This document shows positions 1-64,000 of a stretch of 64,000 bases of DNA, piece by piece. Position 1 is the first letter of the stretch. Every line of letters begins with the position of its first letter. The notes below the pieces were generated by a model, which was given only the letters and a program-made list of their open reading frames with translations, had not been told where the DNA came from and did not search any database. This stretch comes from Alphaproteobacteria bacterium. Its GTDB lineage: Bacteria > Pseudomonadota > Alphaproteobacteria > RF32 > CAG-239. The stretch covers positions 23,617-87,616 of the forward strand of contig JAQWBS010000001.1 of the NCBI GenBank assembly GCA_028706255.1, in the 5' to 3' direction. The position numbers and the translations under genes were made by a program.

Positions 1-1
1 G

Positions 2-1444
2 AAGAAGTCATATTTCATCTTTTTGGGAGCTTTTTTACTTTTTTATTCAAGCTTCATATTAACTAATAATGCCTTCGCTGGCGTTTATTTTATTACTAAA
101 CCCCAAGGAAACAATGATGGAGTCAGTAATAAACCCTGTCAATTGATGGGATATTTTTATAATAGTTCAAATTGTGGAGAGGGAAAATCTCTCTTTCAAA
201 AATGCCCCAATGGAAATACTTATAAGTTTTGTAAATGCGACCTTTCTCTTTATCCTTATACTGTCTCAAACTGTACAGAAACAGGCAAAGTTCTCGGAGG
301 AAAAGTCTGTGACAACACCTATTACGAAACTTGTAAATGTGAAGACAAATATCAATATGACACAACAAACTGTTCTTCACCTAAAACTCTAAGTGGCAAT
401 TCTTGTGGTGGAAAATATGAAAAATGCACGTGTCCTTCCACTTATTCTCAAACTTGTAGCGGAAATCTAATTGGGGTTGGAACAAGTTGTGATGGGAAAT
501 ATCAATCTTGTAAATGTAATAGTAATTTTCAAAAATGTGACAATGGCGGAACGTCTGGTGCTACCTCATGTTATGACTCTGAAGGAACGAAATATTCCAA
601 TTGTAAACAAATAAACTGTAGCGACGGAGGATATGTCTCTTCTGAACCTTATAATCAAAATTGCACCTATGTTTCATATAACGGAATAGATTGTTATAAA
701 AATTGTAAAGATAAAACCTGCTCTGATGGCGGATACCTTACTGCAGTTCCTGCCAATCAAACCTGTTCAACTGTTTCATATTTTGGACTAACTTGTTATC
801 GTAATTGTAAAAATATGAGCTGTTCAGAAGGGGGATATCTATCTTCCGCTCCTTCTAATCAAAAATGTACTTCCTTCACTTACAATGGCACAACTTGTTA
901 TAAAGACTGTGTAAACAAGAATTGTACAGAAGCTGGATATTTGGCCGCAGTTCCAACTGAACAAAACTGCAAGTCAATTTCTTATAATGGATTAACTTGC
1001 TATCAAAATTGTACAAATAAGAGCTGTGCTGAGGGAGGATATCTAGATGCAGCACCAAGTAATGACCATAAATGTAACTCGACCAGTTATGCAGGAAAAA
1101 CTTGCTACAAAGATTGTCAGTATAAAACCTGTGAAGATTATGCAAATACTTATGAATATGAACCTTATGGCGTGGTTTGTATGGGTCCAAATATCGTCCA
1201 AATAGCCAGTGGAAAACATTGCTACCAAAACTGTACAGATTATTGGAGAGAACCATGCACCGTAAGTAGTGACTGTAAAGATTTAAGTGCATCATATCCT
1301 AACAATTACCTACAAACTTGCTGGAATGGTTCTTGTAGATGTATGGAAGGAATCAGTTGGACATGCCTTAATCCTTGGAATGCGAGTAAAAACCCTTGGG
1401 CGCTAAATGCTGAAGAGAGATATAAAAATATCTATGGAGACTAA
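2..1444 (+). CDS. Secreted cysteine-rich modular repeat protein (true start probably just upstream of window)
   Basis: The ORF at 23-1444 stays open in frame back to nt 2, and KKSYFIFLGAFLLFYSSFILTNNAFA looks like a signal peptide. The mature part has ~5 N-terminal modules (C-x9-12-C-x6-7-C-x-C) followed by 6 tandem 34-aa modules of form C-[SE]-[DE]-G-G-Y-x9-N-Q-x-C-x9-10-C-Y-x-[ND]-C. I recognise no enzymatic motif. Confidence 0.6.
   Translation, partial: KKSYFIFLGAFLLFYSSFILTNNAFAGVYFITKPQGNNDGVSNKPCQLMGYFYNSSNCGEGKSLFQKCPNGNTYKFCKCDLSLYPYTVSNCTETGKVLGGKVCDNTYYETCKCEDKYQYDTTNCSSPKTLSGNSCGGKYEKCTCPSTYSQTCSGNLIGVGTSCDGKYQSCKCNSNFQKCDNGGTSGATSCYDSEGTKYSNCKQINCSDGGYVSSEPYNQNCTYVSYNGIDCYKNCKDKTCSDGGYLTAVPANQTCSTVSYFGLTCYRNCKNMSCSEGGYLSSAPSNQKCTSFTYNGTTCYKDCVNKNCTEAGYLAAVPTEQNCKSISYNGLTCYQNCTNKSCAEGGYLDAAPSNDHKCNSTSYAGKTCYKDCQYKTCEDYANTYEYEPYGVVCMGPNIVQIASGKHCYQNCTDYWREPCTVSSDCKDLSASYPNNYLQTCWNGSCRCMEGISWTCLNPWNASKNPWALNAEERYKNIYGD
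617..1234 (+). repeat. Six tandem ~102-nt (34-aa) coding repeats of the Cys-rich module (sixth copy degenerate)
   Basis: The protein-level periodicity CSDGGYVSSEPYNQNCTYVSYNGIDCYKNCKDKT / CSDGGYLTAVPANQTCSTVSYFGLTCYRNCKNMS / CSEGGYLSSAPSNQKCTSFTYNGTTCYKDCVNKN / CTEAGYLAAVPTEQNCKSISYNGLTCYQNCTNKS / CAEGGYLDAAPSNDHKCNSTSYAGKTCYKDCQYKT is visible in the translation. The DNA copies have diverged. Confidence 0.6.
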
Positions 1445-1510
1445 AAAAAAAGCAACCATAGAGAACTTAAGTGATAACTCATAATCTCTAGTAAGCAACA
1501 AAAGTAAAAA

Positions 1511-1542
1511 GCGCTCTGAAATATGCAAACAGAGGGCTTTTT
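1511..1542 (+). terminator. Rho-independent terminator after the Cys-rich protein gene
   Basis: GCGCTCTG ... CAGAGGGC stem (one mismatch) followed by TTTTT. Confidence 0.4.
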
Positions 1543-1612
1543 ACTATTGACTAAACCTTAGAAAATCAATAGTATCTGGTAAAACATAAACATATTATTG
1601 CAAGGGAAAAAA

Positions 1613-2494
1613 ATGAATTTTACGGAAATGGGTTTAAGCGAAAAAACCATCAAAGCAATTAAAGAATTTGGCATTAGAAAACCAACAACTGTGCAAACAG
1701 ATGTCATTCCTTCAATTCTACAAGGCAAAGATGTTTTTACCATCGCCCCACAAAAATGTGGCAAAACCACCTCATATGTTTTCCCTCTCATTGACATCAT
1801 CAGCAAACACGAAAGACAAAACATTTTGATTATCACACCATCTTCAGAAGATTCTGTGACCATTTCAGATCGTTTTGCTGTGTTTAATAAATATCATGAA
1901 ATCAATGAAGCAACCATCACTGAAGGCGATGAAGACATTGACAATGAAGCTAATGTCATTATTGGTTCTCCAGACCTTTTATTGGAACTCATTGAAGAAA
2001 GCAAAGTTGATTTATCAAACATCAATATTTTGGTTGTTGATGACATCAACCTAATCAAAAAACACAAGCAACTTGAAAACTTGGAAAAGATTCTCGACAT
2101 TTTACCAAGTGAAAAACAAAACATTGTTTACACAAATCGCCGTTCAAAAGAAACACAAAGCATTCTTGATAAAATTTTGAAAGCGCCAGAAGAAATTAAA
2201 ATCGACAAGGCAAAAGAACAAGAAGCAGAGATTGCTGAACAAAACATTGAGCAAAAAGCAGACTCAGAACCTGTTGAAGCAAAACAAGAAGAGACACGAG
2301 CTCCAAGAAGAGAAAGAAATAACAACAGAGAAAGACAAGAAAACAAAGACCGCCAAAGACAAAACAATAACAACAATGGCAAAGTCAACAATTTTGACCA
2401 TGAAGCTTTGCACCTTGCCAAAAAGTTCAATGCTTTTTCTGGCAGAGCGCCAAAATTCATTTTGAACAAAGGCATTCTTGTTAGAGATAACTAA
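1613..2494 (+). CDS. Degenerate DEAD-box helicase N-terminal (RecA-like domain 1) protein with a basic R/N/Q-rich tail; lacks helicase C-terminal domain
   Basis: There is a Q-motif-like TTVQ, a motif I-like APQKCGKT (compare AQTGSGKT), a motif Ia-like ITPSSED, and VVDDIN where DEAD would be. No motifs III-VI are present. It ends in a RAPRRERNNNRERQENKDRQRQNNNNN tail. The ATG at 1613 has an AAGGGA Shine-Dalgarno sequence; the tracked start at 1598 is TTG. Confidence 0.6.
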   Translation: MNFTEMGLSEKTIKAIKEFGIRKPTTVQTDVIPSILQGKDVFTIAPQKCGKTTSYVFPLIDIISKHERQNILIITPSSEDSVTISDRFAVFNKYHEINEATITEGDEDIDNEANVIIGSPDLLLELIEESKVDLSNINILVVDDINLIKKHKQLENLEKILDILPSEKQNIVYTNRRSKETQSILDKILKAPEEIKIDKAKEQEAEIAEQNIEQKADSEPVEAKQEETRAPRRERNNNRERQENKDRQRQNNNNNGKVNNFDHEALHLAKKFNAFSGRAPKFILNKGILVRDN

Positions 2495-2517
2495 GAAAAC
2501 CAAATAAAATAAAAAAC

Positions 2518-2546
2518 CCGAAGAATTAAATCTTCGGATTTTTTTT
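2518..2546. terminator. Bidirectional rho-independent terminator (CCGAAGA-loop-TCTTCGG)
   Basis: A 7-bp stem is flanked by an A-run upstream and a T-run downstream. The stop codon of the minus-strand gene 2526-2921 lies in the loop. Confidence 0.6.
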
Positions 2547-2921
2547 GAGCATCTGAAAAGGAACGAAAGCCTTTTCACCATGTTCTTGAAAAACAAGAAC
2601 ATAATCTGCTCTCAATGTAATTTTTTGAAAAACGGGTTTCTTAATCAGCCTCATTCCTCGAGAAATACCATAGAAACCAGATTTACTTATCACAATATTA
2701 TGTTCTTTATCAATTTTTTGAATGAGAACATAATTTCTAAAACGAGCTTTCAAAATCTTCTGATAGCTTTTGCGACCAAGCCAATAGAAAAAGCTCACAA
2801 AACCCCATAAAAACAGGACCACGCCTGAAAAGAGGAACCCAAGAAAAAGAATAAAATTCCAAGACAACGAATTTAACGAATCAAGCTCTGCCTGAGACAA
2901 AGCAATTTCATTTTTTTCCAT
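2526..2921 (-). CDS. Small membrane protein (two N-terminal TM helices, possible bacterial PH-like C-terminal domain)
   Basis: 131-aa ORF with the hydrophobic stretches WNFILFLGFLFSGVVLFLWGFVSFFYWL. It has its own terminator. The family call is uncertain. Confidence 0.5.
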   Translation of the reverse strand: MEKNEIALSQAELDSLNSLSWNFILFLGFLFSGVVLFLWGFVSFFYWLGRKSYQKILKARFRNYVLIQKIDKEHNIVISKSGFYGISRGMRLIKKPVFQKITLRADYVLVFQEHGEKAFVPFQMLKKNPKI

Positions 2922-2982
2922 AATTAAAGTTTTTTAAATTAAACGAATTTTGGTTTCTTAAAATTTTTAAGACAGAACAACT

Positions 2983-3078
2983 CTAAAAAAATGTTCTTAT
3001 AATGAGAACAGAGTTCACGAGAGAGTTTGACATAGAAGCAATTATTTCAGGAATTTTATCTCTGACAAGTTTTTCCAT
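2983..3078 (-). CDS. Candidate small ORF (31 aa, MEKLVRDKIPEIIASMSNSLVNSVLIIRTFF)
   Basis: It is not in the ORF track because it is under 60 aa. A perfect AAGGAG sits 8 nt upstream of the ATG. It lies 60 nt upstream of gene 2526-2921. Confidence 0.25.
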   Translation of the reverse strand: MEKLVRDKIPEIIASMSNSLVNSVLIIRTFF

Positions 3079-3157
3079 TTTCAACTCCTTTCTCTAAAAA
3101 AACTTCTATAAGTTTTAAACAAAATTCATCAATTAGCAAGCTCTTAGTTTTAAACCC

Positions 3158-3186
3158 AAAAAAGCGAACCGATTTCTCGATTCGCT
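3158..3186 (-). terminator. Rho-independent terminator of gene 3204-3902 (AGCGAA CCGATTTCTCGAT TCGCT plus U-run on the minus strand)
   Basis: A hairpin is immediately followed by A6 on the plus strand, which is U6 on the minus strand. Its core CGAACCGATTTCTCGATTCG is identical to the rplQ terminator at 3978-4008. Confidence 0.55.
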
Positions 3187-3203
3187 TTGAAGATAATTAA
3201 CAG

Positions 3204-3902
3204 CTAAGCTTTGTTATGTTTCTCGATAAAAGCAATAACAAGCTCCTGATTAGGAAATTTCTTTGCAGACAAAGAATAGATATCTCCTGCAGATTTCCAA
3301 TTTACAGAGCAATCTTTATACTCAAAACCAAGTTTCTCAATTAAGTCATAAAACGCATTGAAATAATTAGGTCTATTAGCTTTATATTGCTTACGCGCTT
3401 GCAACTGTAAACTTGAAACCAAATCACCAACAAGCGTATAACCCATCTCAGAAAGCCAATTAAAATGGCGAGAAGCAAAAGTGGGAATAAATGTCAGAGG
3501 AATTAATAGCCCTTCATTTATCTCCGACTTTCTAATGTCAAAAACCTTACCCTGCCAAAACAACTCAAAAGCTTTCTCCACACTAATAAACGGTGGAAAA
3601 TATTTTTGGGAAATCTCCATATGGTTATCGGGTAGCCAATCAACATGCTCAAAAGAATGACTAAAAGTTAACTCAAATTTTTTGAGTATTTCCTTAAGTT
3701 CTTTCAAACTTTTTTCACCGATGTTTCTAAACTTTAAAACATCTTCTTCGGAATACATCAATACTTCACCTAAATATGGACAATTCAAGTATCGTAAAAA
3801 ATTCAGGGTTCTTTGAGAAAGTTTTAGTTGCTCAATGGGGACGAAGTAACCAATCTTGCCTTCAAGCAAGGCTTTTTCTTCTGATAAAATCTCTTTTTTC
3901 AT
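3204..3902 (-). CDS. Stand-alone protein with two RNA polymerase alpha-subunit C-terminal-domain (alpha-CTD, HhH)-like domains
   Basis: LKLSQRTLNFLRYLNCPYLGEVLMYSEEDVLKFRNIGEKSLKELKEILKKF aligns at about 40% identity with this genome's own RpoA CTD ([51 protein letters not shown]). A second, weaker copy is NWLSEMGYTLVGDLVSS...LIEKLG. Confidence 0.55.
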   Translation of the reverse strand: MKKEILSEEKALLEGKIGYFVPIEQLKLSQRTLNFLRYLNCPYLGEVLMYSEEDVLKFRNIGEKSLKELKEILKKFELTFSHSFEHVDWLPDNHMEISQKYFPPFISVEKAFELFWQGKVFDIRKSEINEGLLIPLTFIPTFASRHFNWLSEMGYTLVGDLVSSLQLQARKQYKANRPNYFNAFYDLIEKLGFEYKDCSVNWKSAGDIYSLSAKKFPNQELVIAFIEKHNKA

Positions 3903-3977
3903 ATAATTTTATTTTAATAATACATAAATCATAGTAAATGAGATGGCAAATTATCACACTTAACAAAACCTGTCTAC

Positions 3978-4008
3978 ACAAAAAAACGAACCGATTTCTC
4001 GATTCGTT
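3978..4008 (-). terminator. Rho-independent terminator ending the alpha operon after rplQ
   Basis: AACGAA CCGATTTCTCGAT TCGTT hairpin followed by U7 on the minus strand. It is a near-identical copy of the hairpin at 3158-3186. Confidence 0.6.
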
Positions 4009-4034
4009 TCTTTTATATAAAATGTTCTAAAGAA

Positions 4035-4472
4035 CTATTCTGCTTTTGCAGCTTCCGCAGCAGCAACTTTTTCAGCAGCAACTCTAGCCAAGTCTTCAGC
4101 ACCTTTGGCAGCAACATCTCTGTCAACCAATTCAATGATTGCCATATCAGCAGCATCGCCATATCTAAAACCAGCTTTAAGAACACGAGTATAACCACCG
4201 TTACGGTCTTTATATCTTTCACCTAATGTAGAGAAAAGCTTAGACACAACTTCTTTATTACGAAGAAATGAATTTGCTCTTCTGCGACTTGCGAGGTCAC
4301 CTTTTTTTGCCAAAGTGATCATATTGTCAGCGAAAGTTCTGAGTTCTTTTGCTCTTTGCAAAGTAATTTTAATTTGTTCATGGTTCAACAAAGCAGCTGT
4401 CAAGTTTGAGAACAATGCTCTTCTTTGGCTTGTTGTCATGCTGAATTTTCTATGTTTCATTCCGTGTCTCAT
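4035..4472 (-). CDS. rplQ: 50S ribosomal protein L17
   Basis: [10 protein letters not shown]...[27 protein letters not shown] matches L17, with an Ala-rich C-terminal tail. The ATG at 4472 has an AAGGA Shine-Dalgarno sequence. Confidence 0.9.
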
Positions 4473-4612
4473 CATTTTTTCCTTTTCTCTAATGCTTTGC
4501 ATGCAAAGCGGATAATACAGACCGATACTACCCTAAAACACAAAGATATATATCGGCAAATTAAAGGTTAAATACAAAATTTAAATCTAACCTAATTTCT
4601 TAAAATTTTAAT

Positions 4613-4696
4613 AGAGGGCTATGCTACAAAGATATTTTTGAGTGAGGTGTAGAAAAACTACACGAAAGAAAAAAATATCAAGTATGATAACCCTCT
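4613..4696 (-). repeat. Copy A of an ~85-nt imperfect-palindromic intergenic element (rpoA|rplQ spacer)
   Basis: It shares the core ...TTTTTGAgtGAgGTGTAG-aaaaa-CTACACGAaaGAAAAAAA..AAGTATGAtAaCC with copies at 9421-9506 and 21788-21875. The outer stem is AGAGGG/CCCTCT. It begins 9 nt after the rpoA stop. Confidence 0.6.
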
Positions 4697-4705
4697 TGTA
4701 AAATT

Positions 4706-5713
4706 CTAGAAGTGTTCGTCAACGCGACGAATCAAATCTTCAATATTTTCAGGTGGCCAACCAACAACTTCCATGCCGAGGTGGATACCCATTTTTGTAA
4801 GAACTTCTTTGATTTCATTCAAAGATTTTCTACCAAAGTTTGGTGTTCTGAGCATTTCTGCTTCTGTTTTTTGAACCAAATCACCAATATAAACAATGTT
4901 ATCATTCTTCAAGCAATTTGCAGAACGAACAGAAAGTTCAAGCTCTTCAACTTTTTTAAGAAGATTTCTGTTAAATGGAAGTTCTTCTTTTTCTGCTTTT
5001 GTTTCAACTTCAGGTTCATCAAAGTTAATGAAAGGCTTAAGTTGATCTTGCAAAATTCTTGCTGAATATGCAATCGCATCTTCAGGCGTGATAACACCAT
5101 TTGTTTCAATTACGAGTGTGAGTTTGTCATAGTCAGTCACTTGACCAACACGAGTATTCTCAACTTTGTAAGAAACTTTTTTAACTGGAGAATAAATTGC
5201 ATCAACTGCAATCACCCCAATTGGTGCATCAGCGGCTTTGTTTTGATATGCAGGAACATAGCCTTTTCCGGTTCCGACAGTAAATTCAACATTAATTTTT
5301 GCGCCAGCGTCCAATGTGCAAATGAAATGATTAGGATTTTTGATTTCAACATCATGTCCTGTTTGAATCATTGCAGCGGTAACTTCGCATGGACCTTCTG
5401 CTTTAAGGCTCATTGTTTTTGTGCCTTCGCCTTCAACGGCAACAGCCAAACCTTTAATGTTTAAAATAATGTCTGTAACATCTTCTTTAACACCTGGGAT
5501 TACAGTGAACTCATGCAAAACACCGTCAATTTTGACAGCTGTTACAGCGCCACCTTGCAAAGAAGAAAGTAAAACTCTTCTCAATGCATTACCCAAAGTT
5601 AGACCAAAACCTCTCTCAAGAGGCTCGACTACTATTTTAGCTCTGCTTGCACTTTCGTTAACAACGTCTAAATTAGTAGGTTTAATAAGTTCTTGCCAAT
5701 TCTTTTGAATCAC
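4706..5713 (-). CDS. rpoA: DNA-directed RNA polymerase subunit alpha
   Basis: Full-length alpha subunit with NTD and CTD ([20 protein letters not shown]), in its alpha-operon position. Confidence 0.95.
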
Positions 5714-5815
5714 CGGTATGTCCTCTTTATTTTTATATTATGTGCACATAAAATTTCATATTTCAGAAATCAAAAGACGGCGAGGCCTTGAGAGCCTCAC
5801 TATCTAAAAACTCGA

Positions 5816-6205
5816 CTAGACTCTACGTCTCTTCTTCATACGACAACCATTGTGAGGAATAGGTGTAACATCACGAATAGCTGTGATTGTGAAACCTATT
5901 GCTTGCAATGCTCTAATCGCAGACTCACGACCAGATCCAGGTCCTTTAACTTCAACTTCTAAAGTTTTCATACCATGCTCTTGAGCTTTTTTACCAGCTT
6001 CTTCAGCAGAAATTTGTGCAGCATAAGGGGTAGATTTTCTAGAACCCTTAAAGCCTTGAGCACCTGCTGTACACCAAGCAACTGTGTTGCCTTGAGCATC
6101 AGTTATTGTTATTCTTGTGTTGTTGAAAGTAGAATTTACGTGAGCAATCCCAGCCGTAATATTCTTTTTCTCTTTCTTTTTAACACGTTGTGCTACTTTT
6201 GCCAT
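5816..6205 (-). CDS. rpsK: 30S ribosomal protein S11
   Basis: [23 protein letters not shown]...[13 protein letters not shown] is a typical S11. Confidence 0.95.
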
Positions 6206-6218
6206 TTGTTATCCTACC

Positions 6219-6588
6219 TTATTTCTTCTTATTCGCAACAGTTTTACGTTTACCCTTACGTGTTCTAGCATTTTGCTTAGTACTTTGTCCACGAACAGGC
6301 AACCCTTTACGATGTCTTAAACCTCTATAACATCCAAGATCCATCAATCTTTTGATGTTAACGTTAACTTCACGACGAAGCTCACCTTCCACAAGGTAAT
6401 CAGTATCAATTACTTCACGAATTTTTGACACCTCGTCATCAGACAACTGATGAACGCGGCGTTCTGAAGTAATTCCTGATTTCTCACAAATGTCTTGAGC
6501 AGATTTTCTACCAATACCAAAAATATAAGTCAAAGCCACTTCTACTCTTTTGGCGGTTGGAATATTTACACCAGCTATACGAGCCAAA
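6219..6588 (-). CDS. rpsM: 30S ribosomal protein S13
   Basis: [25 protein letters not shown] matches S13. The likely start is TTG at 6588 with a GGAG Shine-Dalgarno sequence. An in-frame ATG at 6647 would add 20 non-conserved residues. Confidence 0.85.
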
Positions 6589-6775
6589 ACCAAATCTCCA
6601 TTTTCTAATATTTTACCATTTTCAAAAAGTTGATCACCACTTCTCAAAATTAAGCCGGATTATAGGCTAATATTTGTTAGTGTCAACTACCCATTTACTA
6701 AAAAAATGATTTTTTTTCATTTTTTTAAATTTTTTTTTACTTTTCCTCAAAACTCAGCATAAGTAATGAAAAACA

Positions 6776-7453
6776 TCACTCAGAACCCAAGCCTAAAACT
6801 TCCCTTACTTTCTTAGCGACAGCTTCAATAGAGCCTGTTCCATCAACAGTTCTAAGGAGTCCTTGTTTTTCAAAAAAAGGAATTGTTGGATAAGTCAAAG
6901 CTCGATAGTTAATCAGACGATTCTGAACGGTTGTTCGGTTGTCATCGATTCGTCTATAAAACTCTGTTCCACCGCAATTGTCGCAAACACCATAAATTTT
7001 CGGTTTCTGAAATTTTTCATGATATCCTTGACCGCATTTCATACAGGCATATCTGCCCAAAATTCGCTCCATAATGATTTCATCAGGAACTTGAATCTCT
7101 ATAACATAATCAAGCTTAATACCTTTTCCTGAGAACATCGCCTGCATTGCTTCAGCCTGAGGCAATGTTCTTGGAAAACCATCAAGAATGAACCCATTTT
7201 TACAATCTGGTTCATCAATACGATTAGAGACCATTTCAATGATCATTTCATCTGTTGCAAAATTTCCCTCATCAAGCATTTTCTTAAGCTCTAGCCCAAG
7301 AGGGGTCGCCTTCGCAGCTTCTGCTCTGAGCATCTCTCCGGTGGAAAGATGTGGAATTTCAAGAGATTCCTTTAGAATTCTTGCCTGAGTTCCTTTACCG
7401 CAACCTGGGGCTCCAGTAAAAACTAAGTGCAATCTTTTATTTCCTAAACTCAT
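6776..7453 (-). CDS. adk: Adenylate kinase
   Basis: P-loop GAPGCGKGTQ and a zinc-lid CMKCGQ...CDNCG. It sits between secY and rpsM, as in many alphaproteobacteria. Confidence 0.9.
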   Translation of the reverse strand: MSLGNKRLHLVFTGAPGCGKGTQARILKESLEIPHLSTGEMLRAEAAKATPLGLELKKMLDEGNFATDEMIIEMVSNRIDEPDCKNGFILDGFPRTLPQAEAMQAMFSGKGIKLDYVIEIQVPDEIIMERILGRYACMKCGQGYHEKFQKPKIYGVCDNCGGTEFYRRIDDNRTTVQNRLINYRALTYPTIPFFEKQGLLRTVDGTGSIEAVAKKVREVLGLGSE

Positions 7454-7465
7454 TGCTTTTCCTGC

Positions 7466-8815
7466 CTATTTCTTTTTCTTTTTTCCAGCAAGTGCTGCTT
7501 TTTTAATCAAACTTTCATACTGGTGAGCAATCAAGTGTGATTGAATTTGAGTGACAAAGTCCATGGTAACTTGAACCACGATGAGGAGCGTTGTTCCACC
7601 CAAAATAAAAGGAACAGAAAATTTAGCAATTAAAATCTCTGGCAAAATACAAAGCAAAGTTAAATATGTTGCCCCTAAAACAGTCAGTCTTGTAATCACA
7701 TAATCTAAATATTCTGCTGTATTTTTACCTGGTCTAATCCCTGCAATAAATCCGCCATGCTTTTTCAAATTATCTGCTGTATCTTCAGGATTGAAAACCA
7801 CAGAAGTATAGAAGAAAGCAAAGAAAATAATTAAGAAGGCATAAAGAGCCAAATATAAAGGCTCACCATGTGCCAACATTCTACCCAAATCAGACAACCA
7901 ACCACTTCCTTTTTCAGCAAGATTAACAATTGTCACTGGAAGCAACAAAAGAGAGCTTGCAAAAATTGGAGGAATAACACCAGTTGGGTTAATTTTAAGT
8001 GGAAGATGTGAGCTTTCACTTGAAGCCATTCTGCCACCAACTTGTCTTTTTGGATATTGAATTGGAATTCTTCTTTGTGCTCTTTCAACAAAGATAATTA
8101 TATAAATCAAACCAGCTGCCATCAACAACAAACCAAAAATAACAGCCATAGACATTGAACCAACTCTACCTAGTTCAAATGTTCTTGCTAAAGCTGTTGG
8201 AATGTTGGCAATAATACCAACTGTGATAATAAGAGAAGAACCATTTCCCACACCACGAGCCGTGATTTGTTCACCTAACCAAACAATAAACATTGTTCCG
8301 CCAACAAGGGAAACAATCGTTGTGAAAACAAAAACAAACCCAGGGTTAACAACAGCAGATGAACCACCTGTGCCGACCATTCCCTGAAGTCCGACAGCAA
8401 TACCATAACCTTGAATAATTGTAATCAAGACAGTTAAGTATCTTGTGTATTTAGTAATTTTTCTTTGTCCAGCTTCACCTTCTTTTTTCATCGCTGCTAA
8501 AGAAGGAACAATTGACTGAGCCAATTGCAAAATAATTGAGGCTGAAATGTATGGCATAATATTAAGCGCAAAAATCGTCATACGCTCCAATGCGCCACCG
8601 GCAAACATATTAAACATTCCCAAAATGCCACCAGAATTTCTTGCGAAAACTTCTTGCAAAACTTTTGGGTCAATTCCCGGAAGCGGAATAAAAGTTCCTA
8701 AACGGAAAACTATCAAAGCTAAAACAGTGAACAAAAGTCTCTTTTTTAACTCTTCAGCCTTACTAAATGCAGACATATCCATATTGCCTGCCATTTTTTC
8801 TGCCAATGATGCCAT
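7466..8815 (-). CDS. secY: Preprotein translocase subunit SecY
   Basis: Ten-TM SecY-like sequence in the spc-operon position. Confidence 0.95.
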   Translation of the reverse strand: MASLAEKMAGNMDMSAFSKAEELKKRLLFTVLALIVFRLGTFIPLPGIDPKVLQEVFARNSGGILGMFNMFAGGALERMTIFALNIMPYISASIILQLAQSIVPSLAAMKKEGEAGQRKITKYTRYLTVLITIIQGYGIAVGLQGMVGTGGSSAVVNPGFVFVFTTIVSLVGGTMFIVWLGEQITARGVGNGSSLIITVGIIANIPTALARTFELGRVGSMSMAVIFGLLLMAAGLIYIIIFVERAQRRIPIQYPKRQVGGRMASSESSHLPLKINPTGVIPPIFASSLLLLPVTIVNLAEKGSGWLSDLGRMLAHGEPLYLALYAFLIIFFAFFYTSVVFNPEDTADNLKKHGGFIAGIRPGKNTAEYLDYVITRLTVLGATYLTLLCILPEILIAKFSVPFILGGTTLLIVVQVTMDFVTQIQSHLIAHQYESLIKKAALAGKKKKK

Positions 8816-8922
8816 CTCTATTTAATCCCTAAATAAATAACATTTCTAATTCAAAAATTTATAGGGCAGAAGCATACAGCTCATTCACTGCATCACAACC
8901 ACCCTACAAAAACACCTAAAAA

Positions 8923-9381
8923 TTAAGCTTGGATAAGATTAACCTTACCACCTGCTTTTTCAATTGCAGCAACAGCTGCTTTTGAAGCAGAATTTACAGA
9001 AATTGTAATGCCAGTTGTGATTGCGCCTCTAGCAAGCAATCTCACACCGTCATATTCTTTGCTGATAATTCCTGACGCCAACAAAGCTTCAATATCAACA
9101 GCTGAAGCAGTCAATTTACCTGCATCAACAGCTTTTTGAAGGGTGTCAAGATTAACCACTGCAAATTCTTTAGCAAAGTAGTTTTTAAATCCACGCTTAG
9201 GAAGTCTACGATAAATCGGCATTTGTCCGCCTTCAAAACCGTTGATAGCAACACCTGAACGTGATTTTTGACCTTTATAACCACGACCACCAGTTTTGCC
9301 TTTACCACTACCGATTCCACGACCAACGCGAATGCGATTCTTTGTAGCTCCTTGGTTATCTTTTAATTCATTAAGTTTCAT
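8923..9381 (-). CDS. rplO: 50S ribosomal protein L15
   Basis: [38 protein letters not shown] matches L15. The ATG at 9381 has an AGGTGA Shine-Dalgarno sequence. The track start at 9390 is GTG. Confidence 0.9.
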
Positions 9382-9420
9382 TTTATTCACCTAATACAAA
9401 CATTTAATCAATGGGTTAGA

Positions 9421-9506
9421 TAAAGTGGCGTGCTACGAAGCAAATTTTTGACGACGTGTATTCTTAACTACACGAGGAAAAAATTTACAAGTATGACACC
9501 ACTTTA
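9421..9506 (-). repeat. Copy B of the ~85-nt imperfect-palindromic element (rpmD|rplO spacer)
   Basis: TAAAGTGGcgtgCTACGaagcaaaTTTTTGACGAcGTGTAttcttaacTACACGAGGAAAAAAtTTacAAGTATGACACCACTTTA. The perfect 8-bp closing stem is TAAAGTGG/CCACTTTA. It ends 14 nt after the rpmD stop. Confidence 0.65.
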
Positions 9507-9520
9507 GCAAATCCCCCAAA

Positions 9521-9706
9521 TTATTCTTCGATACGAACGAGGTGAGATACCTTTTGTACCATACCTCTGATTGAAGGAGTATCCTCAAGAACAGAAACTC
9601 TACCCATCTTGTTAAGACCAAGACCGATAAGAACTGCTCTTTGCTCTTTTGGACGACCAATTGGACTTCCAACTTGAACTAATTTAATAGTTTTTTTCGC
9701 AGCCAT
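9521..9706 (-). CDS. rpmD: 50S ribosomal protein L30
   Basis: [31 protein letters not shown] matches L30. Confidence 0.9.
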
Positions 9707-9709
9707 GGA

Positions 9710-10273
9710 TTAAACCTCCTCTACAATAGCTTTACCGTTTGAGTTTTCACGACGGCTTACAATATCACCAACTTTTTTACCACGCTTTGCAGCAATCATT
9801 CTTGGAGAATTATTACCTTTCAAAGCTTCAAAAGTTGCTTTAATCATATTGTATGGGTTGTTTGAGCCAACAGACTTCGCAACCACGTCTTGAATTCCCA
9901 AAGCTTCAAATACTGCACGCATCGCACCACCCGCGATAACTCCAGTACCGGCAGGAGCAGTTCTAAGGATAACCTTACCTGCACCATAACGACCGAAAAT
10001 ATCGTGGTGAAGAGTTCTACCCTCACGAAGAGGAACTCTAATCATATTTCTTTTTGCTTCGTTTGTTGCTTTAACAATAGCATCAGGAACTTCAGTTGCT
10101 TTTCCTGAACCATAGCCAACGCGACCTTTTTTGTCACCAACAACAACCACAGCAGCAAAAGACATTGTGCGACCACCTTTTACAGTTTTTGCAACTCTAT
10201 TAACGTGAACTAATTTTTCAACTAATTCTTCCGTTTTCTTTTCTGCCTTACGACGATCAATAGCTTGTGCCAT
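9710..10273 (-). CDS. rpsE: 30S ribosomal protein S5
   Basis: [24 protein letters not shown] matches S5. Confidence 0.95.
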
Positions 10274-10285
10274 TTTACTAATCTC

Positions 10286-10648
10286 CTAAAATTTCAAGCC
10301 AGCTGCTCTTGCAGCTTCAGCCAAAGCTTTTACACGACCATGGTAAATGTAGCCACCTCTGTCGAAGACAACTTCACTTAAACCAGACTTCAATGCTTTT
10401 TCAGCTACAAGCTTACCAATAAAACTAGCTGCTTCAATTGTAGATGATTTTTTCACGTTCTCTCTAACTTCTTTATCCAAAGTAGATGCGGAAACGATAG
10501 TAGAACCTTTAGCATCGTCAATAATTTGCGCATAAATATGTTTTCCACTGCGGAACACAGAAAGTCTGCTTTTTCCACCGGAAACTTTTTTCAAATCATA
10601 TCTAACACGCTCTTTTCTCTTGTTAAACAATTCTCTTGGCGTACTCAT
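10286..10648 (-). CDS. rplR: 50S ribosomal protein L18
   Basis: [17 protein letters not shown]...[19 protein letters not shown] matches L18. Confidence 0.95.
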
Positions 10649-10658
10649 TTATTTTTCC

Positions 10659-11195
10659 TTATTTCTTCTTACCTTCTTTACGACGTACATATTCACCAAC
10701 GTAACGAATTCCTTTTCCTTTGTAAGGTTCTGGTTTTCTATATTCGCGAATTTCAGCCGCAGTTTGACCTACTAAATCCTTATCAGCACCAAACACAGTA
10801 ATTTGGGTTGGTGATGTGCAAGTGATTGTAATGCCTTCAGGCGCAGGGAAAATCACATCATGAGAAAAACCAATCGAAAGGATTAATTCACTTCCTTGAA
10901 CACGTGATTTGTAACCAACACCAATAAGTTCTAGCTCTTTCTTAAAGCCTTCATTAACACCCAAAACAAGGTTATTAATTCTCGCCTTAACCGTACCCCA
11001 TAGAGTTCTAGATCTTTTGCTTTCAGATAAAGGAGCAACAACTACTTTACCTTCTTCCAATTTAACGTTGATAAGGCTGTTATCAAAATCATAATGAAGT
11101 TCGCCGAGTTTTCCCTTAGCAGTAACCACATTGTCTTTGATATCAACATTAACACCTTGAGGGACGATAACAGGATATTTACCAATTCTAGACAT
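10659..11195 (-). CDS. rplF: 50S ribosomal protein L6
   Basis: MSRIGKYPVIVPQGVNV...YKGKGIRYVGEYV matches L6. Confidence 0.95.
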   Translation of the reverse strand: MSRIGKYPVIVPQGVNVDIKDNVVTAKGKLGELHYDFDNSLINVKLEEGKVVVAPLSESKRSRTLWGTVKARINNLVLGVNEGFKKELELIGVGYKSRVQGSELILSIGFSHDVIFPAPEGITITCTSPTQITVFGADKDLVGQTAAEIREYRKPEPYKGKGIRYVGEYVRRKEGKKK

Positions 11196-11207
11196 ATCAC
11201 TTCCCCC

Positions 11208-11606
11208 TTAAAATACTTGACAAAGAACTTCACCGCCAACGTTAGATTTTCTAGCATCATGATCGCTCATAACACCCGCAGATGTTGAGATGATAGAAAT
11301 ACCCAAACCGTTGTAAACACGTGGAAGATCGTTTACACTTGCATAAACTCTTCTACCAGGTTTTGAAACACGGTGAATTTCAGTTATTACAGAAGTACCT
11401 TCATGATACTTCAATTGAATGCGAAGTTCGTCAATCCCAGCTTTAACATTGTATCTTTCGAAACCAACAATGTAGCCTTCTTTTTTAAGAACTTCTAAAA
11501 CATTTTCACGCAAACGAGAAGCTGGTGATACCACTTCAGTCTTCTTCGCTCTTTGTGCGTTTCTAATGCGAGTGAGCATATCGCCCAATGGATCAGAAAT
11601 AGACAT
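11208..11606 (-). CDS. rpsH: 30S ribosomal protein S8
   Basis: [18 protein letters not shown] matches S8. Confidence 0.95.
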
Positions 11607-11619
11607 TATTATAATCTCC

Positions 11620-11925
11620 CTACCAGCTTGATTTTACTAAACCAGGGATTTCGCCATATCCAGCCAAATCTCTAAGTTTGATACGTGCTAAACCGAATTT
11701 AGAATAGTAACCACGAGGACGACCCGTCAATTTACAACGATTTCTAAATCTGATTTTTGCAGAGTTGCGTGGCAATTCAGCCAACTTCAACGTTGCTTGA
11801 AATCTTTCTTCAGGAGAAAGAGTTTTGTTCATTACAGTTTCTTTAAGAGTTGCACGACGCTTTGAATATTTCTCAGCTTGTTCGGCTCTCTTCAAGTTTC
11901 TATATACTGCACTTTTCTTTGACAT
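11620..11925 (-). CDS. rpsN: 30S ribosomal protein S14 (long, non-zinc form)
   Basis: [10 protein letters not shown]...[28 protein letters not shown] matches S14. The ATG at 11925 has a GGAG Shine-Dalgarno sequence. The upstream in-frame ATG would overlap rplE. Confidence 0.9.
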
Positions 11926-11939
11926 TTCTTTTTCTCCAA

Positions 11940-12479
11940 TTATTTCTTGCAAGGAACGTTGAAACCAAGAAGAAGTTCTTTTGCTTCTTCGTTGCTCTTT
12001 GCTGTTGTGCAGATCACAATGTCCATTCCTCTGATGTTTTCAACTTTATCATAGTTGATTTCAGGGAAAATGATTTGTTCTTTAATACCAAACGCAAAGT
12101 TGCCTCTTCCATCAAAATTCTTACCTTGAATTCCGTGGAAGTCTCTAATACGAGGCAATGCAATGTTCACTAATCTTTCCAAAAATTCATACATTTTTTC
12201 AGAACGAAGTGTTACTTTGCAACCAATTGGCATTTCTTCTCTAAGTTTGAAGGTAGCAATTGATTTGCGAGCCTTAGTAATAATAGGCTTTTGTCCGGCA
12301 ATAAGAGCAAGTTCATCAACAGCTGTGTTAAGTTTTTTCTTATCAACAACCGCTTCACCTACACCCATATTCAAAACGATTTTAGTCAGTTTTGGAATCT
12401 CATGTGGATTATTGTAACCGAATTTCTCCACAAGAGATTTTTTTATGACTTCGTCGTATAGTTTTTTGTAATTTGTCAT
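11940..12479 (-). CDS. rplE: 50S ribosomal protein L5
   Basis: [20 protein letters not shown] plus the L5 N-terminal consensus. Confidence 0.95.
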
Positions 12480-12490
12480 AAATTTTTCTC

Positions 12491-12811
12491 CTACTTCTCG
12501 ATTACTTCACCAGATTTGCGAGCAAAACGAACTTTTTTGCCGTCAACATCTTTATATCCAACTTTTGTTGCTTTTCCAGATTTTGGATCAACCAACGCAA
12601 CGTTAGAAACACTGATTGGGGCTTCTTTAGTCACGATGCCACCAGGATTAGTCTGACTTGGTTTTTGGTGTCTTTTAACCAAATTAACACCTTGAACCAA
12701 AACTTTACCATCTTTTGGCATTGCTCTTAGAATTTCACCAACTTTTCCTTTATCTTCACCTGAGATAACGATAACTTGGTCACCTTTTTTAATTTTTAAC
12801 TTAATAGGCAT
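12491..12811 (-). CDS. rplX: 50S ribosomal protein L24
   Basis: [23 protein letters not shown] (KOW motif) matches L24. Confidence 0.95.
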
Positions 12812-12812
12812 C

Positions 12813-13181
12813 TTATAACACCTCCGGTGCTAATGAAATTATTTTCATAAATTTTTTCGCACGCAATTCTCTTGTAACTGGTCCAAAGATACGAGTTCCA
12901 ATAGGTTCTCCATCTTTGTTGATAAGAACTGCAGCATTTGTGTCAAAACGGATAACTGAACCATCTTTACGACGGACATCACTTGCTGTTCTAACAATAA
13001 CAGCTTTGTGAACATCACCCTTCTTCACACGACCTTTAGGCAACGCTTCTTTAATAGAAACGACAATAACGTCACCAACGCTTGCATGCATTCTCTTAGA
13101 ACCACCGAGAACTTTTATGCACTGCACCTGACGAGCTCCGGAATTGTCCGCAACTTCTAGGTTGGTTTGCATTTGAATCAT
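12813..13181 (-). CDS. rplN: 50S ribosomal protein L14
   Basis: [17 protein letters not shown]...[11 protein letters not shown] matches L14. Confidence 0.95.
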
Positions 13182-13201
13182 TTTTCAATTCCTTCTATAT
13201 A

Positions 13202-13438
13202 CTAGGCGTTATCAACTAATACAGTCCAAGTTTTTGTTTTTGATATTGGACGAGATTCAACGATTCTCACAACATCTCCAACTTTGAACTGATTATTTTC
13301 ATCGTGAGCAGCATATTTCTTGCTTCTCTTGATAAATTTTTTGTAAACAGGGTGCAAAACTTGACGCTCTACGCTGACCACGACAGTCTTGTCACCTTTA
13401 TCACTTACAACTACTCCTTGAAGAATTCTTCTAGGCAT
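13202..13438 (-). CDS. rpsQ: 30S ribosomal protein S17
   Basis: [25 protein letters not shown] matches S17. The ATG at 13438 has an AGGAG Shine-Dalgarno sequence. The longer track ORF would overlap rpmC. Confidence 0.9.
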
Positions 13439-13448
13439 ATTTTTTCTC

Positions 13449-13646
13449 CTAATTCTTCTTCTTAAGCTCAGCAATGAGCGAATTAATTTTTGCAATTTCG
13501 CGACGGACTTTTCTTACCACAGCTGTGTTAGAAAGTTGTCCAGTTGCTTGTTGAACACGAAGATTGAATTGCTCTTTTTTATTAGCAAGCAATTTTGCTT
13601 CAAGTTCATCTAAACTCATAGCGCGAAGATCTTTAGTTTTTACCAT
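13449..13646 (-). CDS. rpmC: 50S ribosomal protein L29
   Basis: [32 protein letters not shown] matches L29. Confidence 0.9.
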
Positions 13647-14074
13647 TATTCTTCCCCTAAATCAGAATTCAAACGTTGAACAAACTTAGTCTTCACTGGC
13701 AATTTTGCTGCACCAAGTGCAAATGCTTCACGAGCCATTTCTTCGCTAACATCTGCAAGTTCAAACAAAATACGACCAGGTTTAACTCTAGCTGCCCAAT
13801 ATTCTACGGATCCTTTACCTTTACCCATACGAACTTCGGCTGGTTTGTCGGAAACAGGAACATCAGGGAAAATTCTGATCCAAAGCTTACCGGCTCTTTT
13901 CATTTGACGACTGATTGCACGACGAGCTGCTTCAATTTGACGAGCTGTCACACGTTCAGGGGTAAGAGCTTTCAAGCCAAACTGACCAAAACTCAAGCTC
14001 GAACCGCCTTTTGCATCACCGTGAATACGGCCTTTATGCATTTTGCGGAACTTTAATCTTTTCGGACTTAACAT
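13646..14074 (-). CDS. rplP: 50S ribosomal protein L16
   Basis: [16 protein letters not shown] matches L16. Confidence 0.95.
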
Positions 14075-14090
14075 TTTACTTTAACCTCAA

Positions 14091-14759
14091 TTACTTTTGT
14101 TCAGCCAACTTCTTGTCTTGTGCCATTGGATCATGAGACATGATTTCACCTTTGTAAATCCAAGTCTTAATTCCAATTGCACCATAAGTCGTACGAGCTG
14201 TTGAAGTTGCATAATCAATGTCCGCACGAAGTGTGTGCAACGGAACACGACCTTCACGGTAGTATTCTGTTCTAGCGATTTCAGCACCGCCCAAACGTCC
14301 GGAACAACTAACTTTGATACCTTCTGCGCCAAGGCGAAGAGCAGACTGCATAACTCTTTTCATTGCACGACGGAAAGAAACACGTCTTTCAAGTTGTTGT
14401 GCAACAGAGTCAGCAACCAACTGAGCATCAATTTCAGGTTTTCTAACTTCAACAATATTAAGTTGTACTTCGCTGTCAGTCATTTTTTGAATTTCTTTTC
14501 TAAGTCCTTCAATGTCTTGACCTTTTTTACCAATTACAACACCAGGTCTTGCAGAATGAATTGTTACTCTTGCTTTCTTAGCAGGGCGTTCAATCACAAC
14601 CTTGCTCACACCAGCTTGAGCCAATTTTTCTTTCAAGAATTCCTTAATCTTCAAATCTTCATGAAGGTAGTCAGAATAAGCACCATCTGCATACCAACGA
14701 GAATCCCAAGTACGGTTAATACCTAAACGAAGACCTGTAGGATTTACTTTTTGTCCCAT
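14091..14759 (-). CDS. rpsC: 30S ribosomal protein S3
   Basis: [24 protein letters not shown] with KH domain and S3-C matches S3. Confidence 0.95.
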
Positions 14760-14763
14760 TTAC

Positions 14764-15138
14764 TTACTCCCCACGCTCGGTTAAAACGATAGTTAAATTT
14801 GAGAAAGGTTTCAATACTCTTGCAGCTCTTCCGCGACCACGGGCATGCATGCGTTTCATAACCAAACCTTTACCAACATAAGCTTCACTAACATACAATT
14901 TGTCAATATTCAAATTGTTATTATTTTCTGCATTCGCAACTGCTGAATTAAGAACATTCAACACAACATTTGCAATTCTCTTCTTTGAGAAGCTAAGTTC
15001 AGCCACAGCCTTTTCGACATTAAGACCACGAACAGATTGTGCAACCAAGTTAAGCTTTCTTGGGGAAGTACGAATTGAGTGACAAATCGCCATAGCTTGA
15101 TTTGCTTCAATTCTTTTTTTATTACTTGCTTGTCCCAT
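14764..15138 (-). CDS. rplV: 50S ribosomal protein L22
   Basis: AICHSIRTSPRKLNLVAQSVRG matches L22. Confidence 0.95.
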   Translation of the reverse strand: MGQASNKKRIEANQAMAICHSIRTSPRKLNLVAQSVRGLNVEKAVAELSFSKKRIANVVLNVLNSAVANAENNNNLNIDKLYVSEAYVGKGLVMKRMHARGRGRAARVLKPFSNLTIVLTERGE

Positions 15139-15419
15139 TATTTACCTCTCTTAGCTTTTTTATCTGCAGCGTGACCGTAATATGTACGAGTAGGCGCAAA
15201 TTCACCAAACTTATGTCCAACCATATCTTCTGAAACCAAAACTGGAATAAATTTGTGACCATTATGCACACCAAAAGTAAGTCCAACGAACATTGGAAGA
15301 ACAGTTGATCTACGAGACCACATTTTAATCACTTCATTACGGCTAGAAGCTTTGGACTTGTCTGCTTTCTTTAGAAGATAGCCATCAACAAACGGCCCTT
15401 TCCATACGGAACGTGTCAT
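15138..15419 (-). CDS. rpsS: 30S ribosomal protein S19
   Basis: [18 protein letters not shown]...[13 protein letters not shown] matches S19. Confidence 0.95.
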
Positions 15420-15431
15420 CAGCGTTTCTCC

Positions 15432-16268
15432 CTATTTCTTCTTGTTATCACGACGGCTTCTCATAATGAACTTATCCGTCTTTTTGTTTGAACGAGTTTT
15501 TCCACCCTTAGTTGGTTTACCCCAAGGAGTAACCGGATGACGACCACCAGATGTACGGCCCTCACCACCACCCATTGGGTGATCAACTGGGTTCATTGCA
15601 ACACCACGAGATACTGGTCTCATACCCAACCAACGAGAACGACCTGCTTTACCAAGTGATTTGTTTTGGTTGTCATGATTAGATACAGCACCAACTGTTG
15701 CTAAGCATTCTTCACGAACTACTCTGAGTTCACCAGAGCTTAATTTAATTTGAGCATAACCAGCATCTTTACCAACAAGTTGTGCATAACAACCTGCAGA
15801 TCTTGCCAATTGTCCACCTTTACCGCTTCTCATTTCCACGTTGTGAACGATTGTACCAACTGGCATATTCTTAAGAGGCATTGCATTACCTGGTTTAATA
15901 TCAGCTTTTGCAGATGCAATCACTTTGTCACCAGCTTTTAATCTCTGAGGAGCCAAAATATAAGCCTGTTCGCCATCAGCATAGCTAATTAAAGCAATAA
16001 AAGATGTACGGTTAGGGTCATATTCAATTCTCTCAACTGTTGCCTCAACATCGAACTTATTACGCTTAAAATCAATGATACGGTACTTTTGTTTGTGTCC
16101 GCCACCAATTCTACGACTTGTAACATGTCCAAAATTATCGCGCCCACCAGTCTTAGTAAGACCGATTGTCAAAGACTTCACAGGAGCTCCTTTATAAAGC
16201 TCTGATCTATCAACTATAACAAGTTGACGAAGTCCTGGCGATGTAGGCTTAAATGTTTTTAACGCCAT
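15432..16268 (-). CDS. rplB: 50S ribosomal protein L2
   Basis: [15 protein letters not shown]...[21 protein letters not shown] matches L2. Confidence 0.95.
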
Positions 16269-16271
16269 TTT

Positions 16272-16589
16272 CTATATTCCTGTTGTAATATCAATATTTT
16301 GACCATCAGCTAAAGTAACAATCGCTTTCTTATAGTCAGATCTTTGACCGATACGACCTTTGAAAACTTTTTCCTTACCAAACTGACGAACTGTATTAAC
16401 TTTAACAACCTTAGTGTTAAAAATGCTTTCAACAGCAGATTTAACTTCACCCTTAGTTGCGTCCAATGGAACCATAAAAGTTACTTTTCCAGCTTCTGAA
16501 GAAATCATTGACTTTTCAGTAATTACCGGACGAACCAATGTATCATACATTTTTGCAGTTACATCATTTGTCTTTTTTGACTTAGCCAT
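16272..16589 (-). CDS. rplW: 50S ribosomal protein L23
   Basis: Matches the L23 family, in its S10-operon position. Confidence 0.9.
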   Translation of the reverse strand: MAKSKKTNDVTAKMYDTLVRPVITEKSMISSEAGKVTFMVPLDATKGEVKSAVESIFNTKVVKVNTVRQFGKEKVFKGRIGQRSDYKKAIVTLADGQNIDITTGI

Positions 16590-17205
16590 TTAATCTCTCC
16601 TCTAAGCAAGCAATAGCATCTTTAGTCAAAACAAGTTTGTTTTTTCTCAAGATGTCATATACGTTTGCACCCACAGCCGGAAGAACATCAACATTAACAA
16701 TATTTCTACTTGCCAATGCGAAGTTCATATCAACTTCCTTACCATCGATGATTAAACAATTATTCAAACCACAAGTGTCCAACTTAACGAGCAAGTCTTT
16801 TGTTTTTGGAGTTGAAATTTTTGTGCTTTCAACGATAACAAGGTTTCCTTCTTTTGCTTTCGCAGACAAAGCTGTCTTCAAACCCAAAGCACGGAATTTT
16901 TTAGTCAAGTCATGAGAATGATCTCTTACAACTGGACCAAACACAATTCCACCCTTTCTGAATTGAGCAGTCTTACGAGAACCTTGACGAGCGCGACCAG
17001 TTCCTTTTTGCTTGAAAGGTTTTGCACCTGTCATAGCAACTTCTGATCTACCCTTCGTTTTGTGATTACCAGATTGCATTCTGGCAAGTTGCCATCTCAC
17101 AACTCTTTGCAAGATGTCTGCACGAACTTCAAGACCGAAAATAGATTCGTTCAAAGAAATTGTGCCAACTTTTTCATTATCTAAATTTAAGATGTCCTGT
17201 TTCAT
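16582..17205 (-). CDS. rplD: 50S ribosomal protein L4
   Basis: Matches the L4 family (ARQGSRKTAQFRKGGIVFGP). Confidence 0.95.
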   Translation of the reverse strand: MKQDILNLDNEKVGTISLNESIFGLEVRADILQRVVRWQLARMQSGNHKTKGRSEVAMTGAKPFKQKGTGRARQGSRKTAQFRKGGIVFGPVVRDHSHDLTKKFRALGLKTALSAKAKEGNLVIVESTKISTPKTKDLLVKLDTCGLNNCLIIDGKEVDMNFALASRNIVNVDVLPAVGANVYDILRKNKLVLTKDAIACLEERLNG

Positions 17206-17224
17206 TTTTATCCATCCTTAAAAG

Positions 17225-17950
17225 TTATGCATTATCAGCTGAAGTTTGTTCAGCTTTAACTGCAACAGGTTCATCAACTTTCTTAAGCCCTGCAGGCATA
17301 GGAAGCTCCACTTTAGATTGTTTTTTGATTGCGTCTGTAATACGAACCCAAGCGTTTTCACCACCAGGAACCGCACCTTTAACCAAAACTAAACCTCTAG
17401 CAGAATCAACAGCTACAACACGCAAGTTTTGAACAGTTTTACGTTCATCACCCATGTGACCAGCCATCTTCTTATTCTTAAATACCTTACCAGGATCTTG
17501 TCTTTGACCCGTAGATCCGTGAGCTCTGTGTGTAACAGACACACCGTGAGAAGCTTCCATACCAGCAAAGTTATGACGCTTCATTACACCGGCAAAACCT
17601 TTACCGATTGAAGTAGAACAAACGTCAACATATTGACCAGCAACGAAGTGTTCAACGCTCAAAGTGTCACCCACATTCAACAAGCACTCTTCAGAAACTC
17701 TGAATTCACCAAGTTTCTTCTTAGGCTCTACATTAGCTTTTGCGAAATGCCCTTTCATAGGCTTAGATACGTTCTTCGCTTTCACAGCACCAGTACCCAA
17801 CTGAACAGCAGTATAACCATCTCTGTCAGCAGTTCTAACGTCAACAACAGTTAAGTCTTCAACTTGTAGAACAGTCACAGGAACATGAGCACCACCGGCT
17901 TCAAAAACGCGAGACATTCCAAGCTTTTTAGCAATTAGACCCGTACGCAT
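17225..17950 (-). CDS. rplC: 50S ribosomal protein L3
   Basis: [16 protein letters not shown]...[13 protein letters not shown] matches L3. Confidence 0.95.
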
Positions 17951-18012
17951 TATATTTTACCCTTTTCAATAGGTTGATTTTTACTTTTTCAAAAAACCAA
18001 CTTTGTTATAAA

Positions 18013-18324
18013 TTAAAGTTTAATTTCGACATTCACACCAGCTGCCAAGTCTAATTTCATTAGTGCATCAACAGTTTGTGGTGTTGGGTCTACGATATCA
18101 AGAAGTCTCTTATGTGTACGAATTTCGAACTGTTCACGAGATTTTTTATCAACGTGAGGAGAACGGTTAACAGTAAACTTCTCAATTTGTGTTGGAAGAG
18201 GAATTGGTCCTCTTACATTTGCCCCAGTTCTTTTGGCAGTATGAACGATTTCTTTAGTAGAAAGGTCCAATAATCTGTGATCAAAAGCCTTAAGGCGAAT
18301 TCTTATATTTTGTGCATCCATCAT
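18013..18324 (-). CDS. rpsJ: 30S ribosomal protein S10
   Basis: [16 protein letters not shown]...[12 protein letters not shown] matches S10. The start may be the second Met. Confidence 0.95.
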
Positions 18325-18726
18325 TTTAAATACTTTTCCAAATATTTATTAATATAACTAGACGACAAAAATCTAGCCTTAGCCAAACATTGCCATCTAA
18401 ACTAAAAACAAGCGAACCATTGATTCAAGAGGGTTTGCCCTATGTTCTATACCCTATGAGATATCCCATAAAATAAAAATCTGAAGACGTTGTAACATAA
18501 GCCCACTGAATATGCAAGCGCTTTTTTCAAAAATTTTCCACTTTTTTCATTTTTTATTTTCAACGCAATCAAAGACTCTGATTCGCAGAGAATCTGATAG
18601 ACAAATTTGCTTTTGAGTCTATCGAGTCAATAATTCATCTTTTATTAACCTTGTTGTATTTCACTAAAAAACAAAATTATTAAAAGTTTTTTTCAACTTT
18701 TAATAACGGATTATATAGTTTATCAT

Positions 18727-18756
18727 TTTATACACAAAATCGTACAAATTTGTCAA
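18727..18756 (-). promoter_or_regulatory. Candidate sigma70 promoter for the S10 operon (TTGACA-18-TATAAA on the minus strand)
   Basis: Hexamers read directly on the reverse strand. It would give a leader of about 400 nt. There is no transcript evidence. Confidence 0.25.
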
Positions 18757-18857
18757 AAATACTATTGATTTATCACTAAATATTATTTAATTACGATATA
18801 TGGATGGTTACAGTTCATATTGTTATAATCAATAAATATTTGGTCTTTGAAACAACT

Positions 18858-19133
18858 ATGGTTAATCTAGTAAATAAAATTATTTGCTTAAGCTCTCATA
18901 ACACATGCATCAGACTTTGCGAAAAAGAATGGGAAGCATTTGATGAGATTTGTCTTAACAAAAAAATTAAAAGAAAAGCTCTAATTGAGAAAATCAAAGA
19001 AAAGAAGAGTGCTTGTATGGGACTAACCCCCGCAATCAGACTCTTTACTTTGCTCTATTATAAAGCTTTATACAATGAACCGGCTGGCGATGTTGAAAAC
19101 ATCTCCCTTGATGATCTCTTAAACTACATCTAA
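18858..19133 (+). CDS. Ribbon-helix-helix (RHH_4-like) domain protein
   Basis: SSHNTCIRLCEKEWEAFDEIC....KRKALIEKI followed by LTPAIRLFTLLYY resembles the alphaproteobacterial RHH_4 family (TSIRLEPEFWDALEEIA...LSSAIRLFVL). There is no convincing Shine-Dalgarno sequence, and the start (18804 or 18858) is ambiguous. Confidence 0.5.
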   Translation: MVNLVNKIICLSSHNTCIRLCEKEWEAFDEICLNKKIKRKALIEKIKEKKSACMGLTPAIRLFTLLYYKALYNEPAGDVENISLDDLLNYI

Positions 19134-19140
19134 TTTTTTG

Positions 19141-19935
19141 TTAAGGGGTTTTATGGCATTTTACCATACTCGGCATTTGCTGTCTCTTGAAAAACATTTT
19201 GCGGTATGTCTTCTCTATCAAACCGACGACGCTATTACTATGACCTCTTGCAACAATTTCTTTCACAGACAAGTTTTTATCGATTAACAACATCAAGATT
19301 TCATCTAACACGTCATATACTGGTAAACTATCTTCATCTTTTTGCCCCGCTTTTAGCTCTGCACTTGGTGCTCTTGAGATAACCGCTTCTGGCAAAACAC
19401 TTGCATAATGCCCATTAAGCCATTTAGCAAGAGCAAAAATTTGCGTTTTATACAAATCACCAATTGGCATTAACCCTCCGCAAGTGTCGCCATATAGCGT
19501 ACAATAACCCATAGCTGCTTCAGACTTATTGCCACATGCCAAAACCAAATAGCCAAACTGATTTGAAAGTGCCATCAAAATCTGTCCGCGAATTCTTGAT
19601 TGAACATTTTGCATCACCAAGTCTTTCGGGGTTTCTGCAAAAACCTGAGCGAATTTACGTTCATAATACTCAACCTCTGGCTGAATATCAATTACTTGAT
19701 AGTGGATTTTATTCCGCTTTGCAATTTCTTGAGCAATCTGCAAACTCAACATTGAAGTATATTTTGTTTTCATCATATAAGCATAAACATTATCTGCACC
19801 CAAAGCTTCTTTAGCAATAATTGAACAGACTGCAGAATCAAGCCCACCTGAGAGCCCTAAACAAACTTGCTTAAACCCATTTTGCTCACAATAATCCCTC
19901 ATTCCAACAACAAGTGCCTTCCAAATTTTTTCCAT
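19141..19935 (-). CDS. nadE: NH3-dependent NAD+ synthetase, single-domain form
   Basis: PP-loop LGLSGGLDSAV, size ~264 aa, no glutaminase domain. Starting at MEKIWKAL avoids an 88-nt overlap with nadM. Confidence 0.9.
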   Translation of the reverse strand: MEKIWKALVVGMRDYCEQNGFKQVCLGLSGGLDSAVCSIIAKEALGADNVYAYMMKTKYTSMLSLQIAQEIAKRNKIHYQVIDIQPEVEYYERKFAQVFAETPKDLVMQNVQSRIRGQILMALSNQFGYLVLACGNKSEAAMGYCTLYGDTCGGLMPIGDLYKTQIFALAKWLNGHYASVLPEAVISRAPSAELKAGQKDEDSLPVYDVLDEILMLLIDKNLSVKEIVARGHSNSVVGLIEKTYRKMFFKRQQMPSMVKCHKTP

Positions 19936-19951
19936 CTCATTTCTCCCAACC

Positions 19952-20494
19952 TTAAATAACCGCTTTTTTATTGAAGAAGCTCTCTTCAATAAGTTTATAA
20001 TTTTCAGGATTAATAAAGTTCTTCCATCGAACATCGCCAAATTTTATCATATCCCTCACCATTGTTCCGGTGACAAAGGGAAAATCTTGTGCCGTTCTAT
20101 CAATGAGTTCTATTTGCGTAAAAGCATGTCTAAACCAGTGTGCATCATAATTACTCCCTGCATAATAAACATCTGGCTTTGGCAAATCTGGAAAGCTTTC
20201 CAACATAAAATCCATTACATATTCCGCCCATTCTGCTGGATTATTAATATCAAACAATCCGATAATCTTCAGACGAGGATAATCAGGTGAATGACGATAG
20301 AGATTTTGAATCATTTTTTTTCGTGTGGTATAGTTAAGCGGATTACGCTCTGTGCCATGTTCTTGAATTGAACCAAGAACAATTGTCACTAATTCACACT
20401 CTTTTAACATCTTTTCAACAATGCGATGATGCCCAATGTGAAAAGGTTGAGCACGCATAATGGATAACCCATGTTTATATTTAAAATCAGACAT
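19952..20494 (-). CDS. nadM: Nicotinamide/nicotinate mononucleotide adenylyltransferase, archaeal NadM-type
   Basis: GLSIMRAQPFHIGHHRIVEKM carries the (H/T)xGH nucleotidyltransferase motif in a NadM-like N-terminus, at about 180 aa. The ATG at 20494 has a GGGAG Shine-Dalgarno sequence 7 nt upstream. Confidence 0.75.
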   Translation of the reverse strand: MSDFKYKHGLSIMRAQPFHIGHHRIVEKMLKECELVTIVLGSIQEHGTERNPLNYTTRKKMIQNLYRHSPDYPRLKIIGLFDINNPAEWAEYVMDFMLESFPDLPKPDVYYAGSNYDAHWFRHAFTQIELIDRTAQDFPFVTGTMVRDMIKFGDVRWKNFINPENYKLIEESFFNKKAVI

Positions 20495-20646
20495 AAAAAA
20501 ACTCCCATAAAATAGGAGCACAATTTGAGATGAGAAATCTATTCTCATATATCAATCAACATCAAACCGGCTCAGTTATATAAGTTCTTCACCCATTAGC
20601 CCTTCGGATGACGAGAACATGTTCAGTTTGATAGATTATCATCCCT

Positions 20647-20673
20647 TTGTCAAGAAAAAATCTAACTTGACAA
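20647..20673. promoter_or_regulatory. Perfect inverted repeat TTGTCAAG-N11-CTTGACAA in the divergent nadM / ORF20728 intergenic region
   Basis: An 8-bp perfect inverted repeat. Each half-site contains TTGACA reading outward. It is either an operator or face-to-face -35 elements. Confidence 0.4.
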
Positions 20674-20727
20674 AAAACTTTCAGGGGATAGACTAAACCC
20701 ATAAATCAATTTTTAGATTATATAATT

Positions 20728-20997
20728 ATGAAACCGACTCAAAACACCGCAACGTCTTCATTAGATGAAACCCTTGCGAACTTAGTGATTAAAAACGAAA
20801 GTGAAGCTCAGCAAATATGTAAAAGCGCTCAACCTTTTTATCTAGCAGAAATATCTGTTAAAGAACCAGATGAAAACAAAGCGCCTGAAACAATAATTGG
20901 TTGGATATCAAATGATGAATATCTAGTTGTTGACGCACTCACCGAAAAAAGATACTCCGCTTTGAACGCCGAATTTCAAGTTCTTAACTATCTATAA
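20728..20997 (+). CDS. Hypothetical small acidic protein (89 aa)
   Basis: ORF with non-repetitive composition. Its own terminator follows immediately. Confidence 0.45.
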   Translation: MKPTQNTATSSLDETLANLVIKNESEAQQICKSAQPFYLAEISVKEPDENKAPETIIGWISNDEYLVVDALTEKRYSALNAEFQVLNYL

Positions 20998-21002
20998 AGA
21001 AA

Positions 21003-21044
21003 AGCCCCTTAAACTCTAAAAAGTTTTAAGGGGCTTTTCTAAAA
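21003..21044 (+). terminator. Rho-independent terminator (AAAGCCCCTT-loop-AAGGGGCTTTT)
   Basis: A 9-10-bp GC-rich stem followed by TTTT. Confidence 0.6.
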
Positions 21045-21063
21045 TAGATTTCGAGAGCATTTA

Positions 21064-21285
21064 CTAAAGAGAAAACTTTCCTCTTCCGTCCGCTAGCACA
21101 CAATCCCGACCAGAAAACCAAACATCACAAAGCTGATTTCCAAGAGAAGGAATTCTTTTTCTTCCCGCCATCAATCTTGACTTATCAATACTAAGTTGAG
21201 TGGCTGCAGTGTCAACATTAACTTTCCAGTGAAAGGTCTTGTGTTTACAGTTGATATCAGTTGAACATCCAAAAGTTTTTTCCAT
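21064..21285 (-). CDS. Hypothetical small protein (73 aa, 4 Cys)
   Basis: ORF only. No Shine-Dalgarno sequence is recognisable. Confidence 0.3.
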   Translation of the reverse strand: MEKTFGCSTDINCKHKTFHWKVNVDTAATQLSIDKSRLMAGRKRIPSLGNQLCDVWFSGRDCVLADGRGKFSL

Positions 21286-21310
21286 AATATTTTTTATCTA
21301 ATATATTCTT

Positions 21311-21349
21311 AAAAAAAACCTATTAGGGCTCAAGGCGCTAATAGGTTTT
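21311..21349 (-). terminator. Rho-independent terminator (CCTATTAG-11nt loop-CTAATAGG), strong on the minus strand (U8)
   Basis: An 8-bp stem preceded by A8 on the plus strand, which is U8 on the minus strand. No annotated minus-strand gene ends here other than the candidate ORF at 21446-21619. Confidence 0.5.
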
Positions 21350-21445
21350 ATCACGTATCAATTAAGATGGGAACAATTCCGAGACCACAAAAAAATTACT
21401 CATCAATTTCTTGAACTTTCATAATGTCTAATTTTAAACGTTTAA

Positions 21446-21619
21446 CATCTAATGATAATCTCCAACCTGTTCTGACAAATCTGGACCTTTCCTTGTTTGT
21501 CGAGTATTTTGTCTTTTCTCACGTGAAAGGTGATTATTGTGAACAACATCAATTTCTCTTTGATCGCCCCATTCAGAACTTATTCCATAAACACTTTGTC
21601 GATTGTTTCTTGTTTCCAT
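21446..21619 (-). CDS. Candidate small ORF (57 aa, METRNNRQSVYGISSEWGDQREIDVVHNNHLSREKRQNTRQTRKGPDLSEQVGDYH) or small RNA unit
   Basis: It is not in the ORF track because it is under 60 aa. It lies between the tuf terminator and the strong minus-strand terminator at 21311-21349. A plus-strand 65-aa ORF at 21424-21621 overlaps it and is equally unsupported. Confidence 0.25.
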
Positions 21620-21733
21620 AATATGATTTGTTTTAGATTAATAATTGAAAAATAGTAGTTTTATGAAAAAATCTTAACAGTTTAATTCACAAAGTCAACC
21701 ATTAAAAAATCACCAATTATTATCCATTATTAC

Positions 21734-21763
21734 AAAAAAAGAGCTCTTCAAAAGAAGGGCTCT
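21734..21763 (-). terminator. Rho-independent terminator of the str operon downstream of tuf
   Basis: AGAGCTCTTC-aaaa-GAAGgGCTCT hairpin followed by U7 on the minus strand. Confidence 0.6.
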
Positions 21764-21787
21764 TTCCTTTAACTAATTAAAGTTATA

Positions 21788-21875
21788 TAAATTGTGTGGG
21801 CTACGCCTTAAGTTTTTGACGAAGTGTACACAGAAAGTACACGAGGAAAAAACTTAAAAGTATGACACCAATTTA
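21788..21875 (-). repeat. Copy C of the ~85-nt imperfect-palindromic element, abutting the tuf stop codon
   Basis: TAAATTGtGTGggCTACGccttaagTTTTTGACGAaGTGTACacagaaaGTACACGAGGAAAAAAcTTaaAAGTATGACACCAATTTA. The closing stem is TAAATTG(t)GTG/CACCAATTTA. It ends 2 nt from the tuf stop. Confidence 0.65.
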
Positions 21876-21877
21876 GA

Positions 21878-23068
21878 TTACTTTAGAATCTTAGATACCA
21901 CACCGGCACCCACAGTTCTACCACCTTCACGGATTGCAAAACGAAGACCTTCGTCCATAGCAATTGGGTGAATGAGGTTTACTGTAATTGTTACGTTGTC
22001 TCCAGGCATTACCATTTCTGTTCCTGCTGGAAGTTCAATCGCTCCTGTTACGTCTGTTGTTCTGAAATAGAACTGTGGACGATAGTTACCGAAGAATGGC
22101 GTATGACGTCCACCTTCATCTTTGTTCAAGATATAGCATTCGCCATTGAAGCTTGTGTGTGGTGTGATTGAACCAGGAGCCGCTAATACTTGTCCACGTT
22201 CAACATCTTCTCTCTTCGTTCCACGAAGCAATACACCTACGTTATCACCTGCTTGACCACTATCCAACAATTTACGGAACATTTCAACGCCTGTACATGT
22301 TGTCTTAGCTGTTGGTTTAATGCCCACGATTTCCATTTCGTCACCAACTTTAATAACACCACGTTCTACACGACCTGTTACCACTGTTCCACGGCCTGAA
22401 ATTGAAAATACGTCTTCAATTGGCATCAAGAATGGTTTGTCAACTGCTCTTTCTGGTTGTGGAATATAAGCATCTACTGCATCCATCAAAGCAATAATTG
22501 CTTTCTTACCGATTTCTTCGTTGCTGTCTTCCAATGCTGCCAAAGCTGAACCTTTTACAATCGGAATTTCATCGCCAGGGAATTCGTATGAACTTAACAA
22601 ATCTCTGATTTCCATTTCAACGAGTTCCAACAATTCTTCATCATCAACTTGGTCTACTTTGTTCATAAATACTACCAAAGCTGGTACGCCTACTTGACGT
22701 GCCAACAAAATGTGTTCACGTGTTTGTGGCATTGGACCATCTGCTGATGATACCACCAAAATTGCACCATCCATTTGTGCCGCACCTGTAATCATATTCT
22801 TTACATAGTCAGCGTGGCCTGGGCAGTCTACGTGTGCATAGTGACGAGCCTTTGTTTCATATTCTACGTGTGACGTTGAAATCGTGATACCACGTGCTCT
22901 TTCTTCTGGTGCTTTATCAATATTTGCATAGTCTACAAATGCACCGCCGCCTTGTTCCGCCATAATCTTTGTAATTGCCGCTGTCAATGTCGTCTTACCA
23001 TGATCAACGTGACCAATCGTGCCAATGTTACAGTGCGGTTTATTACGCTCAAATTTCTCTTTTGCCAT
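21878..23068 (-). CDS. tuf: Elongation factor Tu
   Basis: [28 protein letters not shown] is the canonical EF-Tu N-terminus. Confidence 0.97.
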
Positions 23069-23101
23069 TTTAATTTTCTCCAAAAGCAAATTGTTACATG
23101 T

Positions 23102-23122
23102 GGGGTGAGAAGTTCTCACCCC
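23102..23122 (-). other. GC-rich hairpin (GGGGTGAG-loop-CTCACCCC) in the fusA|tuf spacer
   Basis: An 8-10-bp G+C stem in an AT-rich genome with no U-run after it. It is a possible processing or stability element or a weak attenuator. Confidence 0.35.
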
Positions 23123-23133
23123 GATGAAATTAA

Positions 23134-25212
23134 TTATTTTCCGTGTTTAGCTTTAATTGCCTCAGCAACGTCTCTTGGAACTTCCGCATAGTGATGGAAT
23201 TCCATTGTGAACTGAGCACGACCTTGAGAAAGTGAACGAAGAGAGTTAACATAACCAAACATATTTGCCAAAGGCACATGTGCGTTAACAACTTTCGCAT
23301 TTCCTCTTTGATCCATTCCGTTCACCAAACCACGACGAGAGTTCAAGTCACCGATTACATCACCCATATATTCTTCAGGCGTAACCACTTCAACTTTCAT
23401 AATTGGTTCAAGAAGTCTTGGATCTGCTTCACGCATACCTTCTCTGAAGGCCGCACGAGCAGCAATTTCAAAACACATTACGTTAGAGTCAACATCATGG
23501 TAAGCACCATCGTAAAGTGTTGCTTTAACACCAGTCACAGGATATCCAGCAATAACACCAGTATCCATAGCAGTACGCAATCCTTTTTCAACACCAGGGA
23601 TGTATTCTTTAGGAACGTTACCACCAACAACCGTGTTAGCAAATTCAAAACCAGTATAACCTTCAATTGGCTCAAATTTGATTTTAACTTTCGCAAATTG
23701 ACCAGCACCACCAGATTGTTTCTTGTGTGTATAGTCAATATCAGCCATTTTTGTAATTGTTTCACGGTAAGCCACTTGTGGTTCACCAATATTAGCTTCA
23801 ACTTTGAATTCACGACGAAGTCTATCAACCAAAATTTCAAGGTGAAGTTCACCCATACCTTTAATGATTGTTTGACCACTATCTTGGTCAGTTGAAACGC
23901 GGAAAGATGGATCTTCCATTGCCAAACGAGACAATGCTAAGCCCATTTTTTCAACGTCAGCTTTAGTTTTTGGTTCAACAGCAAGTTCAATCACTGGATC
24001 TGGGAATTCCATTCTTTCCAAAATGATTGGCTTAGATGAATCACAAAGCGTGTCACCAGTTGTTGTATCTTTCAAACCAGCCAAGGCAACGATATCACCA
24101 GCGTGTGCTTCTTTCAATTCTTCACGTTTGTTTGCGTGCATCAAAAGCATACGACCAACTCTTTCTTTTTTGTCTTTAACTGAGTTATAGATATATGAAC
24201 CAGCTTCCAAAGTACCAGAATAAATACGAGTAAATGTCAAAGAGCCAACGAATGGGTCATTCATAATTTTGAATGCCAAAGCAGATAATGGTTCATTATC
24301 AGCAGGGTGTCTTTCTTCTTCTTTTTCTGTATTTGGATTGATACCATCAATTGCAGGAATATCCATTGGAGAAGGAAGATAATCAATTACAGCATCAAGC
24401 AAAGGTTGAACACCTTTGTTTTTGAACGCTGTTCCACAAAGAACAGGAACGAAATCTTGAGCCAAAGTTCCTTTACGGATACATTTTTTCAATCTTTCGA
24501 GAGTAATTTCTTTTCCTTCCAAATAATCTTCCATAGCTGCGTCATCTTGTTCAACAGCCATTTCAATTAATTCTGAACGATATTTTGCTGCATCTGCTGC
24601 AAATTCAGCAGGAATTTCTTTAACTTCAATTGGAGAATCAGGTGTATCACCTGTGTAAATAATTGCATTATTATTTACCAAGTCAATCACACCTCTGAAT
24701 TCTGCTTCAGCACCAATAGGAAGTTGGATAGGCATTGCTCTTGCACCAAGACGATCATGAATCATATCGATACAACGATAGAAGTTCGCACCGATTCTGT
24801 CCATTTTGTTGCAGAAGCAAATACGAGGAACATTATATTTATCAGCTTGTCTCCAAACTGTTTCAGATTGTGGTTCAACACCAGCAACTGAGTCAAACAC
24901 AGTTACAGCACCATCAAGCACACGAAGGGAACGTTCAACTTCAATTGTGAAGTCAACGTGTCCTGGCGTATCAATGATGTTAACGCGGTGATTTTTCCAG
25001 TAGCAAGTTGTTGCCGCAGAAGTAATTGTAATACCTCTTTCTTGCTCTTGTTCCATCCAGTCCATTGTAGCAGCACCATCGTGCGTTTCACCAACTTTAT
25101 GAGAACGACCAGTATAGAACAAAATTCGTTCAGTTGTAGTTGTCTTACCAGCATCAATGTGCGCCATGATTCCGATGTTTCTATACATTTCCAATTTATG
25201 CGTACGAGCCAT
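23134..25212 (-). CDS. fusA: Elongation factor G
   Basis: [15 protein letters not shown], 692 aa, in its str-operon position. Confidence 0.97.
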
Positions 25213-25290
25213 TGTTTTGTTTTCCTAATTTTGTATTCTTAATATATATAACAAAACTTGTTATGTGAGGATTATAATAAGAAATAAGAG

Positions 25291-25365
25291 GCGAGAAAAA
25301 TTAGTGTATAAAAAAATACATGGATTTTCTCGCTCTCGAAATTTCTGCATTAGAAACCCGCAGAA
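25291..25365 (-). other. Nested palindrome GCGAGAAAA...GTGTAT-A7-ATACAT...TTTTCTCGC plus a second hairpin TTCTGC-N11-GCAGAA in an expanded rpsG|fusA spacer
   Basis: The 163-nt spacer sits between genes that are normally adjacent. A 9-bp outer stem encloses a 5-bp inner hairpin. Confidence 0.4.
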
Positions 25366-25375
25366 CGAGTTTTTG

Positions 25376-25858
<483 letters not shown>

Positions 25859-26230
25859 CTATTTAGGTCTTTTAGCGCCGTATAGCGAACGACGTTGACG
25901 ACGTTTAGCAATACCTTGAGTATCCAAAGTACCGCGAATAATATGATAGCGAACACCAGGTAAGTCTTTTACACGGCCTCCTCTAATCAGCACCACTGAG
26001 TGTTCTTGCAAGTTATGACCTTCACCAGGGATATAGCTGATTACTTCAAAGCCGTTTGTTAGACGAACGCGAGCCACTTTACGCAACGCTGAGTTTGGTT
26101 TCTTAGGGGTTGTTGTATAAACCCTAGTACAAACACCGCGTTTTTGTGGACAAGCTTTCAAAGCCGGAACTTTGTTTCTTGTAGTTTTTGGTGTTCGTGA
26201 TTTACGAATTAACTGATTAATTGTAGGCAT
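25859..26230 (-). CDS. rpsL: 30S ribosomal protein S12
   Basis: [12 protein letters not shown]...[11 protein letters not shown] matches S12. Confidence 0.95.
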
Positions 26231-26601
26231 CACTTTTTCCTTAAATATTACATTTTTTAATCAACATATAACAGATTCGCAAAACGCCAACCGCTTTGCC
26301 CAACCCGTTATAAACTTTAACATTATCAATAGATTAACTCTCTGATAAGACTCATTCAAAGGACGGATTCCGCCCCTTTTGAGTCGTCGCAATATAGACT
26401 CAAGCTTTTGAATAGTCAACAGTTTTTTCAGAAATAATTTATAATGTTTTTACCTTCTTTCAAAAAGCTAAAACATTGACACATCACTCGTCGCGTCAAA
26501 AACTGTGCCAAGTTTTGTATAAGTGTAAAAATTCCTTGCAAAAATCTCAAGAAAAGACTAATTTCGTGCTATTAATAAAAACAATTTTAAAGGAATATAC
26601 T

Positions 26602-27561
26602 ATGCCTGACAATAAAGATATCCAATCTGCAAAAAGAACGATTGATAAAGAAATTGAAGCCTTAAGAGTAATGGAAAATGATTTTGATGAATCTCTCTCT
26701 CAAGCCCTTGATATTTTGGAAAAAACAACTGGTAAAATCATCGTAACAGGAATGGGTAAATCTGGACATATCGGAAAGAAAATTGCCGCTACCCTTGCCT
26801 CAACTGGTGCGCCTTCTTTCTTTGTTCACCCTGCTGAAGCAAGCCATGGCGACCTTGGAATGTTAGACAAAGGCGATGTGATTATTGCCATTTCAAACGG
26901 CGGGGAATCAAAAGAGCTTTCAGACATCCTCATCTTTTCAAAAAGATTCGGATTTCCAATAATTGCCATTACTAAAGACCCAGACAGCACCCTTGGTAAA
27001 GCAGGAAATATTGTTCTCAAGCTTCCAAATAATGGAGAAGCTTGTCCACTCGGGCTTGCCCCAACTTCTTCCACAACAGCAACCTTGGTTTTAGGAGATG
27101 TCCTTGCTGTGGCTCTTTTAGAAAGAAAAGGATTCTCCAAAACAGACTACAAACAAAGACATCCTGGCGGAAAACTTGGTGCGATTCTCCAAAAAGTTTC
27201 TGATCTTATGCACAAAGGTGATGAACTTCCACTTATTTCTGAAACCGCAAACATGCAGCAAGCGCTCCTTGTTATGACTTCAAAAATGCTGGGGTGTGTG
27301 GGAATTGTTGACAAAGAAAATAATCTTCTTGGAATCATCACCGATGGTGACTTAAGAAGAATTATTAATTCTAATATGCTCACCCAAAGCCCTGTTGATG
27401 TTATGACGAAAAATCCTAAAGTTATCACCTCAGATGCCTTAGTCGCTGAAGCTGTTGCCTTGATGAATGAGAAAAAAATTACGCAACTCTTTGCAATGAA
27501 AGACAACAAACCCGTTGGTGTCATTCACTTGCATGATTGCTTGAAAGCTGGAGTAGCATAA
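26602..27561 (+). CDS. kdsD: Arabinose-5-phosphate isomerase (SIS + tandem CBS)
   Basis: GKIIVTGMGKSGHIGKKIAATLASTGAPSFFVHPAEASHGDLGM. The ATG at 26602 has an AAGGA Shine-Dalgarno sequence. The upstream track extension is not conserved. Confidence 0.9.
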   Translation: MPDNKDIQSAKRTIDKEIEALRVMENDFDESLSQALDILEKTTGKIIVTGMGKSGHIGKKIAATLASTGAPSFFVHPAEASHGDLGMLDKGDVIIAISNGGESKELSDILIFSKRFGFPIIAITKDPDSTLGKAGNIVLKLPNNGEACPLGLAPTSSTTATLVLGDVLAVALLERKGFSKTDYKQRHPGGKLGAILQKVSDLMHKGDELPLISETANMQQALLVMTSKMLGCVGIVDKENNLLGIITDGDLRRIINSNMLTQSPVDVMTKNPKVITSDALVAEAVALMNEKKITQLFAMKDNKPVGVIHLHDCLKAGVA

Positions 27562-28238
27562 ACTTGTTTGATAAGAAAAAGCTAGATTCTTTTTTCGATG
27601 CCTCAGAAGCACAGCAAGAACAGGAAAAATCTCAAATTAACCGCCACACACAATATGTGAGACGTGTTAAAATTTTCCTACCAGTCATTGCTGTCTTTCT
27701 CATTGGGCTCTTATTAATTATTCCTTCATTAAAAGACAATATTGACGAGTTAAAGTTAGATATTACACAACCTAAAAAAGGTGAACTGGAAAAGCTTCAT
27801 GTGGAAAACACGGTTTTTTACATCACAGACGCAAACAATAAAGTCTCTAATTTTAATACAATTCATATTGATGAGCTTGAACCAAAATCAAAAATCGTCA
27901 AGCTCACACAACCAGAGGGAACAATCAACACCAAGAGTGGTAGTTGGATTAATATTAAATCATCAGAAGGCTTTTTCAACCAAGCAACAAATCAACTTGA
28001 TTTCAAAGAGAAAATTTATCTTTTCTTCAGCGACGGGATGAACATTGAAACTTCTAAAGCAACAGCCGATTTCAAGAAATCTCTCACCTATGGGAATGAA
28101 AAAATCACTGGAAATGGATATTTAGGAGAAATTGATGCCGAAAAAGGATTCGAATATCAAAGCAATAAAAAAGTTCTCATCCTCAAAGGAAAGACACGCA
28201 TTCAGCTGGATGAAAACAGTTTTAAAGGAAAGAAATAA
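27537..28238 (+). CDS. lptC: LPS export system protein LptC
   Basis: A single N-terminal TM segment (IFLPVIAVFLIGLLLIIP) plus an LptC-like beta-jellyroll region, upstream of lptA. The start is ambiguous: TTG at 27537, TTG at about 27565 after GGAG, or a GTG further in. Confidence 0.7.
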   Translation: MLESWSSINLFDKKKLDSFFDASEAQQEQEKSQINRHTQYVRRVKIFLPVIAVFLIGLLLIIPSLKDNIDELKLDITQPKKGELEKLHVENTVFYITDANNKVSNFNTIHIDELEPKSKIVKLTQPEGTINTKSGSWINIKSSEGFFNQATNQLDFKEKIYLFFSDGMNIETSKATADFKKSLTYGNEKITGNGYLGEIDAEKGFEYQSNKKVLILKGKTRIQLDENSFKGKK

Positions 28239-29017
28239 TGAATAAAACTTCTCTTGTTTATAGCCTTACTCTTGCATTTATACTGTTGCTTCAGAGTTCC
28301 TCTGCTTTGGCAAACATTACCTTAACTGCTGACGACAGAGTTGAGCTTCATCAAAATGACCAAAAGATTATAGCTGTCGGCAATGCACAAGCTCAAAAAG
28401 ATGACACGAAAATTAAGGCAGAAAAAATGACTGGAACTTATATTAAAGATGCCAAGAACAAGATGCAAATTGAAAGAGTGGTTGCTGAGAAAAATGTCAG
28501 AATAAATTCCGACACAATGTCTGCCTCAGGAAGTTTTCTAGATTATGATCTCAACAAAGATGAAATGATTTTAAAAGGCAACCCAGCCATCATTAAAACA
28601 GAAAATGGCACGATTGAAGCTCAGGAAGGAATTAAATATTTTCCTTCAAAAAATGTTGCTGTTTCCGTTGGCAAAGTCAAAGCAACTGAGAATGGCAACG
28701 ATATTTACGCTGACGAAATGATTAGTTATTTTGCTGATAATAATGGTAAACTAGAAATTAAAAAAATTGAAATTATGAAAAATGTCAGAATCATTTCCAA
28801 AGATGTTGTTGTCTTGGCGGATAAGGGAGAATATATCCCCAAGGAAAACAAAATAAGACTTCACAACAATGTCACAATCAATCAAAATGGCAACATCTTA
28901 AAGGGTGACTATGCCGAAACAGATTTGGAAACAGGCATAAGCAAACTCATCGCGAATAAAAACAAAAAAGGCCGAGTTTCTGGCGTATTTATTGAAAAAA
29001 AGAAAGAAAACAAATAA
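28238..29017 (+). CDS. lptA: LPS transport periplasmic protein LptA (OstA-like)
   Basis: Signal peptide and OstA-like repeats, in the lptC-lptA-lptB order. Confidence 0.85.
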   Translation: MNKTSLVYSLTLAFILLLQSSSALANITLTADDRVELHQNDQKIIAVGNAQAQKDDTKIKAEKMTGTYIKDAKNKMQIERVVAEKNVRINSDTMSASGSFLDYDLNKDEMILKGNPAIIKTENGTIEAQEGIKYFPSKNVAVSVGKVKATENGNDIYADEMISYFADNNGKLEIKKIEIMKNVRIISKDVVVLADKGEYIPKENKIRLHNNVTINQNGNILKGDYAETDLETGISKLIANKNKKGRVSGVFIEKKKENK

Positions 29018-29763
29018 TGACAAATAATCTTGAATATAGCAACTCGACGTTAGAAGTTTTTAATATTGGTAAAAAATATAAAAAACGCCCTGTGCTCCGC
29101 AATGTTTCCCTTAATGTCAAAAGAGGTGAAGCAGTTGGCTTGCTCGGACCAAACGGTGCAGGAAAAACCACTTGTTTCTATTGCATCACTGGGTTGATTA
29201 TGCCCGATTATGGCGACGTCCATATCAATGGTCAAGATATTACCAATTTACCAATGTATCAGCGTGCTCGCATGGGCATTGGCTATTTGCCTCAAGAAGC
29301 TTCCATTTTCCGTTCGTTGAGTGTGGAAGATAACATTAAAGCCATTTTGCAATTAACAACAAATGACGAAACTGAACAAGAAAATATGTTAGAAGAACTC
29401 CTTTCTGAGTTTTCAATTTCTCACCTCAGAAGCTCTCCTGCAATCGCCTTATCTGGTGGTGAAAGAAGACGTTTAGAAATTGCAAGAGCCCTTGCCAGCA
29501 AACCAAATTTCATTTTACTTGATGAACCCCTTGCCGGCATCGACCCAATCGCCGTTGGTGAAATCAGAGCCTTAGTTTCTCAACTTAAACACCGTGGACT
29601 TGGCGTGCTGATTACAGACCATAATGTTCGTGAAACATTAGACATCATCGACAGAGCATATATTTTGCATGGAGGCACAGTTCTTATGGAAGGAACGCCA
29701 GAGAAGATTGTTGCCAGCAAAGAAGTTAGAAAAGTCTATCTGGGCGAAAACTTTTCCCTATAA
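29017..29763 (+). CDS. lptB: LPS export ABC transporter ATP-binding protein LptB
   Basis: Walker A GPNGAGKTT, signature LSGGERRRLEIARAL, Walker B ILLDEP. Confidence 0.95.
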   Translation: MTNNLEYSNSTLEVFNIGKKYKKRPVLRNVSLNVKRGEAVGLLGPNGAGKTTCFYCITGLIMPDYGDVHINGQDITNLPMYQRARMGIGYLPQEASIFRSLSVEDNIKAILQLTTNDETEQENMLEELLSEFSISHLRSSPAIALSGGERRRLEIARALASKPNFILLDEPLAGIDPIAVGEIRALVSQLKHRGLGVLITDHNVRETLDIIDRAYILHGGTVLMEGTPEKIVASKEVRKVYLGENFSL

Positions 29764-29780
29764 AATGAGGGGTTGTTGAG

Positions 29781-31262
29781 ATGGCAATTACACCACGTTT
29801 AGAGATTAAACAGACGCAGTCATTATTAATGACTCCGCAACTGCGTCAAGCCATTCAACTCCTTCAAATGTCTAATCTTGAATTAAATGAATTGGTCACA
29901 CAGGAACTTGAAAACAATCCTTTTTTAGAAAGAGAAGATGATCTCATTGAAAGTTATGATGACCGTGAACAATCCATTGATGATTATAAAGATGAAAATC
30001 CGCAAGATAAAGAAATTGAAAATTATGAAATAGACACGGATTATGACAACCAAACTGACGACTTCGGCAGCGACAGAGAAGGTTATGGCGAAAATAGTGA
30101 TTATGATTGGGACAATTACGCTCACTCAAAAAATGCCACAAATGATGGCGATTTTGACTTTTTTGAAAAAAAACTAAGTGATGAGAAAACCCTTCTTGAA
30201 CGCTTGCAAGAACAGATTCAAATGAATTTTTATAAGCCTTATGAAAAAATAATTGCTTCTAATTTAATTGAGCATTTAGATGATGCGGGCTATTTCGTTG
30301 GCAACCTTCAAGAAATTTCACAAAGAATGAATGTGAACCAAGAAATTTTGGACGACATTTTATATGTTTTAAAAACATTTGAACCATCTGGCATTTTTGC
30401 ACAAAGCCTCGCCGAATGCTTAACCATTCAACTCAAAGACAAAGCGCTTTTAACCAAAGAGATGAATATGCTCTTACAAAATCTTGAACTTTTAGGGCAA
30501 GGAAAGGCCAAAGAGCTAATGGACATCTGCCAAGTTGATGAGAAAACACTTCACACAATGGTTAAGGAAATCAGAGCCTTAAACCCCAAACCAACAGCCG
30601 ATTATGTTTCTGAAAAAGCAGATTATATCATTCCTGATGTTTTTGTAAAACGTGGCAAATATGGTGAATATAACATTGAACTTAATCATATGTCTTTACC
30701 AAAAGTTTTGATAAACCAAAACTATAAAACCTTTGTGTCAGACAAAGACAAAGAAACCAATAAGTACATCAAGACACAAATTAACAGTGCCAATTTCTTA
30801 GTCAAAGCACTTCACCAAAGAGCAACAACAATTTTGAGTGTTTGTGAAGAAATTGTCAAAAATCAATATGATTTTTTTGAAAAAGGTGTTCAGTTCCTCC
30901 GCCCAATGCAATTGAAAGATATTGCAGAAGCAGCAGAAATTCATGAAAGCACTGTCAGTCGTGTCACAAATAATAAATATATGCACACCCCTCGTGGTCT
31001 CTTTGAACTGAAATATTTTTTCTCTGGAGCAGCCGGTTCTTTCTCAGGAGATGACAGCACCTCAACAACCGCCATCAAACACAAAATTAAAACATTAATT
31101 GACCAAGAAGAAAGCACAAATATTCTCTCTGATGATAATATTGTTGAACTCCTCGCCCAACAAAGCATCAAGATTGCTCGCAGAACCATTGCAAAATATA
31201 GAGAAAGTATGAACATTCCAACTTCTGCAGCGAGAAAACGAATTAAACGCAAAGTGCTATAA
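29781..31262 (+). CDS. rpoN: RNA polymerase sigma-54 factor
   Basis: N-terminal LLMTPQLRQAIQLLQMS and the C-terminal RpoN box ARRTIAKYRE. Confidence 0.95.
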   Translation: MAITPRLEIKQTQSLLMTPQLRQAIQLLQMSNLELNELVTQELENNPFLEREDDLIESYDDREQSIDDYKDENPQDKEIENYEIDTDYDNQTDDFGSDREGYGENSDYDWDNYAHSKNATNDGDFDFFEKKLSDEKTLLERLQEQIQMNFYKPYEKIIASNLIEHLDDAGYFVGNLQEISQRMNVNQEILDDILYVLKTFEPSGIFAQSLAECLTIQLKDKALLTKEMNMLLQNLELLGQGKAKELMDICQVDEKTLHTMVKEIRALNPKPTADYVSEKADYIIPDVFVKRGKYGEYNIELNHMSLPKVLINQNYKTFVSDKDKETNKYIKTQINSANFLVKALHQRATTILSVCEEIVKNQYDFFEKGVQFLRPMQLKDIAEAAEIHESTVSRVTNNKYMHTPRGLFELKYFFSGAAGSFSGDDSTSTTAIKHKIKTLIDQEESTNILSDDNIVELLAQQSIKIARRTIAKYRESMNIPTSAARKRIKRKVL

Positions 31263-31387
31263 CTTAGTTTTTTATATTGACATTTTCTGAAACTATGTTT
31301 ATCTGTCTGACAAGATTTATATAGAAATTAAGAATAAATTGCTATATAATTATAACGTTTAAACAACAACAATATTAAGGAAAAATT

Positions 31388-31945
31388 ATGCAAGTTACAT
31401 TAACAGGAAAACAAGTCGATATTGGTGACAGACTTCGTAAACATGTTGAAGAAAACACTCTTAACACTGTTAGCAAATATTTCAATTCACCAATCAGCTG
31501 CGCTGTTAGCTTCTACAAAGAAGGTGAAGACTTCATCGCTGAAGTAACAGTTCATCCAACTAAAAATATGCTCCTTAAAGGAACTGGAACAGCTGTTGAC
31601 CCATATTCTGCATTTGACAATGCCAATGCTCACATTGCAACACGTCTTCGCAAATATAAGAACAAACTCAGCGACCACAAAAAAACTGGTTTGGCTGAAC
31701 TTGCTTCTGAATCTGTTTTCCCATATTCATTTGAAGAAGAAGTTGAAGTTGCCGAAGAAGCTCCGCTCACAATCGCAGAAACAGATGCAAACATTCCGCT
31801 TTGCTCTGTAAGTGACGCTGTAATGTATATGGACTTGAACAACGAAGTTGCTTTAATGTTCAGAAACGTTGCAAATAATAGAATCAGCATGGTATATCGC
31901 CGTAAAGACGGAAATATCGGTTGGGTTGAGCCAAAAGGCGAATAA
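31388..31945 (+). CDS. hpf: Ribosome hibernation promoting factor (long form)
   Basis: MQVTLTGKQVDIGDRLRKHVEE at about 185 aa, downstream of rpoN. Confidence 0.9.
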   Translation: MQVTLTGKQVDIGDRLRKHVEENTLNTVSKYFNSPISCAVSFYKEGEDFIAEVTVHPTKNMLLKGTGTAVDPYSAFDNANAHIATRLRKYKNKLSDHKKTGLAELASESVFPYSFEEEVEVAEEAPLTIAETDANIPLCSVSDAVMYMDLNNEVALMFRNVANNRISMVYRRKDGNIGWVEPKGE

Positions 31946-31961
31946 TTCTTTAGGTGATTTT

Positions 31962-32411
31962 ATGAAAATTTCTAACATAATGAATAAGCATTGCGTTCTC
32001 TTAAACCTCAAAAGCAACAACAAAAGACAGTTTTTGCAAGAAACATCTAAGAAAATTGCCGATATCATCAAAATTGATGAACGTTCTGTTTTTGATGCGT
32101 TGCTTGAAAGAGAAAACTTAGGTTCAACCGGATTTGGCGAAGGAACTGCAATTCCTCACGCCAGAATTGAAAGCGTTGACAAAGTTTGGGCTTTCTTAAC
32201 AAAATTACAAAGTCCAATCGACTTTGATTCTGTTGATGGAAAACCGGTAGACCTCGCTTTCTTCCTCATTTCTCCGGAAAATAATGGGGCCGACCATTTG
32301 ACAGCTTTGGCAAAAATTTCTCGCCTTTTGAAAGATGAAAACATCTGTAAAAAGATTCGCTCTGAAACAGATGCCGAAACAGTCTATGCTTTGCTTAGCA
32401 ACATTGATTAA
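31962..32411 (+). CDS. ptsN: PTS IIA-like nitrogen regulatory protein PtsN
   Basis: EIIA-Fru fold with the phospho-His context GEGTAIPHAR, after hpf. Confidence 0.85.
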   Translation: MKISNIMNKHCVLLNLKSNNKRQFLQETSKKIADIIKIDERSVFDALLERENLGSTGFGEGTAIPHARIESVDKVWAFLTKLQSPIDFDSVDGKPVDLAFFLISPENNGADHLTALAKISRLLKDENICKKIRSETDAETVYALLSNID

Positions 32412-32426
32412 ACACAAAAATCAATT

Positions 32427-32461
32427 AAAAAAAGCTCCCTTGTTTGGGAGCTTTTTTTTTG
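32427..32461. terminator. Bidirectional rho-independent terminator (AGCTCCC-ttgttt-GGGAGCT + T9)
   Basis: A perfect 7-bp stem flanked by A6 and T9. It serves ptsN on the plus strand and ORF 32488-32700 on the minus strand. Confidence 0.7.
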
Positions 32462-32487
32462 TCTTTTTCAAATTCTTTTTCAACTTA

Positions 32488-32700
32488 TTAATGTGCACTA
32501 CAAGGGTCAAAGTCATTTTGCCTTGCCAAGATAAAAGCAATTTCTCGACTATCTGTTTCAGCAATTTTAGTGCCATCCGCAGAACAAACAAACCATTTAT
32601 TATCTTCTTCTTTTCCCGCAAACTTCACAAAAGCCACATCTTCTTCATTTTGTTCAAACAAAACAGAGTTCTCACCTTGTTTCAAAGTTCTTTTTTTCAT
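32488..32700 (-). CDS. Hypothetical small protein (70 aa)
   Basis: The composition is protein-like. It is flanked by the bidirectional terminator. The overlapping plus-strand ORF 32335-32745 is an F-rich low-complexity shadow. Confidence 0.45.
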   Translation of the reverse strand: MKKRTLKQGENSVLFEQNEEDVAFVKFAGKEEDNKWFVCSADGTKIAETDSREIAFILARQNDFDPCSAH

Positions 32701-32795
32701 AAAATACAACCCTTTACTATTGTCAGTATAGCCAATTCTTCATAATAATTGATACTTATTAAGGAATTACTAAAGTTAACGATTGAAAGAAAAAT

Positions 32796-34448
32796 ATGTT
32801 TTTAAGCATCAATAAAAAAATCATATACAGCATATTGATATTTTTTATCCTGATTGGATCCATATTCATGTATAGTTTTTATAAATTATACATTCAACAA
32901 TCTATATATAATCAAAGATCGGTTTACACAAAAAACAATCAATATATTTCAACGCTTTACGAAAACATCATCTTAAAGAACGAAATTAGAATTCTTTTTC
33001 AAGAACACAGTGAAATCAAAGGGACTCCCGTAATTGAAGCAATTTTAAGCCCCAAAAACACAGGGAATGATGAAGATAGATTTATTGCCGAAAAAGAAAA
33101 AATCAATAAACTCCTCACCACTTATAATGAGCATTACTCAACGCTACAAGAAGCGCTTAAATTTCTGATTTTTTCAGCAATCATTCTTACACTAGCCACA
33201 ATTATGCTGTGGTTTTTAATGAGAAAATGGGTCATTAGTCCCATCCAGAAGCTATCAAGCGTCAGCAAACTCATTTCAGAACAAAATATCTCTGTGAGAA
33301 TTCAGCCAGAACGAAGAGGAATTTTCTTAGATGAATTTCACAACCTTTATAAAACGTATAATCAAATGCTTGATAGCATTGAAAATAATATTGTTGAAAT
33401 TAAAGAAAAAGAACGCTTTTTACAACGTTTAATCAATGCTATTCCTGACGGCATTCGAGTGATTGATAAAAACCATAACATTATCATCGCCAATGAAGAA
33501 TATTACAAAAGCTTTGAAAAGAACCACACCACGAACAAGTGTTACCACTCTTTGTTTGACCATAATGCTCCATGCGTACATTCTCATTACAAATGTCCTG
33601 TCAAAGAGATTTTGAATAAGAAAAACAAAGCAAATAATGTTAAGCTTTTCAGCAAAAACGACAAGAAATACATCTCCATTCACGCGGCTGCTTTGAAAGC
33701 TTCAAAGGATGAGTTATATGTTGTGGAATCTCTCAGAGATTTAAGCGATGACATCAAGTTTTCTTACAATCAAAAACTTTCTTCCATGGGTTTTCTTTCA
33801 ACTTCTATTGCTCACGAAATGAAAAACAATCTGGGTGCAATCAGAATGATTATTGAAAGCATCATCGCTCGCACCCAGAAAGGTGAATTTACGGGAGAAG
33901 AAACCATAAAATATATGGAAATGCTCCATGAACAAATTATCGGAAGCATTGAAGTTCCTGTTCGCCTCCTTAAACTCTCTTCAACAGAAAATGATGAAAC
34001 AGAACGAGTGAACTGCATTGAAATTTTAAAAGATATTGTTGCCCTCTTAGACTATGAGGCAAAATCACGTGGAGCAATTTTACAATTTAAACATTTTCAA
34101 GATGAAGTTTATGCCAATCTTTTGAGTAATGAATTTAAAATTGCCATTATCAATCTCATTCAAAATTCTCTTGCTGCCATTAAAAATCAAGGCTATGTCA
34201 TTATTGAATGTTTTGAAGTCAAAAACAAAGTAACAATCAAAATCAAAGACAGTGGTGCTGGCATAAGCAAAGAAGATTTAGCGTTCATCTTTTATCCTTT
34301 TTTCTCTCAGGGAAAAGACTATAAAGCCACGGGCAATGGACTAGGATTGCCAATTGTTAAATCAATCATCGATAAATTTGATGGAAAAATAAAGGTATAT
34401 AGCAAAAAAAATCTAGGCACAACTTTTGCAATAACCTTTGAGAAATAA
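32796..34448 (+). CDS. Sensor histidine kinase (2 TM - HAMP - PAS - HisKA - HATPase_c), no adjacent response regulator
   Basis: TM helices lie near residues 9-31 and 135-157. The H-box is STSIAHEMKNNLGAI, the N box is IINLIQNSLAAI, and the G boxes are DSGAGI...GNGLGLPIV. The PAS segment carries KCYHSLFDHNAPCVHSHYKCP. Confidence 0.85.
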   Translation: MFLSINKKIIYSILIFFILIGSIFMYSFYKLYIQQSIYNQRSVYTKNNQYISTLYENIILKNEIRILFQEHSEIKGTPVIEAILSPKNTGNDEDRFIAEKEKINKLLTTYNEHYSTLQEALKFLIFSAIILTLATIMLWFLMRKWVISPIQKLSSVSKLISEQNISVRIQPERRGIFLDEFHNLYKTYNQMLDSIENNIVEIKEKERFLQRLINAIPDGIRVIDKNHNIIIANEEYYKSFEKNHTTNKCYHSLFDHNAPCVHSHYKCPVKEILNKKNKANNVKLFSKNDKKYISIHAAALKASKDELYVVESLRDLSDDIKFSYNQKLSSMGFLSTSIAHEMKNNLGAIRMIIESIIARTQKGEFTGEETIKYMEMLHEQIIGSIEVPVRLLKLSSTENDETERVNCIEILKDIVALLDYEAKSRGAILQFKHFQDEVYANLLSNEFKIAIINLIQNSLAAIKNQGYVIIECFEVKNKVTIKIKDSGAGISKEDLAFIFYPFFSQGKDYKATGNGLGLPIVKSIIDKFDGKIKVYSKKNLGTTFAITFEK

Positions 34449-34457
34449 AAAAAAGAT

Positions 34458-34486
34458 TTGCATAAATATTTTTTGTGGTTTATACA
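34458..34486 (+). promoter_or_regulatory. Candidate sigma70 promoter of infA (TTGCAT-17-TATACA)
   Basis: Hexamers with 17-nt spacing lie 38 nt upstream of the infA ATG. Confidence 0.35.
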
Positions 34487-34523
34487 GTAAACAATCATAA
34501 ATCAAACAATAAGGAAGAATTTT

Positions 34524-34745
34524 ATGAGTAAAGAAGAATTACTTGAATTTACAGGCGAAGTAATCGAAAATTTACCAAACGCAATGTTCAGAGTTAAACT
34601 TGAAAACGGCCACGAAATTTTGGCACACACTGCTGGAAAAATGAGAAAATTTAGAATTAGAGTTATGGTCGGCGACAAAGTAGATATTGAAATGACACCA
34701 TATGACTTAACTAAGGGAAGAATTACATTCCGCCATAAAGATTAA
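34524..34745 (+). CDS. infA: Translation initiation factor IF-1
   Basis: [46 protein letters not shown] matches IF-1. Confidence 0.95.
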
Positions 34746-34773
34746 GAAAAAACTCCTTAACGGAGTTTTTTTA
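34745..34773. terminator. Bidirectional rho-independent terminator (AACTCC-ttaac-GGAGTT + T7)
   Basis: A 6-bp stem between A5 and T7. It serves infA on the plus strand and the DedA gene on the minus strand. Confidence 0.6.
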
Positions 34774-34776
34774 TAT

Positions 34777-35382
34777 TTAAAGATAAGGAAAAAGAGCAAT
34801 TGTCAAAACAATTAAAAAGACAAAGGCAAGAGAAATTTTTTGTAAATTTCTCGCAACATACCCCCTCATCTCTTCACCATATTTCAAAAGTAGCCAAGCC
34901 ACGAGATAAAATCGAATTGCTCGAGCAATTAATGAAACAAAACCAAATTCAAACAAATTAAGCTTGAACAAGCCACAAAGCATTGCCGTAATTTTAAAAG
35001 GAACAGGCGTTAACCCTCCAATCAAAATTAGCCCTGAACCAAAATCATTGAAAGAAGTTTTAATGCTCTCAAACTGATCCATATACCCATAAAAGCTTAA
35101 AATGGGCAAAGCCACAACATCAAACATAAAATAGCCGATAGCATACCCCAAATAGCCCCCTAGAACACTAGAGACAGTTGCTACACCAGCAATTTTCCAA
35201 GCTTGATCAGGACGTGCCAAAACCATTGGAACAATCATTACATAAGGCGGAATAGGAAAGAAAGAACTTTCAATGAAAGAAAAAATTGCCAAATAAACAA
35301 TTGCATCTTTCCTTGCCGATACAATCATTGTAACTTCATAAAAAGATTTCAAAAAACTTTCGATTTTTGACATCCCAAACAT
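34777..35382 (-). CDS. DedA/YqaA-family inner membrane protein
   Basis: ESSFFPIPPYVMIVPMVL and a multi-TM profile typical of YqaA-type DedA proteins. Confidence 0.75.
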   Translation of the reverse strand: MFGMSKIESFLKSFYEVTMIVSARKDAIVYLAIFSFIESSFFPIPPYVMIVPMVLARPDQAWKIAGVATVSSVLGGYLGYAIGYFMFDVVALPILSFYGYMDQFESIKTSFNDFGSGLILIGGLTPVPFKITAMLCGLFKLNLFEFGFVSLIARAIRFYLVAWLLLKYGEEMRGYVARNLQKISLAFVFLIVLTIALFPYL

Positions 35383-36225
35383 CTATTTTCCCTTTTGTGA
35401 TAAATAAGCAAGATAAGTGTTTTCCATCAACATCATCACGGTCATTGGACCAACGCCACCAGGGACAGGAGAAAGATAGCCTGCGACCTCTGAAACATCA
35501 TCAAAATCAACATCCCCACACAACTTGCCGTCCAAACGATTAATGCCTACATCAATCACCACCGCACCAGCCTTAATCCATTCTTTTTTAACAAGCTTTG
35601 CCTGTCCGCAAGCTGCAATCACGATATCAGCCGTCTTAACAATTTCAACAAGATTTTGGGTTTTAGAGTGCGCAGTTGTCACGGTGCAATCACAATTCAA
35701 AAGCAATGAAGACATTGGACGACCGACAATATTCGAACGACCAATCACCACCGCATGCTTTCCGCTTAAAACAACACCCGTTGACTTCAACATTTTCAAA
35801 ATACCTTTAGGCGTTGCAGCAACAAGTGCTTTTTCACTTCCCATTTGTAACAAGCCAGCATTACAAGCCCCCAACCCATCAACATCTTTTTGTGGAGAAA
35901 TTAACGAGATAACTTCTCTAAAGTCTAGCCCTGAAGGCAAAGGGAGTTGAACCATCACCCCATGAACGGACTCATCATCATTCAACCCTTTGACCAGAGC
36001 TTGAACTTCAGACAAAGTTGACTTGGCAGAAAGATGAAACAAACGACAATCAATGCCAATTGCATCAGCCATCTTCTTTTTTGTGTTCACATAAATTTTG
36101 CTTGCTTCATTATCCCCCACAAGCACAACAGCAAGCACAGGTTTTTCAGAAAGAGCCGCAACTTTTTCAATTAATTCCCCTTTATTTTCTTCTGCTAATG
36201 CTTTGCCATTAATGATTTCTACCAT
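35383..36225 (-). CDS. folD: Bifunctional methylenetetrahydrofolate dehydrogenase/cyclohydrolase
   Basis: MVEIINGKALAEENKGELIEKVAALSEKPVLAVVLVGDNEASKIYV...GGVGPMTV matches FolD. Confidence 0.95.
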   Translation of the reverse strand: MVEIINGKALAEENKGELIEKVAALSEKPVLAVVLVGDNEASKIYVNTKKKMADAIGIDCRLFHLSAKSTLSEVQALVKGLNDDESVHGVMVQLPLPSGLDFREVISLISPQKDVDGLGACNAGLLQMGSEKALVAATPKGILKMLKSTGVVLSGKHAVVIGRSNIVGRPMSSLLLNCDCTVTTAHSKTQNLVEIVKTADIVIAACGQAKLVKKEWIKAGAVVIDVGINRLDGKLCGDVDFDDVSEVAGYLSPVPGGVGPMTVMMLMENTYLAYLSQKGK

Positions 36226-36231
36226 AGCTTT

Positions 36232-36537
36232 TTAATTCCCTTCTACCAATTTCTCAATTTCTTCAATTAATACATCTGTTTTAATTAAAATTTTCTTATA
36301 CCTATCTGTTTCTCCTGAAATAATTTCAAAATTAGATTTCGCAATTTTCAATTTTTTTGCCAGAAACGTAATTAATTCACGATTCGCCTTGCCTCTTTCT
36401 GGAACAGAAATCACATTCACTTTTAAGAAATCCTCCCCATCTGCGGAAGTAAAAATTCCCTTTACAGAACAAGAAGAAGAGTTAGGAGAAATCCTAACTC
36501 TTATCAGAAGACCATTTTCTTGTTTTTGATAAATCAA
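36232..36537 (-). CDS. yggU: DUF167/YggU-family protein
   Basis: LLIRVRISPNSS...LKVNVISVPERGKANRELITFLAKKLKIAKSNFEIISGETDRYKKI matches the YggU consensus. Confidence 0.8.
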   Translation of the reverse strand: MIYQKQENGLLIRVRISPNSSSCSVKGIFTSADGEDFLKVNVISVPERGKANRELITFLAKKLKIAKSNFEIISGETDRYKKILIKTDVLIEEIEKLVEGN

Positions 36538-36540
36538 TCT

Positions 36541-36849
36541 TTAAAGCACCATTGCACTGAGTCTATCCATAAAACGGGAAATGAATAGCAAAGCCAAAAG
36601 CAAAACAAATGGAGAAAAATCTAACCCATTAAAAGGTGGAATTCTTTCGCCAATTTTTTTGTAAACAGGCTTTGTTACAGCATCCAAAAAATCCATCGTT
36701 TTTTGAGTATAGACATTGTTCACCTGCAAAATTTTGAAATGGACTAACCAAAACAAAACCACTTGAACCACTACCACATTAAAATAAATATCTACGATTA
36801 AGCCGATGATGTAAAAGAAAGGTTCAAAAAGTCCCATAAATTCCTCCAA
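36541..36849 (-). CDS. yggT: YggT-family membrane protein
   Basis: About 100 aa with two TM segments and ...ERIPPFNGLDFSPFV..., adjacent to yggU. Confidence 0.7.
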   Translation of the reverse strand: MEEFMGLFEPFFYIIGLIVDIYFNVVVVQVVLFWLVHFKILQVNNVYTQKTMDFLDAVTKPVYKKIGERIPPFNGLDFSPFVLLLALLFISRFMDRLSAMVL

Positions 36850-36857
36850 AAATATAA

Positions 36858-37901
36858 TTAAGCTCTTAAGCGTTCTTCTTCATAACGATTGAAAATAGCA
36901 TTAAAACGAGAACGGTCAAACTCTTGATGACGTCTTTCAACAGGTTTTTCAAGATTACCATATTTCGCCAAACGCACCCCACTCAAAGAAAGCAAGTGAA
37001 GTTCAATAGACTCACGCTCCTGATGTTTAGCCATCATTCGACCTTCAAGCATTGTTTGCCCTCTAGACTGATTAACGAGCCAATCATAACATTTTTCAGG
37101 CGCAAGCTTTTGCTCTAAGTCACCATGATAAATGCCTGCTTCTTTCTTTCTCTCAGGAACAAGTTTATCATAGTTCATCAAGGTAAAGACCATTGCTGCG
37201 GCTAAAGCTTTATCAGCCTTTGATGGATTAACCTTCACATTTTCTTGCTCTCTTCTTTTTTGTTCTTCAGAGAGCTTTTTCTCATTTTCAATTCTTTTAT
37301 TCTCTTCTTCAAACTTATCAGCAGTGCTTTTCGTTGAAGAAAGAATTGCACTACGAACTTCACGAATTTTTTGCAATCTTGTATAGAGCTCTTTATATTT
37401 TTCTTGCGCTCCTTCAAACTTAGACGCACGATATAACCCTAAACAAGTCAAGATTTCATTTTCTCTTTGAATGGTATCATCAATGAACGCATTGCGTTCT
37501 GTAAGTTCATCAGGTATAACCCCATCTGTGTTCATATCACGAATAATTTTTGACGCATCATCAATATATTCATGATATTCATATTTTCTAGAAGTTCCTG
37601 CATTATAGATATCAATAGATTCTGCAATACGATATTGCAAATCTTCAACATTAATAACCTCTCCACCAATTTTAACTTTTCTGCCATGAGGCATTGTAAC
37701 TAGTTCACGAGCAACATCTCTTTTTGCCCCTTCACCAATTTGCTTAAACTCTCTCTCAAGCGCATTTTCGATAATTTTTTGTGGAGAAGAAGCTTCTTGA
37801 CGTGTTTGAGCATGCAAGAGATATGGAACGCTTGCTTTTGCCAATTGTCTAACTTCTAAACTTCTTTCTTTTAATTCATTAATTTTAAGTTGTGCTGACA
37901 T
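36858..37901 (-). CDS. Hypothetical charged / coiled-coil protein (347 aa), no family recognised
   Basis: Long intact ORF that is K/E/R-rich with predicted helices (EENKRIENEKKLSEEQKRREQEN). No TM segment or signal peptide. Confidence 0.55.
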   Translation of the reverse strand: MSAQLKINELKERSLEVRQLAKASVPYLLHAQTRQEASSPQKIIENALEREFKQIGEGAKRDVARELVTMPHGRKVKIGGEVINVEDLQYRIAESIDIYNAGTSRKYEYHEYIDDASKIIRDMNTDGVIPDELTERNAFIDDTIQRENEILTCLGLYRASKFEGAQEKYKELYTRLQKIREVRSAILSSTKSTADKFEEENKRIENEKKLSEEQKRREQENVKVNPSKADKALAAAMVFTLMNYDKLVPERKKEAGIYHGDLEQKLAPEKCYDWLVNQSRGQTMLEGRMMAKHQERESIELHLLSLSGVRLAKYGNLEKPVERRHQEFDRSRFNAIFNRYEEERLRA

Positions 37902-37922
37902 AACAGCCTCCTGTGGTTGAAA

Positions 37923-38372
37923 TTAATTTTCTTCGAAAATAATTTTTGACTCTTCCAACCAAATAATTCTATCAATAATCCAACGGCTAATTTGCTCAAT
38001 TTTATCTAAGCTCACATTCATAGCCTCGCCGATTTGACCAATATACAAAACTTCTTCATCGCTCAAAACGTCGTCTTGATGTGCGAGCAAACACATATCT
38101 TTAATAAGCTCAAGAGCAGCACGGCGATCGTCAATTTTTTTAACCGCATTAAAAACTTTTTCAATGTCTTCATTGGCTGAAATCTCACTCAATCTATCAG
38201 TTGAAACCCCATGAAAAACTGCCATTTCAGATAGAAATTCTTTTTCGCTTTCATCAACATGGCCATCAACTTTTGCCAAATAAGACAAAGCTTTCATATA
38301 AGCCACTTGTTGATCTTCATTCAATGCTGATAAACACTCCATGCTTCCCCCCAGTAATGTATCTTTAATCAT
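37923..38372 (-). CDS. TerB-like (tellurite-resistance TerB / DjlA N-domain fold) protein
   Basis: Two TerB-type half repeats, LAKVDGHVDESEKEFLSEMAVFHGVS and LLAHQDDVLSDEEVLYIGQIGEAMNVS. Confidence 0.5.
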   Translation of the reverse strand: MIKDTLLGGSMECLSALNEDQQVAYMKALSYLAKVDGHVDESEKEFLSEMAVFHGVSTDRLSEISANEDIEKVFNAVKKIDDRRAALELIKDMCLLAHQDDVLSDEEVLYIGQIGEAMNVSLDKIEQISRWIIDRIIWLEESKIIFEEN

Positions 38373-38558
38373 ATTACAACCTCTTGTTACAATATTGTTT
38401 TTGCAATTGAATGATATCAGAAACACCCCCTGCTTAGCAAGGGAAAAACGACAAATTTAAAAATTATTTGTCAAAAAAATAAAAACATTTGAAAACTTGA
38501 GTTAAATTGACTATTATTTCATAAATTTATAACAGATAGACTTTGAAAATAGGAAAGA

Positions 38559-39899
38559 ATGAAATATTTTATTAAAACTTTTGGCTGCCAGATGAACGTT
38601 TATGATTCAAAACGCATCGCTGATATCCTACATAACATTGGTTATACAGAAGCCCACACACCGAAAGATGCTGACCTCATCATCTTCAACACTTGCCATA
38701 TCAGAGAAAAAGCTGCTGAAAAAGTTTTTTCAGATTTAGGACGAACAAAACTCATCAAAGACGAAAGAACTGAGAAAGACTTAGATACAGTTATTGGATT
38801 GGTAGGCTGTGTCGTTCAAGCAGAAGATGGTGAAATTGCAAAAAGAGCACCATATGTTGACTTTGCAATTGGACCATTAACTTATCACCGCTTGCCTGAA
38901 ATTTTAACCAAAATCGGTCGTGAACGTGGCACAACAATTATTGACACCGATTTTCCGGCAGAAGCAAAATTCGATTTTCTTCCTGAAAATGTGTCCCAAG
39001 GTGGTTGTTCTTTCTTGGCAATTCAAGAAGGTTGCGACAATTTTTGCACTTATTGCGTTGTTCCATACACACGAGGGGCAGAATATTCTCGCCCAATTAA
39101 AGATATTGTTGAAGAAGCAAGAAGACTTGTTGCCACTGGAAGCTTAGAAATTAATCTGCTTGGTCAAAACGTCAATTCATTCCATGGCGAAGATGAAAAT
39201 GGCAAAGACAGAAACTTGGCATATCTCCTACGTCAGTTAGCTGAAATTGATGGACTTAAGAGAATTAGATATACCACTTCATATCCATCAGACGTTGATG
39301 ATGACCTCATTGCTTGCCACAGAGATTTGGAAATGCTTATGCCATATCTTCACTTGCCGATCCAATCTGGTTCAGACAAAGTCTTGAAAGCAATGAACAG
39401 AGAATATACCTCAAAAGATTATTTGACCCTGATTGAAAAGCTGAGAAAGGCAAATCCGAAAATCGGCATGTCTTCAGACTTCATTGTTGGCTTCCCAGGG
39501 GAAACAGATGAAGACTTCCAAGCAACTTTAGACATTGTCAATGAAGTGAAATATATTCAGGCTTACTCTTTCAAATATAGTAAGCGTGCAGGAACGCCTG
39601 CGGCTGTTTATAAAAACCAAGTGATTGAAAAAATCAAAGAAGAAAGATTGCAAATTCTGCAAGACCTTCTTTTTTCATATCAGTTAAAGTTTAATAAAGA
39701 AAGTGTTGGTAAAATAATGCCAGTTCTATTTGACATGAAAGGACGCCATAAAGGACAATTCCTCGGAAGAACTCCTTATATGCAAAATGTTCACGCCAAT
39801 TTAGATGACACATATTTTAACAAAATTGTCGATGTTAAACTCATCGACGCCACAACAAACTCTTTGAGTGGTGAAATTGTAGCAGGAAAGGCAAAATAA
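38559..39899 (+). CDS. miaB: tRNA-i6A37 methylthiotransferase
   Basis: The UPF0004 domain has FGCQMN..CHIREKA. The radical-SAM cluster is CDNFCTYCVVP. A TRAM domain follows. Confidence 0.95.
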   Translation: MKYFIKTFGCQMNVYDSKRIADILHNIGYTEAHTPKDADLIIFNTCHIREKAAEKVFSDLGRTKLIKDERTEKDLDTVIGLVGCVVQAEDGEIAKRAPYVDFAIGPLTYHRLPEILTKIGRERGTTIIDTDFPAEAKFDFLPENVSQGGCSFLAIQEGCDNFCTYCVVPYTRGAEYSRPIKDIVEEARRLVATGSLEINLLGQNVNSFHGEDENGKDRNLAYLLRQLAEIDGLKRIRYTTSYPSDVDDDLIACHRDLEMLMPYLHLPIQSGSDKVLKAMNREYTSKDYLTLIEKLRKANPKIGMSSDFIVGFPGETDEDFQATLDIVNEVKYIQAYSFKYSKRAGTPAAVYKNQVIEKIKEERLQILQDLLFSYQLKFNKESVGKIMPVLFDMKGRHKGQFLGRTPYMQNVHANLDDTYFNKIVDVKLIDATTNSLSGEIVAGKAK

Positions 39900-39901
39900 A
39901 T

Positions 39902-40864
39902 ATGTCCGAAATTAGTTTTGAACTTTTTAGTAATCAGCTTGTCCAAAAATTAGTCGGTCCTTCAGACGGCAATTTGAGGCTGATTGAAAAAACGCTCAAT
40001 GTTGAAATTGGTTCTTTTGGAAATCAAATGACCATTTCAGGAAGCAAAAATGCAATTGAACAAGCCAAAACGACAATTGATGTTTTATATCATAAAGTCA
40101 GCAAAGGCATTGAAATTAACGAACAAGAAGTAAAGGCGGCAATGAGAATGACAAACGGTGGATTAGATAAAGACACAGCAAAAAACTTGAGTGACATTGT
40201 TTTAAAAACCAAGAAAAGACACATTTACCCACGCTCTGCAACCCAAGCAGAATATATCCAAACCATGATGGACAACGAACTTGTCTTTGGCTTAGGACCA
40301 GCTGGAACAGGTAAGACATATCTTGCCGTTGCCTTGGCTGTTTCCATGATGTTGGAGGGCAAAATTGATAAAATCATTCTTTCACGTCCTGCTGTTGAAG
40401 CCGGTGAAAACCTCGGATTCCTCCCTGGAGACTTGAAAGAAAAAGTAGATCCATATCTTCGCCCGCTTTATGATGCACTCTATGAAATGTTGCCGGCAGA
40501 ACAAGTCGATAAGAAATTGGCAATTGGCGAAATTGAAATTGCTCCGCTTGCCTTCATGAGAGGTAGAACTTTGGCAAATGCCTTCATCATTCTTGATGAA
40601 GCTCAAAACACAACGCCAATGCAAATGAAAATGTTCTTAACTCGTTTGGGTGAAAATTCTCGCATGGTCGTTAATGGTGACTTAAGCCAAGTTGACCTTC
40701 CAAAGGGTGTTGATTCTGGTTTGAAAGAAGCAATCGGCATTCTTAAAAAAGTCGACGGCATTGGTTCAATCACTTTCACTGCGGCAGACGTTGTTAGACA
40801 TGGATTAGTTGCCAAAATCGTGAAAGCTTATGAAGATAAAAACAAAAAAGACAGAAATGACTGA
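39902..40864 (+). CDS. ybeZ: PhoH-like ATPase
   Basis: Walker A GPAGTGKTYLAV, with a KH-like N-terminus. Confidence 0.9.
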   Translation: MSEISFELFSNQLVQKLVGPSDGNLRLIEKTLNVEIGSFGNQMTISGSKNAIEQAKTTIDVLYHKVSKGIEINEQEVKAAMRMTNGGLDKDTAKNLSDIVLKTKKRHIYPRSATQAEYIQTMMDNELVFGLGPAGTGKTYLAVALAVSMMLEGKIDKIILSRPAVEAGENLGFLPGDLKEKVDPYLRPLYDALYEMLPAEQVDKKLAIGEIEIAPLAFMRGRTLANAFIILDEAQNTTPMQMKMFLTRLGENSRMVVNGDLSQVDLPKGVDSGLKEAIGILKKVDGIGSITFTAADVVRHGLVAKIVKAYEDKNKKDRND

Positions 40865-41381
40865 TATCAACTTAAGCATTGAAATTTCAGATACCCGTTG
40901 GGAAGAGAAACTTTCAAATTTAAATGAACTTTCAAATCAAATCATCGTCAAAACCTTTGACTATGTTCAAAAGAACGAAGACATTGATTTTTTGAACCTA
41001 AAAAAAGGCATTAATATTAACTTGTGCCTTAGCAATGATGATGAAGTCAGAAAGCTCAATCATCAATATCGTGACAAAGACAAAGCAACAAATGTTTTGT
41101 CTTTTGCCAACATCGATGACGAAACGTTTGAAGATGAACTTAAGCTCTTTCCTGATATTGAATTGGGTGACATCATTATTGCCCTTGAAACACTAGAAAG
41201 AGAAGCTGAGGAAAAGAAAATTTCTCTGCAAGACCACTATTCCCACCTCTTCATTCATGGCATTTTGCACCTTTTGGGCTTCGACCACATAGAAGACGAT
41301 GAGGCGGAATATATGGAAGCGTTTGAAATTCAAATTCTTCAAGAACTCAACATTAAAAACCCATATTTGGATATGAAATAA
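40857..41381 (+). CDS. ybeY: Endoribonuclease YbeY
   Basis: HGILHLLGFDHIEDDEAEYMEAFE is the H3xH5xH zinc motif. The ATGA overlap with ybeZ supports the start at 40857. Confidence 0.9.
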   Translation: MTDINLSIEISDTRWEEKLSNLNELSNQIIVKTFDYVQKNEDIDFLNLKKGININLCLSNDDEVRKLNHQYRDKDKATNVLSFANIDDETFEDELKLFPDIELGDIIIALETLEREAEEKKISLQDHYSHLFIHGILHLLGFDHIEDDEAEYMEAFEIQILQELNIKNPYLDMK

Positions 41382-41383
41382 TC

Positions 41384-42274
41384 ATGAGTGAAGATAACTC
41401 GAAAACAGAAAGCTTAATGGATAAATTTAGAAAGTTTTGTAACTTTAAGCCAAAGGAAACTGTCAGAGAAGCCATTGAAGACTTGCTCGATGATTCAAAT
41501 GGAAACGAGCTTAAAACAATTAGTGACCATGAAAAACTATTGTTGAATAACGTCCTTTATTTGCACAATAAAAAGTGCCACCAAGTGATGACCTCTCGTG
41601 CAAATATCATTGCTTTTCAAAAAAATGGGAAAATCATAGACCTTGCAGAAATGATGATTAATAAAGGACACTCCCGCCTGCCAATTTATGGTGAAAACCT
41701 TGATGACATCGTCGGCATTGTACATATTATTGACTTGGCAAAATTCCTCATTGCTGGTGACAAAGAAGCTCCTGTGGAAAGCATCATCAAAAACGGTGTA
41801 AAATTTGTTTCTCCTTCAATCAGAGTTCCAGACTTACTTCTTGAGATGCAAAGTGAAAAAGTGCATATGGCAATTGTGGTTGATGAATATGGTGGCATTG
41901 ACGGGCTTGTGACTATTGAAGATTTGCTTGAAGAAATTGTTGGTGACATTGAAGATGAATATGATATTGATGAAACTTCTATTACCATTCAAAAAGATGA
42001 CAATAAGGTTATTGCTGATGCAAAAGCGACTTTGGAAGAAATTGAAGAAGTTGTTGGCTCGACGCTTTTTGCTGACCTAGATTTGGAGGAATTAGAAATT
42101 GAAACCCTTGGTGGATTGATTCTCCACTACACACAAAGAATTCCAAATCTTGGAGAAGTCATTAAAGCTGAAAATGAAATTGAATATCGCATTTTAGATG
42201 TTGACCCAAGAAAAGTTAAAAAAGTGATGATTATTTTACCACAGAAAGAAAGCAATGCTAAAAAAACTATTTGA
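41384..42274 (+). CDS. corC: CorC/HlyC-family protein (tandem CBS + CorC_HlyC transporter-associated domain)
   Basis: The domain architecture and its position after ybeY. Confidence 0.85.
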   Translation: MSEDNSKTESLMDKFRKFCNFKPKETVREAIEDLLDDSNGNELKTISDHEKLLLNNVLYLHNKKCHQVMTSRANIIAFQKNGKIIDLAEMMINKGHSRLPIYGENLDDIVGIVHIIDLAKFLIAGDKEAPVESIIKNGVKFVSPSIRVPDLLLEMQSEKVHMAIVVDEYGGIDGLVTIEDLLEEIVGDIEDEYDIDETSITIQKDDNKVIADAKATLEEIEEVVGSTLFADLDLEELEIETLGGLILHYTQRIPNLGEVIKAENEIEYRILDVDPRKVKKVMIILPQKESNAKKTI

Positions 42275-43793
42275 CCATAAAAAATCGATTTCTTTTATTT
42301 TAGGACTATTGGCCGTTGGAGCACTTCCGCCATATTATCATTTATATCTTTTGTTCATTAGTTTTACAGGCTTCTTTTTCCTTTTAAACCAAGCGCAAAC
42401 CTCTAGAAAAGCATTCACATATGGCTATTGGTTTGGGTTCTCTTTCTTCGCTTTCGGTTTTTCATGGGTAGGCAATGCCTTATTGATTGATGCTGCAAAC
42501 TTTGGTTGGCTCTATCCAATAAGCCTGCTCGGCTCAGGGTTGTTTTTTGGGTTCTTTACTGCTTTTCCTGCTTATTTCACCCATAAATTTTTCAAAAACA
42601 TTTACTGTCGTTTTTTGGCCTTAGCAATTTTTTGGACTCTGTTCGAGTGGCTCAGAAGCTTCATTCTAACAGGGTTCCCTTGGAATCTTTTAGGCTCCAT
42701 TCTTGCTTTTGATATCACATTTATTCAACTCTCTGACATCTTCGGCACTTATGGACTTTCTCTGCTTGTCGTTTTACTTTGTAGTGTTCCAGCTGTGTTT
42801 TTACTCGAGAGAAACTCAAAGAACTTAATCCTTATGATAACCTTGCTCTTATTCATTCCTTTGGGGCTTTATACCTATGGAAGTTTTAAACTAAAATCTA
42901 ATCAAACCATTGAAAAATCAGACATAACAATTAGAATTGTTCAGCCAAGTATTCCACAAAAAATAAAATGGGATGAAAAGGCTTTAAAAAATAATTTAGA
43001 TGAGTATATTAGTATAAGTAAAACTAAAAGCTTGAAAGATATTGACTTTACAATCTGGGGGGAGACGGCAAGTCCTTTTCCGTTAGATATGGATCTTCAA
43101 TATTTGGAAAAAGTTACTGATGCCGTTTCAGATAGTGGCTATTTGGTAACTGGCAGTATTAGATATGTGTATAATTCAACAGAGAGAATGTATCAACCAG
43201 CGAATGCATTGATGGTGATTGATAAACAAGGAAATATCAAAGATATTTATGATAAATCTCACCTCGTACCTTTTGGTGAATATATTCCTCTCAAGAAATT
43301 TTTGCCTCCTTGGATAAGACCAATAACAAATGTTGTTGCAAATTTTAAACAAGGAAGTGGCAATAAAACAATTAAACTCAATAACTATCCTTCTTTTGGC
43401 GGTTTGATTTGCTATGAAATTATTTTTCCATCGCAGATAACTGATAAAAAGAATCGTCCACAATGGTTAGTCAATGTCACGAATGACGGTTGGTATGGAG
43501 AGAGTAGCGGACCATATCAACATCTTGTCACTACCCAACTAAGAGCGGTCGAAGAAGGGTTAACTATTGTTAGGGTTGCGAACTCAGGAATTAGTGCTGT
43601 AATATCCAAAAATGGCGAAATTCTAGGGGAAATTCCTCTAAATGCCAAAGGCTTTTTAGATATTAATCTACCTAGAAACCTTGAGACCGAAACCTTATAT
43701 TCTATATGTGGAAATTATTTGATTGTCATTTTATGCTTAGCTTGTGCTTTTCTCCTGTTTTTTGGTGAAAAAAGCACTTTCAGAAAGACATAA
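42255..43793 (+). CDS. lnt: Apolipoprotein N-acyltransferase
   Basis: An N-terminal multi-TM region plus a CN-hydrolase domain (ICYEIIFP). Confidence 0.9.
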   Translation: MLKKLFDHKKSISFILGLLAVGALPPYYHLYLLFISFTGFFFLLNQAQTSRKAFTYGYWFGFSFFAFGFSWVGNALLIDAANFGWLYPISLLGSGLFFGFFTAFPAYFTHKFFKNIYCRFLALAIFWTLFEWLRSFILTGFPWNLLGSILAFDITFIQLSDIFGTYGLSLLVVLLCSVPAVFLLERNSKNLILMITLLLFIPLGLYTYGSFKLKSNQTIEKSDITIRIVQPSIPQKIKWDEKALKNNLDEYISISKTKSLKDIDFTIWGETASPFPLDMDLQYLEKVTDAVSDSGYLVTGSIRYVYNSTERMYQPANALMVIDKQGNIKDIYDKSHLVPFGEYIPLKKFLPPWIRPITNVVANFKQGSGNKTIKLNNYPSFGGLICYEIIFPSQITDKKNRPQWLVNVTNDGWYGESSGPYQHLVTTQLRAVEEGLTIVRVANSGISAVISKNGEILGEIPLNAKGFLDINLPRNLETETLYSICGNYLIVILCLACAFLLFFGEKSTFRKT

Positions 43794-43851
43794 AAAGATT
43801 TTCAATGGTAAATTATTTTGATATAAAATCTTATGGATTCTATCATATAAG

Positions 43852-43880
43852 TTGACGAAAAAGATATAAAAGCATATATA
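43852..43880 (+). promoter_or_regulatory. Candidate sigma70 promoter of the XRE regulator gene (TTGACG-17-TATATA)
   Basis: Hexamers 30 nt upstream of the ATG at 43911. Confidence 0.35.
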
Positions 43881-43910
43881 TACAAAGACAAAATATTTAA
43901 GGAACTATAC

Positions 43911-44408
43911 ATGAAAACAAAAATTAAAAGATCTAGCAGAGGAAGAACACCAAGCGGTCAACCAAACCCTATTGATGTCCATGTTGGAAACAGAATCAGA
44001 TTAAGACGTACTTTGCTTAACTTAAGTCAAGAAAAGTTAGCATCTCTCTTAGGTTTGACGTTTCAACAAGTTCAAAAGTATGAACGAGGAACCAACAGAG
44101 TTGGTGCAAGCAGACTTTGGGACATTGGAAAAGTTTTAGAAGTTCCAATCAACTTCTTTTATGATGATATGGACAATGAAGTCGCCAGCCAAAGCCCAAG
44201 AATGTTCAGCATCCCTGATGCAACACCTCTTGCCTTCGCTGAAGATGAAGAAGTGTTCAATGATGATCCAATGCACCGACAAGAAACTTTGGAACTTGTA
44301 AAAGCATATTACAAAATTCCAAATAGAACCGCTGCTAAAAATTTGTTTGATTTGGCTGTTTCGATGTCTAAGACAAACTACCAAAAAGAAAAAGACACTG
44401 AAGAATAA
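43911..44408 (+). CDS. HTH XRE-family transcriptional regulator
   Basis: VGNRIRLRRTLLNLSQEKLASLLGLTFQQVQKYERGTNRVGASRL is an HTH_3 helix-turn-helix. Confidence 0.85.
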   Translation: MKTKIKRSSRGRTPSGQPNPIDVHVGNRIRLRRTLLNLSQEKLASLLGLTFQQVQKYERGTNRVGASRLWDIGKVLEVPINFFYDDMDNEVASQSPRMFSIPDATPLAFAEDEEVFNDDPMHRQETLELVKAYYKIPNRTAAKNLFDLAVSMSKTNYQKEKDTEE

Positions 44409-44426
44409 AAATCAAATAATTCTCAC

Positions 44427-44456
44427 AAAAAGCTGGTAATTTGCCAGCTTTTTTTG
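44427..44456 (+). terminator. Rho-independent terminator (AGCTGG-taatttg-CCAGCT + T7)
   Basis: A perfect 6-bp stem plus a T-run after the XRE gene. Confidence 0.6.
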
Positions 44457-44489
44457 TATGACTAAAAAAAACAGAACACTGAGGATAAA

Positions 44490-45206
44490 ATGATAAACGA
44501 GAAACCAAAGTTTTATGGAAGAAGACAAGGTAGAAAAATCAGAAAAGCAAAAGGCAATCTTTTAGATGTTTTTCTCCCTCAAATCAAGATTGATACGCAA
44601 AAAAACTTCCAAGAAACTTTCAACCAATCTTTTGCTAAAACCTGTCTTGAAATTGGATTCGGAGATGGCACACATCTTGCCGGCATTGCGAAAAATAATC
44701 CTGAGATAGGCTTTATCGGGGTTGAAGTTTTCAAAAATGGAGTCGCCAATCTCCTAACTTTGCTCACAGGCATCAAAGAAGGCCATGAACTTCCACAAGA
44801 AATTAACCTAGCGGATGGCAGAAATGATAACATTAGGGTTTTCGATGATGATGTTAGAATCTTATTTAATTACATTCCAGATGCCTCTCTTGATAAGGTT
44901 TTTGTTCTGTTTCCAGACCCTTGGCCAAAGAAACGCCATGCACATCGCAGACTAATTAATCAAGAAAATTTACAAGTTATTTCTCGCATTTTGAAAAAAG
45001 ATGGTATTTTAGTTATTGCCACGGACCACCGTGTTTACAAGGGCTGGGCGTTAAGACAAACACTTGAGAGCAATCTCTTTGACTGGACAGCAAAAACCTC
45101 TAATGACTGGCGAAATGAACCAGAAGGCTGGGTACAAACGAAGTATCAAAAGAAAGCAATCAGAGAAGGAAGAAAACCTGTTTTTCTCATTTTCAAAAAG
45201 AAATAA
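44490..45206 (+). CDS. trmB: tRNA (guanine46-N7)-methyltransferase
   Basis: VLFPDPWPKKRHAHRRL is the TrmB signature. Confidence 0.9.
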   Translation: MINEKPKFYGRRQGRKIRKAKGNLLDVFLPQIKIDTQKNFQETFNQSFAKTCLEIGFGDGTHLAGIAKNNPEIGFIGVEVFKNGVANLLTLLTGIKEGHELPQEINLADGRNDNIRVFDDDVRILFNYIPDASLDKVFVLFPDPWPKKRHAHRRLINQENLQVISRILKKDGILVIATDHRVYKGWALRQTLESNLFDWTAKTSNDWRNEPEGWVQTKYQKKAIREGRKPVFLIFKKK

Positions 45207-45223
45207 TTCCTTTCAGATACCTT

Positions 45224-45260
45224 AAAAAAGGAGAATGTCTTTTTCACATTCTCCTTTTTT
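45224..45260. terminator. Bidirectional rho-independent terminator (AGGAGAATGT-loop-ACATTCTCCT)
   Basis: A perfect 10-bp stem flanked by A5 and T5. It serves trmB on the plus strand and the autotransporter on the minus strand. Confidence 0.7.
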
Positions 45261-45277
45261 ACATAAATGACCCTGAT

Positions 45278-48200
45278 CTAAAAATTATATCTAATCGTCA
45301 AATAAAGTTGATCATCGGAATACCCTGAACGGCTATCTCTTGCATAACCAAAGTTTAACGCAAAAGGTGTATAAATGTTATTAATTTTCAAATTCATCTT
45401 ACCACGAATACTATCTCGACTATCTGGTGTTCCACTCACCGCCCATGGGCTTTCAGGACTTCCAACAAAATATGAATTAACACTCACATTTCTATCTCCA
45501 ACATTTCGTGCATATGCTAATTCAATGGCAGGCGAGAGAATAAAAGTATCAAAGACCATATTTTGAGAAAGTCTTAACCCAATTGGAAGCTCAACTGTAT
45601 TATAACTTGTTTTCTCAAAGTGACGGGCCCCGACACCTTTTTCATCATAAGCCTCAGTAAACATATAAGAATAATCAACACCGACAAAAGGCTCAATAAC
45701 ATAACGACTATTTCCCAAATCATAACCAAACTCAACATTTGAGAACAACACGCCTATATCATACTCTCCTCGGGCATTGAGACTGCTTGTTGTTAATTTC
45801 GTTTTATTGAGAATAATACCTCCACCAACGCTTCCCGTTGTATAAAGTCTTTTTGGTTTATATTTCCAATAACCTGACAATAAATATTCATCAACATCAG
45901 AGTGGCTATAAACATCACTTGCTCCTGTCCCTTCCACTTCTCCAAAAGCATAGCTAAAGGCAAGTCCTAAGGTTAAGGCATTTGGAATAATGTCATGATC
46001 ATATCCCCAAGCCAAGCTTGTTGGACGATATTCATAACCTAAACTATCCCAACGTCCTTTTTTCTCAACCCAATTTTTGCCGACATTAAACCATAAATGT
46101 TGGTCAGAAAAACCATTTAACATCCCACAACTCTGGCAATCTTTATTCTGAATGCGGGAATATATCTGACGATTAAATTGTCTAATCGTTGCTTTATGAA
46201 GCTCTTGATAAGATTTCGTATCCTCACCACCAACTGTTGCCAACTCTGATTTATATGCACTACTAACAGCCCCTGTATAATAAATATTTTCATAAACATC
46301 CCTATCTTTTTGGCTCAAATCATCACGTTTACGATAAATATCTGCAAAAGAAGACAACCCCTCATACCCTTCCAAATCTTTAACTTCAATTGAGGTTACA
46401 CCACCTTGACTTTCAACTTTAAGCAAATTATTTTCAAATCCTTCAAATTTACTATAATCCACATTGTATATATGTTGTTCTTCACCCGTTAAAGAAGAAA
46501 CATTATAAGGACGAAGCAAGGAAACGCCATTCACTGTTATGTCATTCCCAATATTCGCAATTTGACCATTTGTCACTTTTGGTTTAAAAACAGTTCCACC
46601 ATTAAAACTGATTGTTGCATTGCTTAAATCAAAAGAAAGTCTCTGTCCCAGAGGATCGTTCAAAACATCTTGCTTATTGTCAAACATGGCATAGAACGTT
46701 CCCTCTTCAATGTTTAATTCTCCACCGTATGCACTATTATCTCCCCAAAGAGATAAAGTTCCCTCTCCTATCTTATTAATTTCTCCATAAGCGCCAAAAG
46801 ACCCATCATCATTTCCACTTCTTAATGGATCCCAAATATTGATTGAAGATTGAGCGATTGAATTCAGGTTAACAACTCCCCCATTCCCCAAAAAGATTGA
46901 TTCCAATTTCTTCTCTTCTTGTGCAGTATCAGCATTCGTGATGATATAATTATTTGCAATGAAAATATTCTTCTTAGATTCTGTTGTTGCAATCGTGACA
47001 GCACCAGAATATGCATTATAAATCGCACCTCCTAAAGCAACATCATTGGCAGATTTTGCATAATTTCCAACAATATCCCCTGATAAGATGATTATACCAC
47101 CAAATGCGTTATAAATCGCTCCACCATAAGCACCTGTTTCCCCAAAAACATAATTTTGTACAAAATCTCCAGAAAGAGATGAGAATTGAGAACCACCTAT
47201 ATTATAGATTCCTCCGCCGGATGACGTAGCCATGATGGATTTTGCATAATTTTCAGTAACATCTCCAGATAAAGTAATTATACTACCAGATGCATTATAA
47301 ATCGCTCCACCATAAACACTTGTTTGACCCCAAACATAATTACGCACGAAATCCCCAGAAAGGGATGAGAATTGAGAACCAGATGCATTATAGACTGCTC
47401 CGCCATACGACGTAGCAGTAGCAGATTTTGCATAATTTTCTACCATATTTCCAGATATAGTTATTATACCGCTATTATCATTATAAATTGCCCCTCCACT
47501 AGCATCTGTCTGAGCAGAAGCATAGTTTCTATAAAAATAGCCTACATTATTCATTCTAGATGAAGAAGTGACGTAAATCGCCCCACCCCTCGCCCAATCA
47601 GAACTTGAAAAAGCATAATTTTCAATAAAACTACTTTCTAAACTATTCAAAATAGATGTATTCTCAGCATAAATTGCCCCTCCAGAAGCTTGTTCATAAG
47701 CAAAAACATAATTACCCTTGAAATCTCCAGAAAGGGAATCAATTTTCCCAGCATCCACATAGATTGCCCCACCCTGCGCATTATCTGAGCTTGAAATGGC
47801 ATAATTTTCAAAAAAAGCTCCATTCAGCTGAGTAATTCTCGTACTATTATACATTCCAATTGCCCCACCAGCAACCTCTTCAACTCCAGAAACATAATTT
47901 TGAATAAAATTGCTTTTAACGCTATCTAAAAGCGTGCCGTTCCCAAGAACTTGAATAGCCCCTGAATAAGCACTATCGGAAGAAGATGTCGCAGAGTTTC
48001 CAATAAAATCTCCCTCAATCTCAGAAATAGTTGAGTCATAACCTTGAAAGATTGCCCCACCATATGCTTTTCCATAAGCTTCCACATTATTTTTTATAAA
48101 ATTTCCTTTAATAGATTTAATTTTTCCATATTGATTATAAATCGCCCCGCCTTGACCAACACCAGAGAAAGAAATTGCGGAATTTCCAATAAAATCGCCG

Positions 48201-49072
48201 CTAAGATCCATAATATTATATGCTTCAAGTCCTAAATGGTTATTATAAATTGCGCCACCAAGAGCATTACTAGATGCCTTTACATAGTTTCCGATAAAAC
48301 TTCCTTGAATATCTCCAAAATAACTATAAGTACCAAACAAAGCTCCTCCGAGAGCCTCACTTGATGTTGAAACAACATAATTTCCAATAAAATCACCTGT
48401 TATTGACCCAAGATTATGATTTGCATAACCACTGTAAATTGCACCACCCCTCCCTGAATTAACACCATCTACGTAATTTCCGATAAAATTTCCAGTAATA
48501 CTCTCAATCTTATGTCCTCCGGTTGCAATGTTATTCGAAACATAAATTGCACCACCAAACCCAGATACATGATTACCTATAAAATCTCCAATAATATTAC
48601 CTATTTCCGTTACTGATGTAGAAGGATAACCAACAAAAATAGCACCCCCATCTTCATCATAATTTCCTAAAAAATCAGAAGTAATATTACCAACATCACC
48701 ACCGAGAGTGTTTGTAATGGCTCTTCCACCGGCATAACTTTCAGAGGTATAAGCCTCAACAAAATGACCATCAACGGAATTTACATTTCCCGCACTATTA
48801 GTAATTGGAGCTTGACTAACCACGTCAGGCTTAATTGAGACTGTATATTTATAGAATTTTTTTTGGTATTCCCCATTTGAATCTTTTTCAAAAGTGGAGA
48901 AATCTGCATTACTTTCATCTGTTGCTTCATAGATTAAAACATAGGCACTCTCAGCACTTAGGTGATCTAATGTGGGGGTATAGGTGCTGAAATCAACAAC
49001 AGCATAGGCTCTTGATGAAGACACAAAAGCTATGAGAGGGAGGAGGAGGAGAAATCTAAACTTACTGTTCAT
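45278..49072 (-). CDS. Pmp-like (polymorphic-membrane-protein-type) autotransporter, 1264 aa
   Basis: The signal peptide is MNSKFRFLLLLPLIAFVSSSRAYA. The passenger has about 18 GGA[IV] and about 15 F/V-x-x-N-[YH] motifs in 25-30-aa repeats. The C-terminal ~290 aa form a beta-barrel domain ending ...LYLTIRYNF (terminal aromatic). The start is the ATG at 49072. Confidence 0.85.
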   Translation of the reverse strand: MNSKFRFLLLLPLIAFVSSSRAYAVVDFSTYTPTLDHLSAESAYVLIYEATDESNADFSTFEKDSNGEYQKKFYKYTVSIKPDVVSQAPITNSAGNVNSVDGHFVEAYTSESYAGGRAITNTLGGDVGNITSDFLGNYDEDGGAIFVGYPSTSVTEIGNIIGDFIGNHVSGFGGAIYVSNNIATGGHKIESITGNFIGNYVDGVNSGRGGAIYSGYANHNLGSITGDFIGNYVVSTSSEALGGALFGTYSYFGDIQGSFIGNYVKASSNALGGAIYNNHLGLEAYNIMDLSGDFIGNSAISFSGVGQGGAIYNQYGKIKSIKGNFIKNNVEAYGKAYGGAIFQGYDSTISEIEGDFIGNSATSSSDSAYSGAIQVLGNGTLLDSVKSNFIQNYVSGVEEVAGGAIGMYNSTRITQLNGAFFENYAISSSDNAQGGAIYVDAGKIDSLSGDFKGNYVFAYEQASGGAIYAENTSILNSLESSFIENYAFSSSDWARGGAIYVTSSSRMNNVGYFYRNYASAQTDASGGAIYNDNSGIITISGNMVENYAKSATATSYGGAVYNASGSQFSSLSGDFVRNYVWGQTSVYGGAIYNASGSIITLSGDVTENYAKSIMATSSGGGIYNIGGSQFSSLSGDFVQNYVFGETGAYGGAIYNAFGGIIILSGDIVGNYAKSANDVALGGAIYNAYSGAVTIATTESKKNIFIANNYIITNADTAQEEKKLESIFLGNGGVVNLNSIAQSSINIWDPLRSGNDDGSFGAYGEINKIGEGTLSLWGDNSAYGGELNIEEGTFYAMFDNKQDVLNDPLGQRLSFDLSNATISFNGGTVFKPKVTNGQIANIGNDITVNGVSLLRPYNVSSLTGEEQHIYNVDYSKFEGFENNLLKVESQGGVTSIEVKDLEGYEGLSSFADIYRKRDDLSQKDRDVYENIYYTGAVSSAYKSELATVGGEDTKSYQELHKATIRQFNRQIYSRIQNKDCQSCGMLNGFSDQHLWFNVGKNWVEKKGRWDSLGYEYRPTSLAWGYDHDIIPNALTLGLAFSYAFGEVEGTGASDVYSHSDVDEYLLSGYWKYKPKRLYTTGSVGGGIILNKTKLTTSSLNARGEYDIGVLFSNVEFGYDLGNSRYVIEPFVGVDYSYMFTEAYDEKGVGARHFEKTSYNTVELPIGLRLSQNMVFDTFILSPAIELAYARNVGDRNVSVNSYFVGSPESPWAVSGTPDSRDSIRGKMNLKINNIYTPFALNFGYARDSRSGYSDDQLYLTIRYNF
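47008..48673 (-). repeat. Coding repeat region of the autotransporter passenger (GDFIGNY...GGAIY units)
   Basis: A regular alternation of FxxN and GGAI motifs is seen in the translation. The coordinates are approximate. Confidence 0.6.
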
Positions 49073-49188
49073 AAGACAACATCCTGTATTAATAATTTGA
49101 AAGAATATAACATTATTATCACATAAATTTAATAAATATTCAATTAATAATCTTTCTCTCTCCACTAAGAATGTATAATATAGTATAC

Positions 49189-49213
49189 AAAAAAAAGCGA
49201 CCTTTAAGGCCGC
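49189..49213 (-). terminator. Rho-independent terminator after ackA (GCGACC-tttaa-GGCCGC + U8 on the minus strand)
   Basis: A hairpin with one mismatch, followed by A8 on the plus strand. Confidence 0.5.
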
Positions 49214-49234
49214 TTCTCTTGTAAAATAAGCAAC

Positions 49235-50410
49235 TTAAGCTAATCTAACTGTTTCCATAGCAATTACTAATTCTTCATCTGTCGGAATGACAAAGGCACG
49301 AACTTTCGACCCTACTTTTGAAATTTCATTCACGAATCCACGTTGTGAATTTTTCTCATTGTCAATTTCAATACCAAGATAAGCCAATTTTTCTAAAACG
49401 AGTTTACGAACAAGTGAAGAATTTTCACCAACCCCTGCCGTGAACACGAGTGCATCCAGCCCACCCATTGCTGCTGTGTATGAGCCGATATATTTAACGA
49501 TATTATAAATATAAACTTGCATTGCCTTAACCACTTTTTCTTCGCCACGTTCATAAGCTGCTTCAAAATCTCTGGAATCACTATATCCAGTTAAACCAGA
49601 TTTACCACTTTGCTTATTCATCAAGTCGTTAATTTCATCAGCAGAATAGCCTTCCATTTTCATCAAATAAACTGGAATATATGGATCAATATCACCACAA
49701 CGAGTGTCCATTACAATACCAGCAAGAGGGGTCATGCCCATTGAGGTATCAACACATTGACCATCTTTAACCGCTGTAATTGAAGCCCCGCTTCCGATAT
49801 GACAAGTGATAACTTTGCTCTTTTCACCAACAAGTTTACAAGCTTGTTGAGAAACATACATATGAGAAGTTCCGTGGAAGCCATAACGACGAATTTGATG
49901 TTTTTCAATCAATTCTTCTGGTAAAGCATAAGTATAAGCTTCATAAGGCATTGTTTGGTGGAAGGAAGTGTCAAAAACCAAAACTTGGCGAATTTGTGGC
50001 AAAACTTCCTTAACCGCACGAATTACAAGGGCTGCCGGACCATTATGTAAAGGGGCGAGAACAGCTAAGTCTTCAACTTTTTTAATATTTTCTTCTGTTG
50101 CCAAAGCTGAAGATTTGAAATATGCTCCACCTTGCACAATTCTTTGACCAATTGCGGAAATCTCGTCCAAATTTCCAATAATTCCATCAAGAAGAATTTT
50201 CAAAATTGCTTCCAAAGCATCTTTATGAGACTTTAATTCCACTGAAACATCTTTGCTGTTGCCATTGAACTTAACACTTACAAAAGAAGCATCACGATTA
50301 ATACGTTCCGCATTTCCCTTTGCAACAACATTATATTTTTCACCCTCAACTTGAAAAAGTTGATATTTCAACGTAGATGAACCAGAGTTCAGAACAAGAA
50401 TTTTTTTCAT
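49235..50410 (-). CDS. ackA: Acetate kinase
   Basis: MKKILVLNSGSSTLKYQLF is the acetate/propionate kinase N-terminus. Confidence 0.95.
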   Translation of the reverse strand: MKKILVLNSGSSTLKYQLFQVEGEKYNVVAKGNAERINRDASFVSVKFNGNSKDVSVELKSHKDALEAILKILLDGIIGNLDEISAIGQRIVQGGAYFKSSALATEENIKKVEDLAVLAPLHNGPAALVIRAVKEVLPQIRQVLVFDTSFHQTMPYEAYTYALPEELIEKHQIRRYGFHGTSHMYVSQQACKLVGEKSKVITCHIGSGASITAVKDGQCVDTSMGMTPLAGIVMDTRCGDIDPYIPVYLMKMEGYSADEINDLMNKQSGKSGLTGYSDSRDFEAAYERGEEKVVKAMQVYIYNIVKYIGSYTAAMGGLDALVFTAGVGENSSLVRKLVLEKLAYLGIEIDNEKNSQRGFVNEISKVGSKVRAFVIPTDEELVIAMETVRLA

Positions 50411-50563
50411 TTTTATATTTTTCCTATTTTTTATTTTTTTACTATCTAACGAGATAAACAACCAAATAACTTATTATGTGAGAAGAGAACGAAGAGCGTT
50501 TTGAACGACGCTTACAATTAGCTAAGCGAGAAAAAACGCTCAAGTTATATTCCACAGAATGAG

Positions 50564-51568
50564 TTATTTTACGGCTTGAAGAGCAGTAATCGCAATAACC
50601 CCCACAATGTCTTCTGCAAAAGCACCACGTGACAAGTCGTTGATTGGTGCGTTTAAACCTTGAAGCATTGGACCATAAGCTTCGCAATTACCTAAACGTT
50701 GCAAAAGTTTGTAACCAATATTTCCGGCATTTAAGTCTGGGAAAATGAGCGTATTTGCACGTCCGCCAACTTTGCTTTGTGGAGCTTTCTTGGTTGCAAC
50801 AACAACATCCAAAGCTGTGTCTGCCTGCATTTCACCATCAAGCAAAATATTTTTGCTTTTAAATTCGTCTGCTTCTAGCATTTCTTTAGCAATTTTAGCT
50901 GCTTCACGCACTTTATCAACCCCTTCCCCAACACCTGAGCCGAAAGAAGAATATGAAAGCATTGCAATTCTTGGATCAATGCCAAATTGCATCACACTTT
51001 CTGCCGTTGAAATGGCGATGTCAGCCAGTTCTTGTGAAGTTGGATTAATATTAATTGCACAATCAGAGAAGAAATATTGCTTTCCACCTGAAATCATAAT
51101 CAAGAAAGAAGAAACTGTTCTGCCTTTTTTTGCAGATTTAATAATTTGTAAAGCAGGACGAACGGTGTCAGCTGTTGAGTGATTCGCACCACTGACCATT
51201 CCGTCAGCATCGCCAGCTTTCACCATCAATGTTCCGAAATAGTTATATTTCAAAGCTGTTTGCTTGGCTTGTTCTTCAGTCATACCTTTCTCTTTACGAA
51301 GGTCATAAAGTAACTTTGTATATTCTTCCAACTTTTCGGATTCTTCAGGCTTAATAATGGTAATTCCATCTAGATTCCAATTATTATCATCAAAATAGTG
51401 CTTAATTTCTTTATAATCACCTAAAACAATAATTTTAGCTGCTTTTTCCTTATTAATAATGTTTGCTGCACGCAAAACACGGGGATCTTCTCCCTCAGGA
51501 AGAACAATGGTTTTATAGTGAGGTCTGGCTTTATCAACCAACCCCTTCAAATATTGACTTTCAATCAT
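50564..51568 (-). CDS. pta: Phosphate acetyltransferase (short, PTA_PTB-domain-only form)
   Basis: 334-aa Pta-type sequence (VSGANHSTADTVRPALQII) upstream of ackA. Confidence 0.9.
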   Translation of the reverse strand: MIESQYLKGLVDKARPHYKTIVLPEGEDPRVLRAANIINKEKAAKIIVLGDYKEIKHYFDDNNWNLDGITIIKPEESEKLEEYTKLLYDLRKEKGMTEEQAKQTALKYNYFGTLMVKAGDADGMVSGANHSTADTVRPALQIIKSAKKGRTVSSFLIMISGGKQYFFSDCAININPTSQELADIAISTAESVMQFGIDPRIAMLSYSSFGSGVGEGVDKVREAAKIAKEMLEADEFKSKNILLDGEMQADTALDVVVATKKAPQSKVGGRANTLIFPDLNAGNIGYKLLQRLGNCEAYGPMLQGLNAPINDLSRGAFAEDIVGVIAITALQAVK

Positions 51569-51742
51569 ATCCGCCCTCTTTTTTATGAAATTACAAATTG
51601 TTTAGTGTAAATAAACACTATATTCCTCAAAAGTCTATATAAAATTGCAAAAAGATGCTAATTTTTGTATAAAACATTTTGATTTTTAGATTCAAGTATA
51701 ATATATTCCAAATAGATTGTAGATTTAAGAGGAAAAAAAACG

Positions 51743-52159
51743 ATGGAAAGAACTTTATCGATTATAAAGCCAGATGCAACAGCTAGAAACATCACTGGCA
51801 AAATCAATGCAATGATTGAAAATGCAGGATTGAGAATCGTTGCACAAAAAAGAATCAGATTAAGCCCAGAAAAGGTGGAAGAATTTTATGCTGAGCATAA
51901 GGGCAAACCTTTCTTTCCTAATCTCGTTGAATTTATGACGTCAGCACCTGTTGTGGTACAAGTCTTGGAAGGACCAGATGCTATTCAAAACTATCGTAAA
52001 TTGATGGGGGCAACTAACCCTGATGTTGCTGAAGCTGGAACAATCAGAAAGACTCTTGCACTTTCTATTGATAAAAATTCTGTCCATGGCTCCGATTCTC
52101 TTGCCAGCGCCGACAGAGAAATTAAATTTTATTTTAATGAAATTGAAATTGTCGGTTAG
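51743..52159 (+). CDS. ndk: Nucleoside diphosphate kinase
   Basis: [12 protein letters not shown]...[20 protein letters not shown] matches Ndk (active His in NSVHGSDS). Confidence 0.95.
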
Positions 52160-52169
52160 GAGTGGAATT

Positions 52170-53225
52170 TTGAAAAAAACATATTGTCTTTTCCTCAGCC
52201 TTTTTGTCCTTGTTGCCATGCCACAAAATGCCATTGCACAAGACTCTCTTTATAATGTTGAGGTTTATGTTGATGTCACTGCCGATAGTGCGGCAGAAGC
52301 TAAAGAACAAGCAATGACACAAGCTAATCGAACAGCTTTCAACACCGTTGCCAGAAAAATCACCACAGATGAAACATTCCCAATGCTTTCTGAATTAAGC
52401 GATGATCAGATTTTGAACTTTGTTAAAGAAGTTTCCATAAAATCTGAAAAATCATCTAATGTGCGTTATATGGCAAACTTGAAAGTGGCAATTAATGACG
52501 ACCTTTTGAAGCAATATATGGCAGAAAAAAATATCACGCCTGCCATTCTCACTGCTTCAGACATTCTCATTATTCCAACGTTCAGAGAATTTAAAACAGA
52601 CACCCCAATGCTTTGGGAAGCAGATAATATCTGGAGAAAAGCTTGGGAAGAAGAAGCTGGTGAAGCTGATATTGTTAAGTTTTCAAGCATTGTGCCAAAC
52701 GGTTCTAACTATGCTAGTTTGGATGTTAAAAAAGCCCTCAACTTGAACAAATCTGCAATGGAACAAGTAGCTTTTAATAACAACACCTCTGACATTTTTG
52801 TTGCTGATGCCGTCTATAACGGGATTGAAGGCTTAACAGTAAACATTCTATCTTACCAAGATGGGGGCACAGAAGTTGTTGAAATTTATGGGGAACGTTC
52901 TCCACAACTTCTTTTGAATGCAATTAGCGAAGTAAAGAAAGCAATCATTAACAAGCTCAAGAACCAAAGCATTATTGAAAATACGCAGAAGAATAAAATC
53001 GTGGCAATTTATGACTATCAAAGTATGTCTGAATGGGTAAAAGTTGAAAAATCTCTCCGTGAAATTGGGGGCATTAATGATATCAAAATCATTGCTATGA
53101 CAAGCGGAAAAGTCCAATTTGAAGTTGACTACACAGGCTCTTTCAGCAAATTTGAAAGAAAATTGCAAAGTAACAATTTCTCATTAGTTGAGAATGGTGA
53201 AATCTTCTTCTTGAAAAAACAATAA
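52170..53225 (+). CDS. Hypothetical secreted/periplasmic protein (351 aa)
   Basis: TTG start after AGGAG. The signal peptide is MKKTYCLFLSLFVLVAMPQNAIA followed by QD. No family is recognised. Confidence 0.5.
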   Translation: MKKTYCLFLSLFVLVAMPQNAIAQDSLYNVEVYVDVTADSAAEAKEQAMTQANRTAFNTVARKITTDETFPMLSELSDDQILNFVKEVSIKSEKSSNVRYMANLKVAINDDLLKQYMAEKNITPAILTASDILIIPTFREFKTDTPMLWEADNIWRKAWEEEAGEADIVKFSSIVPNGSNYASLDVKKALNLNKSAMEQVAFNNNTSDIFVADAVYNGIEGLTVNILSYQDGGTEVVEIYGERSPQLLLNAISEVKKAIINKLKNQSIIENTQKNKIVAIYDYQSMSEWVKVEKSLREIGGINDIKIIAMTSGKVQFEVDYTGSFSKFERKLQSNNFSLVENGEIFFLKKQ

Positions 53226-53251
53226 ATAGTAAGAAAATAAAGGAAAGAATA

Positions 53252-54310
53252 ATGGCTAAAAAATCAGGAAACAATTGGTTCTTTTGGTTGTCTGTTTTTA
53301 CACTTTTTTGCATTTTTGTTTATGCAACAAGATCTGTCATTATGCCTTTTGTTGCAGGTATTTTGATTGGTTATTTGTTTGACCCATTGGTTTTAAAACT
53401 TCAAAAATTTAAGCTTAATCGCACCTTAGCAACTTGCTTGATTATTGTGCTAATTGTCACAATTCTTGTGCCATCCTTGATTATTCTCATCAAAATCATC
53501 AATGAACAAATTATCAAATTCATCCATAGCTTACCCCACTTGGTTACCTCTTTGAAAGTTAAAGTTGACCCAATCTTAGCCAATGCAAATCAGACCTTTC
53601 CTTTTCTCACCACAAGTGATGTCGTTGAATATGTGAACAATAACGTAGCAAATTCCGTAAAGTTCTTAGGCTCAATTCTGAAAAAAATTATTAGCGGTGG
53701 CTTTGCATTTGTGAACATCATCTCTCTTTTAATTATCACCCCTGTTGTCGCTTTTTATATGCTCCGTGACTGGACTCTTTTTTCAAAAAAAATTGATGAC
53801 TTGCTTCCTGTCAAATCAAGAAATGAGATTCGTACCGTTGCCAAACAAATTGACAATGCCATTGCTGGGTTCATCAGAGGACAATTGAGTGTTTGTGTCA
53901 TCTTAGGACTTTTCTATTCCACAGGCTTATATTTCATTGGTCTACAACTGGGTGTTTTGGTCGGCTTTGTTGCTGGTTTAATTTCCTTCATCCCATACAT
54001 TGGCACAATTTCAGGTTTTGTCACGTCTATCATCATTGCGCTCATTCAATTTGATAGCGTCATTCCAACTGTTCAAGTCATTTGCTTATTTGCATTTGGG
54101 CAAATTTTAGAAGGCAGTTTCCTAACGCCAAAACTCGTTGGAGATTCTGTTGGGCTTCACCCTGTTTGGATAATGTTCTCCCTTTTGGCTGGTGGTGTTT
54201 TATTGGGCTTTTTAGGCATTATGATTGCTGTTCCAATTGCTGCAATCATCGGGGTTTTGACCCGCCATTTCATCACAAAATATAAAGCAAGCCAAATTTA
54301 TAAGGGCTAG
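53252..54310 (+). CDS. AI-2E (PerM/UPF0118) family transporter
   Basis: A multi-TM profile with ...RGQLSVCVILGLFYSTGLYFIGL... typical of AI-2E-family transporters. Confidence 0.8.
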   Translation: MAKKSGNNWFFWLSVFTLFCIFVYATRSVIMPFVAGILIGYLFDPLVLKLQKFKLNRTLATCLIIVLIVTILVPSLIILIKIINEQIIKFIHSLPHLVTSLKVKVDPILANANQTFPFLTTSDVVEYVNNNVANSVKFLGSILKKIISGGFAFVNIISLLIITPVVAFYMLRDWTLFSKKIDDLLPVKSRNEIRTVAKQIDNAIAGFIRGQLSVCVILGLFYSTGLYFIGLQLGVLVGFVAGLISFIPYIGTISGFVTSIIIALIQFDSVIPTVQVICLFAFGQILEGSFLTPKLVGDSVGLHPVWIMFSLLAGGVLLGFLGIMIAVPIAAIIGVLTRHFITKYKASQIYKG

Positions 54311-54385
54311 TGTTAATCATTATTTTATCATTTACTCGTATCCTAGCAGAAACGTTATTGTGATTCATGCTTAGGAAGATTTCAT

Positions 54386-55435
54386 ATGATAAATTACCTC
54401 ATGTCAAACCTCGACATTTATGTCTTTAGCTCTCTCATTCTCAGAATTGTTCTTGCTTTTCTGACAACCTTCATTCTTTCAATTGTTTTCGGAAACAAAG
54501 TGATAAGTTTTATGAGAAACAGACAAGGTAAAGGACAACCTATTCGTCAAGATGGTCCACAAAGTCACTTACTCACCAAAAAAGGCACCCCAACCATGGG
54601 TGGTGTGATGATTATTGGAACGGTACTTCTCAGCTGTATGCTTTGGGCAAAGTGGACAAATATTTTCGTTTTGACCTCCCTTGCTGTACTTGTCATTTAT
54701 GCTATCGTCGGCTTTTTTGACGACTATGAAAAAGTGACGAAACAAACTTCAAATGCAATGAGTGCAAAGATGAAACTTTTTCTTCAATTCTCTGTTTCTT
54801 TTATTTGCGTTTTAATTGTCACTTATGCAACCCCAACTGAATTTCAACATAATGTAAAATTCCCATCAATTTATCCATTCATTAGCAACTTCACCCTCAA
54901 TCTTTCTTGGTTTTACATTCCATTTGCAATGGTAGTGATTGCGGGTGCATCTAATGCCGTTAACCTCACTGATGGACTAGACGGATTGGCAGCCGGACTT
55001 CTAACCACAATCTTTATCTTTTTCATCATCACTTGCCTAGAAACAAGCTTTACCATTTCAGGCACACAAGAAGTTGCCATCATTTGTTCGGCAGTTGCAG
55101 GTGCTTGTTTAGGTTTTTTATGGTTCAATGCCTCGCCTGCAAAAATCTTTATGGGGGACACAGGTTCTCTAGCTCTTGGTGCATTGCTCGGTACAATTTC
55201 TGTCATCACCAAAAGCGAACTCATCTTGGCAATTGTTGGAGCAATTTTTGTTGTTGAAGCCTTATCCGTTATGATTCAAATTTTCTGGTTCAAAAAAACA
55301 GGCAAGAGATTCTTCAAAATGGCTCCAATTCATCACCACTTTGAACAAATGGGCATTCCAGAAAATACCATCGTTATCAGATTTTGGATTATTGGAATTC
55401 TTCTCGCTGCCTTCGGACTTGTTGCTGTTTACTAA
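54386..55435 (+). CDS. mraY: Phospho-N-acetylmuramoyl-pentapeptide transferase
   Basis: NAVNLTDGLDGLA and HHHFE motifs. Confidence 0.95.
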   Translation: MINYLMSNLDIYVFSSLILRIVLAFLTTFILSIVFGNKVISFMRNRQGKGQPIRQDGPQSHLLTKKGTPTMGGVMIIGTVLLSCMLWAKWTNIFVLTSLAVLVIYAIVGFFDDYEKVTKQTSNAMSAKMKLFLQFSVSFICVLIVTYATPTEFQHNVKFPSIYPFISNFTLNLSWFYIPFAMVVIAGASNAVNLTDGLDGLAAGLLTTIFIFFIITCLETSFTISGTQEVAIICSAVAGACLGFLWFNASPAKIFMGDTGSLALGALLGTISVITKSELILAIVGAIFVVEALSVMIQIFWFKKTGKRFFKMAPIHHHFEQMGIPENTIVIRFWIIGILLAAFGLVAVY

Positions 55436-55447
55436 GGAGAAAAAAAG

Positions 55448-56578
55448 ATGTTTTCCTTTTCCAGAAACAGCAGAGGCATCATTGCCAATTGGTGGTGGAC
55501 GATTGATAAAACACTTCTCCTCTGTTTGAGCCTGCTTATTATCATTGGGGCATTTTTAAACTTCACAGCTAGTCCCGCTGTTGCAAACCGTATCGGATTC
55601 GGAAGCTATCACTTCATCAAAAGGCAACTCCTTTTCTTGCCAATTGCTTACCTCTTTATGACCCTCCTTTCTATGCAACGTTTAAAGACCATTCGACGCA
55701 TTGCCATTGTTGGCTATGTCATTGCCATTGTACTTCTGCTTTGCACCATTTTCACAGGCTATGAAACAAAAGGGGCTTCTCGTTGGATTAAGATTTTAGG
55801 CTTTTCACTTCAACCGTCAGAATTTGTTAAACCAACGTTTATTGTGGTTTCGGCATGGCTTTTTGATGGGCAACTTAAAAACAAAAATTTTCCTGGAAAC
55901 ATCATTTCTGCCATTCTCTTTGTCTTCACTGCTTTTCTTTTGATTAAGCAACCAGACTTTGGTATGACGATTATTATCTCCCTCATCTGGGGCTTTCAAC
56001 TTTTTCTTTCAGGACTTTCGCTGACTCTGGTGAGCATTTTAGCAAGTGTTTTCATCGTTGGTGGTGTGTTGGCATATTTCACGCTTGACCATGTTCACAC
56101 GCGTGTTCAACAATTTTTAGAAAGTGAAAATAATTTAAGTTTTCAGGTGAAAAAATCTTTAGAAGCCTTTCAAAGTGGTAATATCTTTGGCAAAGGCCCA
56201 GGGGAAGGCATTGTTAAAGCACATATTCCAGATGCCCACACTGACTTCATTTTTGCCGTTGCTGCTGAAGAATTTGGCATAATTCTTTGCCTCATCATCA
56301 TCGCTTTATTTACAATTATTGTCATTCGTTCAATGTATCTCTCAATGAAAGATAATAATTTCTTCATCATTCTTGCTGGTTCAGGACTGGCCGCATCTTT
56401 TGGATTGCAAGCCTTTATCAATATGGCTTCAACGGTTCATCTCATTCCAACAAAAGGAATGACACTCCCTTTCATCTCTTACGGGGGGTCATCTCTTTTA
56501 GCGACTGCTTTATCTATGGGCATTTTACTTGCCATCACTCGAAAGAATGTCCATGCTGAAGATAGTGACGATAAATAA
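55448..56578 (+). CDS. ftsW: Cell-division lipid II flippase/peptidoglycan polymerase (SEDS family)
   Basis: FtsW/RodA-like TM profile in the dcw position after mraY. Confidence 0.85.
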   Translation: MFSFSRNSRGIIANWWWTIDKTLLLCLSLLIIIGAFLNFTASPAVANRIGFGSYHFIKRQLLFLPIAYLFMTLLSMQRLKTIRRIAIVGYVIAIVLLLCTIFTGYETKGASRWIKILGFSLQPSEFVKPTFIVVSAWLFDGQLKNKNFPGNIISAILFVFTAFLLIKQPDFGMTIIISLIWGFQLFLSGLSLTLVSILASVFIVGGVLAYFTLDHVHTRVQQFLESENNLSFQVKKSLEAFQSGNIFGKGPGEGIVKAHIPDAHTDFIFAVAAEEFGIILCLIIIALFTIIVIRSMYLSMKDNNFFIILAGSGLAASFGLQAFINMASTVHLIPTKGMTLPFISYGGSSLLATALSMGILLAITRKNVHAEDSDDK

Positions 56579-56603
56579 ACTTTCATAAATTCGAGGAAAT
56601 AAA

Positions 56604-57539
56604 ATGTTAAAACGATTTTTCAACAAGATTTTCAAAAAAAGCTTAGTCGATATCCTTCCTGAAGTTAAAGGAAAATATATTGAAAATGCGCCTTTAAGCC
56701 GCCACACTTGGTTTGCGGTTGGAGGTCCTGCCGAAGTTTTATTTGTGCCAAAAGATGAAGAAGATTTGAAGTTTTTCCTTAAAAACAAACCATATAATGT
56801 GCCAGTAACTCTCATCGGTGGCGGTTCAAATTTGCTCGTTCGTGATGGCGGAATCCCTGGGGTTGTCATCAAACTTGACAGCCCATATTTCCGCAAACAT
56901 TATGTTAACCAAGACCGTACCATCACTTGCTTTTCAGGCAAAAGAAATGTTGAGCTTAAAAAAGTGATTTTAGAATGTGAATTGGCTGGCATTGAATTTC
57001 TTTGCTCCATTCCTGGGGCGATTGGGGGTTGCATCAAAACCAACGCTGGTTGCTATGGCACAGAAGTAAAAGATATTATTCAAAGTGCAAAAATCATTGA
57101 CGGCATGGGCAATGAAAAAATTATTGGCGTTGAAGACTTAAAACTTTCTTATCGCAATAGCCTGTTTCCAGACGATTGGATTATTATTTCCATCACCTTT
57201 AAAACAAAAAAGGACAGTCGAGAAAACATTCAAAAAACACTTGATGAACACCGCAAGCATCGCACAGAGAAACAACCATATAACAAAAAAACAGCGGGCT
57301 CAACCTTTAAAAATCCAGCTGGGGTAAGAGCTTGGGAACTTATCAAAAAATCTGGAGCTGACAAATTTTCTGTTGGCGGAGCTAGTGTTTCAGACAAACA
57401 TTGCAATTTTCTCATCAACAATGGTACAGCAACAGCAAAAGACATTGAAACACTTGGTGAAAAAATCATTCAACAAGTTGAAAAAGAAACGTCCATTACC
57501 TTAGAATGGGAAATTAAACGTGTGGGTGTAAATAAATAA
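56604..57539 (+). CDS. murB: UDP-N-acetylenolpyruvoylglucosamine reductase
   Basis: An FAD-binding domain (WFAVGGPAEVLFVP..GGGSNLLV) and a MurB C-terminal domain. Confidence 0.9.
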   Translation: MLKRFFNKIFKKSLVDILPEVKGKYIENAPLSRHTWFAVGGPAEVLFVPKDEEDLKFFLKNKPYNVPVTLIGGGSNLLVRDGGIPGVVIKLDSPYFRKHYVNQDRTITCFSGKRNVELKKVILECELAGIEFLCSIPGAIGGCIKTNAGCYGTEVKDIIQSAKIIDGMGNEKIIGVEDLKLSYRNSLFPDDWIIISITFKTKKDSRENIQKTLDEHRKHRTEKQPYNKKTAGSTFKNPAGVRAWELIKKSGADKFSVGGASVSDKHCNFLINNGTATAKDIETLGEKIIQQVEKETSITLEWEIKRVGVNK

Positions 57540-58400
57540 ATGTTTTTTAAAGCAAAAGACAAAAAAGATGATTCTAAAAAGGTGAGTTTGCCAAAAGACT
57601 GGCCATATCGCCTCATTGGAAATTTATTTTTGCTTTCAACAATCTTTTGCCTCTCTCTCGTCACCATCACCATTCGAGATGAACTCATTTCTAAAAAGCT
57701 CTTCGACTTAGAACAAAGTTTTTACGCAAAAACAACCAAGCTTGGTTTCACAATTGATGACATCATCATTGAAAATCGTCAACGAACATCCCTAAAAGAA
57801 ATCGAAAGAAAACTTGAACTCAATCGTGAGCATAATATCTTAAGCAGCAATCCAAGAACCATTAAGGAAAAACTTAAGGAATTGCCATGGATTAAGGATG
57901 TCACCGTTCGCAGAAATTTTTTCCCGAATGTCATTCAGGTTTCGCTCAAAGAAAAAAATGTGAAAGCCATTTGGCAACTTAACAACAAATTTCATCCCAT
58001 TGATGAAGATGGCAACATCATTGAGGCAGAATATATCCCCCATAAGCCAACTTTACTCATTGTAGGGAAAGGTGCACCAGAAAACTTTAAAAACTTAATT
58101 GAAGTGGCGCAGAAAAACCCAGAAATCTATGACCGAATCAAGGTTGCAAACTACATTTCTAATCGCCGCTGGAATTTAATTTTAGACAGCATTGACCATG
58201 GCATAACCATCAAACTTCCTGAAGAAGAAGTGGAAAAAGCATGGGCAAAATTGATAAAAATAGACAAGTCAGAAGGCATTCTTAAACGTAAATTAACTAT
58301 CATAGATTTAAGATTACCCAATAAAGTTATTGTAAAAATCGGCAAGATTTCAGACAAAGAAAAAGAAACTATAAAAAACAGCAAAGAATCAAAAACTTAA
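57540..58400 (+). CDS. ftsQ: Cell division protein FtsQ
   Basis: An N-terminal TM segment plus a POTRA/FtsQ-type domain, between murB and ftsA. Confidence 0.8.
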   Translation: MFFKAKDKKDDSKKVSLPKDWPYRLIGNLFLLSTIFCLSLVTITIRDELISKKLFDLEQSFYAKTTKLGFTIDDIIIENRQRTSLKEIERKLELNREHNILSSNPRTIKEKLKELPWIKDVTVRRNFFPNVIQVSLKEKNVKAIWQLNNKFHPIDEDGNIIEAEYIPHKPTLLIVGKGAPENFKNLIEVAQKNPEIYDRIKVANYISNRRWNLILDSIDHGITIKLPEEEVEKAWAKLIKIDKSEGILKRKLTIIDLRLPNKVIVKIGKISDKEKETIKNSKESKT

Positions 58401-58415
58401 AAAAGAGGGATACCA

Positions 58416-59669
58416 GTGACAAATACGTTCAACCGACTAACAACAATTGCAGCTTTAGATATCGGTTCATCTAAAGTGTGTTGCATTATTGCAAAAATTA
58501 GTCGTGACAAGAAAGTATCAATCGCTGGCTATGGTTATAAAGCCTCTAAGGGAATAAAAAACGGCGTCATTACAGACATTAATCAAGCAACTTTTGCCGT
58601 TTGCAACGCCATTGAAGACGCTGAACAAATGGCAAATGAACGCATCAATCGAATCATTGTCAACATTTCAGGCGACAAAATTGAAAGTGTCATTAAAAAT
58701 GCCCTCATTCAAATCAATAAAAATCGTCCAATAACAGAAGCAGACATCAACAAAGTTGTTGATAAGGGCATTAGTAAGGTAAATGTTGGCAACAACGAAC
58801 TTGTCCACTGCATTCCAACAAAGTTTAGAGTAAACAATGGGGAAGAAACAAAAGACCCTCGTAACATCTTTAGCGAAACGCTTTCTGTTGATATTTTGCT
58901 TGGACTTGTGCCAGAAATTAATTATCTCAATTTAGCAACCGTCATTGAAAACTCTCACTTAGAAATTGCGGGCAAAGCTTTTTCTGCTTATGCCTCTTCT
59001 CTTTCCTGCCTTGTTGATGATGAGAAAAAAATTGGAGCAACATTAATTGACATTGGTGGCGGAACAACAAGCATTGCCACCTTCCAAAATGACTATCCTG
59101 TTTATTTTGATTCAATTGGGGTTGGTGGAAACAACATCACAAATGACATTGCTTGGGGATTAACCACCTCTTTCACACATGCAGAAAAGTTAAAGAACTT
59201 ACATGGTTGTGCATTTCTCACGACACAAGATCAAGAAGAAACTTTAAACATCTATCCTGTTGGTGAAGAAGATGATAGCTCAATCCGTCAAGTTCCAAAA
59301 TCTGACCTCATCAATATCATCACGCCTCGTGTTGAAGAAATCTTTGAATTAATCAATAAAAAGCTAGACGAAATAGGCTTAAAAGATGTATCAAGTCACC
59401 GTGTCGTTTTAACTGGGGGCACAAGTCAACTCCCTGGGATTAGAGAAATTGCCAGCATGGTCTTGGATAAGCAAGTGAGACTAGGACGTCCACGCAACAT
59501 CGTTAACTTGCCAGACACGCTTTGTAATCCTTCTTTTGCAACAGCTCTTGGTTTGATTTCTTTTGCCCTTAATTATACCGAAAAAAAACCGGCAAAAATT
59601 ATTAGTAAATCCACATCAAGCAATGGATTCTTCAGTGGAATCTTCGGTTGGGTTAAACAAAATTTTTAA
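58416..59669 (+). CDS. ftsA: Cell division protein FtsA
   Basis: Actin-fold motifs ALDIGSSKV and DIGGGTT. The start is GTG. Confidence 0.9.
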   Translation: MTNTFNRLTTIAALDIGSSKVCCIIAKISRDKKVSIAGYGYKASKGIKNGVITDINQATFAVCNAIEDAEQMANERINRIIVNISGDKIESVIKNALIQINKNRPITEADINKVVDKGISKVNVGNNELVHCIPTKFRVNNGEETKDPRNIFSETLSVDILLGLVPEINYLNLATVIENSHLEIAGKAFSAYASSLSCLVDDEKKIGATLIDIGGGTTSIATFQNDYPVYFDSIGVGGNNITNDIAWGLTTSFTHAEKLKNLHGCAFLTTQDQEETLNIYPVGEEDDSSIRQVPKSDLINIITPRVEEIFELINKKLDEIGLKDVSSHRVVLTGGTSQLPGIREIASMVLDKQVRLGRPRNIVNLPDTLCNPSFATALGLISFALNYTEKKPAKIISKSTSSNGFFSGIFGWVKQNF

Positions 59670-59776
59670 GATTATTCTCAAAAAACAGGAAAAAATAAAT
59701 CTTAGTAACTAAAACTTAAATTTTTAAGCTTATCCTAGGGAATATGTTATGAAGAATTCAATGGAGTAATGAATAA

Positions 59777-61471
59777 ATGTCAATTAAACTTACAGTACCG
59801 GAAAAGACTGTGATGCACCTCAAACCAAGAATTTCGGTTATAGGTGTTGGCGGCGGAGGCGGCAATGCAGTGAACAACATGATTTCTCAAAACCTTGAAG
59901 GGGTAGATTTCATTGTTGCCAACACAGACTCTCAAGCGCTTGCTAACTCTAAAGCTGGCAGAAAAATTCAACTTGGTTTAGAAACAACCAGAGGGCTCGG
60001 CGCTGGTGCAAATCCTGACATTGGTAAAATTTCTGCAGAAGAAGCCATTGAAGAAATCGAAAGAGAACTAGACGGCGTAAATATGGTTTTCATTACCGCT
60101 GGTATGGGTGGTGGAACTGGCTCTGGTGCTGCACCTGTTATCGCCAGAATGGCTCGTGAAAAAGGCATTTTAACCGTTGGTGTTGTAACCAAACCTTTCC
60201 AGTTTGAAGGCCGTAAACGTTCAGAAATCGCAGATAGATCCATTGAAGAATTTGCTGGTAATGTTGACAGCATCATTATCATTCCAAACCAAAATCTTTT
60301 CAGAATTGCTGATAAGAACACAACCCTTGCTGATGCATTTGTGATGGCAGATAATGTGCTTTATGCAGGCATTCGCTCCATTACAGATTTGATGATTATG
60401 CCAGGGCTTATCAACCTAGACTTTGCCGATGTAAAATGTATTATGGAAGGCAAAGGCAAAGCCATTATGGGAACAGGCGAAGCAGAAGGCGAAGATCGTG
60501 CCGTTAAAGCTGCCGAACAAGCCTTGTCAAACCCACTTCTTGACGACTGCTCTGTGATTGGGGCACAAGGGGTGCTCATCAATATCACAGGTGGTTCAGA
60601 TATCACTTTGTTTGAAATTGACGAAGCGGCTAATCGCATTAAAGAAGAAATTGCCGAAGATGCAAACATCATCTTTGGATCCAGCTACGATGAAACACTT
60701 GACGGAAAAATTCGAGTTTCTATCGTTGCAACAGGAATTGCTGCAGCAACAAGAGAAATCAAAAAACCTGTTGTGATTGAACAAAAAGCTGTCATTGCAA
60801 ACGAAATTAATATTCCAAAAGAAACACTTTCTGCAAATCTTGAAAAATTCTCTGCAACAAAGATTGAAGTTGAAGAAGATTTTGAAGAAGAAGATATTAT
60901 TCCTGATGTCATTAAAGAATTCGAAAACATTGAAAATAGCATCATCGAGCATGAACTTGAGAGTATTTCTGAAAATAACGTCTTAGAAGAAATGACACAA
61001 AAACCAATTAGAATTGAAGACTTTGAAACATATGATGATTTAGAAAAATCTATCATTATGGATGAAATGCCAAAAGCATCTTCTCTCTTCAAGGCAATTG
61101 TAAACAAACCTGAAAAACAATCTGTTGAAAGCCAACTTGAAATTGCTTTAGCTGCAAGCCAAAATACATTTGCACCAAAAGCAACTATCAAGATTTCTGA
61201 AGACGAACCAGAGCTCTTCCCAGACCACAATCCAAATGCTTTCTCTGGCCACAGACACGAAGCTCAAGAAGAATTGATTGTGAACAATGAAGATGAGTAT
61301 ACTCCAACTCTAATTGAGCGTGTAACTGGCTTCTCAATTGCAAAAAGAAATAAAAAGAAAAAAGAAGAAGAACAATTTCAACAACCAATTTCTCCTTCTT
61401 TCATTAGAGAAGACAATTATTCAGACAATAAACTGAACTTGGAAATCCCTTCTTTTTTACGTCGTAAATAG
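59777..61471 (+). CDS. ftsZ: Cell division protein FtsZ (long C-terminal linker)
   Basis: [14 protein letters not shown] and the T7 loop. A C-terminal linker of about 240 aa ends with the conserved EIPSFLRRK peptide. Confidence 0.95.
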
Positions 61472-61484
61472 TTGTTATAAACCG

Positions 61485-61519
61485 AAAAAAGAGCAAGAAT
61501 TTCTTGCTCTTTTTTTTAT
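61485..61519. terminator. Bidirectional rho-independent terminator (AGAGCAAG-loop-CTTGCTCT + T8)
   Basis: An 8-bp stem flanked by A5 and T8. Confidence 0.7.
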
Positions 61520-61528
61520 TCCTAAAAA

Positions 61529-61852
61529 CTACTTTTCTTCTCTTTTTTTGATTTCCTCGTTCACCTCATCCAAGTAATAACCCGCCATGGTTTTTGAATA
61601 TTTTGGACTAGTCAAACTGTTTCCGAGGACTGGAACATAAGGAACATGAGACGAAAAATATTCCTTTAATTCTTTTAGTTCGTCATCTGTTGCTGCACTT
61701 GGATTCTCCTTAAAATGATGATAAAGATTATCTATCCGAGTTTGTTTAGGAGAAGATGTGTAAATTTTTTTAATGATAATCGGCAATAGATATACAAAGA
61801 AAAAAATAACAACAACAGCAACAATAAAAACAACAATAATAAATGTTTTCAT
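61529..61852 (-). CDS. Small N-terminally anchored protein, paralog 1
   Basis: An N-terminal TM segment (FIIVVFIVAVVVIFFFVYLLPIII) and a soluble part containing PSAATDDELKELKEYFSS. Confidence 0.5.
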   Translation of the reverse strand: MKTFIIVVFIVAVVVIFFFVYLLPIIIKKIYTSSPKQTRIDNLYHHFKENPSAATDDELKELKEYFSSHVPYVPVLGNSLTSPKYSKTMAGYYLDEVNEEIKKREEK

Positions 61853-61978
61853 AACTTTGTTTTTTAATAGTTAGTAAATAATTTTGAATATGTAAAAAGG
61901 CTAGCATTAAAATCAAAATTTTGCAACTAAAAACAAAAAAGGAACTCATAAGAGCTCCTTTTTATTTGGAAAACAGGT

Positions 61979-62314
61979 TTATGCCTGTTGATGCCTTTTT
62001 GAAATTTCTTCCAAAATCTTGCTCGCTTTATAGCCTAAAAACGTCTCCAAATTAACAACCGTTCTCCCACATTCAGAATCAACCGTAGAAGTAAGAAAAG
62101 CTGAATTAGAAAAATAGTCGAACATATTAGAAAGTTCCTTATCCGACACATCTGATGCATTACTTTCAAAACGAGAAAAAAGAGTGTTCATTCTCAGTTC
62201 TTTGATATTTAAATATCTGAAATAAACCTCAAAAAAATCTCTAATTCTCGAAATGTTGATAAGCAAAAGAGGCAAGCCAACTAAAACAAAAACAAGTAAT
62301 AATGTCTTTCCCAT
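61979..62314 (-). CDS. Small N-terminally anchored protein, paralog 2
   Basis: An N-terminal TM segment (LLLVFVLVGLPLLLINI) and a soluble part with ASDVSDKELSNMFDYFSNS, homologous to the segment in 61529-61852. Confidence 0.5.
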   Translation of the reverse strand: MGKTLLLVFVLVGLPLLLINISRIRDFFEVYFRYLNIKELRMNTLFSRFESNASDVSDKELSNMFDYFSNSAFLTSTVDSECGRTVVNLETFLGYKASKILEEISKRHQQA

Positions 62315-62386
62315 GGCAAAATAATTTTAAGGTGAATAAATAATTTGTGTATCCCTTAAGTTTGCCACAAATATTTTTGTTTGCAA

Positions 62387-62424
62387 CAAAAAAAGAGATG
62401 GCAATTTCTTGCCATCTCTTTTTC
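62387..62424. terminator. Bidirectional rho-independent terminator after rpoC (AGAGATGGCAA-tttc-TTGCCATCTCT)
   Basis: A perfect 11-bp stem flanked by A7 and T5. Confidence 0.75.
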
Positions 62425-62439
62425 TTTAGTTCAAATCAA

Positions 62440-64000
62440 TTATGCATTTTCGGCAGCTTCGATAACAACATCAGCTGTTACTTCAGCATTTTTCAATGCA
62501 GCAATTTCTTTGTCATTTTGTGCAGCAACGCGACGTAGGGCACGAAGAACACTACCTGTTCCGGCAGGGATCAAACGACCAACGATTACGTTTTCTTTCA
62601 AACCAATCAACTTATCTGTCTTACCAGAAACAGCAGCTTCTGTGAGGACTCTAGTTGTTTCTTGGAATGACGCAGCAGAAATGAATGACTTCGTTTGAAG
62701 TGATGCTTTAGTGATACCAAGCAAGATAGAATCTGCTTCAGCAGGTACACCGTTTTCAGCAAGAGCTTTAGCATTTTCAGCTTCAAATTCGTCTCTATCT
62801 ACTTGTTCGCCGATCAAGAATGTTGTGTCACCAGGAGCTGTGATTTCAACTTTTCTAAGCATTTGAGAAACGATTGTTTCAATGTGCTTATCGTTGATTT
62901 TCACACCTTGGAGACGGTAAACGTCTTGAACTTCTTTAACCAAGTATTCAGCCAATTTTTCAACACCGAGAACACGCAAGATATCGTGTGGAGCAGGAGT
63001 TCCGTCTACGAGCAAATCTCCCTTCTTAACAATATCACCATCGTGAACAACAAGGTGACGGCCTTTTGGCACGAGATATTCAATAGGTTCGCCTTTCTTA
63101 GGAATGACACGAATTCTTTGTTTTGTCTTATAGTCTTTTCCATATTCAACCATACCATCAATATCAGAGATGATAGCTTGATCTTTTGGACGACGAGCTT
63201 CAAAGAGTTCAGCCACACGTGGAAGACCACCGGTAATATCTTTTGTTTTAGAGCTTTCACGAGGAATTCTTGCTAAAACATCACCAACTTTCACTTCTGC
63301 ACCATTCTCAACGCTCAAGATTGCATCAACTGCCAAATAGTAACGAACTTCCTTACCATTGTCATAGTTCACAACATGACCTTTAGAGTCTTTGAGCATA
63401 ATGCTTGGTTTCAAGCCTTGTGTTCCAGTTTTTCCATTTCTCCAGTCAGTAACCACCTTAGAAACAATACCAGTTGTTTCATCGATAGTTTCTCTAACAG
63501 AAACGTTATTAATCAAGTCAACAAGTTCAATCTTACCTGCTTTTTCAGTGATAACTGGGATAGTAAATGGATCCCATTCAGCCACTTTTTGACCTTTCTT
63601 AACTTTGCTTTCTTCTTTAACAAGAACTTTAGCACCGTAAGGAATGTGGTGACGAGATTTTTCACGACCTTTTTCGTCTTCAATAACGATATCGCAGTTA
63701 CGAGCAAGGATAATGATGTTGCCATCAGAATCAGTGATTGTACGTTTGTTATCAAGTTTCAAAACACCAGCGAATGGAACTTCAACAGCAGATTGTTCAG
63801 CACCTTTTTGTGCCGCACCACCGATGTGGAAGGTTCTCATTGTCAACTGTGTACCAGGTTCACCGATAGATTGAGCGGCAATAACACCAACTGCTTCACC
63901 GATAGAAACAGCCAAACCTCTTGCCAAGTCACGACCATAACAAGCAGCACAAACGCCATTTTGACATTCACAAGTGAGAACAGAACGAATTTTAACTTGT
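62440..64000 (-). CDS. rpoC: DNA-directed RNA polymerase subunit beta', C-terminal part (gene continues beyond window end)
   Basis: The conserved beta' C-terminal region is present ([38 protein letters not shown]...). The reading frame is open to nt 64000. Confidence 0.9.

What the first reader, a model, noticed from the sequence alone, without database searches (positions are those of the whole stretch)
21788..21875. Copy C of the palindromic element abuts the tuf stop codon, upstream of the str-operon terminator
The element ends 2 nt from the tuf TAA stop. The genuine terminator lies about 100 nt further on (21734-21763). So the element sits in the 3'UTR of the most abundant mRNA of the cell. 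That is consistent with a stabiliser or 3'-end-protection role, or with opportunistic insertion into a highly transcribed locus.
Basis: seen in the sequence. Interest (0 to 1): 0.6.

Follow-up and report, generated by a model that had tools for sequence, protein, structure and literature searches.

The report
Mobile hairpin repeat after tuf stop
The palindrome right after the tuf stop codon is real, and it is one copy of a previously undescribed ~110-base hairpin repeat that spreads in uncultured gut Alphaproteobacteria, lodges at the ends of genes and always points the same way relative to DNA replication, so it looks like a REP-like mobile element rather than a dedicated tuf regulator.

Summary
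Pairing extends to 21778-21885, so the TAA stop sits inside the outermost helix.

The window holds four copies, all on the minus strand:
- A, between rpoA and rplQ
- B, between rpmD and rplO
- C, 3' of tuf
- D, between pta and ackA

A metagenome scan gave 120 loci (63 distinct sites) from human-gut and rumen Alphaproteobacteria. The consensus is a five-helix hairpin with strong covariation: 92% of cells paired, and 27 of 32 pairs with compensatory changes. It has conserved asymmetric loops and no Rfam match.

- **Position:** in 46 of 63 sites an upstream sense ORF ends within -11 to +9 nt of the element, and a terminator often follows.
- **Mobility:** near-identical copies at unrelated sites, tandem arrays and presence/absence at orthologous sites.
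- **Orientation:** it tracks the G-rich (leading-type) strand at 45 of 45 sites.
- **Pairing type:** G-U pairs are no commoner than A-C mismatches, which points to a single-stranded-DNA constraint rather than an RNA one.
- **Outgroup:** tuf and rpsJ lie 15 nt apart with no element.

An mRNA-stabilising effect is possible but untested.

The parts
21778..21889 (-). Copy C of the hairpin repeat. The full covariance-model hit is given here.
   Evidence: R2 scores 91.7 bits, E 5e-23, against only 13.9 bits on the opposite strand. The fold is -30.6 kcal/mol with z -5.1.
21878..23068 (-). tuf (EF-Tu). The TAA stop at 21878-21880 lies inside the outermost helix P1 of copy C.
   Evidence: Pfam GTP_EFTU, D2 and D3; translation; P1 pairing AAAGTAA with ATAACTTT.
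21734..21763 (-). Intrinsic terminator of the rpsL-rpsG-fusA-tuf unit: a GC-rich hairpin followed by a run of seven U.
   Evidence: Read from the sequence and predicted as a hairpin. The simple scan did not call it because of one stem mismatch.
9411..9520 (-). Copy B, in the spacer between rpmD (9521-9706) and rplO (8923-9381).
   Evidence: R2 100.3 bits; Pfam L30 and L15 for the flanking genes; fold -38.9 kcal/mol with z -5.7.
4602..4711 (-). Copy A, in the spacer between rpoA (4706-5713) and rplQ (4035-4502).
   Evidence: R2 94.8 bits; sequence; the orthologous copy in MAG VLC_001 is L001.
50464..50573 (-). Copy D (diverged), between pta (50564-51568) and ackA (49235-50461).
   Evidence: R2 43.6 bits, E 2e-9; sequence; Pfam PTA_PTB and Acetate_kinase for the flanking genes.

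Best explanation
Copy C is one member of a ~110-nt, five-helix imperfect-palindrome repeat family. The family is confined to a subclade of uncultured gut and rumen Alphaproteobacteria.

Shown:
- The family is dispersed and duplicative.
- Its hairpin structure is strongly maintained.
- It is asymmetric, with conserved unpaired motifs UCAURC...CGYAGCA and CGCUCG...CGUCGCUC.
- Its 5' edge hugs the downstream boundary of ORFs.
- Its 'sense' strand is always the G-rich, leading-type strand.

Inferred: the hairpin is read as single-stranded DNA on the lagging-strand template by a strand-specific enzyme. The working model is a HUH/Y1 (RAYT or IS200/IS605-like) nuclease. This enzyme copies or moves the element, which survives only where it does no harm, namely just after an ORF. 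Most such ORFs are on the leading strand, so the element is co-transcribed in sense.

At tuf it became the first ~110 nt of the 3'UTR, ahead of the terminator. This happened when the ancestral tuf-rpsJ junction was broken in this lineage.

Inferred by analogy only: the resulting RNA hairpin, abutting the stop codon, may slow 3'-to-5' decay or affect termination. That would be a side effect, not the reason the element exists.
For: **Family and structure**
- There are four copies in the window.
Several contigs come from one sample at the same coverage.
- The covariance model found 136 sense hits in those loci, and all 145 hits collapse to 63 distinct sites.
- On 58 copies, 92.2% of cells are paired against 70.0% in shuffles. 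The covariation score is 0.576 against 0.164, reached by 0 of 500 shuffles. Sliding the partners gives 31-51% paired.

**Mobility**
- One subfamily (AAAATCCAAATAAAACGCTG...) is near-identical at three unrelated sites. Two of them are on one contig. At the glmM site the ORF reads into the element and uses the element's own TAA.
- Tandem arrays of two or three copies occur.
- L002 (95% S3 identity) has only a 3-nt rpmD-rplO spacer and no copy there, but has a copy after rplO. L003 and L005 (91%) do have the rpmD-rplO copy.

**Orientation**
- The element-sense strand has positive GC skew at 45 of 45 non-redundant sites with at least 4 kb of sequence (for the window copies, the surrounding ~12 kb). 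This includes the convergent and antisense contexts.
- The skew stays positive on that strand even inside opposite-strand genes: 0.079 overall, and positive in 25 of 26 loci. Those genes hold 36% of the coding bases.
- G-U pairs (61) are about as frequent as A-C mismatches (49). The antisense fold is more stable in 41 of 58 copies.

**ORF-edge position**
- In 46 of 63 sites a sense ORF stops -11 to +9 nt from helix P1.

**Lineage-specific origin at tuf**
- Outgroup genomes have tuf and rpsJ 15 nt apart, and no family member in the whole r-protein cluster.

**Literature**
- IS200/IS605 Y1 transposases act on the lagging-strand template (PMC6006769).
- REPs lie mostly downstream of ORFs and often overlap or supply the stop codon (PMC3733652).
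Against: - No mobilising enzyme was found. tblastn with an IS200 TnpA sequence recalled from memory found nothing in the 1.0 Mb in hand, and the only recurrent neighbouring genes are r-protein genes. Both are weak tests.
- No fixed target tetranucleotide and no target-site duplication was seen.
- Copies within one genome are only 53-67% identical. The tuf and rpmD copies persist across species with structure intact. This includes a compensated TAA-to-TAG change of the tuf stop inside P1. That suggests selection on each copy rather than pure parasitism.
- The upstream genes are enriched for translation and central metabolism: tuf, rpoA, rpmD, rplO, rplJ, rplI, HU, pyk, pnp and pta. Such genes are mostly on the leading strand, so part of the skew correlation could be indirect.
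- GC skew is only a proxy for replication direction on short contigs.
Confidence: 0.55

Rival explanations
1. The element is a selected cis-acting RNA element of 3'UTRs and intercistronic spacers. The transcribed hairpin, starting at the stop codon, blocks 3'-to-5' exonucleases. Alternatively it is an RNase III or RNase E processing site, or it stalls terminating ribosomes. In each case it tunes the output of the upstream, often highly expressed, gene. Its spread by duplication would be secondary.
For: - It always lies inside the transcript, between the stop codon and the terminator or the next cistron.
- It is in sense to an abutting upstream ORF in 46 of 63 sites.
- It is retained at the tuf 3' end in at least three lineages and at rpmD-rplO in about 16 species-level clusters, with compensatory changes. 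One of these is TAA to TAG in the tuf stop, matched in the 3' arm.
- The upstream genes are enriched for translation and central metabolism.
- In E. coli, REPs stabilise upstream mRNA. [quoted passage not shown] 2015, as summarised in PMC12306157).
Against: - There is no wobble signature: G-U 61 against A-C 49 in 1849 pair cells. The antisense strand folds better on average.
- None of the 45 sites has the element's sense strand on the C-rich strand, although 36% of the coding bases lie there.
- Six sites have no upstream sense gene (L031, L032, L046, L049, L075, L113), yet they keep the same strand orientation.
- Outgroup genomes express tuf without the element.
Confidence: 0.25
2. The element has a host DNA-level function tied to replication or chromosome structure. 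Examples would be an orientation-specific single-strand hairpin used for priming or restart on the lagging-strand template, or a BIME-like binding site for gyrase, IHF or HU at the ends of transcription units.
For: - The orientation correlates perfectly with the G-rich strand.
- The unpaired motifs are conserved and the pairing statistics are symmetric with respect to strand.
- Many copies carry a conserved 3' motif TATCAA, which resembles the core of the IHF consensus (WATCAA, from memory).
Against: - Copy number looks too low and distribution too irregular for a chromosome-wide role. There are four copies in 64 kb here but few extra copies in about 0.8 Mb of flanks.
- Presence and absence vary between close relatives.
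- The IHF-like match fails the spacing of the full consensus.
- A DNA-level role does not explain why the 5' edge abuts ORF ends.
Confidence: 0.1
3. The element is a dedicated autoregulatory binding site for a ribosomal protein or translation factor in the str, spc and alpha operons.
For: Three of the four window copies lie in the r-protein cluster. Further sites follow rplO, rplJ and rplI.
Against: - The same element follows pyk, pnp, glmM, era, galE, fabZ, pta, a hydrogenase gene, and dsbA-like and aldo-keto-reductase genes.
- It matches no Rfam r-protein leader.
- It is absent from the whole r-protein cluster of outgroup genomes and from the rpmD-rplO spacer of L002.
Confidence: 0.02

Closest known systems
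REP / BIME / REPIN elements with their RAYT (TnpA-REP) nuclease (E. coli, Pseudomonas, Stenotrophomonas)
   Same: - Both are extragenic imperfect palindromes that lie mostly downstream of ORFs, between unidirectional or convergent genes.
- Both often overlap or supply the stop codon and are transcribed into 3'UTRs (PMC3733652).
- Both form tandem clusters and show structure-preserving variation.
- Both are proposed to be handled as single-stranded hairpins by a HUH/Y1 enzyme (PMC6006769, PMC8266576).
   Different: - This element is a single ~110-nt hairpin of five helices, not a 20-40-nt unit or a doublet of such units.
- It has no GT[AG]G tetranucleotide at the 5' foot. The conserved CGYAGCA sits inside the 3' arm.
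- Copy number looks low.
- Orientation is strict relative to the replication strand.
- 73% of sites are within about 10 nt of a stop codon, against 11-52% within 15 nt for E. coli REPs (PMC12306157).
- No RAYT gene has been linked to it.
IS200/IS605-family single-strand transposons and their ORF-less derivatives
   Same: Orientation is coupled to the lagging-strand template (PMC6006769). Recognition depends on imperfect hairpins with conserved unpaired bases rather than on terminal inverted repeats.
   Different: Those elements have separate left-end and right-end hairpins and insert 3' of a fixed tetra- or pentanucleotide. Here there is one long hairpin and no fixed flanking motif. No Y1 transposase was detected in 1.0 Mb (a weak test).
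Transcribed miniature repeats that alter mRNA fate (Neisseria Correia/NEMIS, Yersinia ERIC, Bacillus bcr1)
   Same: These are hairpin-forming repeats of about 100-150 nt, inserted next to coding sequences and co-transcribed. They can stabilise or destabilise mRNA through RNase III or RNase E (background section of PMC3733652).
   Different: Those elements have conserved terminal inverted repeats and target duplications, and they occur in both orientations. Here the termini (helix P1) covary between copies, no duplication was seen, and the orientation is fixed.
Integron attC sites
   Same: Both are imperfect palindromes of similar length that lie immediately 3' of an ORF and are oriented with it. 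In both, structure is conserved but sequence is not, and asymmetric unpaired bases set strand choice in a single-stranded DNA reaction.
   Different: The element has no R''/R' boxes (RYYYAAC...GTTRRRY), no cassette array and no integrase context. The copies sit inside core operons (str, spc, alpha, pta-ackA).

Membership tests
REP / REPIN-RAYT system | A 20-40-nt imperfect palindrome, or an inverted doublet of such units | tested here: not met
   The element is a single ~105-110-nt hairpin with five helices. Neither half is itself palindromic.
REP / REPIN-RAYT system | A GT[AG]G (or CGTC) tetranucleotide 0-2 nt from the foot of the hairpin (PMC6006769, PMC3733652) | tested here: not met
   The conserved CGYAGCA lies between helices P3 and P2 in the 3' arm, and CGTC follows the apical helix. 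The foot (P1) has no conserved tag.
REP / REPIN-RAYT system | Extragenic position, predominantly downstream of ORFs, and often overlapping the stop codon | tested here: met
   In 46 of 63 sites a sense ORF stops -11 to +9 nt from P1. There are 24 unidirectional and 19 convergent contexts against 3 divergent ones.
REP / REPIN-RAYT system | A cognate RAYT gene flanked by the repeats (REPtron) | not testable with these tools
   No whole genome of the clade could be read. The limited checks were negative.
REP / REPIN-RAYT system | High copy number (hundreds per genome) | tested here: inconclusive
   There are four copies in 64 kb and at least five contigs per sample with the strict pattern. Only 2-3 extra non-adjacent copies appear in about 0.8 Mb of flanks.
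MITE | Conserved terminal inverted repeats plus a direct target-site duplication | tested here: not met
   The terminal helix P1 covaries between copies: all 6 of its pairs show changes on both sides. The three near-identical copies show no direct duplication at their junctions.
MITE | Near-identical copies at unrelated loci | tested here: met
   L115 and L121 (same contig) and L118/L089 (the glmM 3' end) carry the same subfamily in different flanks.
IS200/IS605-type single-strand elements | Orientation bias that places one strand on the lagging-strand template | tested here: met
   The element-sense strand is G-rich at 45 of 45 sites. This also holds inside opposite-strand genes. GC skew is used as a proxy for replication direction.
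IS200/IS605-type single-strand elements | Insertion 3' of a fixed tetra- or pentanucleotide, and separate left-end and right-end hairpins | tested here: not met
   The 5' flanks end in TAA, TAG or TGA followed by a variable number of G, and no fixed motif is present. There is only one hairpin.
Integron attC | R'' RYYYAAC and R' GTTRRRY boxes, and arrays next to intI | tested here: not met
   The ends read ...TTTGCAAAAG and CTTTATCAA.... The copies lie in core operons.
Any Rfam 15 family | Score at or above the family's gathering threshold | tested here: not met
   The whole window gave 0 matches. The only sub-threshold matches are terminator- and hairpin-driven noise.
Intrinsic terminator | A GC-rich hairpin followed directly by a U tract | tested here: not met
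   No U tract follows the element. The real terminator is the separate hairpin at 21734-21763.

The most novel reading that the evidence does not exclude
The family could be a new type of strand-specific, single-stranded-DNA hairpin element that homes to the downstream edge of ORFs (stop-codon-proximal insertion). It would be driven by an enzyme not yet linked to it. It may also have been co-opted as a standard 3'-end module of highly expressed genes in a whole clade of gut Alphaproteobacteria. If so, it would join replication-coupled mobility to translation-termination or mRNA-end biology.
Probability: 0.15. Interest if true: 0.65.

Novelty: new member of a known kind. Interest (0 to 1): 0.4.

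Why it matters
- **Annotation:** the palindrome after tuf should be annotated as a repeat-family copy, not as a tuf-specific regulator.
- **A usable model:** there is now a covariance model and a clear signature for an undescribed structured repeat in abundant but uncultured human-gut and rumen Alphaproteobacteria.
- **An unusual combination of features:** perfect replication-strand polarity, a 5' edge that hugs ORF ends, and deep structural covariation.
- **A testable question:** if a cognate nuclease is found, this would be a compact system for asking how REP-like elements choose their sites.
- **A natural experiment:** stop-codon-abutting hairpins on very highly expressed mRNAs (tuf, rpoA, r-protein operons) can be compared with outgroup genomes that lack them.

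Tried and rejected
- **Rfam.** The whole window at gathering thresholds, and copies B and C at E up to 10, gave nothing relevant.
- **Mini-ORF on the + strand.** Copies B and C carry GAGGA-N13-ATG ACA CCA xTT TAG. It is not conserved in the 58-copy alignment, and the ATG is the conserved TCAT loop read antisense. Rejected.
- **r-protein leader.** Rejected because of the non-ribosomal contexts.
- **Kink-turn or loop-E reading of the large internal loop.** On the antisense strand it can be drawn as tandem G.A pairs. This explains why the antisense fold is more stable, but there is no evidence that this strand is transcribed. Left open.
- **G-U versus A-C counts as a strand test.** 61 against 49, which is uninformative for RNA and is counted as evidence against RNA-level selection.
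- **Vertical inheritance of the rpmD-rplO copy.** The rpmD copies are barely more alike than copies from different sites (0.64 against 0.61 identity; the nearest neighbour is another rpmD copy in 9 of 16). Inconclusive.
- **Search for a mobilising gene.** All-against-all clustering of 2879 ORFs from the loci found only r-proteins and one Cys-rich secreted family as recurrent neighbours. tblastn with IS200 TnpA found nothing.
- **Plasmid, phage and viral-contig searches.** No match.
- **Exact-protein look-up of tuf.** Not on record.
- **Simple terminator scan.** It missed the tuf terminator because of one stem mismatch.

Full report
**1. Observation**

The r-protein cluster lies on the minus strand of the window. 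The genes relevant here are:
- rpsL-rpsG-fusA-tuf, with tuf at 21878-23068
- rpsJ through rpmD (9521-9706) and rplO (8923-9381)
- secY, adk, rpsM, rpsK, rpoA (4706-5713) and rplQ (4035-4502)

These come from the ORF lists and the Pfam results.

The tuf TAA stop is at 21878-21880. Immediately 3' of it is an imperfect palindrome. One search reports perfectly complementary arms at 21808-21817 and 21848-21857. It also reports an outer pair at 21778-21794 and 21869-21885 with 88% complementarity. The stretch folds far better than shuffled controls, at -30.6 kcal/mol with z = -5.1.

Pairing nevertheless runs on across the stop codon, so the last tuf codons and the TAA form the 5' arm of the outermost helix.

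A GC-rich hairpin followed by seven U occupies 21734-21763 on the minus strand. The simple scan missed it because its stem has one mismatch.

**2. It is a repeat family**

A 32-nt degenerate core matches twice in the window, against 0.00 expected. Reading the rpoA-rplQ spacer revealed a third copy.

A covariance model built from 58 copies (R2) was run with filters off. It finds exactly four copies, all on the minus strand:

| Copy | Coordinates | Score (bits) | Position |
|---|---|---|---|
| B | 9411-9520 | 100 | rpmD-rplO |
| A | 4602-4711 | 95 | rpoA-rplQ |
| C | 21778-21889 | 92 | tuf 3' |
| D | 50464-50573 | 44 | pta-ackA |

The opposite strand of the same sites scores only 14-23 bits. The element is therefore asymmetric and its orientation is well defined.

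Rfam 15 has no matching family. Plasmid, phage and viral-contig collections hold nothing similar.

**3. Host and distribution**

The S3 protein of the window is identical to one from a 'MAG: Alphaproteobacteria bacterium' on a 488,686-bp contig. Relatives include 'Acetobacter sp. CAG:977' at 78% identity.

The loci come from human-gut and rumen assemblies, and several contigs come from one sample at the same coverage. Model R1 found 136 sense-strand copies in them, including tandem pairs and triplets. By shared flanks, all copies collapse to 63 distinct sites.

**4. Structure**

The 58-copy alignment (A3) gives a five-helix hairpin:
- P1: 5-7 bp
- P2: 9 bp
- P3: 3 bp
- P4: 9 bp, with a T run facing an A run
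- P5: 5 bp

The unpaired motifs are conserved. UCA faces GCA. UU faces nnC. A large pyrimidine-rich internal loop has CGCUCG facing CGUCGCUC.

The covariation figures are:
- 27 of 32 pairs show compensatory changes.
- 92.2% of cells are paired, against 70.0% in shuffles.
- The covariation score is 0.576 against 0.164, reached by 0 of 500 shuffles.
- Sliding the 3' partners by 1-3 columns gives 31-51% paired.

P5 and the two loop motifs were fixed by my search pattern, so their invariance means nothing. P1, P2 and P4 were not constrained by the pattern.

**5. Genomic context**

In 46 of 63 sites, a sense-strand ORF of at least 55 codons ends -11 to +9 nt from P1. The mirror-image situation occurs in 9 sites, nearly all involving tiny and doubtful ORFs.

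The upstream genes are:
- rpmD, in about 16 species-level clusters
- tuf (window, and L066/L107)
- rpoA, rplO, rplJ, rplI and HU
- pyruvate kinase, PNPase, an [FeFe] hydrogenase, Era and Pta, all confirmed by Pfam
- GlmM, FabZ, GalE and an aldo-keto reductase, identified by eye from the translations
- a DsbA-like protein and a DUF3015 protein, both confirmed by Pfam

Many copies are followed 15-40 nt later by an intrinsic terminator. Others sit between cistrons.

**6. Mobility**

- One subfamily is near-identical at three unrelated sites. Two of them are on one contig. At glmM the ORF runs into the element and uses the element's own TAA.
- Tandem arrays exist. L124 has three units of about 104 nt. 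After an HU gene, two different subfamilies lie side by side.
- Orthologous sites differ between relatives. L002 (95% S3 identity) has a 3-nt rpmD-rplO spacer but carries a copy after rplO. L003 and L005 (91%) have the rpmD-rplO copy. L007 and L008 have an unrelated GC-rich hairpin there.
- Two copies from one sample (L012 and L031) are identical except that both arms of P4 are replaced, with complementarity kept. The tuf copies of the window and of L066 share P1 and P2 but differ throughout P3-P5.

This last pattern looks like segment replacement, by gene conversion or templated repair, rather than stepwise point compensation.

**7. The tuf site in relatives**

- L066/L107 carry an orthologous copy. 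There the stop codon is TAG, and the 3' arm has the matching change, so AAAGTAG pairs with CTACTTT.
- L003/L004 carry a diverged member at the same place, scoring 27 bits.
- L002 has a syntenic copy followed by a terminator.
- In three outgroup genomes (77-78% S3 identity), tuf and rpsJ are 15 nt apart with no element and no terminator. No family member scores above 18 bits anywhere in their r-protein clusters.

The tuf copy therefore arose within this lineage. The same lineage also has NAD-metabolism genes inserted between tuf and rpsJ.

**8. Which strand matters?**

Two tests argue against a purely RNA-level constraint.

Test one is the type of non-Watson-Crick pair. G-U pairs (61) are about as frequent as A-C mismatches (49) among 1849 pair cells. 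The antisense RNA fold is on average 2.9 kcal/mol more stable, and it is the more stable strand in 41 of 58 copies.

Test two is orientation relative to GC skew:
- The element's sense strand has positive GC skew at all 45 non-redundant sites with at least 4 kb of sequence (for the window copies, the surrounding ~12 kb). These include 12 convergent contexts and 6 contexts with no upstream sense gene.
- The skew on that strand stays positive inside genes of the opposite strand: 0.079 overall, and positive in 25 of 26 loci. Those genes hold 36% of the coding bases.
- The window itself has negative + strand skew throughout, even across its + strand gene blocks.

If orientation followed only the gene strand, about a third of copies should sit on the other strand. 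None does. By my arithmetic, 0.64^30 is about 1.5e-6 after collapsing the rpmD sites to one.

It is established knowledge that the G-rich strand is the leading strand in most bacteria. The parental strand with that sequence is the lagging-strand template, which is transiently single-stranded. This is the polarity documented for IS200/IS605 Y1 transposases (PMC6006769).

**9. Interpretation**

The best-supported reading (confidence 0.55) is a REP-like, non-autonomous hairpin element. It is handled as single-stranded DNA in a replication-strand-specific way, and it persists at the downstream edge of ORFs. As a result it is co-transcribed in sense. At tuf it is a lineage-specific passenger that became the start of the 3'UTR.

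A real effect on the mRNA remains possible (rival, 0.25). It could act as an exonuclease barrier, an RNase III or RNase E site, or a stall for terminating ribosomes. [quoted passage not shown] 2015, as summarised in PMC12306157). The long retention of structure at individual sites also favours some selection. None of this is shown here.

A host DNA-level role (0.1) and an r-protein autoregulatory site (0.02) are less likely.

Three things remain unexplained. It is not clear why the 5' edge hugs ORF boundaries so tightly. In two antisense contexts (L046, L075) it abuts the start of an opposite-strand gene, which is also unexplained. And no enzyme has been identified.

**10. Comparison and novelty**

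The family shares position, transcription and behaviour with REP/BIME/REPIN elements. It fails their defining anatomy: unit size and the GT[AG]G foot tag. It also fails the MITE criteria of conserved terminal repeats and target duplication. It lacks the attC boxes, and it has no fixed IS200/IS605-type target.

I file it as a new member of the broad, well-known kind 'structured intergenic palindromic repeats'. Its polarity and ORF-edge rule are unusually clean. Interest is 0.4.

Noticed in passing
L002:19921-20130; L003:2396-2500; downstream flank of L067:146-244: A second hairpin-repeat family has the ends TTTCTAATACAGAAA...TTTCTTATTAT. It occupies the rpoA-rplQ spacer of L002 and the tuf 3' region of L003. 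The L003 copy keeps the TCAT / GTAC..GTACAC / GTCGCAG motifs of the main family and scores 27 bits. About 200 nt downstream of it there is an 'empty-site-like' repeat of its flank.
   Followed up: partly
L007:15235-15342; L008:9478-9584; L129-L131 rpmD-rplO spacers: Genomes that lack the element at rpmD-rplO carry unrelated GC-rich hairpins in the same ~100-nt spacer. This spacer therefore collects hairpins of several kinds.
   Followed up: no
L012:2307-2404 versus L031:9805-9902 (same sample, ~137x coverage): These two copies are identical except that both arms of helix P4 are replaced (TGTTGTTTTT/AAAAACAACG against CGTATATATT/AATATATAC) with complementarity kept. This looks like segment replacement rather than point compensation.
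   Followed up: partly
L124:573-877; L025:10576-10783; L030:1740-1946; L015:18-216: The element forms tandem arrays of two or three copies in direct orientation, 6-12 nt apart. In L025 the two neighbours belong to different subfamilies.
   Followed up: partly
window 21876-21889 versus L129:6480-6520, L130 and L131: EF-Tu ends ...SKILK in the element-bearing lineage (window, L066, L003) but ...KI(V/I)E in outgroups, where tuf abuts rpsJ. The last two codons may have been remodelled when the junction was broken.
   Followed up: no
window 21862-21889, + strand: There is a promoter-like match, ATGACA-16 nt-TAGAAT (10 of 12). Its -35-like hexamer is the element's conserved TGTCAT loop read antisense, and it points into the 3' end of tuf.
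   Followed up: no
window 45278-49165, minus strand: A 1295-aa ORF is built from diverged tandem repeats of 186 nt (62 aa).
   Followed up: no
window 3154-3187 and 3976-4009: Two terminator-like hairpins are 91% identical (ACxCAAAAAAxCGAACCGATTTCTCGATTCGxTT). One lies just downstream of rplQ and the other after the next gene.
   Followed up: no
window 19141-20548: NAD synthase and a cytidylyltransferase-like (NMNAT-type) gene, plus several small ORFs, lie between tuf and rpsJ. The outgroup genomes have nothing there.
   Followed up: partly
L011:2957-3767; L015:2473-3475; L019:8696-9527: A Cys-rich secreted protein family recurs in loci from nine different site clusters. It is not a transposase, and its relation to the element is unknown and may be coincidental.
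   Followed up: no
window 1-64000: GC skew on the + strand is negative along the whole window, including the blocks of + strand genes. The window therefore probably lies within a single replichore, with the minus strand as the leading strand.
   Followed up: yes

Follow-up and report, generated by a model that had tools for sequence, protein, structure and literature searches.

Type Va autotransporters have a 12-stranded C-terminal β-barrel with an α-helical linker passing through its pore, and a C-terminal aromatic residue is an outer-membrane-protein signature recognised by BAM. The chlamydial polymorphic membrane proteins (Pmps), including C. trachomatis PmpD and PmpE, are autotransporters of this type in which FxxN and GGA[ILV] tetrapeptides alternate along the passenger. 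Each rung of the Pmp repeat region comprises five strands and places FxxN on turn T2 and GGA on T4 (PMC10715098), and the motif spacing has been described by the pattern GGA[ILV]-x(12,23)-FxxN (PMC11166332). Pmps act in adhesion (PMC2997323, PMC4287181) and assemble into homo- and hetero-oligomers (PMC8326573), and the tetrapeptides themselves have been argued to be structural and buried rather than ligand-binding (PMC10715098); the motifs are therefore uninformative as to what is bound. Repeat proteins of Pfam family PF02415 (Chlam_PMP) are also found outside the chlamydiae, in more than 100 species including members of Akkermansia, Phycisphaerae, Methanobrevibacter and Trichomonas (PMC10715098, PMC11166332).

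The window analysed here, a 64,000-nucleotide stretch of an alphaproteobacterial metagenome-assembled genome (MAG), encodes a protein with these features. The complete coding sequence (45278..49072, with its stop codon at 45278-45280) is on the minus strand, which corrects the first-pass annotation, and the minus-strand frame 45278..49165 is the sole long ORF in the interval. The predicted ATG start at 49072, with an AGGA sequence 9 nt upstream, gives a 1264-aa product identical to NCBI MDD4555782.1 (named "autotransporter domain-containing protein", from an Alphaproteobacteria MAG). The same gene is present intact in the independent Logan assembly of SRR22315502, such that two independent assemblies agree, and a 1295-aa version with a GTG start is present in one Logan contig. 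An exact look-up of the 1264-aa product returned no record, and a literature search on the accessions and sequencing runs gave no match. The first 24 residues, MNSKFRFLLLLPLIAFVSSSRAYA (49001..49072, minus strand), read by the n/h/c-region and AxA rules as a Sec signal peptide, with a basic n-region, a hydrophobic core and predicted cleavage after AYA (MNSKFRFLLLLPLIAFVSSSRAYA|VV). The GC content of the gene (0.36-0.38) equals that of its flanks, and horizontal transfer as judged by composition was rejected on that ground. Phase variation found no support either; a (CTC)4 run lies in frame among the signal-peptide codons, and the sole tandem DNA repeat is 78% identical between copies.

The neighbouring genes are pta, ackA, trmB, an HTH gene and lnt, in agreement with the earlier description of a housekeeping region in an alphaproteobacterium-like genome, as is the NCBI organism name; Rfam and tRNA scans of the window gave no match. 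Strong terminators had been proposed around the gene and these are present on both sides. Downstream, between the convergent autotransporter and trmB genes, there is a bidirectional intrinsic terminator hairpin with A6 and T6 flanks (45223..45261), folding at -20.3 kcal/mol (z -5.5) when read on the minus strand and at -18.7 kcal/mol (z -7.5) when read on the plus. Upstream, a hairpin followed by T8 (49187..49222, minus strand; -17.7 kcal/mol, z -5.1) constitutes the intrinsic terminator of ackA. With terminators on both flanks the gene is therefore a separate transcription unit. The first-pass proposal of a dedicated promoter fares less well: there is a weak sigma-70-like candidate, TTGAAT-17 nt-GATAAT with an extended-10 TG (49115..49143, minus strand), but it matches 9/12 consensus positions, and there are 16 such sites in the region where shuffled sequences give 22.8, fewer than chance, so the match alone is not significant.

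The repeat region (aa 126-691; 47000..48697, minus strand) contains 18 rungs of ~31 residues with the consensus GDFIGNY-x7-9-GGAIY-x10, each with an FxxN and a GGA[ILV] motif. Sixteen of the rungs have GGA[ILV] itself, one has GGGI and one a degenerate SGAI, and it is from these that the count of 18 is derived; the earlier figure of about 18 GGA motifs is thus correct as a rung count. F-x-x-N-[YHSN] occurs 16 times in aa 134-708 (11 of these being F-x-x-N-Y), and M, V or I replaces the F at three further positions. The two motifs are in strict alternation at a period of 30-36 residues; successive FxxN sites are separated by 30-35 residues and GGA sites by 30-36, save for one 64-residue gap spanning the degenerate SGAI rung. 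Neither motif is this frequent in 2000 shuffles of the protein, which contain on average 0.28 GGA[ILV] (maximum 4; 16 observed) and 5.0 FxxN (maximum 14; 19 observed), and the published chlamydial pattern is present 13 times where 0.014 are expected in shuffles. Within this region a 186-bp unit encoding 62 aa, or two rungs, is tandemly duplicated (2.3 copies, 78% identity; 47050..47470, minus strand; Tandem Repeats Finder), and protein self-identity is 0.31 at a lag of 62 residues versus 0.19 at a lag of 31. No other ORF of the 64,000-nt window, in whichever frame, is rich in GGA[ILV].

Profile searches gave a divided answer for the Chlam_PMP family. Scanned by itself, the repeat region (586 aa) reaches 30.5 bits (E 2.8e-7, seven stretches), above the 20.6-bit gathering cut-off, but the full-length protein falls below it (16.6 bits, E 0.0088), and neither NCBIfam TIGR01376 (POMP_repeat) nor the PMP_M middle domain (PF07548) is matched by the full-length protein at E <= 0.1. 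Because of these three results the protein is, as judged from sequence, Pmp-like and falls outside the chlamydial Pmps proper. The Pmp-type GGA/FxxN passenger repeats reported previously are nonetheless real, as seen from the motif statistics, the Chlam_PMP match of the region alone and the β-helix model. A PDB sequence search with the whole protein had no match at E <= 0.01.

The AF2 model of the passenger is a confident β-helix (pLDDT 88.4, pTM 0.90), with blocks in the repeat region mostly at 90-98, and this together with the C-terminal barrel described below provides the helix-plus-barrel architecture that the first-pass annotation had predicted. DSSP analysis of the model shows all 18 rungs to be alike, in the order b1-T1-b2-T2(FxxN)-b2a-T3-b2b-T4(GGA)-b3, with the GN of FxxN and the GGA located in turns; such five-strand rungs, FxxN lying on T2 and GGA on T4, are those of the Pmp repeat region. 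AF2 is reported to over-predict confident β-solenoids for repeat sequences, although models of PF02415 proteins are judged reliable (PMC11795689) and the repeats here are diverged (19% self-identity at lag 31). Just past the last rungs, in a WDP/RDP motif at about aa 748, there is a near-invariant Asp that is kept in at least 90% of 47 aligned sequences; in the chlamydial Pmps the Asn ladder starts from an invariant Asp of Rung 0 (PMC10715098). At the other end of the repeats is an N-terminal cap domain with a PTLD motif (aa 25-125; 48698..49000, minus strand), which has no Pfam match and is modelled as β strands with block mean pLDDT mostly 63-83. The motif, as P[TS]L[DN], is within the first 150 aa of 57 of the 120 top homologues, and in the model this domain would form the far tip of the passenger.

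C-terminal to the repeats is a passenger stalk of non-repeat β-helix (aa 692-845; 46538..46999, minus strand; pLDDT about 75-88), containing two degenerate rungs (FIANN and FLGN); a PATR-like repeat occupies its residues 765-793, with sub-threshold matches to PATR (21.5 bits, cut-off 27) and TIGR02601 (19.3 bits, cut-off 19.85). It is followed by a low-confidence segment (aa 846-919) and an α-helical linker (together 46103..46537, minus strand); when aa 690-1264 were modelled by AF2, pLDDT fell below 50 at model residues 157-230 and helices were placed at model residues 215-285. A long helix of moderate confidence (aa 938-974) directly precedes the barrel, as in type Va proteins, and alignments to full-length EstA and pre-cleavage EspP span both helix and barrel. 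By analogy with EstA, EspP and NalP, this helix presumably plugs the barrel pore. The β-barrel translocator (aa 991-1264; 45281..46102, minus strand) ends in the aromatic residue of ...LYLTIRYNF and matches Pfam Autotransporter PF03797 at aa 993-1230 (126.6 bits, cut-off 26; E 1.8e-36), in keeping with the C-terminal barrel ending in F noted earlier. Foldseek comparison of the C-terminal model (helix plus barrel) with the PDB identifies EstA (1.9e-17), EspP (2.6e-13) and NalP (TM-score 0.79-0.81 on target), and the matches to EstA, AaaA, EspP, Hbp, NalP, AIDA-I and BrkA range from E 1e-17 to 1e-8. The barrel itself has TM-scores of 0.7-0.8 on target with NalP, BrkA and EspP.

This domain architecture, with its repeat statistics and predicted fold, is best explained by a classical type Va autotransporter that exports a Pmp-like β-helix rod, a reading to which we assign a probability of about 0.8. 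The secretion route is established for autotransporters of type Va. The 24-residue Sec signal peptide would direct the protein to the periplasm, and BAM would insert the ~12-stranded C-terminal barrel (aa 991-1264) in the outer membrane, the linker helix occupying the pore. Export of the passenger (aa 25 to ~845) would follow, and it would fold from the C-terminal stalk outwards into a right-handed parallel β-helix, a rod made up mostly of the 18 rungs of ~31 residues with near-identical geometry. In each rung FxxN would provide one buried turn, contributing to an Asn ladder, and GGA[ILV] a second; the variable exposed parts would be the 3-4-residue T3 turn, within the 9-10 residues from FxxN to GGA, and the segment following GGA, with the conserved PTLD cap domain placed at the tip. 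From the analogy with Pmps and other β-helical autotransporters we infer a surface-displayed adhesin or aggregation rod, whose tip or face for binding would project out from the cell; the host-adhesion or surface-variation role proposed in the first-pass annotation is likewise putative.

The repeat region matches 1044 cluster representatives (50% identity clusters) at E <= 1e-3 among 1.84 billion from metagenomes. In a separate search several metagenomic passenger homologues carry PF02415; P0008 and P0021, with E-values of 1e-94 and 1e-81 against the passenger, pass the Chlam_PMP cut-off as whole proteins. A widespread C-terminal domain of the passenger homologues carries a ...RWKVGRE motif terminally or close to its terminus and has no Pfam match, and the C-terminal domain of P0004-type homologues has none even at E <= 10. 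The passenger module appears to have been joined to several C-terminal anchors, including the type Va barrel and the ...RWKVGRE domain. The stalk is conserved in P0002, P0003, P0007 and P0123-P0129, and every stalk-plus-barrel relative with a named source derives from an Alphaproteobacteria MAG, two others having no informative name. A scan of a GTDB collection that leaves out the window's own genome identified only one relative, with 50% identity and a different genomic context. The relatives carry paralogues in which the translocator is conserved and the passengers are divergent, and in some the array is shorter or is absent from the called product. We note that default BLASTP missed the obvious similarity of the two L003 paralogues, which was recovered by Smith-Waterman alignment and by BLASTP without composition adjustment. 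In this lineage of low-GC alphaproteobacterial MAGs a conserved stalk-plus-barrel cassette appears to take exchangeable passengers of none to 18 rungs, in two repeat dialects and as tandem paralogues. A tentative suggestion, which we consider rather doubtful, is that the protein belongs to a separate sub-family of Pmp-like surface rods, as yet undescribed, with the 31-aa GDFIGNYA...GGAIYN rung and a conserved N-terminal PTLD tip domain; if so, the lineage would have a polymorphic surface-protein system parallel to the chlamydial Pmps that may mark a host-associated lifestyle. A description of the GDFIGNYA...GGAIYN/PTLD sub-type was not found in the Pmp-repeat literature examined.

Among other explanations, the one closest to ours has the autotransporter self-associating in the manner of Ag43, AIDA-I or TibA, and acting mainly in bacterium-bacterium aggregation and biofilm formation and not in host binding. 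A long regular β-helical rod on a type Va barrel would suit this role, the chlamydial Pmps themselves oligomerise (PMC8326573), and there is no sign of host association for this organism; however, neither the Pfam AIDA repeat nor any other self-associating-autotransporter repeat is matched, and since the sole difference from the favoured explanation is the binding partner, we regard it as unlikely but of real weight. That the passenger is instead a β-helical enzyme with a pectin-lyase-like fold (a polysaccharide lyase, glycosidase or epimerase) is much less probable. Identity to such enzymes is only 7-14% and Foldseek gives no match at E <= 1e-3, a likeness of generic fold. Among the catalytic families of Pfam and NCBIfam, those of pectate lyases and glycosyl hydrolases included, none is matched at E <= 0.1, and in the model the 18 uniform rungs have short turns, without the long loops to build a catalytic groove.

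We give least credence to the idea that the long array arose in assembly, or that the gene is decaying, and that there is no functional protein. MAG assemblies can mis-join repeats, and in a related MAG two paralogues (P0128 and P0129) are truncated within the conserved stalk where their contigs end. Here, however, the frame is open over 1264 codons with every domain complete, the NCBI MAG and the independent Logan assembly carry identical sequence, and the repeats, among which there is only the one 186-bp tandem at 78% identity, are too diverged in DNA to collapse or mis-join.

The type Va autotransporter with a Pmp-like rod is an ordinary member of a class already widespread outside Chlamydia; the class, its secretion route and its non-chlamydial occurrence are already documented, the NCBI annotation is already that of an autotransporter, and no concept is changed. 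It is a clean and highly regular alphaproteobacterial addition to the Pmp-type FxxN/GGA β-helices, and its 18 near-uniform rungs, with relatives having shorter or absent arrays, could serve as a model for rung folding and help to show what the rod displays. As a candidate surface adhesin the protein also gives a hint as to the lifestyle of this uncultured low-GC alphaproteobacterium.

With the chlamydial Pmps it shares the type Va organisation, the alternating FxxN/GGA[ILV] repeats, a GGA-to-FxxN gap (13-19 residues) inside the chlamydial range (14-18 in the core pattern and 12-23 in the relaxed one; PMC11166332), a predicted rung of five strands that places FxxN on T2 and GGA on T4 (PMC10715098), and relatives whose paralogues combine a conserved translocator with divergent passengers. 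It differs in its source, an alphaproteobacterial MAG (by NCBI name) and not a member of the Chlamydiaceae, and in having a stalk with a sub-threshold PATR-like repeat in place of PMP_M (PF07548) or TIGR01376, unmatched at E <= 0.1. The rung is 31 residues long, whereas that of Pmps can be as short as 27; FxxN and GGA are separated by 9-10 residues where 4-5 is commonest in Pmps, and the repeats are far more regular, with Y following both FxxN and GGAI. Non-chlamydial PF02415 proteins have the same tetrapeptide pair in a β-helix, and the repeat region here passes PF02415 on its own, but the sub-type is marked by the tight 31-aa GDFIGNYA...GGAIYN consensus and the PTLD cap. Pertactin, Vag8, Ag43, UpaB and AIDA-I have the same order of parts (signal peptide, β-helical passenger, linker helix and ~12-strand barrel), and structural matches include the passengers of Vag8, Ag43b and UpaB and the barrels of NalP, EspP, BrkA and AIDA-I. 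Compared with these classical type Va adhesins, no Pertactin autochaperone domain (Pfam) or AIDA repeat is detected, and the predicted rung contains an extra S-shaped excursion, giving it five strands where theirs has three.

The interval contains one long open reading frame (window 45278..49165, minus strand). Translation from the ATG at 49072, which has an AGGA on its 5' side at a spacing of 9 nt, yields a 1264-aa product whose N-terminus is a typical Sec signal peptide (MNSKFRFLLLLPLIAFVSSSRAYA, followed by VV). This product is exactly NCBI MDD4555782.1 (on a 488,686-bp contig), for which the generic NCBI name is correct. An independent Logan assembly of SRR22315502 has this gene too, among the same neighbours, which shows that the repeat array is not an artefact of assembly. 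The frame is open for a further 93 nt upstream of the ATG (49165..49073, minus strand) as far as a GTG, which one gene caller (Logan) chose as the start of a 1295-aa product; we prefer the ATG because the extension overlaps a promoter-like site and has no signal peptide at its own N-terminus. A (CTC)4-CCT-CTC run (49040..49057, minus strand) codes for LLLLPL, the core of the signal peptide, and because (CTC)4 is an in-frame trinucleotide repeat, slippage would alter the length of the h-region and not switch the gene off. The GC content of the gene (0.36-0.38) equals that of its flanks, and there is thus no compositional sign of recent transfer.

Upstream of the autotransporter gene, in the same orientation, lie pta and ackA, and downstream are the convergent trmB, HTH_3 regulator and lnt genes. 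Sequence and folding identify a hairpin followed by T8 to the 3' side of ackA, and a second, perfect one of 16 bp, with A6 and T6 at its edges, in the interval that separates the stop codons of the autotransporter gene and trmB. The folds of both are far more stable than those of shuffled sequences (z -5.1 to -7.5), bearing out the strong terminators noted in the first-pass annotation, and with hairpins on both sides the gene is its own transcription unit. For the promoter region credited to the gene by the same annotation there is one candidate site (TTGAAT-17-tgGATAAT, 49143-49115), a single 9-of-12 consensus match, and such matches are rarer in the surrounding region than in its shuffles. 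Elsewhere in the 64-kb window, a minus-strand run of short ORFs with strongly negative GC skew (~4000..26300) resembles a ribosomal-protein/EF-Tu/EF-G operon; no RNA families (Rfam) or tRNAs were detected within the window, nor any further GGA-rich ORFs.

Residues 126-691 comprise 18 units, each about 31 residues long and arranged head to tail, with the consensus [GS]-[DN]-F-I-G-N-Y-x7-9-G-G-A-I-Y-x10. The array contains 16 GGA[ILV] motifs together with one GGGI and one degenerate SGAI, and 16 F-x-x-N-[YHSN] motifs (Y in 11 of them), with three more units in which M, V or I replaces F. The two motifs alternate strictly along the array, as had been described from the sequence with a count of about 18 GGA motifs. 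FxxN motifs are 30-35 residues apart and GGA motifs 30-36, save for one gap of 64 residues over the degenerate SGAI rung. Shuffled versions of the protein contain a mean of 0.28 GGA[ILV] (maximum 4) and 5.0 FxxN (maximum 14). The PROSITE-style pattern for chlamydial Pmps, GGA[ILV]-x(14,18)-FxxN, occurs seven times, and its relaxed form with x(12,23) (PMC11166332) 13 times against 0.014 in shuffles. Self-identity of the protein is 0.31 at a lag of 62 residues and 0.19 at a lag of 31, and Tandem Repeats Finder reports one unit, of 186 bp, at 47050-47470 (2.3 copies, 78% identity), indicating that duplication of a two-rung unit, not a recent event, enlarged the array in its C-terminal part.

Of the two profiles proposed at the outset, that of the autotransporter beta-domain (PF03797) matches residues 993-1230 strongly (126.6 bits, E 1.8e-36), and that of Chlam_PMP (PF02415) matches the 586-aa repeat region alone (30.5 bits, E 2.8e-7, in seven stretches) but not the whole protein, which reaches 16.6 bits where the gathering score is 20.6. 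The Pfam model is short and weak, and its threshold is passed once the scan omits the remaining ~680 residues. The passenger homologues P0008 (E 1e-94) and P0021 (E 1e-81) pass PF02415 as whole proteins; PATR and TIGR02601 both fall slightly under their cut-offs at residues 765-793. Judged by profile, the repeat is Pmp-type in the Pfam sense. TIGR01376 and PMP_M (PF07548) have no match at E <= 0.1 in a Pfam/NCBIfam scan of the whole protein, and with the PMP_M middle domain absent we reject its assignment as a chlamydial Pmp in the strict sense.

A search with the stalk and barrel (residues 696-1264) recovers only eight proteins at E <= 1e-10; those with an informative source name are all from Alphaproteobacteria MAGs, and two (JGI, Logan) carry no such name. 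The first search had yielded P0003 and P0007, which have this region in common with the window protein as well. Passenger length differs among the stalk-and-barrel relatives, which are 498-566, 901-922 or 1002 aa long against the 1264 aa of the window protein, and the called products of 498-566 aa have little or no repeat region. P0002 (MAG VLC_001) is 50% identical and 363 aa shorter, equivalent to ~12 fewer rungs, and lies in another context, with an H+-pyrophosphatase gene on one side and unrelated genes on the other. P0125, P0127 and a 911-aa gene product of Logan contig L003 combine this stalk and barrel with a different repeat dialect (FGNNIxFxNN ... YGGII). That contig (L003:161-6106, SRR11470088) encodes two adjacent autotransporter paralogues of 911 and 1002 aa with 57% identity overall (510 of 891 aligned residues, Smith-Waterman), a similarity missed entirely by default BLASTP with composition adjustment. 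The resemblance is visibly much closer in the C-terminal stalk-and-barrel parts, and the passengers have diverged, in the FGNNIxFxNN/YGGII and GDFIGNY/GGAIY dialects respectively. P0124 and P0125 are likewise encoded on a single contig. In one Alphaproteobacteria MAG (locus tags ACK5N8_...), P0128 and P0129 are partial and end at contig edges, breaking inside an identical ~80-aa stalk sequence nearly identical to window-protein residues ~770-850, which suggests that a close relative holds several paralogues whose identical stalks break the assembly. The variable lengths, dialects and adjacent paralogues indicate that the lineage has a small family of paralogues in which the translocator is conserved and the passengers are polymorphic.

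Among 1.84 billion cluster representatives, the repeat region alone matches 1044 at E <= 1e-3, 196 of them at E <= 1e-30, and the whole protein matches at least 1831 proteins at E <= 1e-5 (90% identity collection). The 31-aa sub-type is modest in size and has a clear presence in metagenomes. Aligning 47 of its members gives a consensus (GDFIGNYA...GGAIYN) nearly identical to the window unit, and the N-terminal PTLD cap is present in about half of the top matches. Many passenger homologues (such as P0004, P0008, P0009, P0022 and P0055) have a conserved C-terminal ~400 aa in place of the Pfam-recognised autotransporter barrel, with the motif ...GYNFEF..GK.ILQP...SYTFVNTFDY...NGWQPY..V.MVWN...GGRNG..LT.G.RW..G.. 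and, in some, an extra tail ending TRTTS.G.L.QL. By regular expression, 29 of 122 proteins end in ..RWxxGK/R and 25 of 122 in TRTT..L.QL. No Pfam family matches this domain, even with the threshold relaxed to E <= 10, and it may be an undescribed outer-membrane anchor.

An AF2 model of residues 25-760, built with 46 homologues, has a mean pLDDT of 88.4 and pTM of 0.90, and the DSSP string read against the repeats gives one pattern common to all 18 rungs. Each rung is predicted to run from a 6-residue strand through a G-D turn, a 2-residue strand (F-x), a G-N turn, a 4-residue strand (Y-V-x-x), a turn of 3-4 residues and a strand of 2-3 residues to a G-G-A turn and a final 3-4-residue strand (I-Y-x). 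AF2 over-predicts confident beta-solenoids for perfect repeats, and for PF02415 four of four prediction methods agreed (PMC11795689); the repeats here are well diverged, unlike those behind this caveat. Foldseek with the passenger model gives no match at E <= 1e-3, in agreement with the statement that no solved structure has the Pmp rung type (PMC10715098). In the model of residues 690-1264 (pLDDT 71) the beta-helix runs on to about residue 831, followed by low confidence at 846-919, helices including a long one at 938-974, and a barrel at 991-1263. Foldseek matches this model to EstA (1.9e-17), AaaA, EspP, Hbp, AIDA-I and BrkA, and to NalP with a TM-score of 0.79-0.81 on target, so that the beta-helix and barrel foreseen in the first-pass annotation are both found in the predicted structures. 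Just C-terminal to the last rungs, a nearly invariant Asp at about residue 748 (about 46829..46831, minus strand) in a WDP/RDP motif is shared by at least 90% of the homologues in an alignment of 47, and may correspond to the Asp of Rung 0 from which the Asn ladder of chlamydial Pmps is seeded.

The analysis itself establishes the order of the domains, the statistics of the repeats, a predicted fold for each half and the separate transcription unit. Type Va autotransporters are known to be exported by Sec, their barrels are inserted with the assistance of BAM while the linker helix occupies the pore, and their passengers are exported and folded vectorially from C- to N-terminus. By this route the window protein would be exported by Sec and its barrel inserted by BAM around the linker helix, with the passenger emerging and folding C-to-N, nucleated by the non-repeat stalk. 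We put the probability of this architecture and secretion model at about 0.9. The 18-rung rod would then act as spacer and scaffold, projecting the conserved PTLD cap, together with the variable segments at T3 and after GGA, outward from the cell, where they would serve in adhesion or aggregation. In Pmp models FxxN and GGA are buried and structural, not ligand-binding (PMC10715098), and Pmps are adhesins that oligomerise (PMC2997323, PMC4287181, PMC8326573); by this analogy an adhesin or aggregation role is somewhat favoured. A passenger with enzymatic activity is unlikely, as catalytic families have no match and the rungs are uniform.

Pmp-type motifs have already been documented beyond Chlamydia, and the protein itself is already in NCBI. 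PF02415 extends to more than 100 species that are not chlamydial, and chlamydial proteins make up less than a third of its members in UniProt (PMC10715098, PMC11166332). Slightly beyond the ordinary, as leads and not findings, are the tight 31-aa dialect with its PTLD cap, the combination of the passenger module with different C-terminal anchors, and one translocator carrying interchangeable passengers in the lineage of the window protein. The rung described for the Pmp repeat region is b1-T1-b2-T2-b2a-T3-b2b-T4-b3-T5, with FxxN on T2 and GGA on T4 (PMC10715098), and the modelled rung of the window protein is predicted to be the same. It is 31 residues long, compared with a minimum of 27 in chlamydial Pmps, and the difference sits in the FxxN-to-GGA segment, which is most commonly 4-5 residues in chlamydial Pmps (PMC11166332) and 9-10 here.
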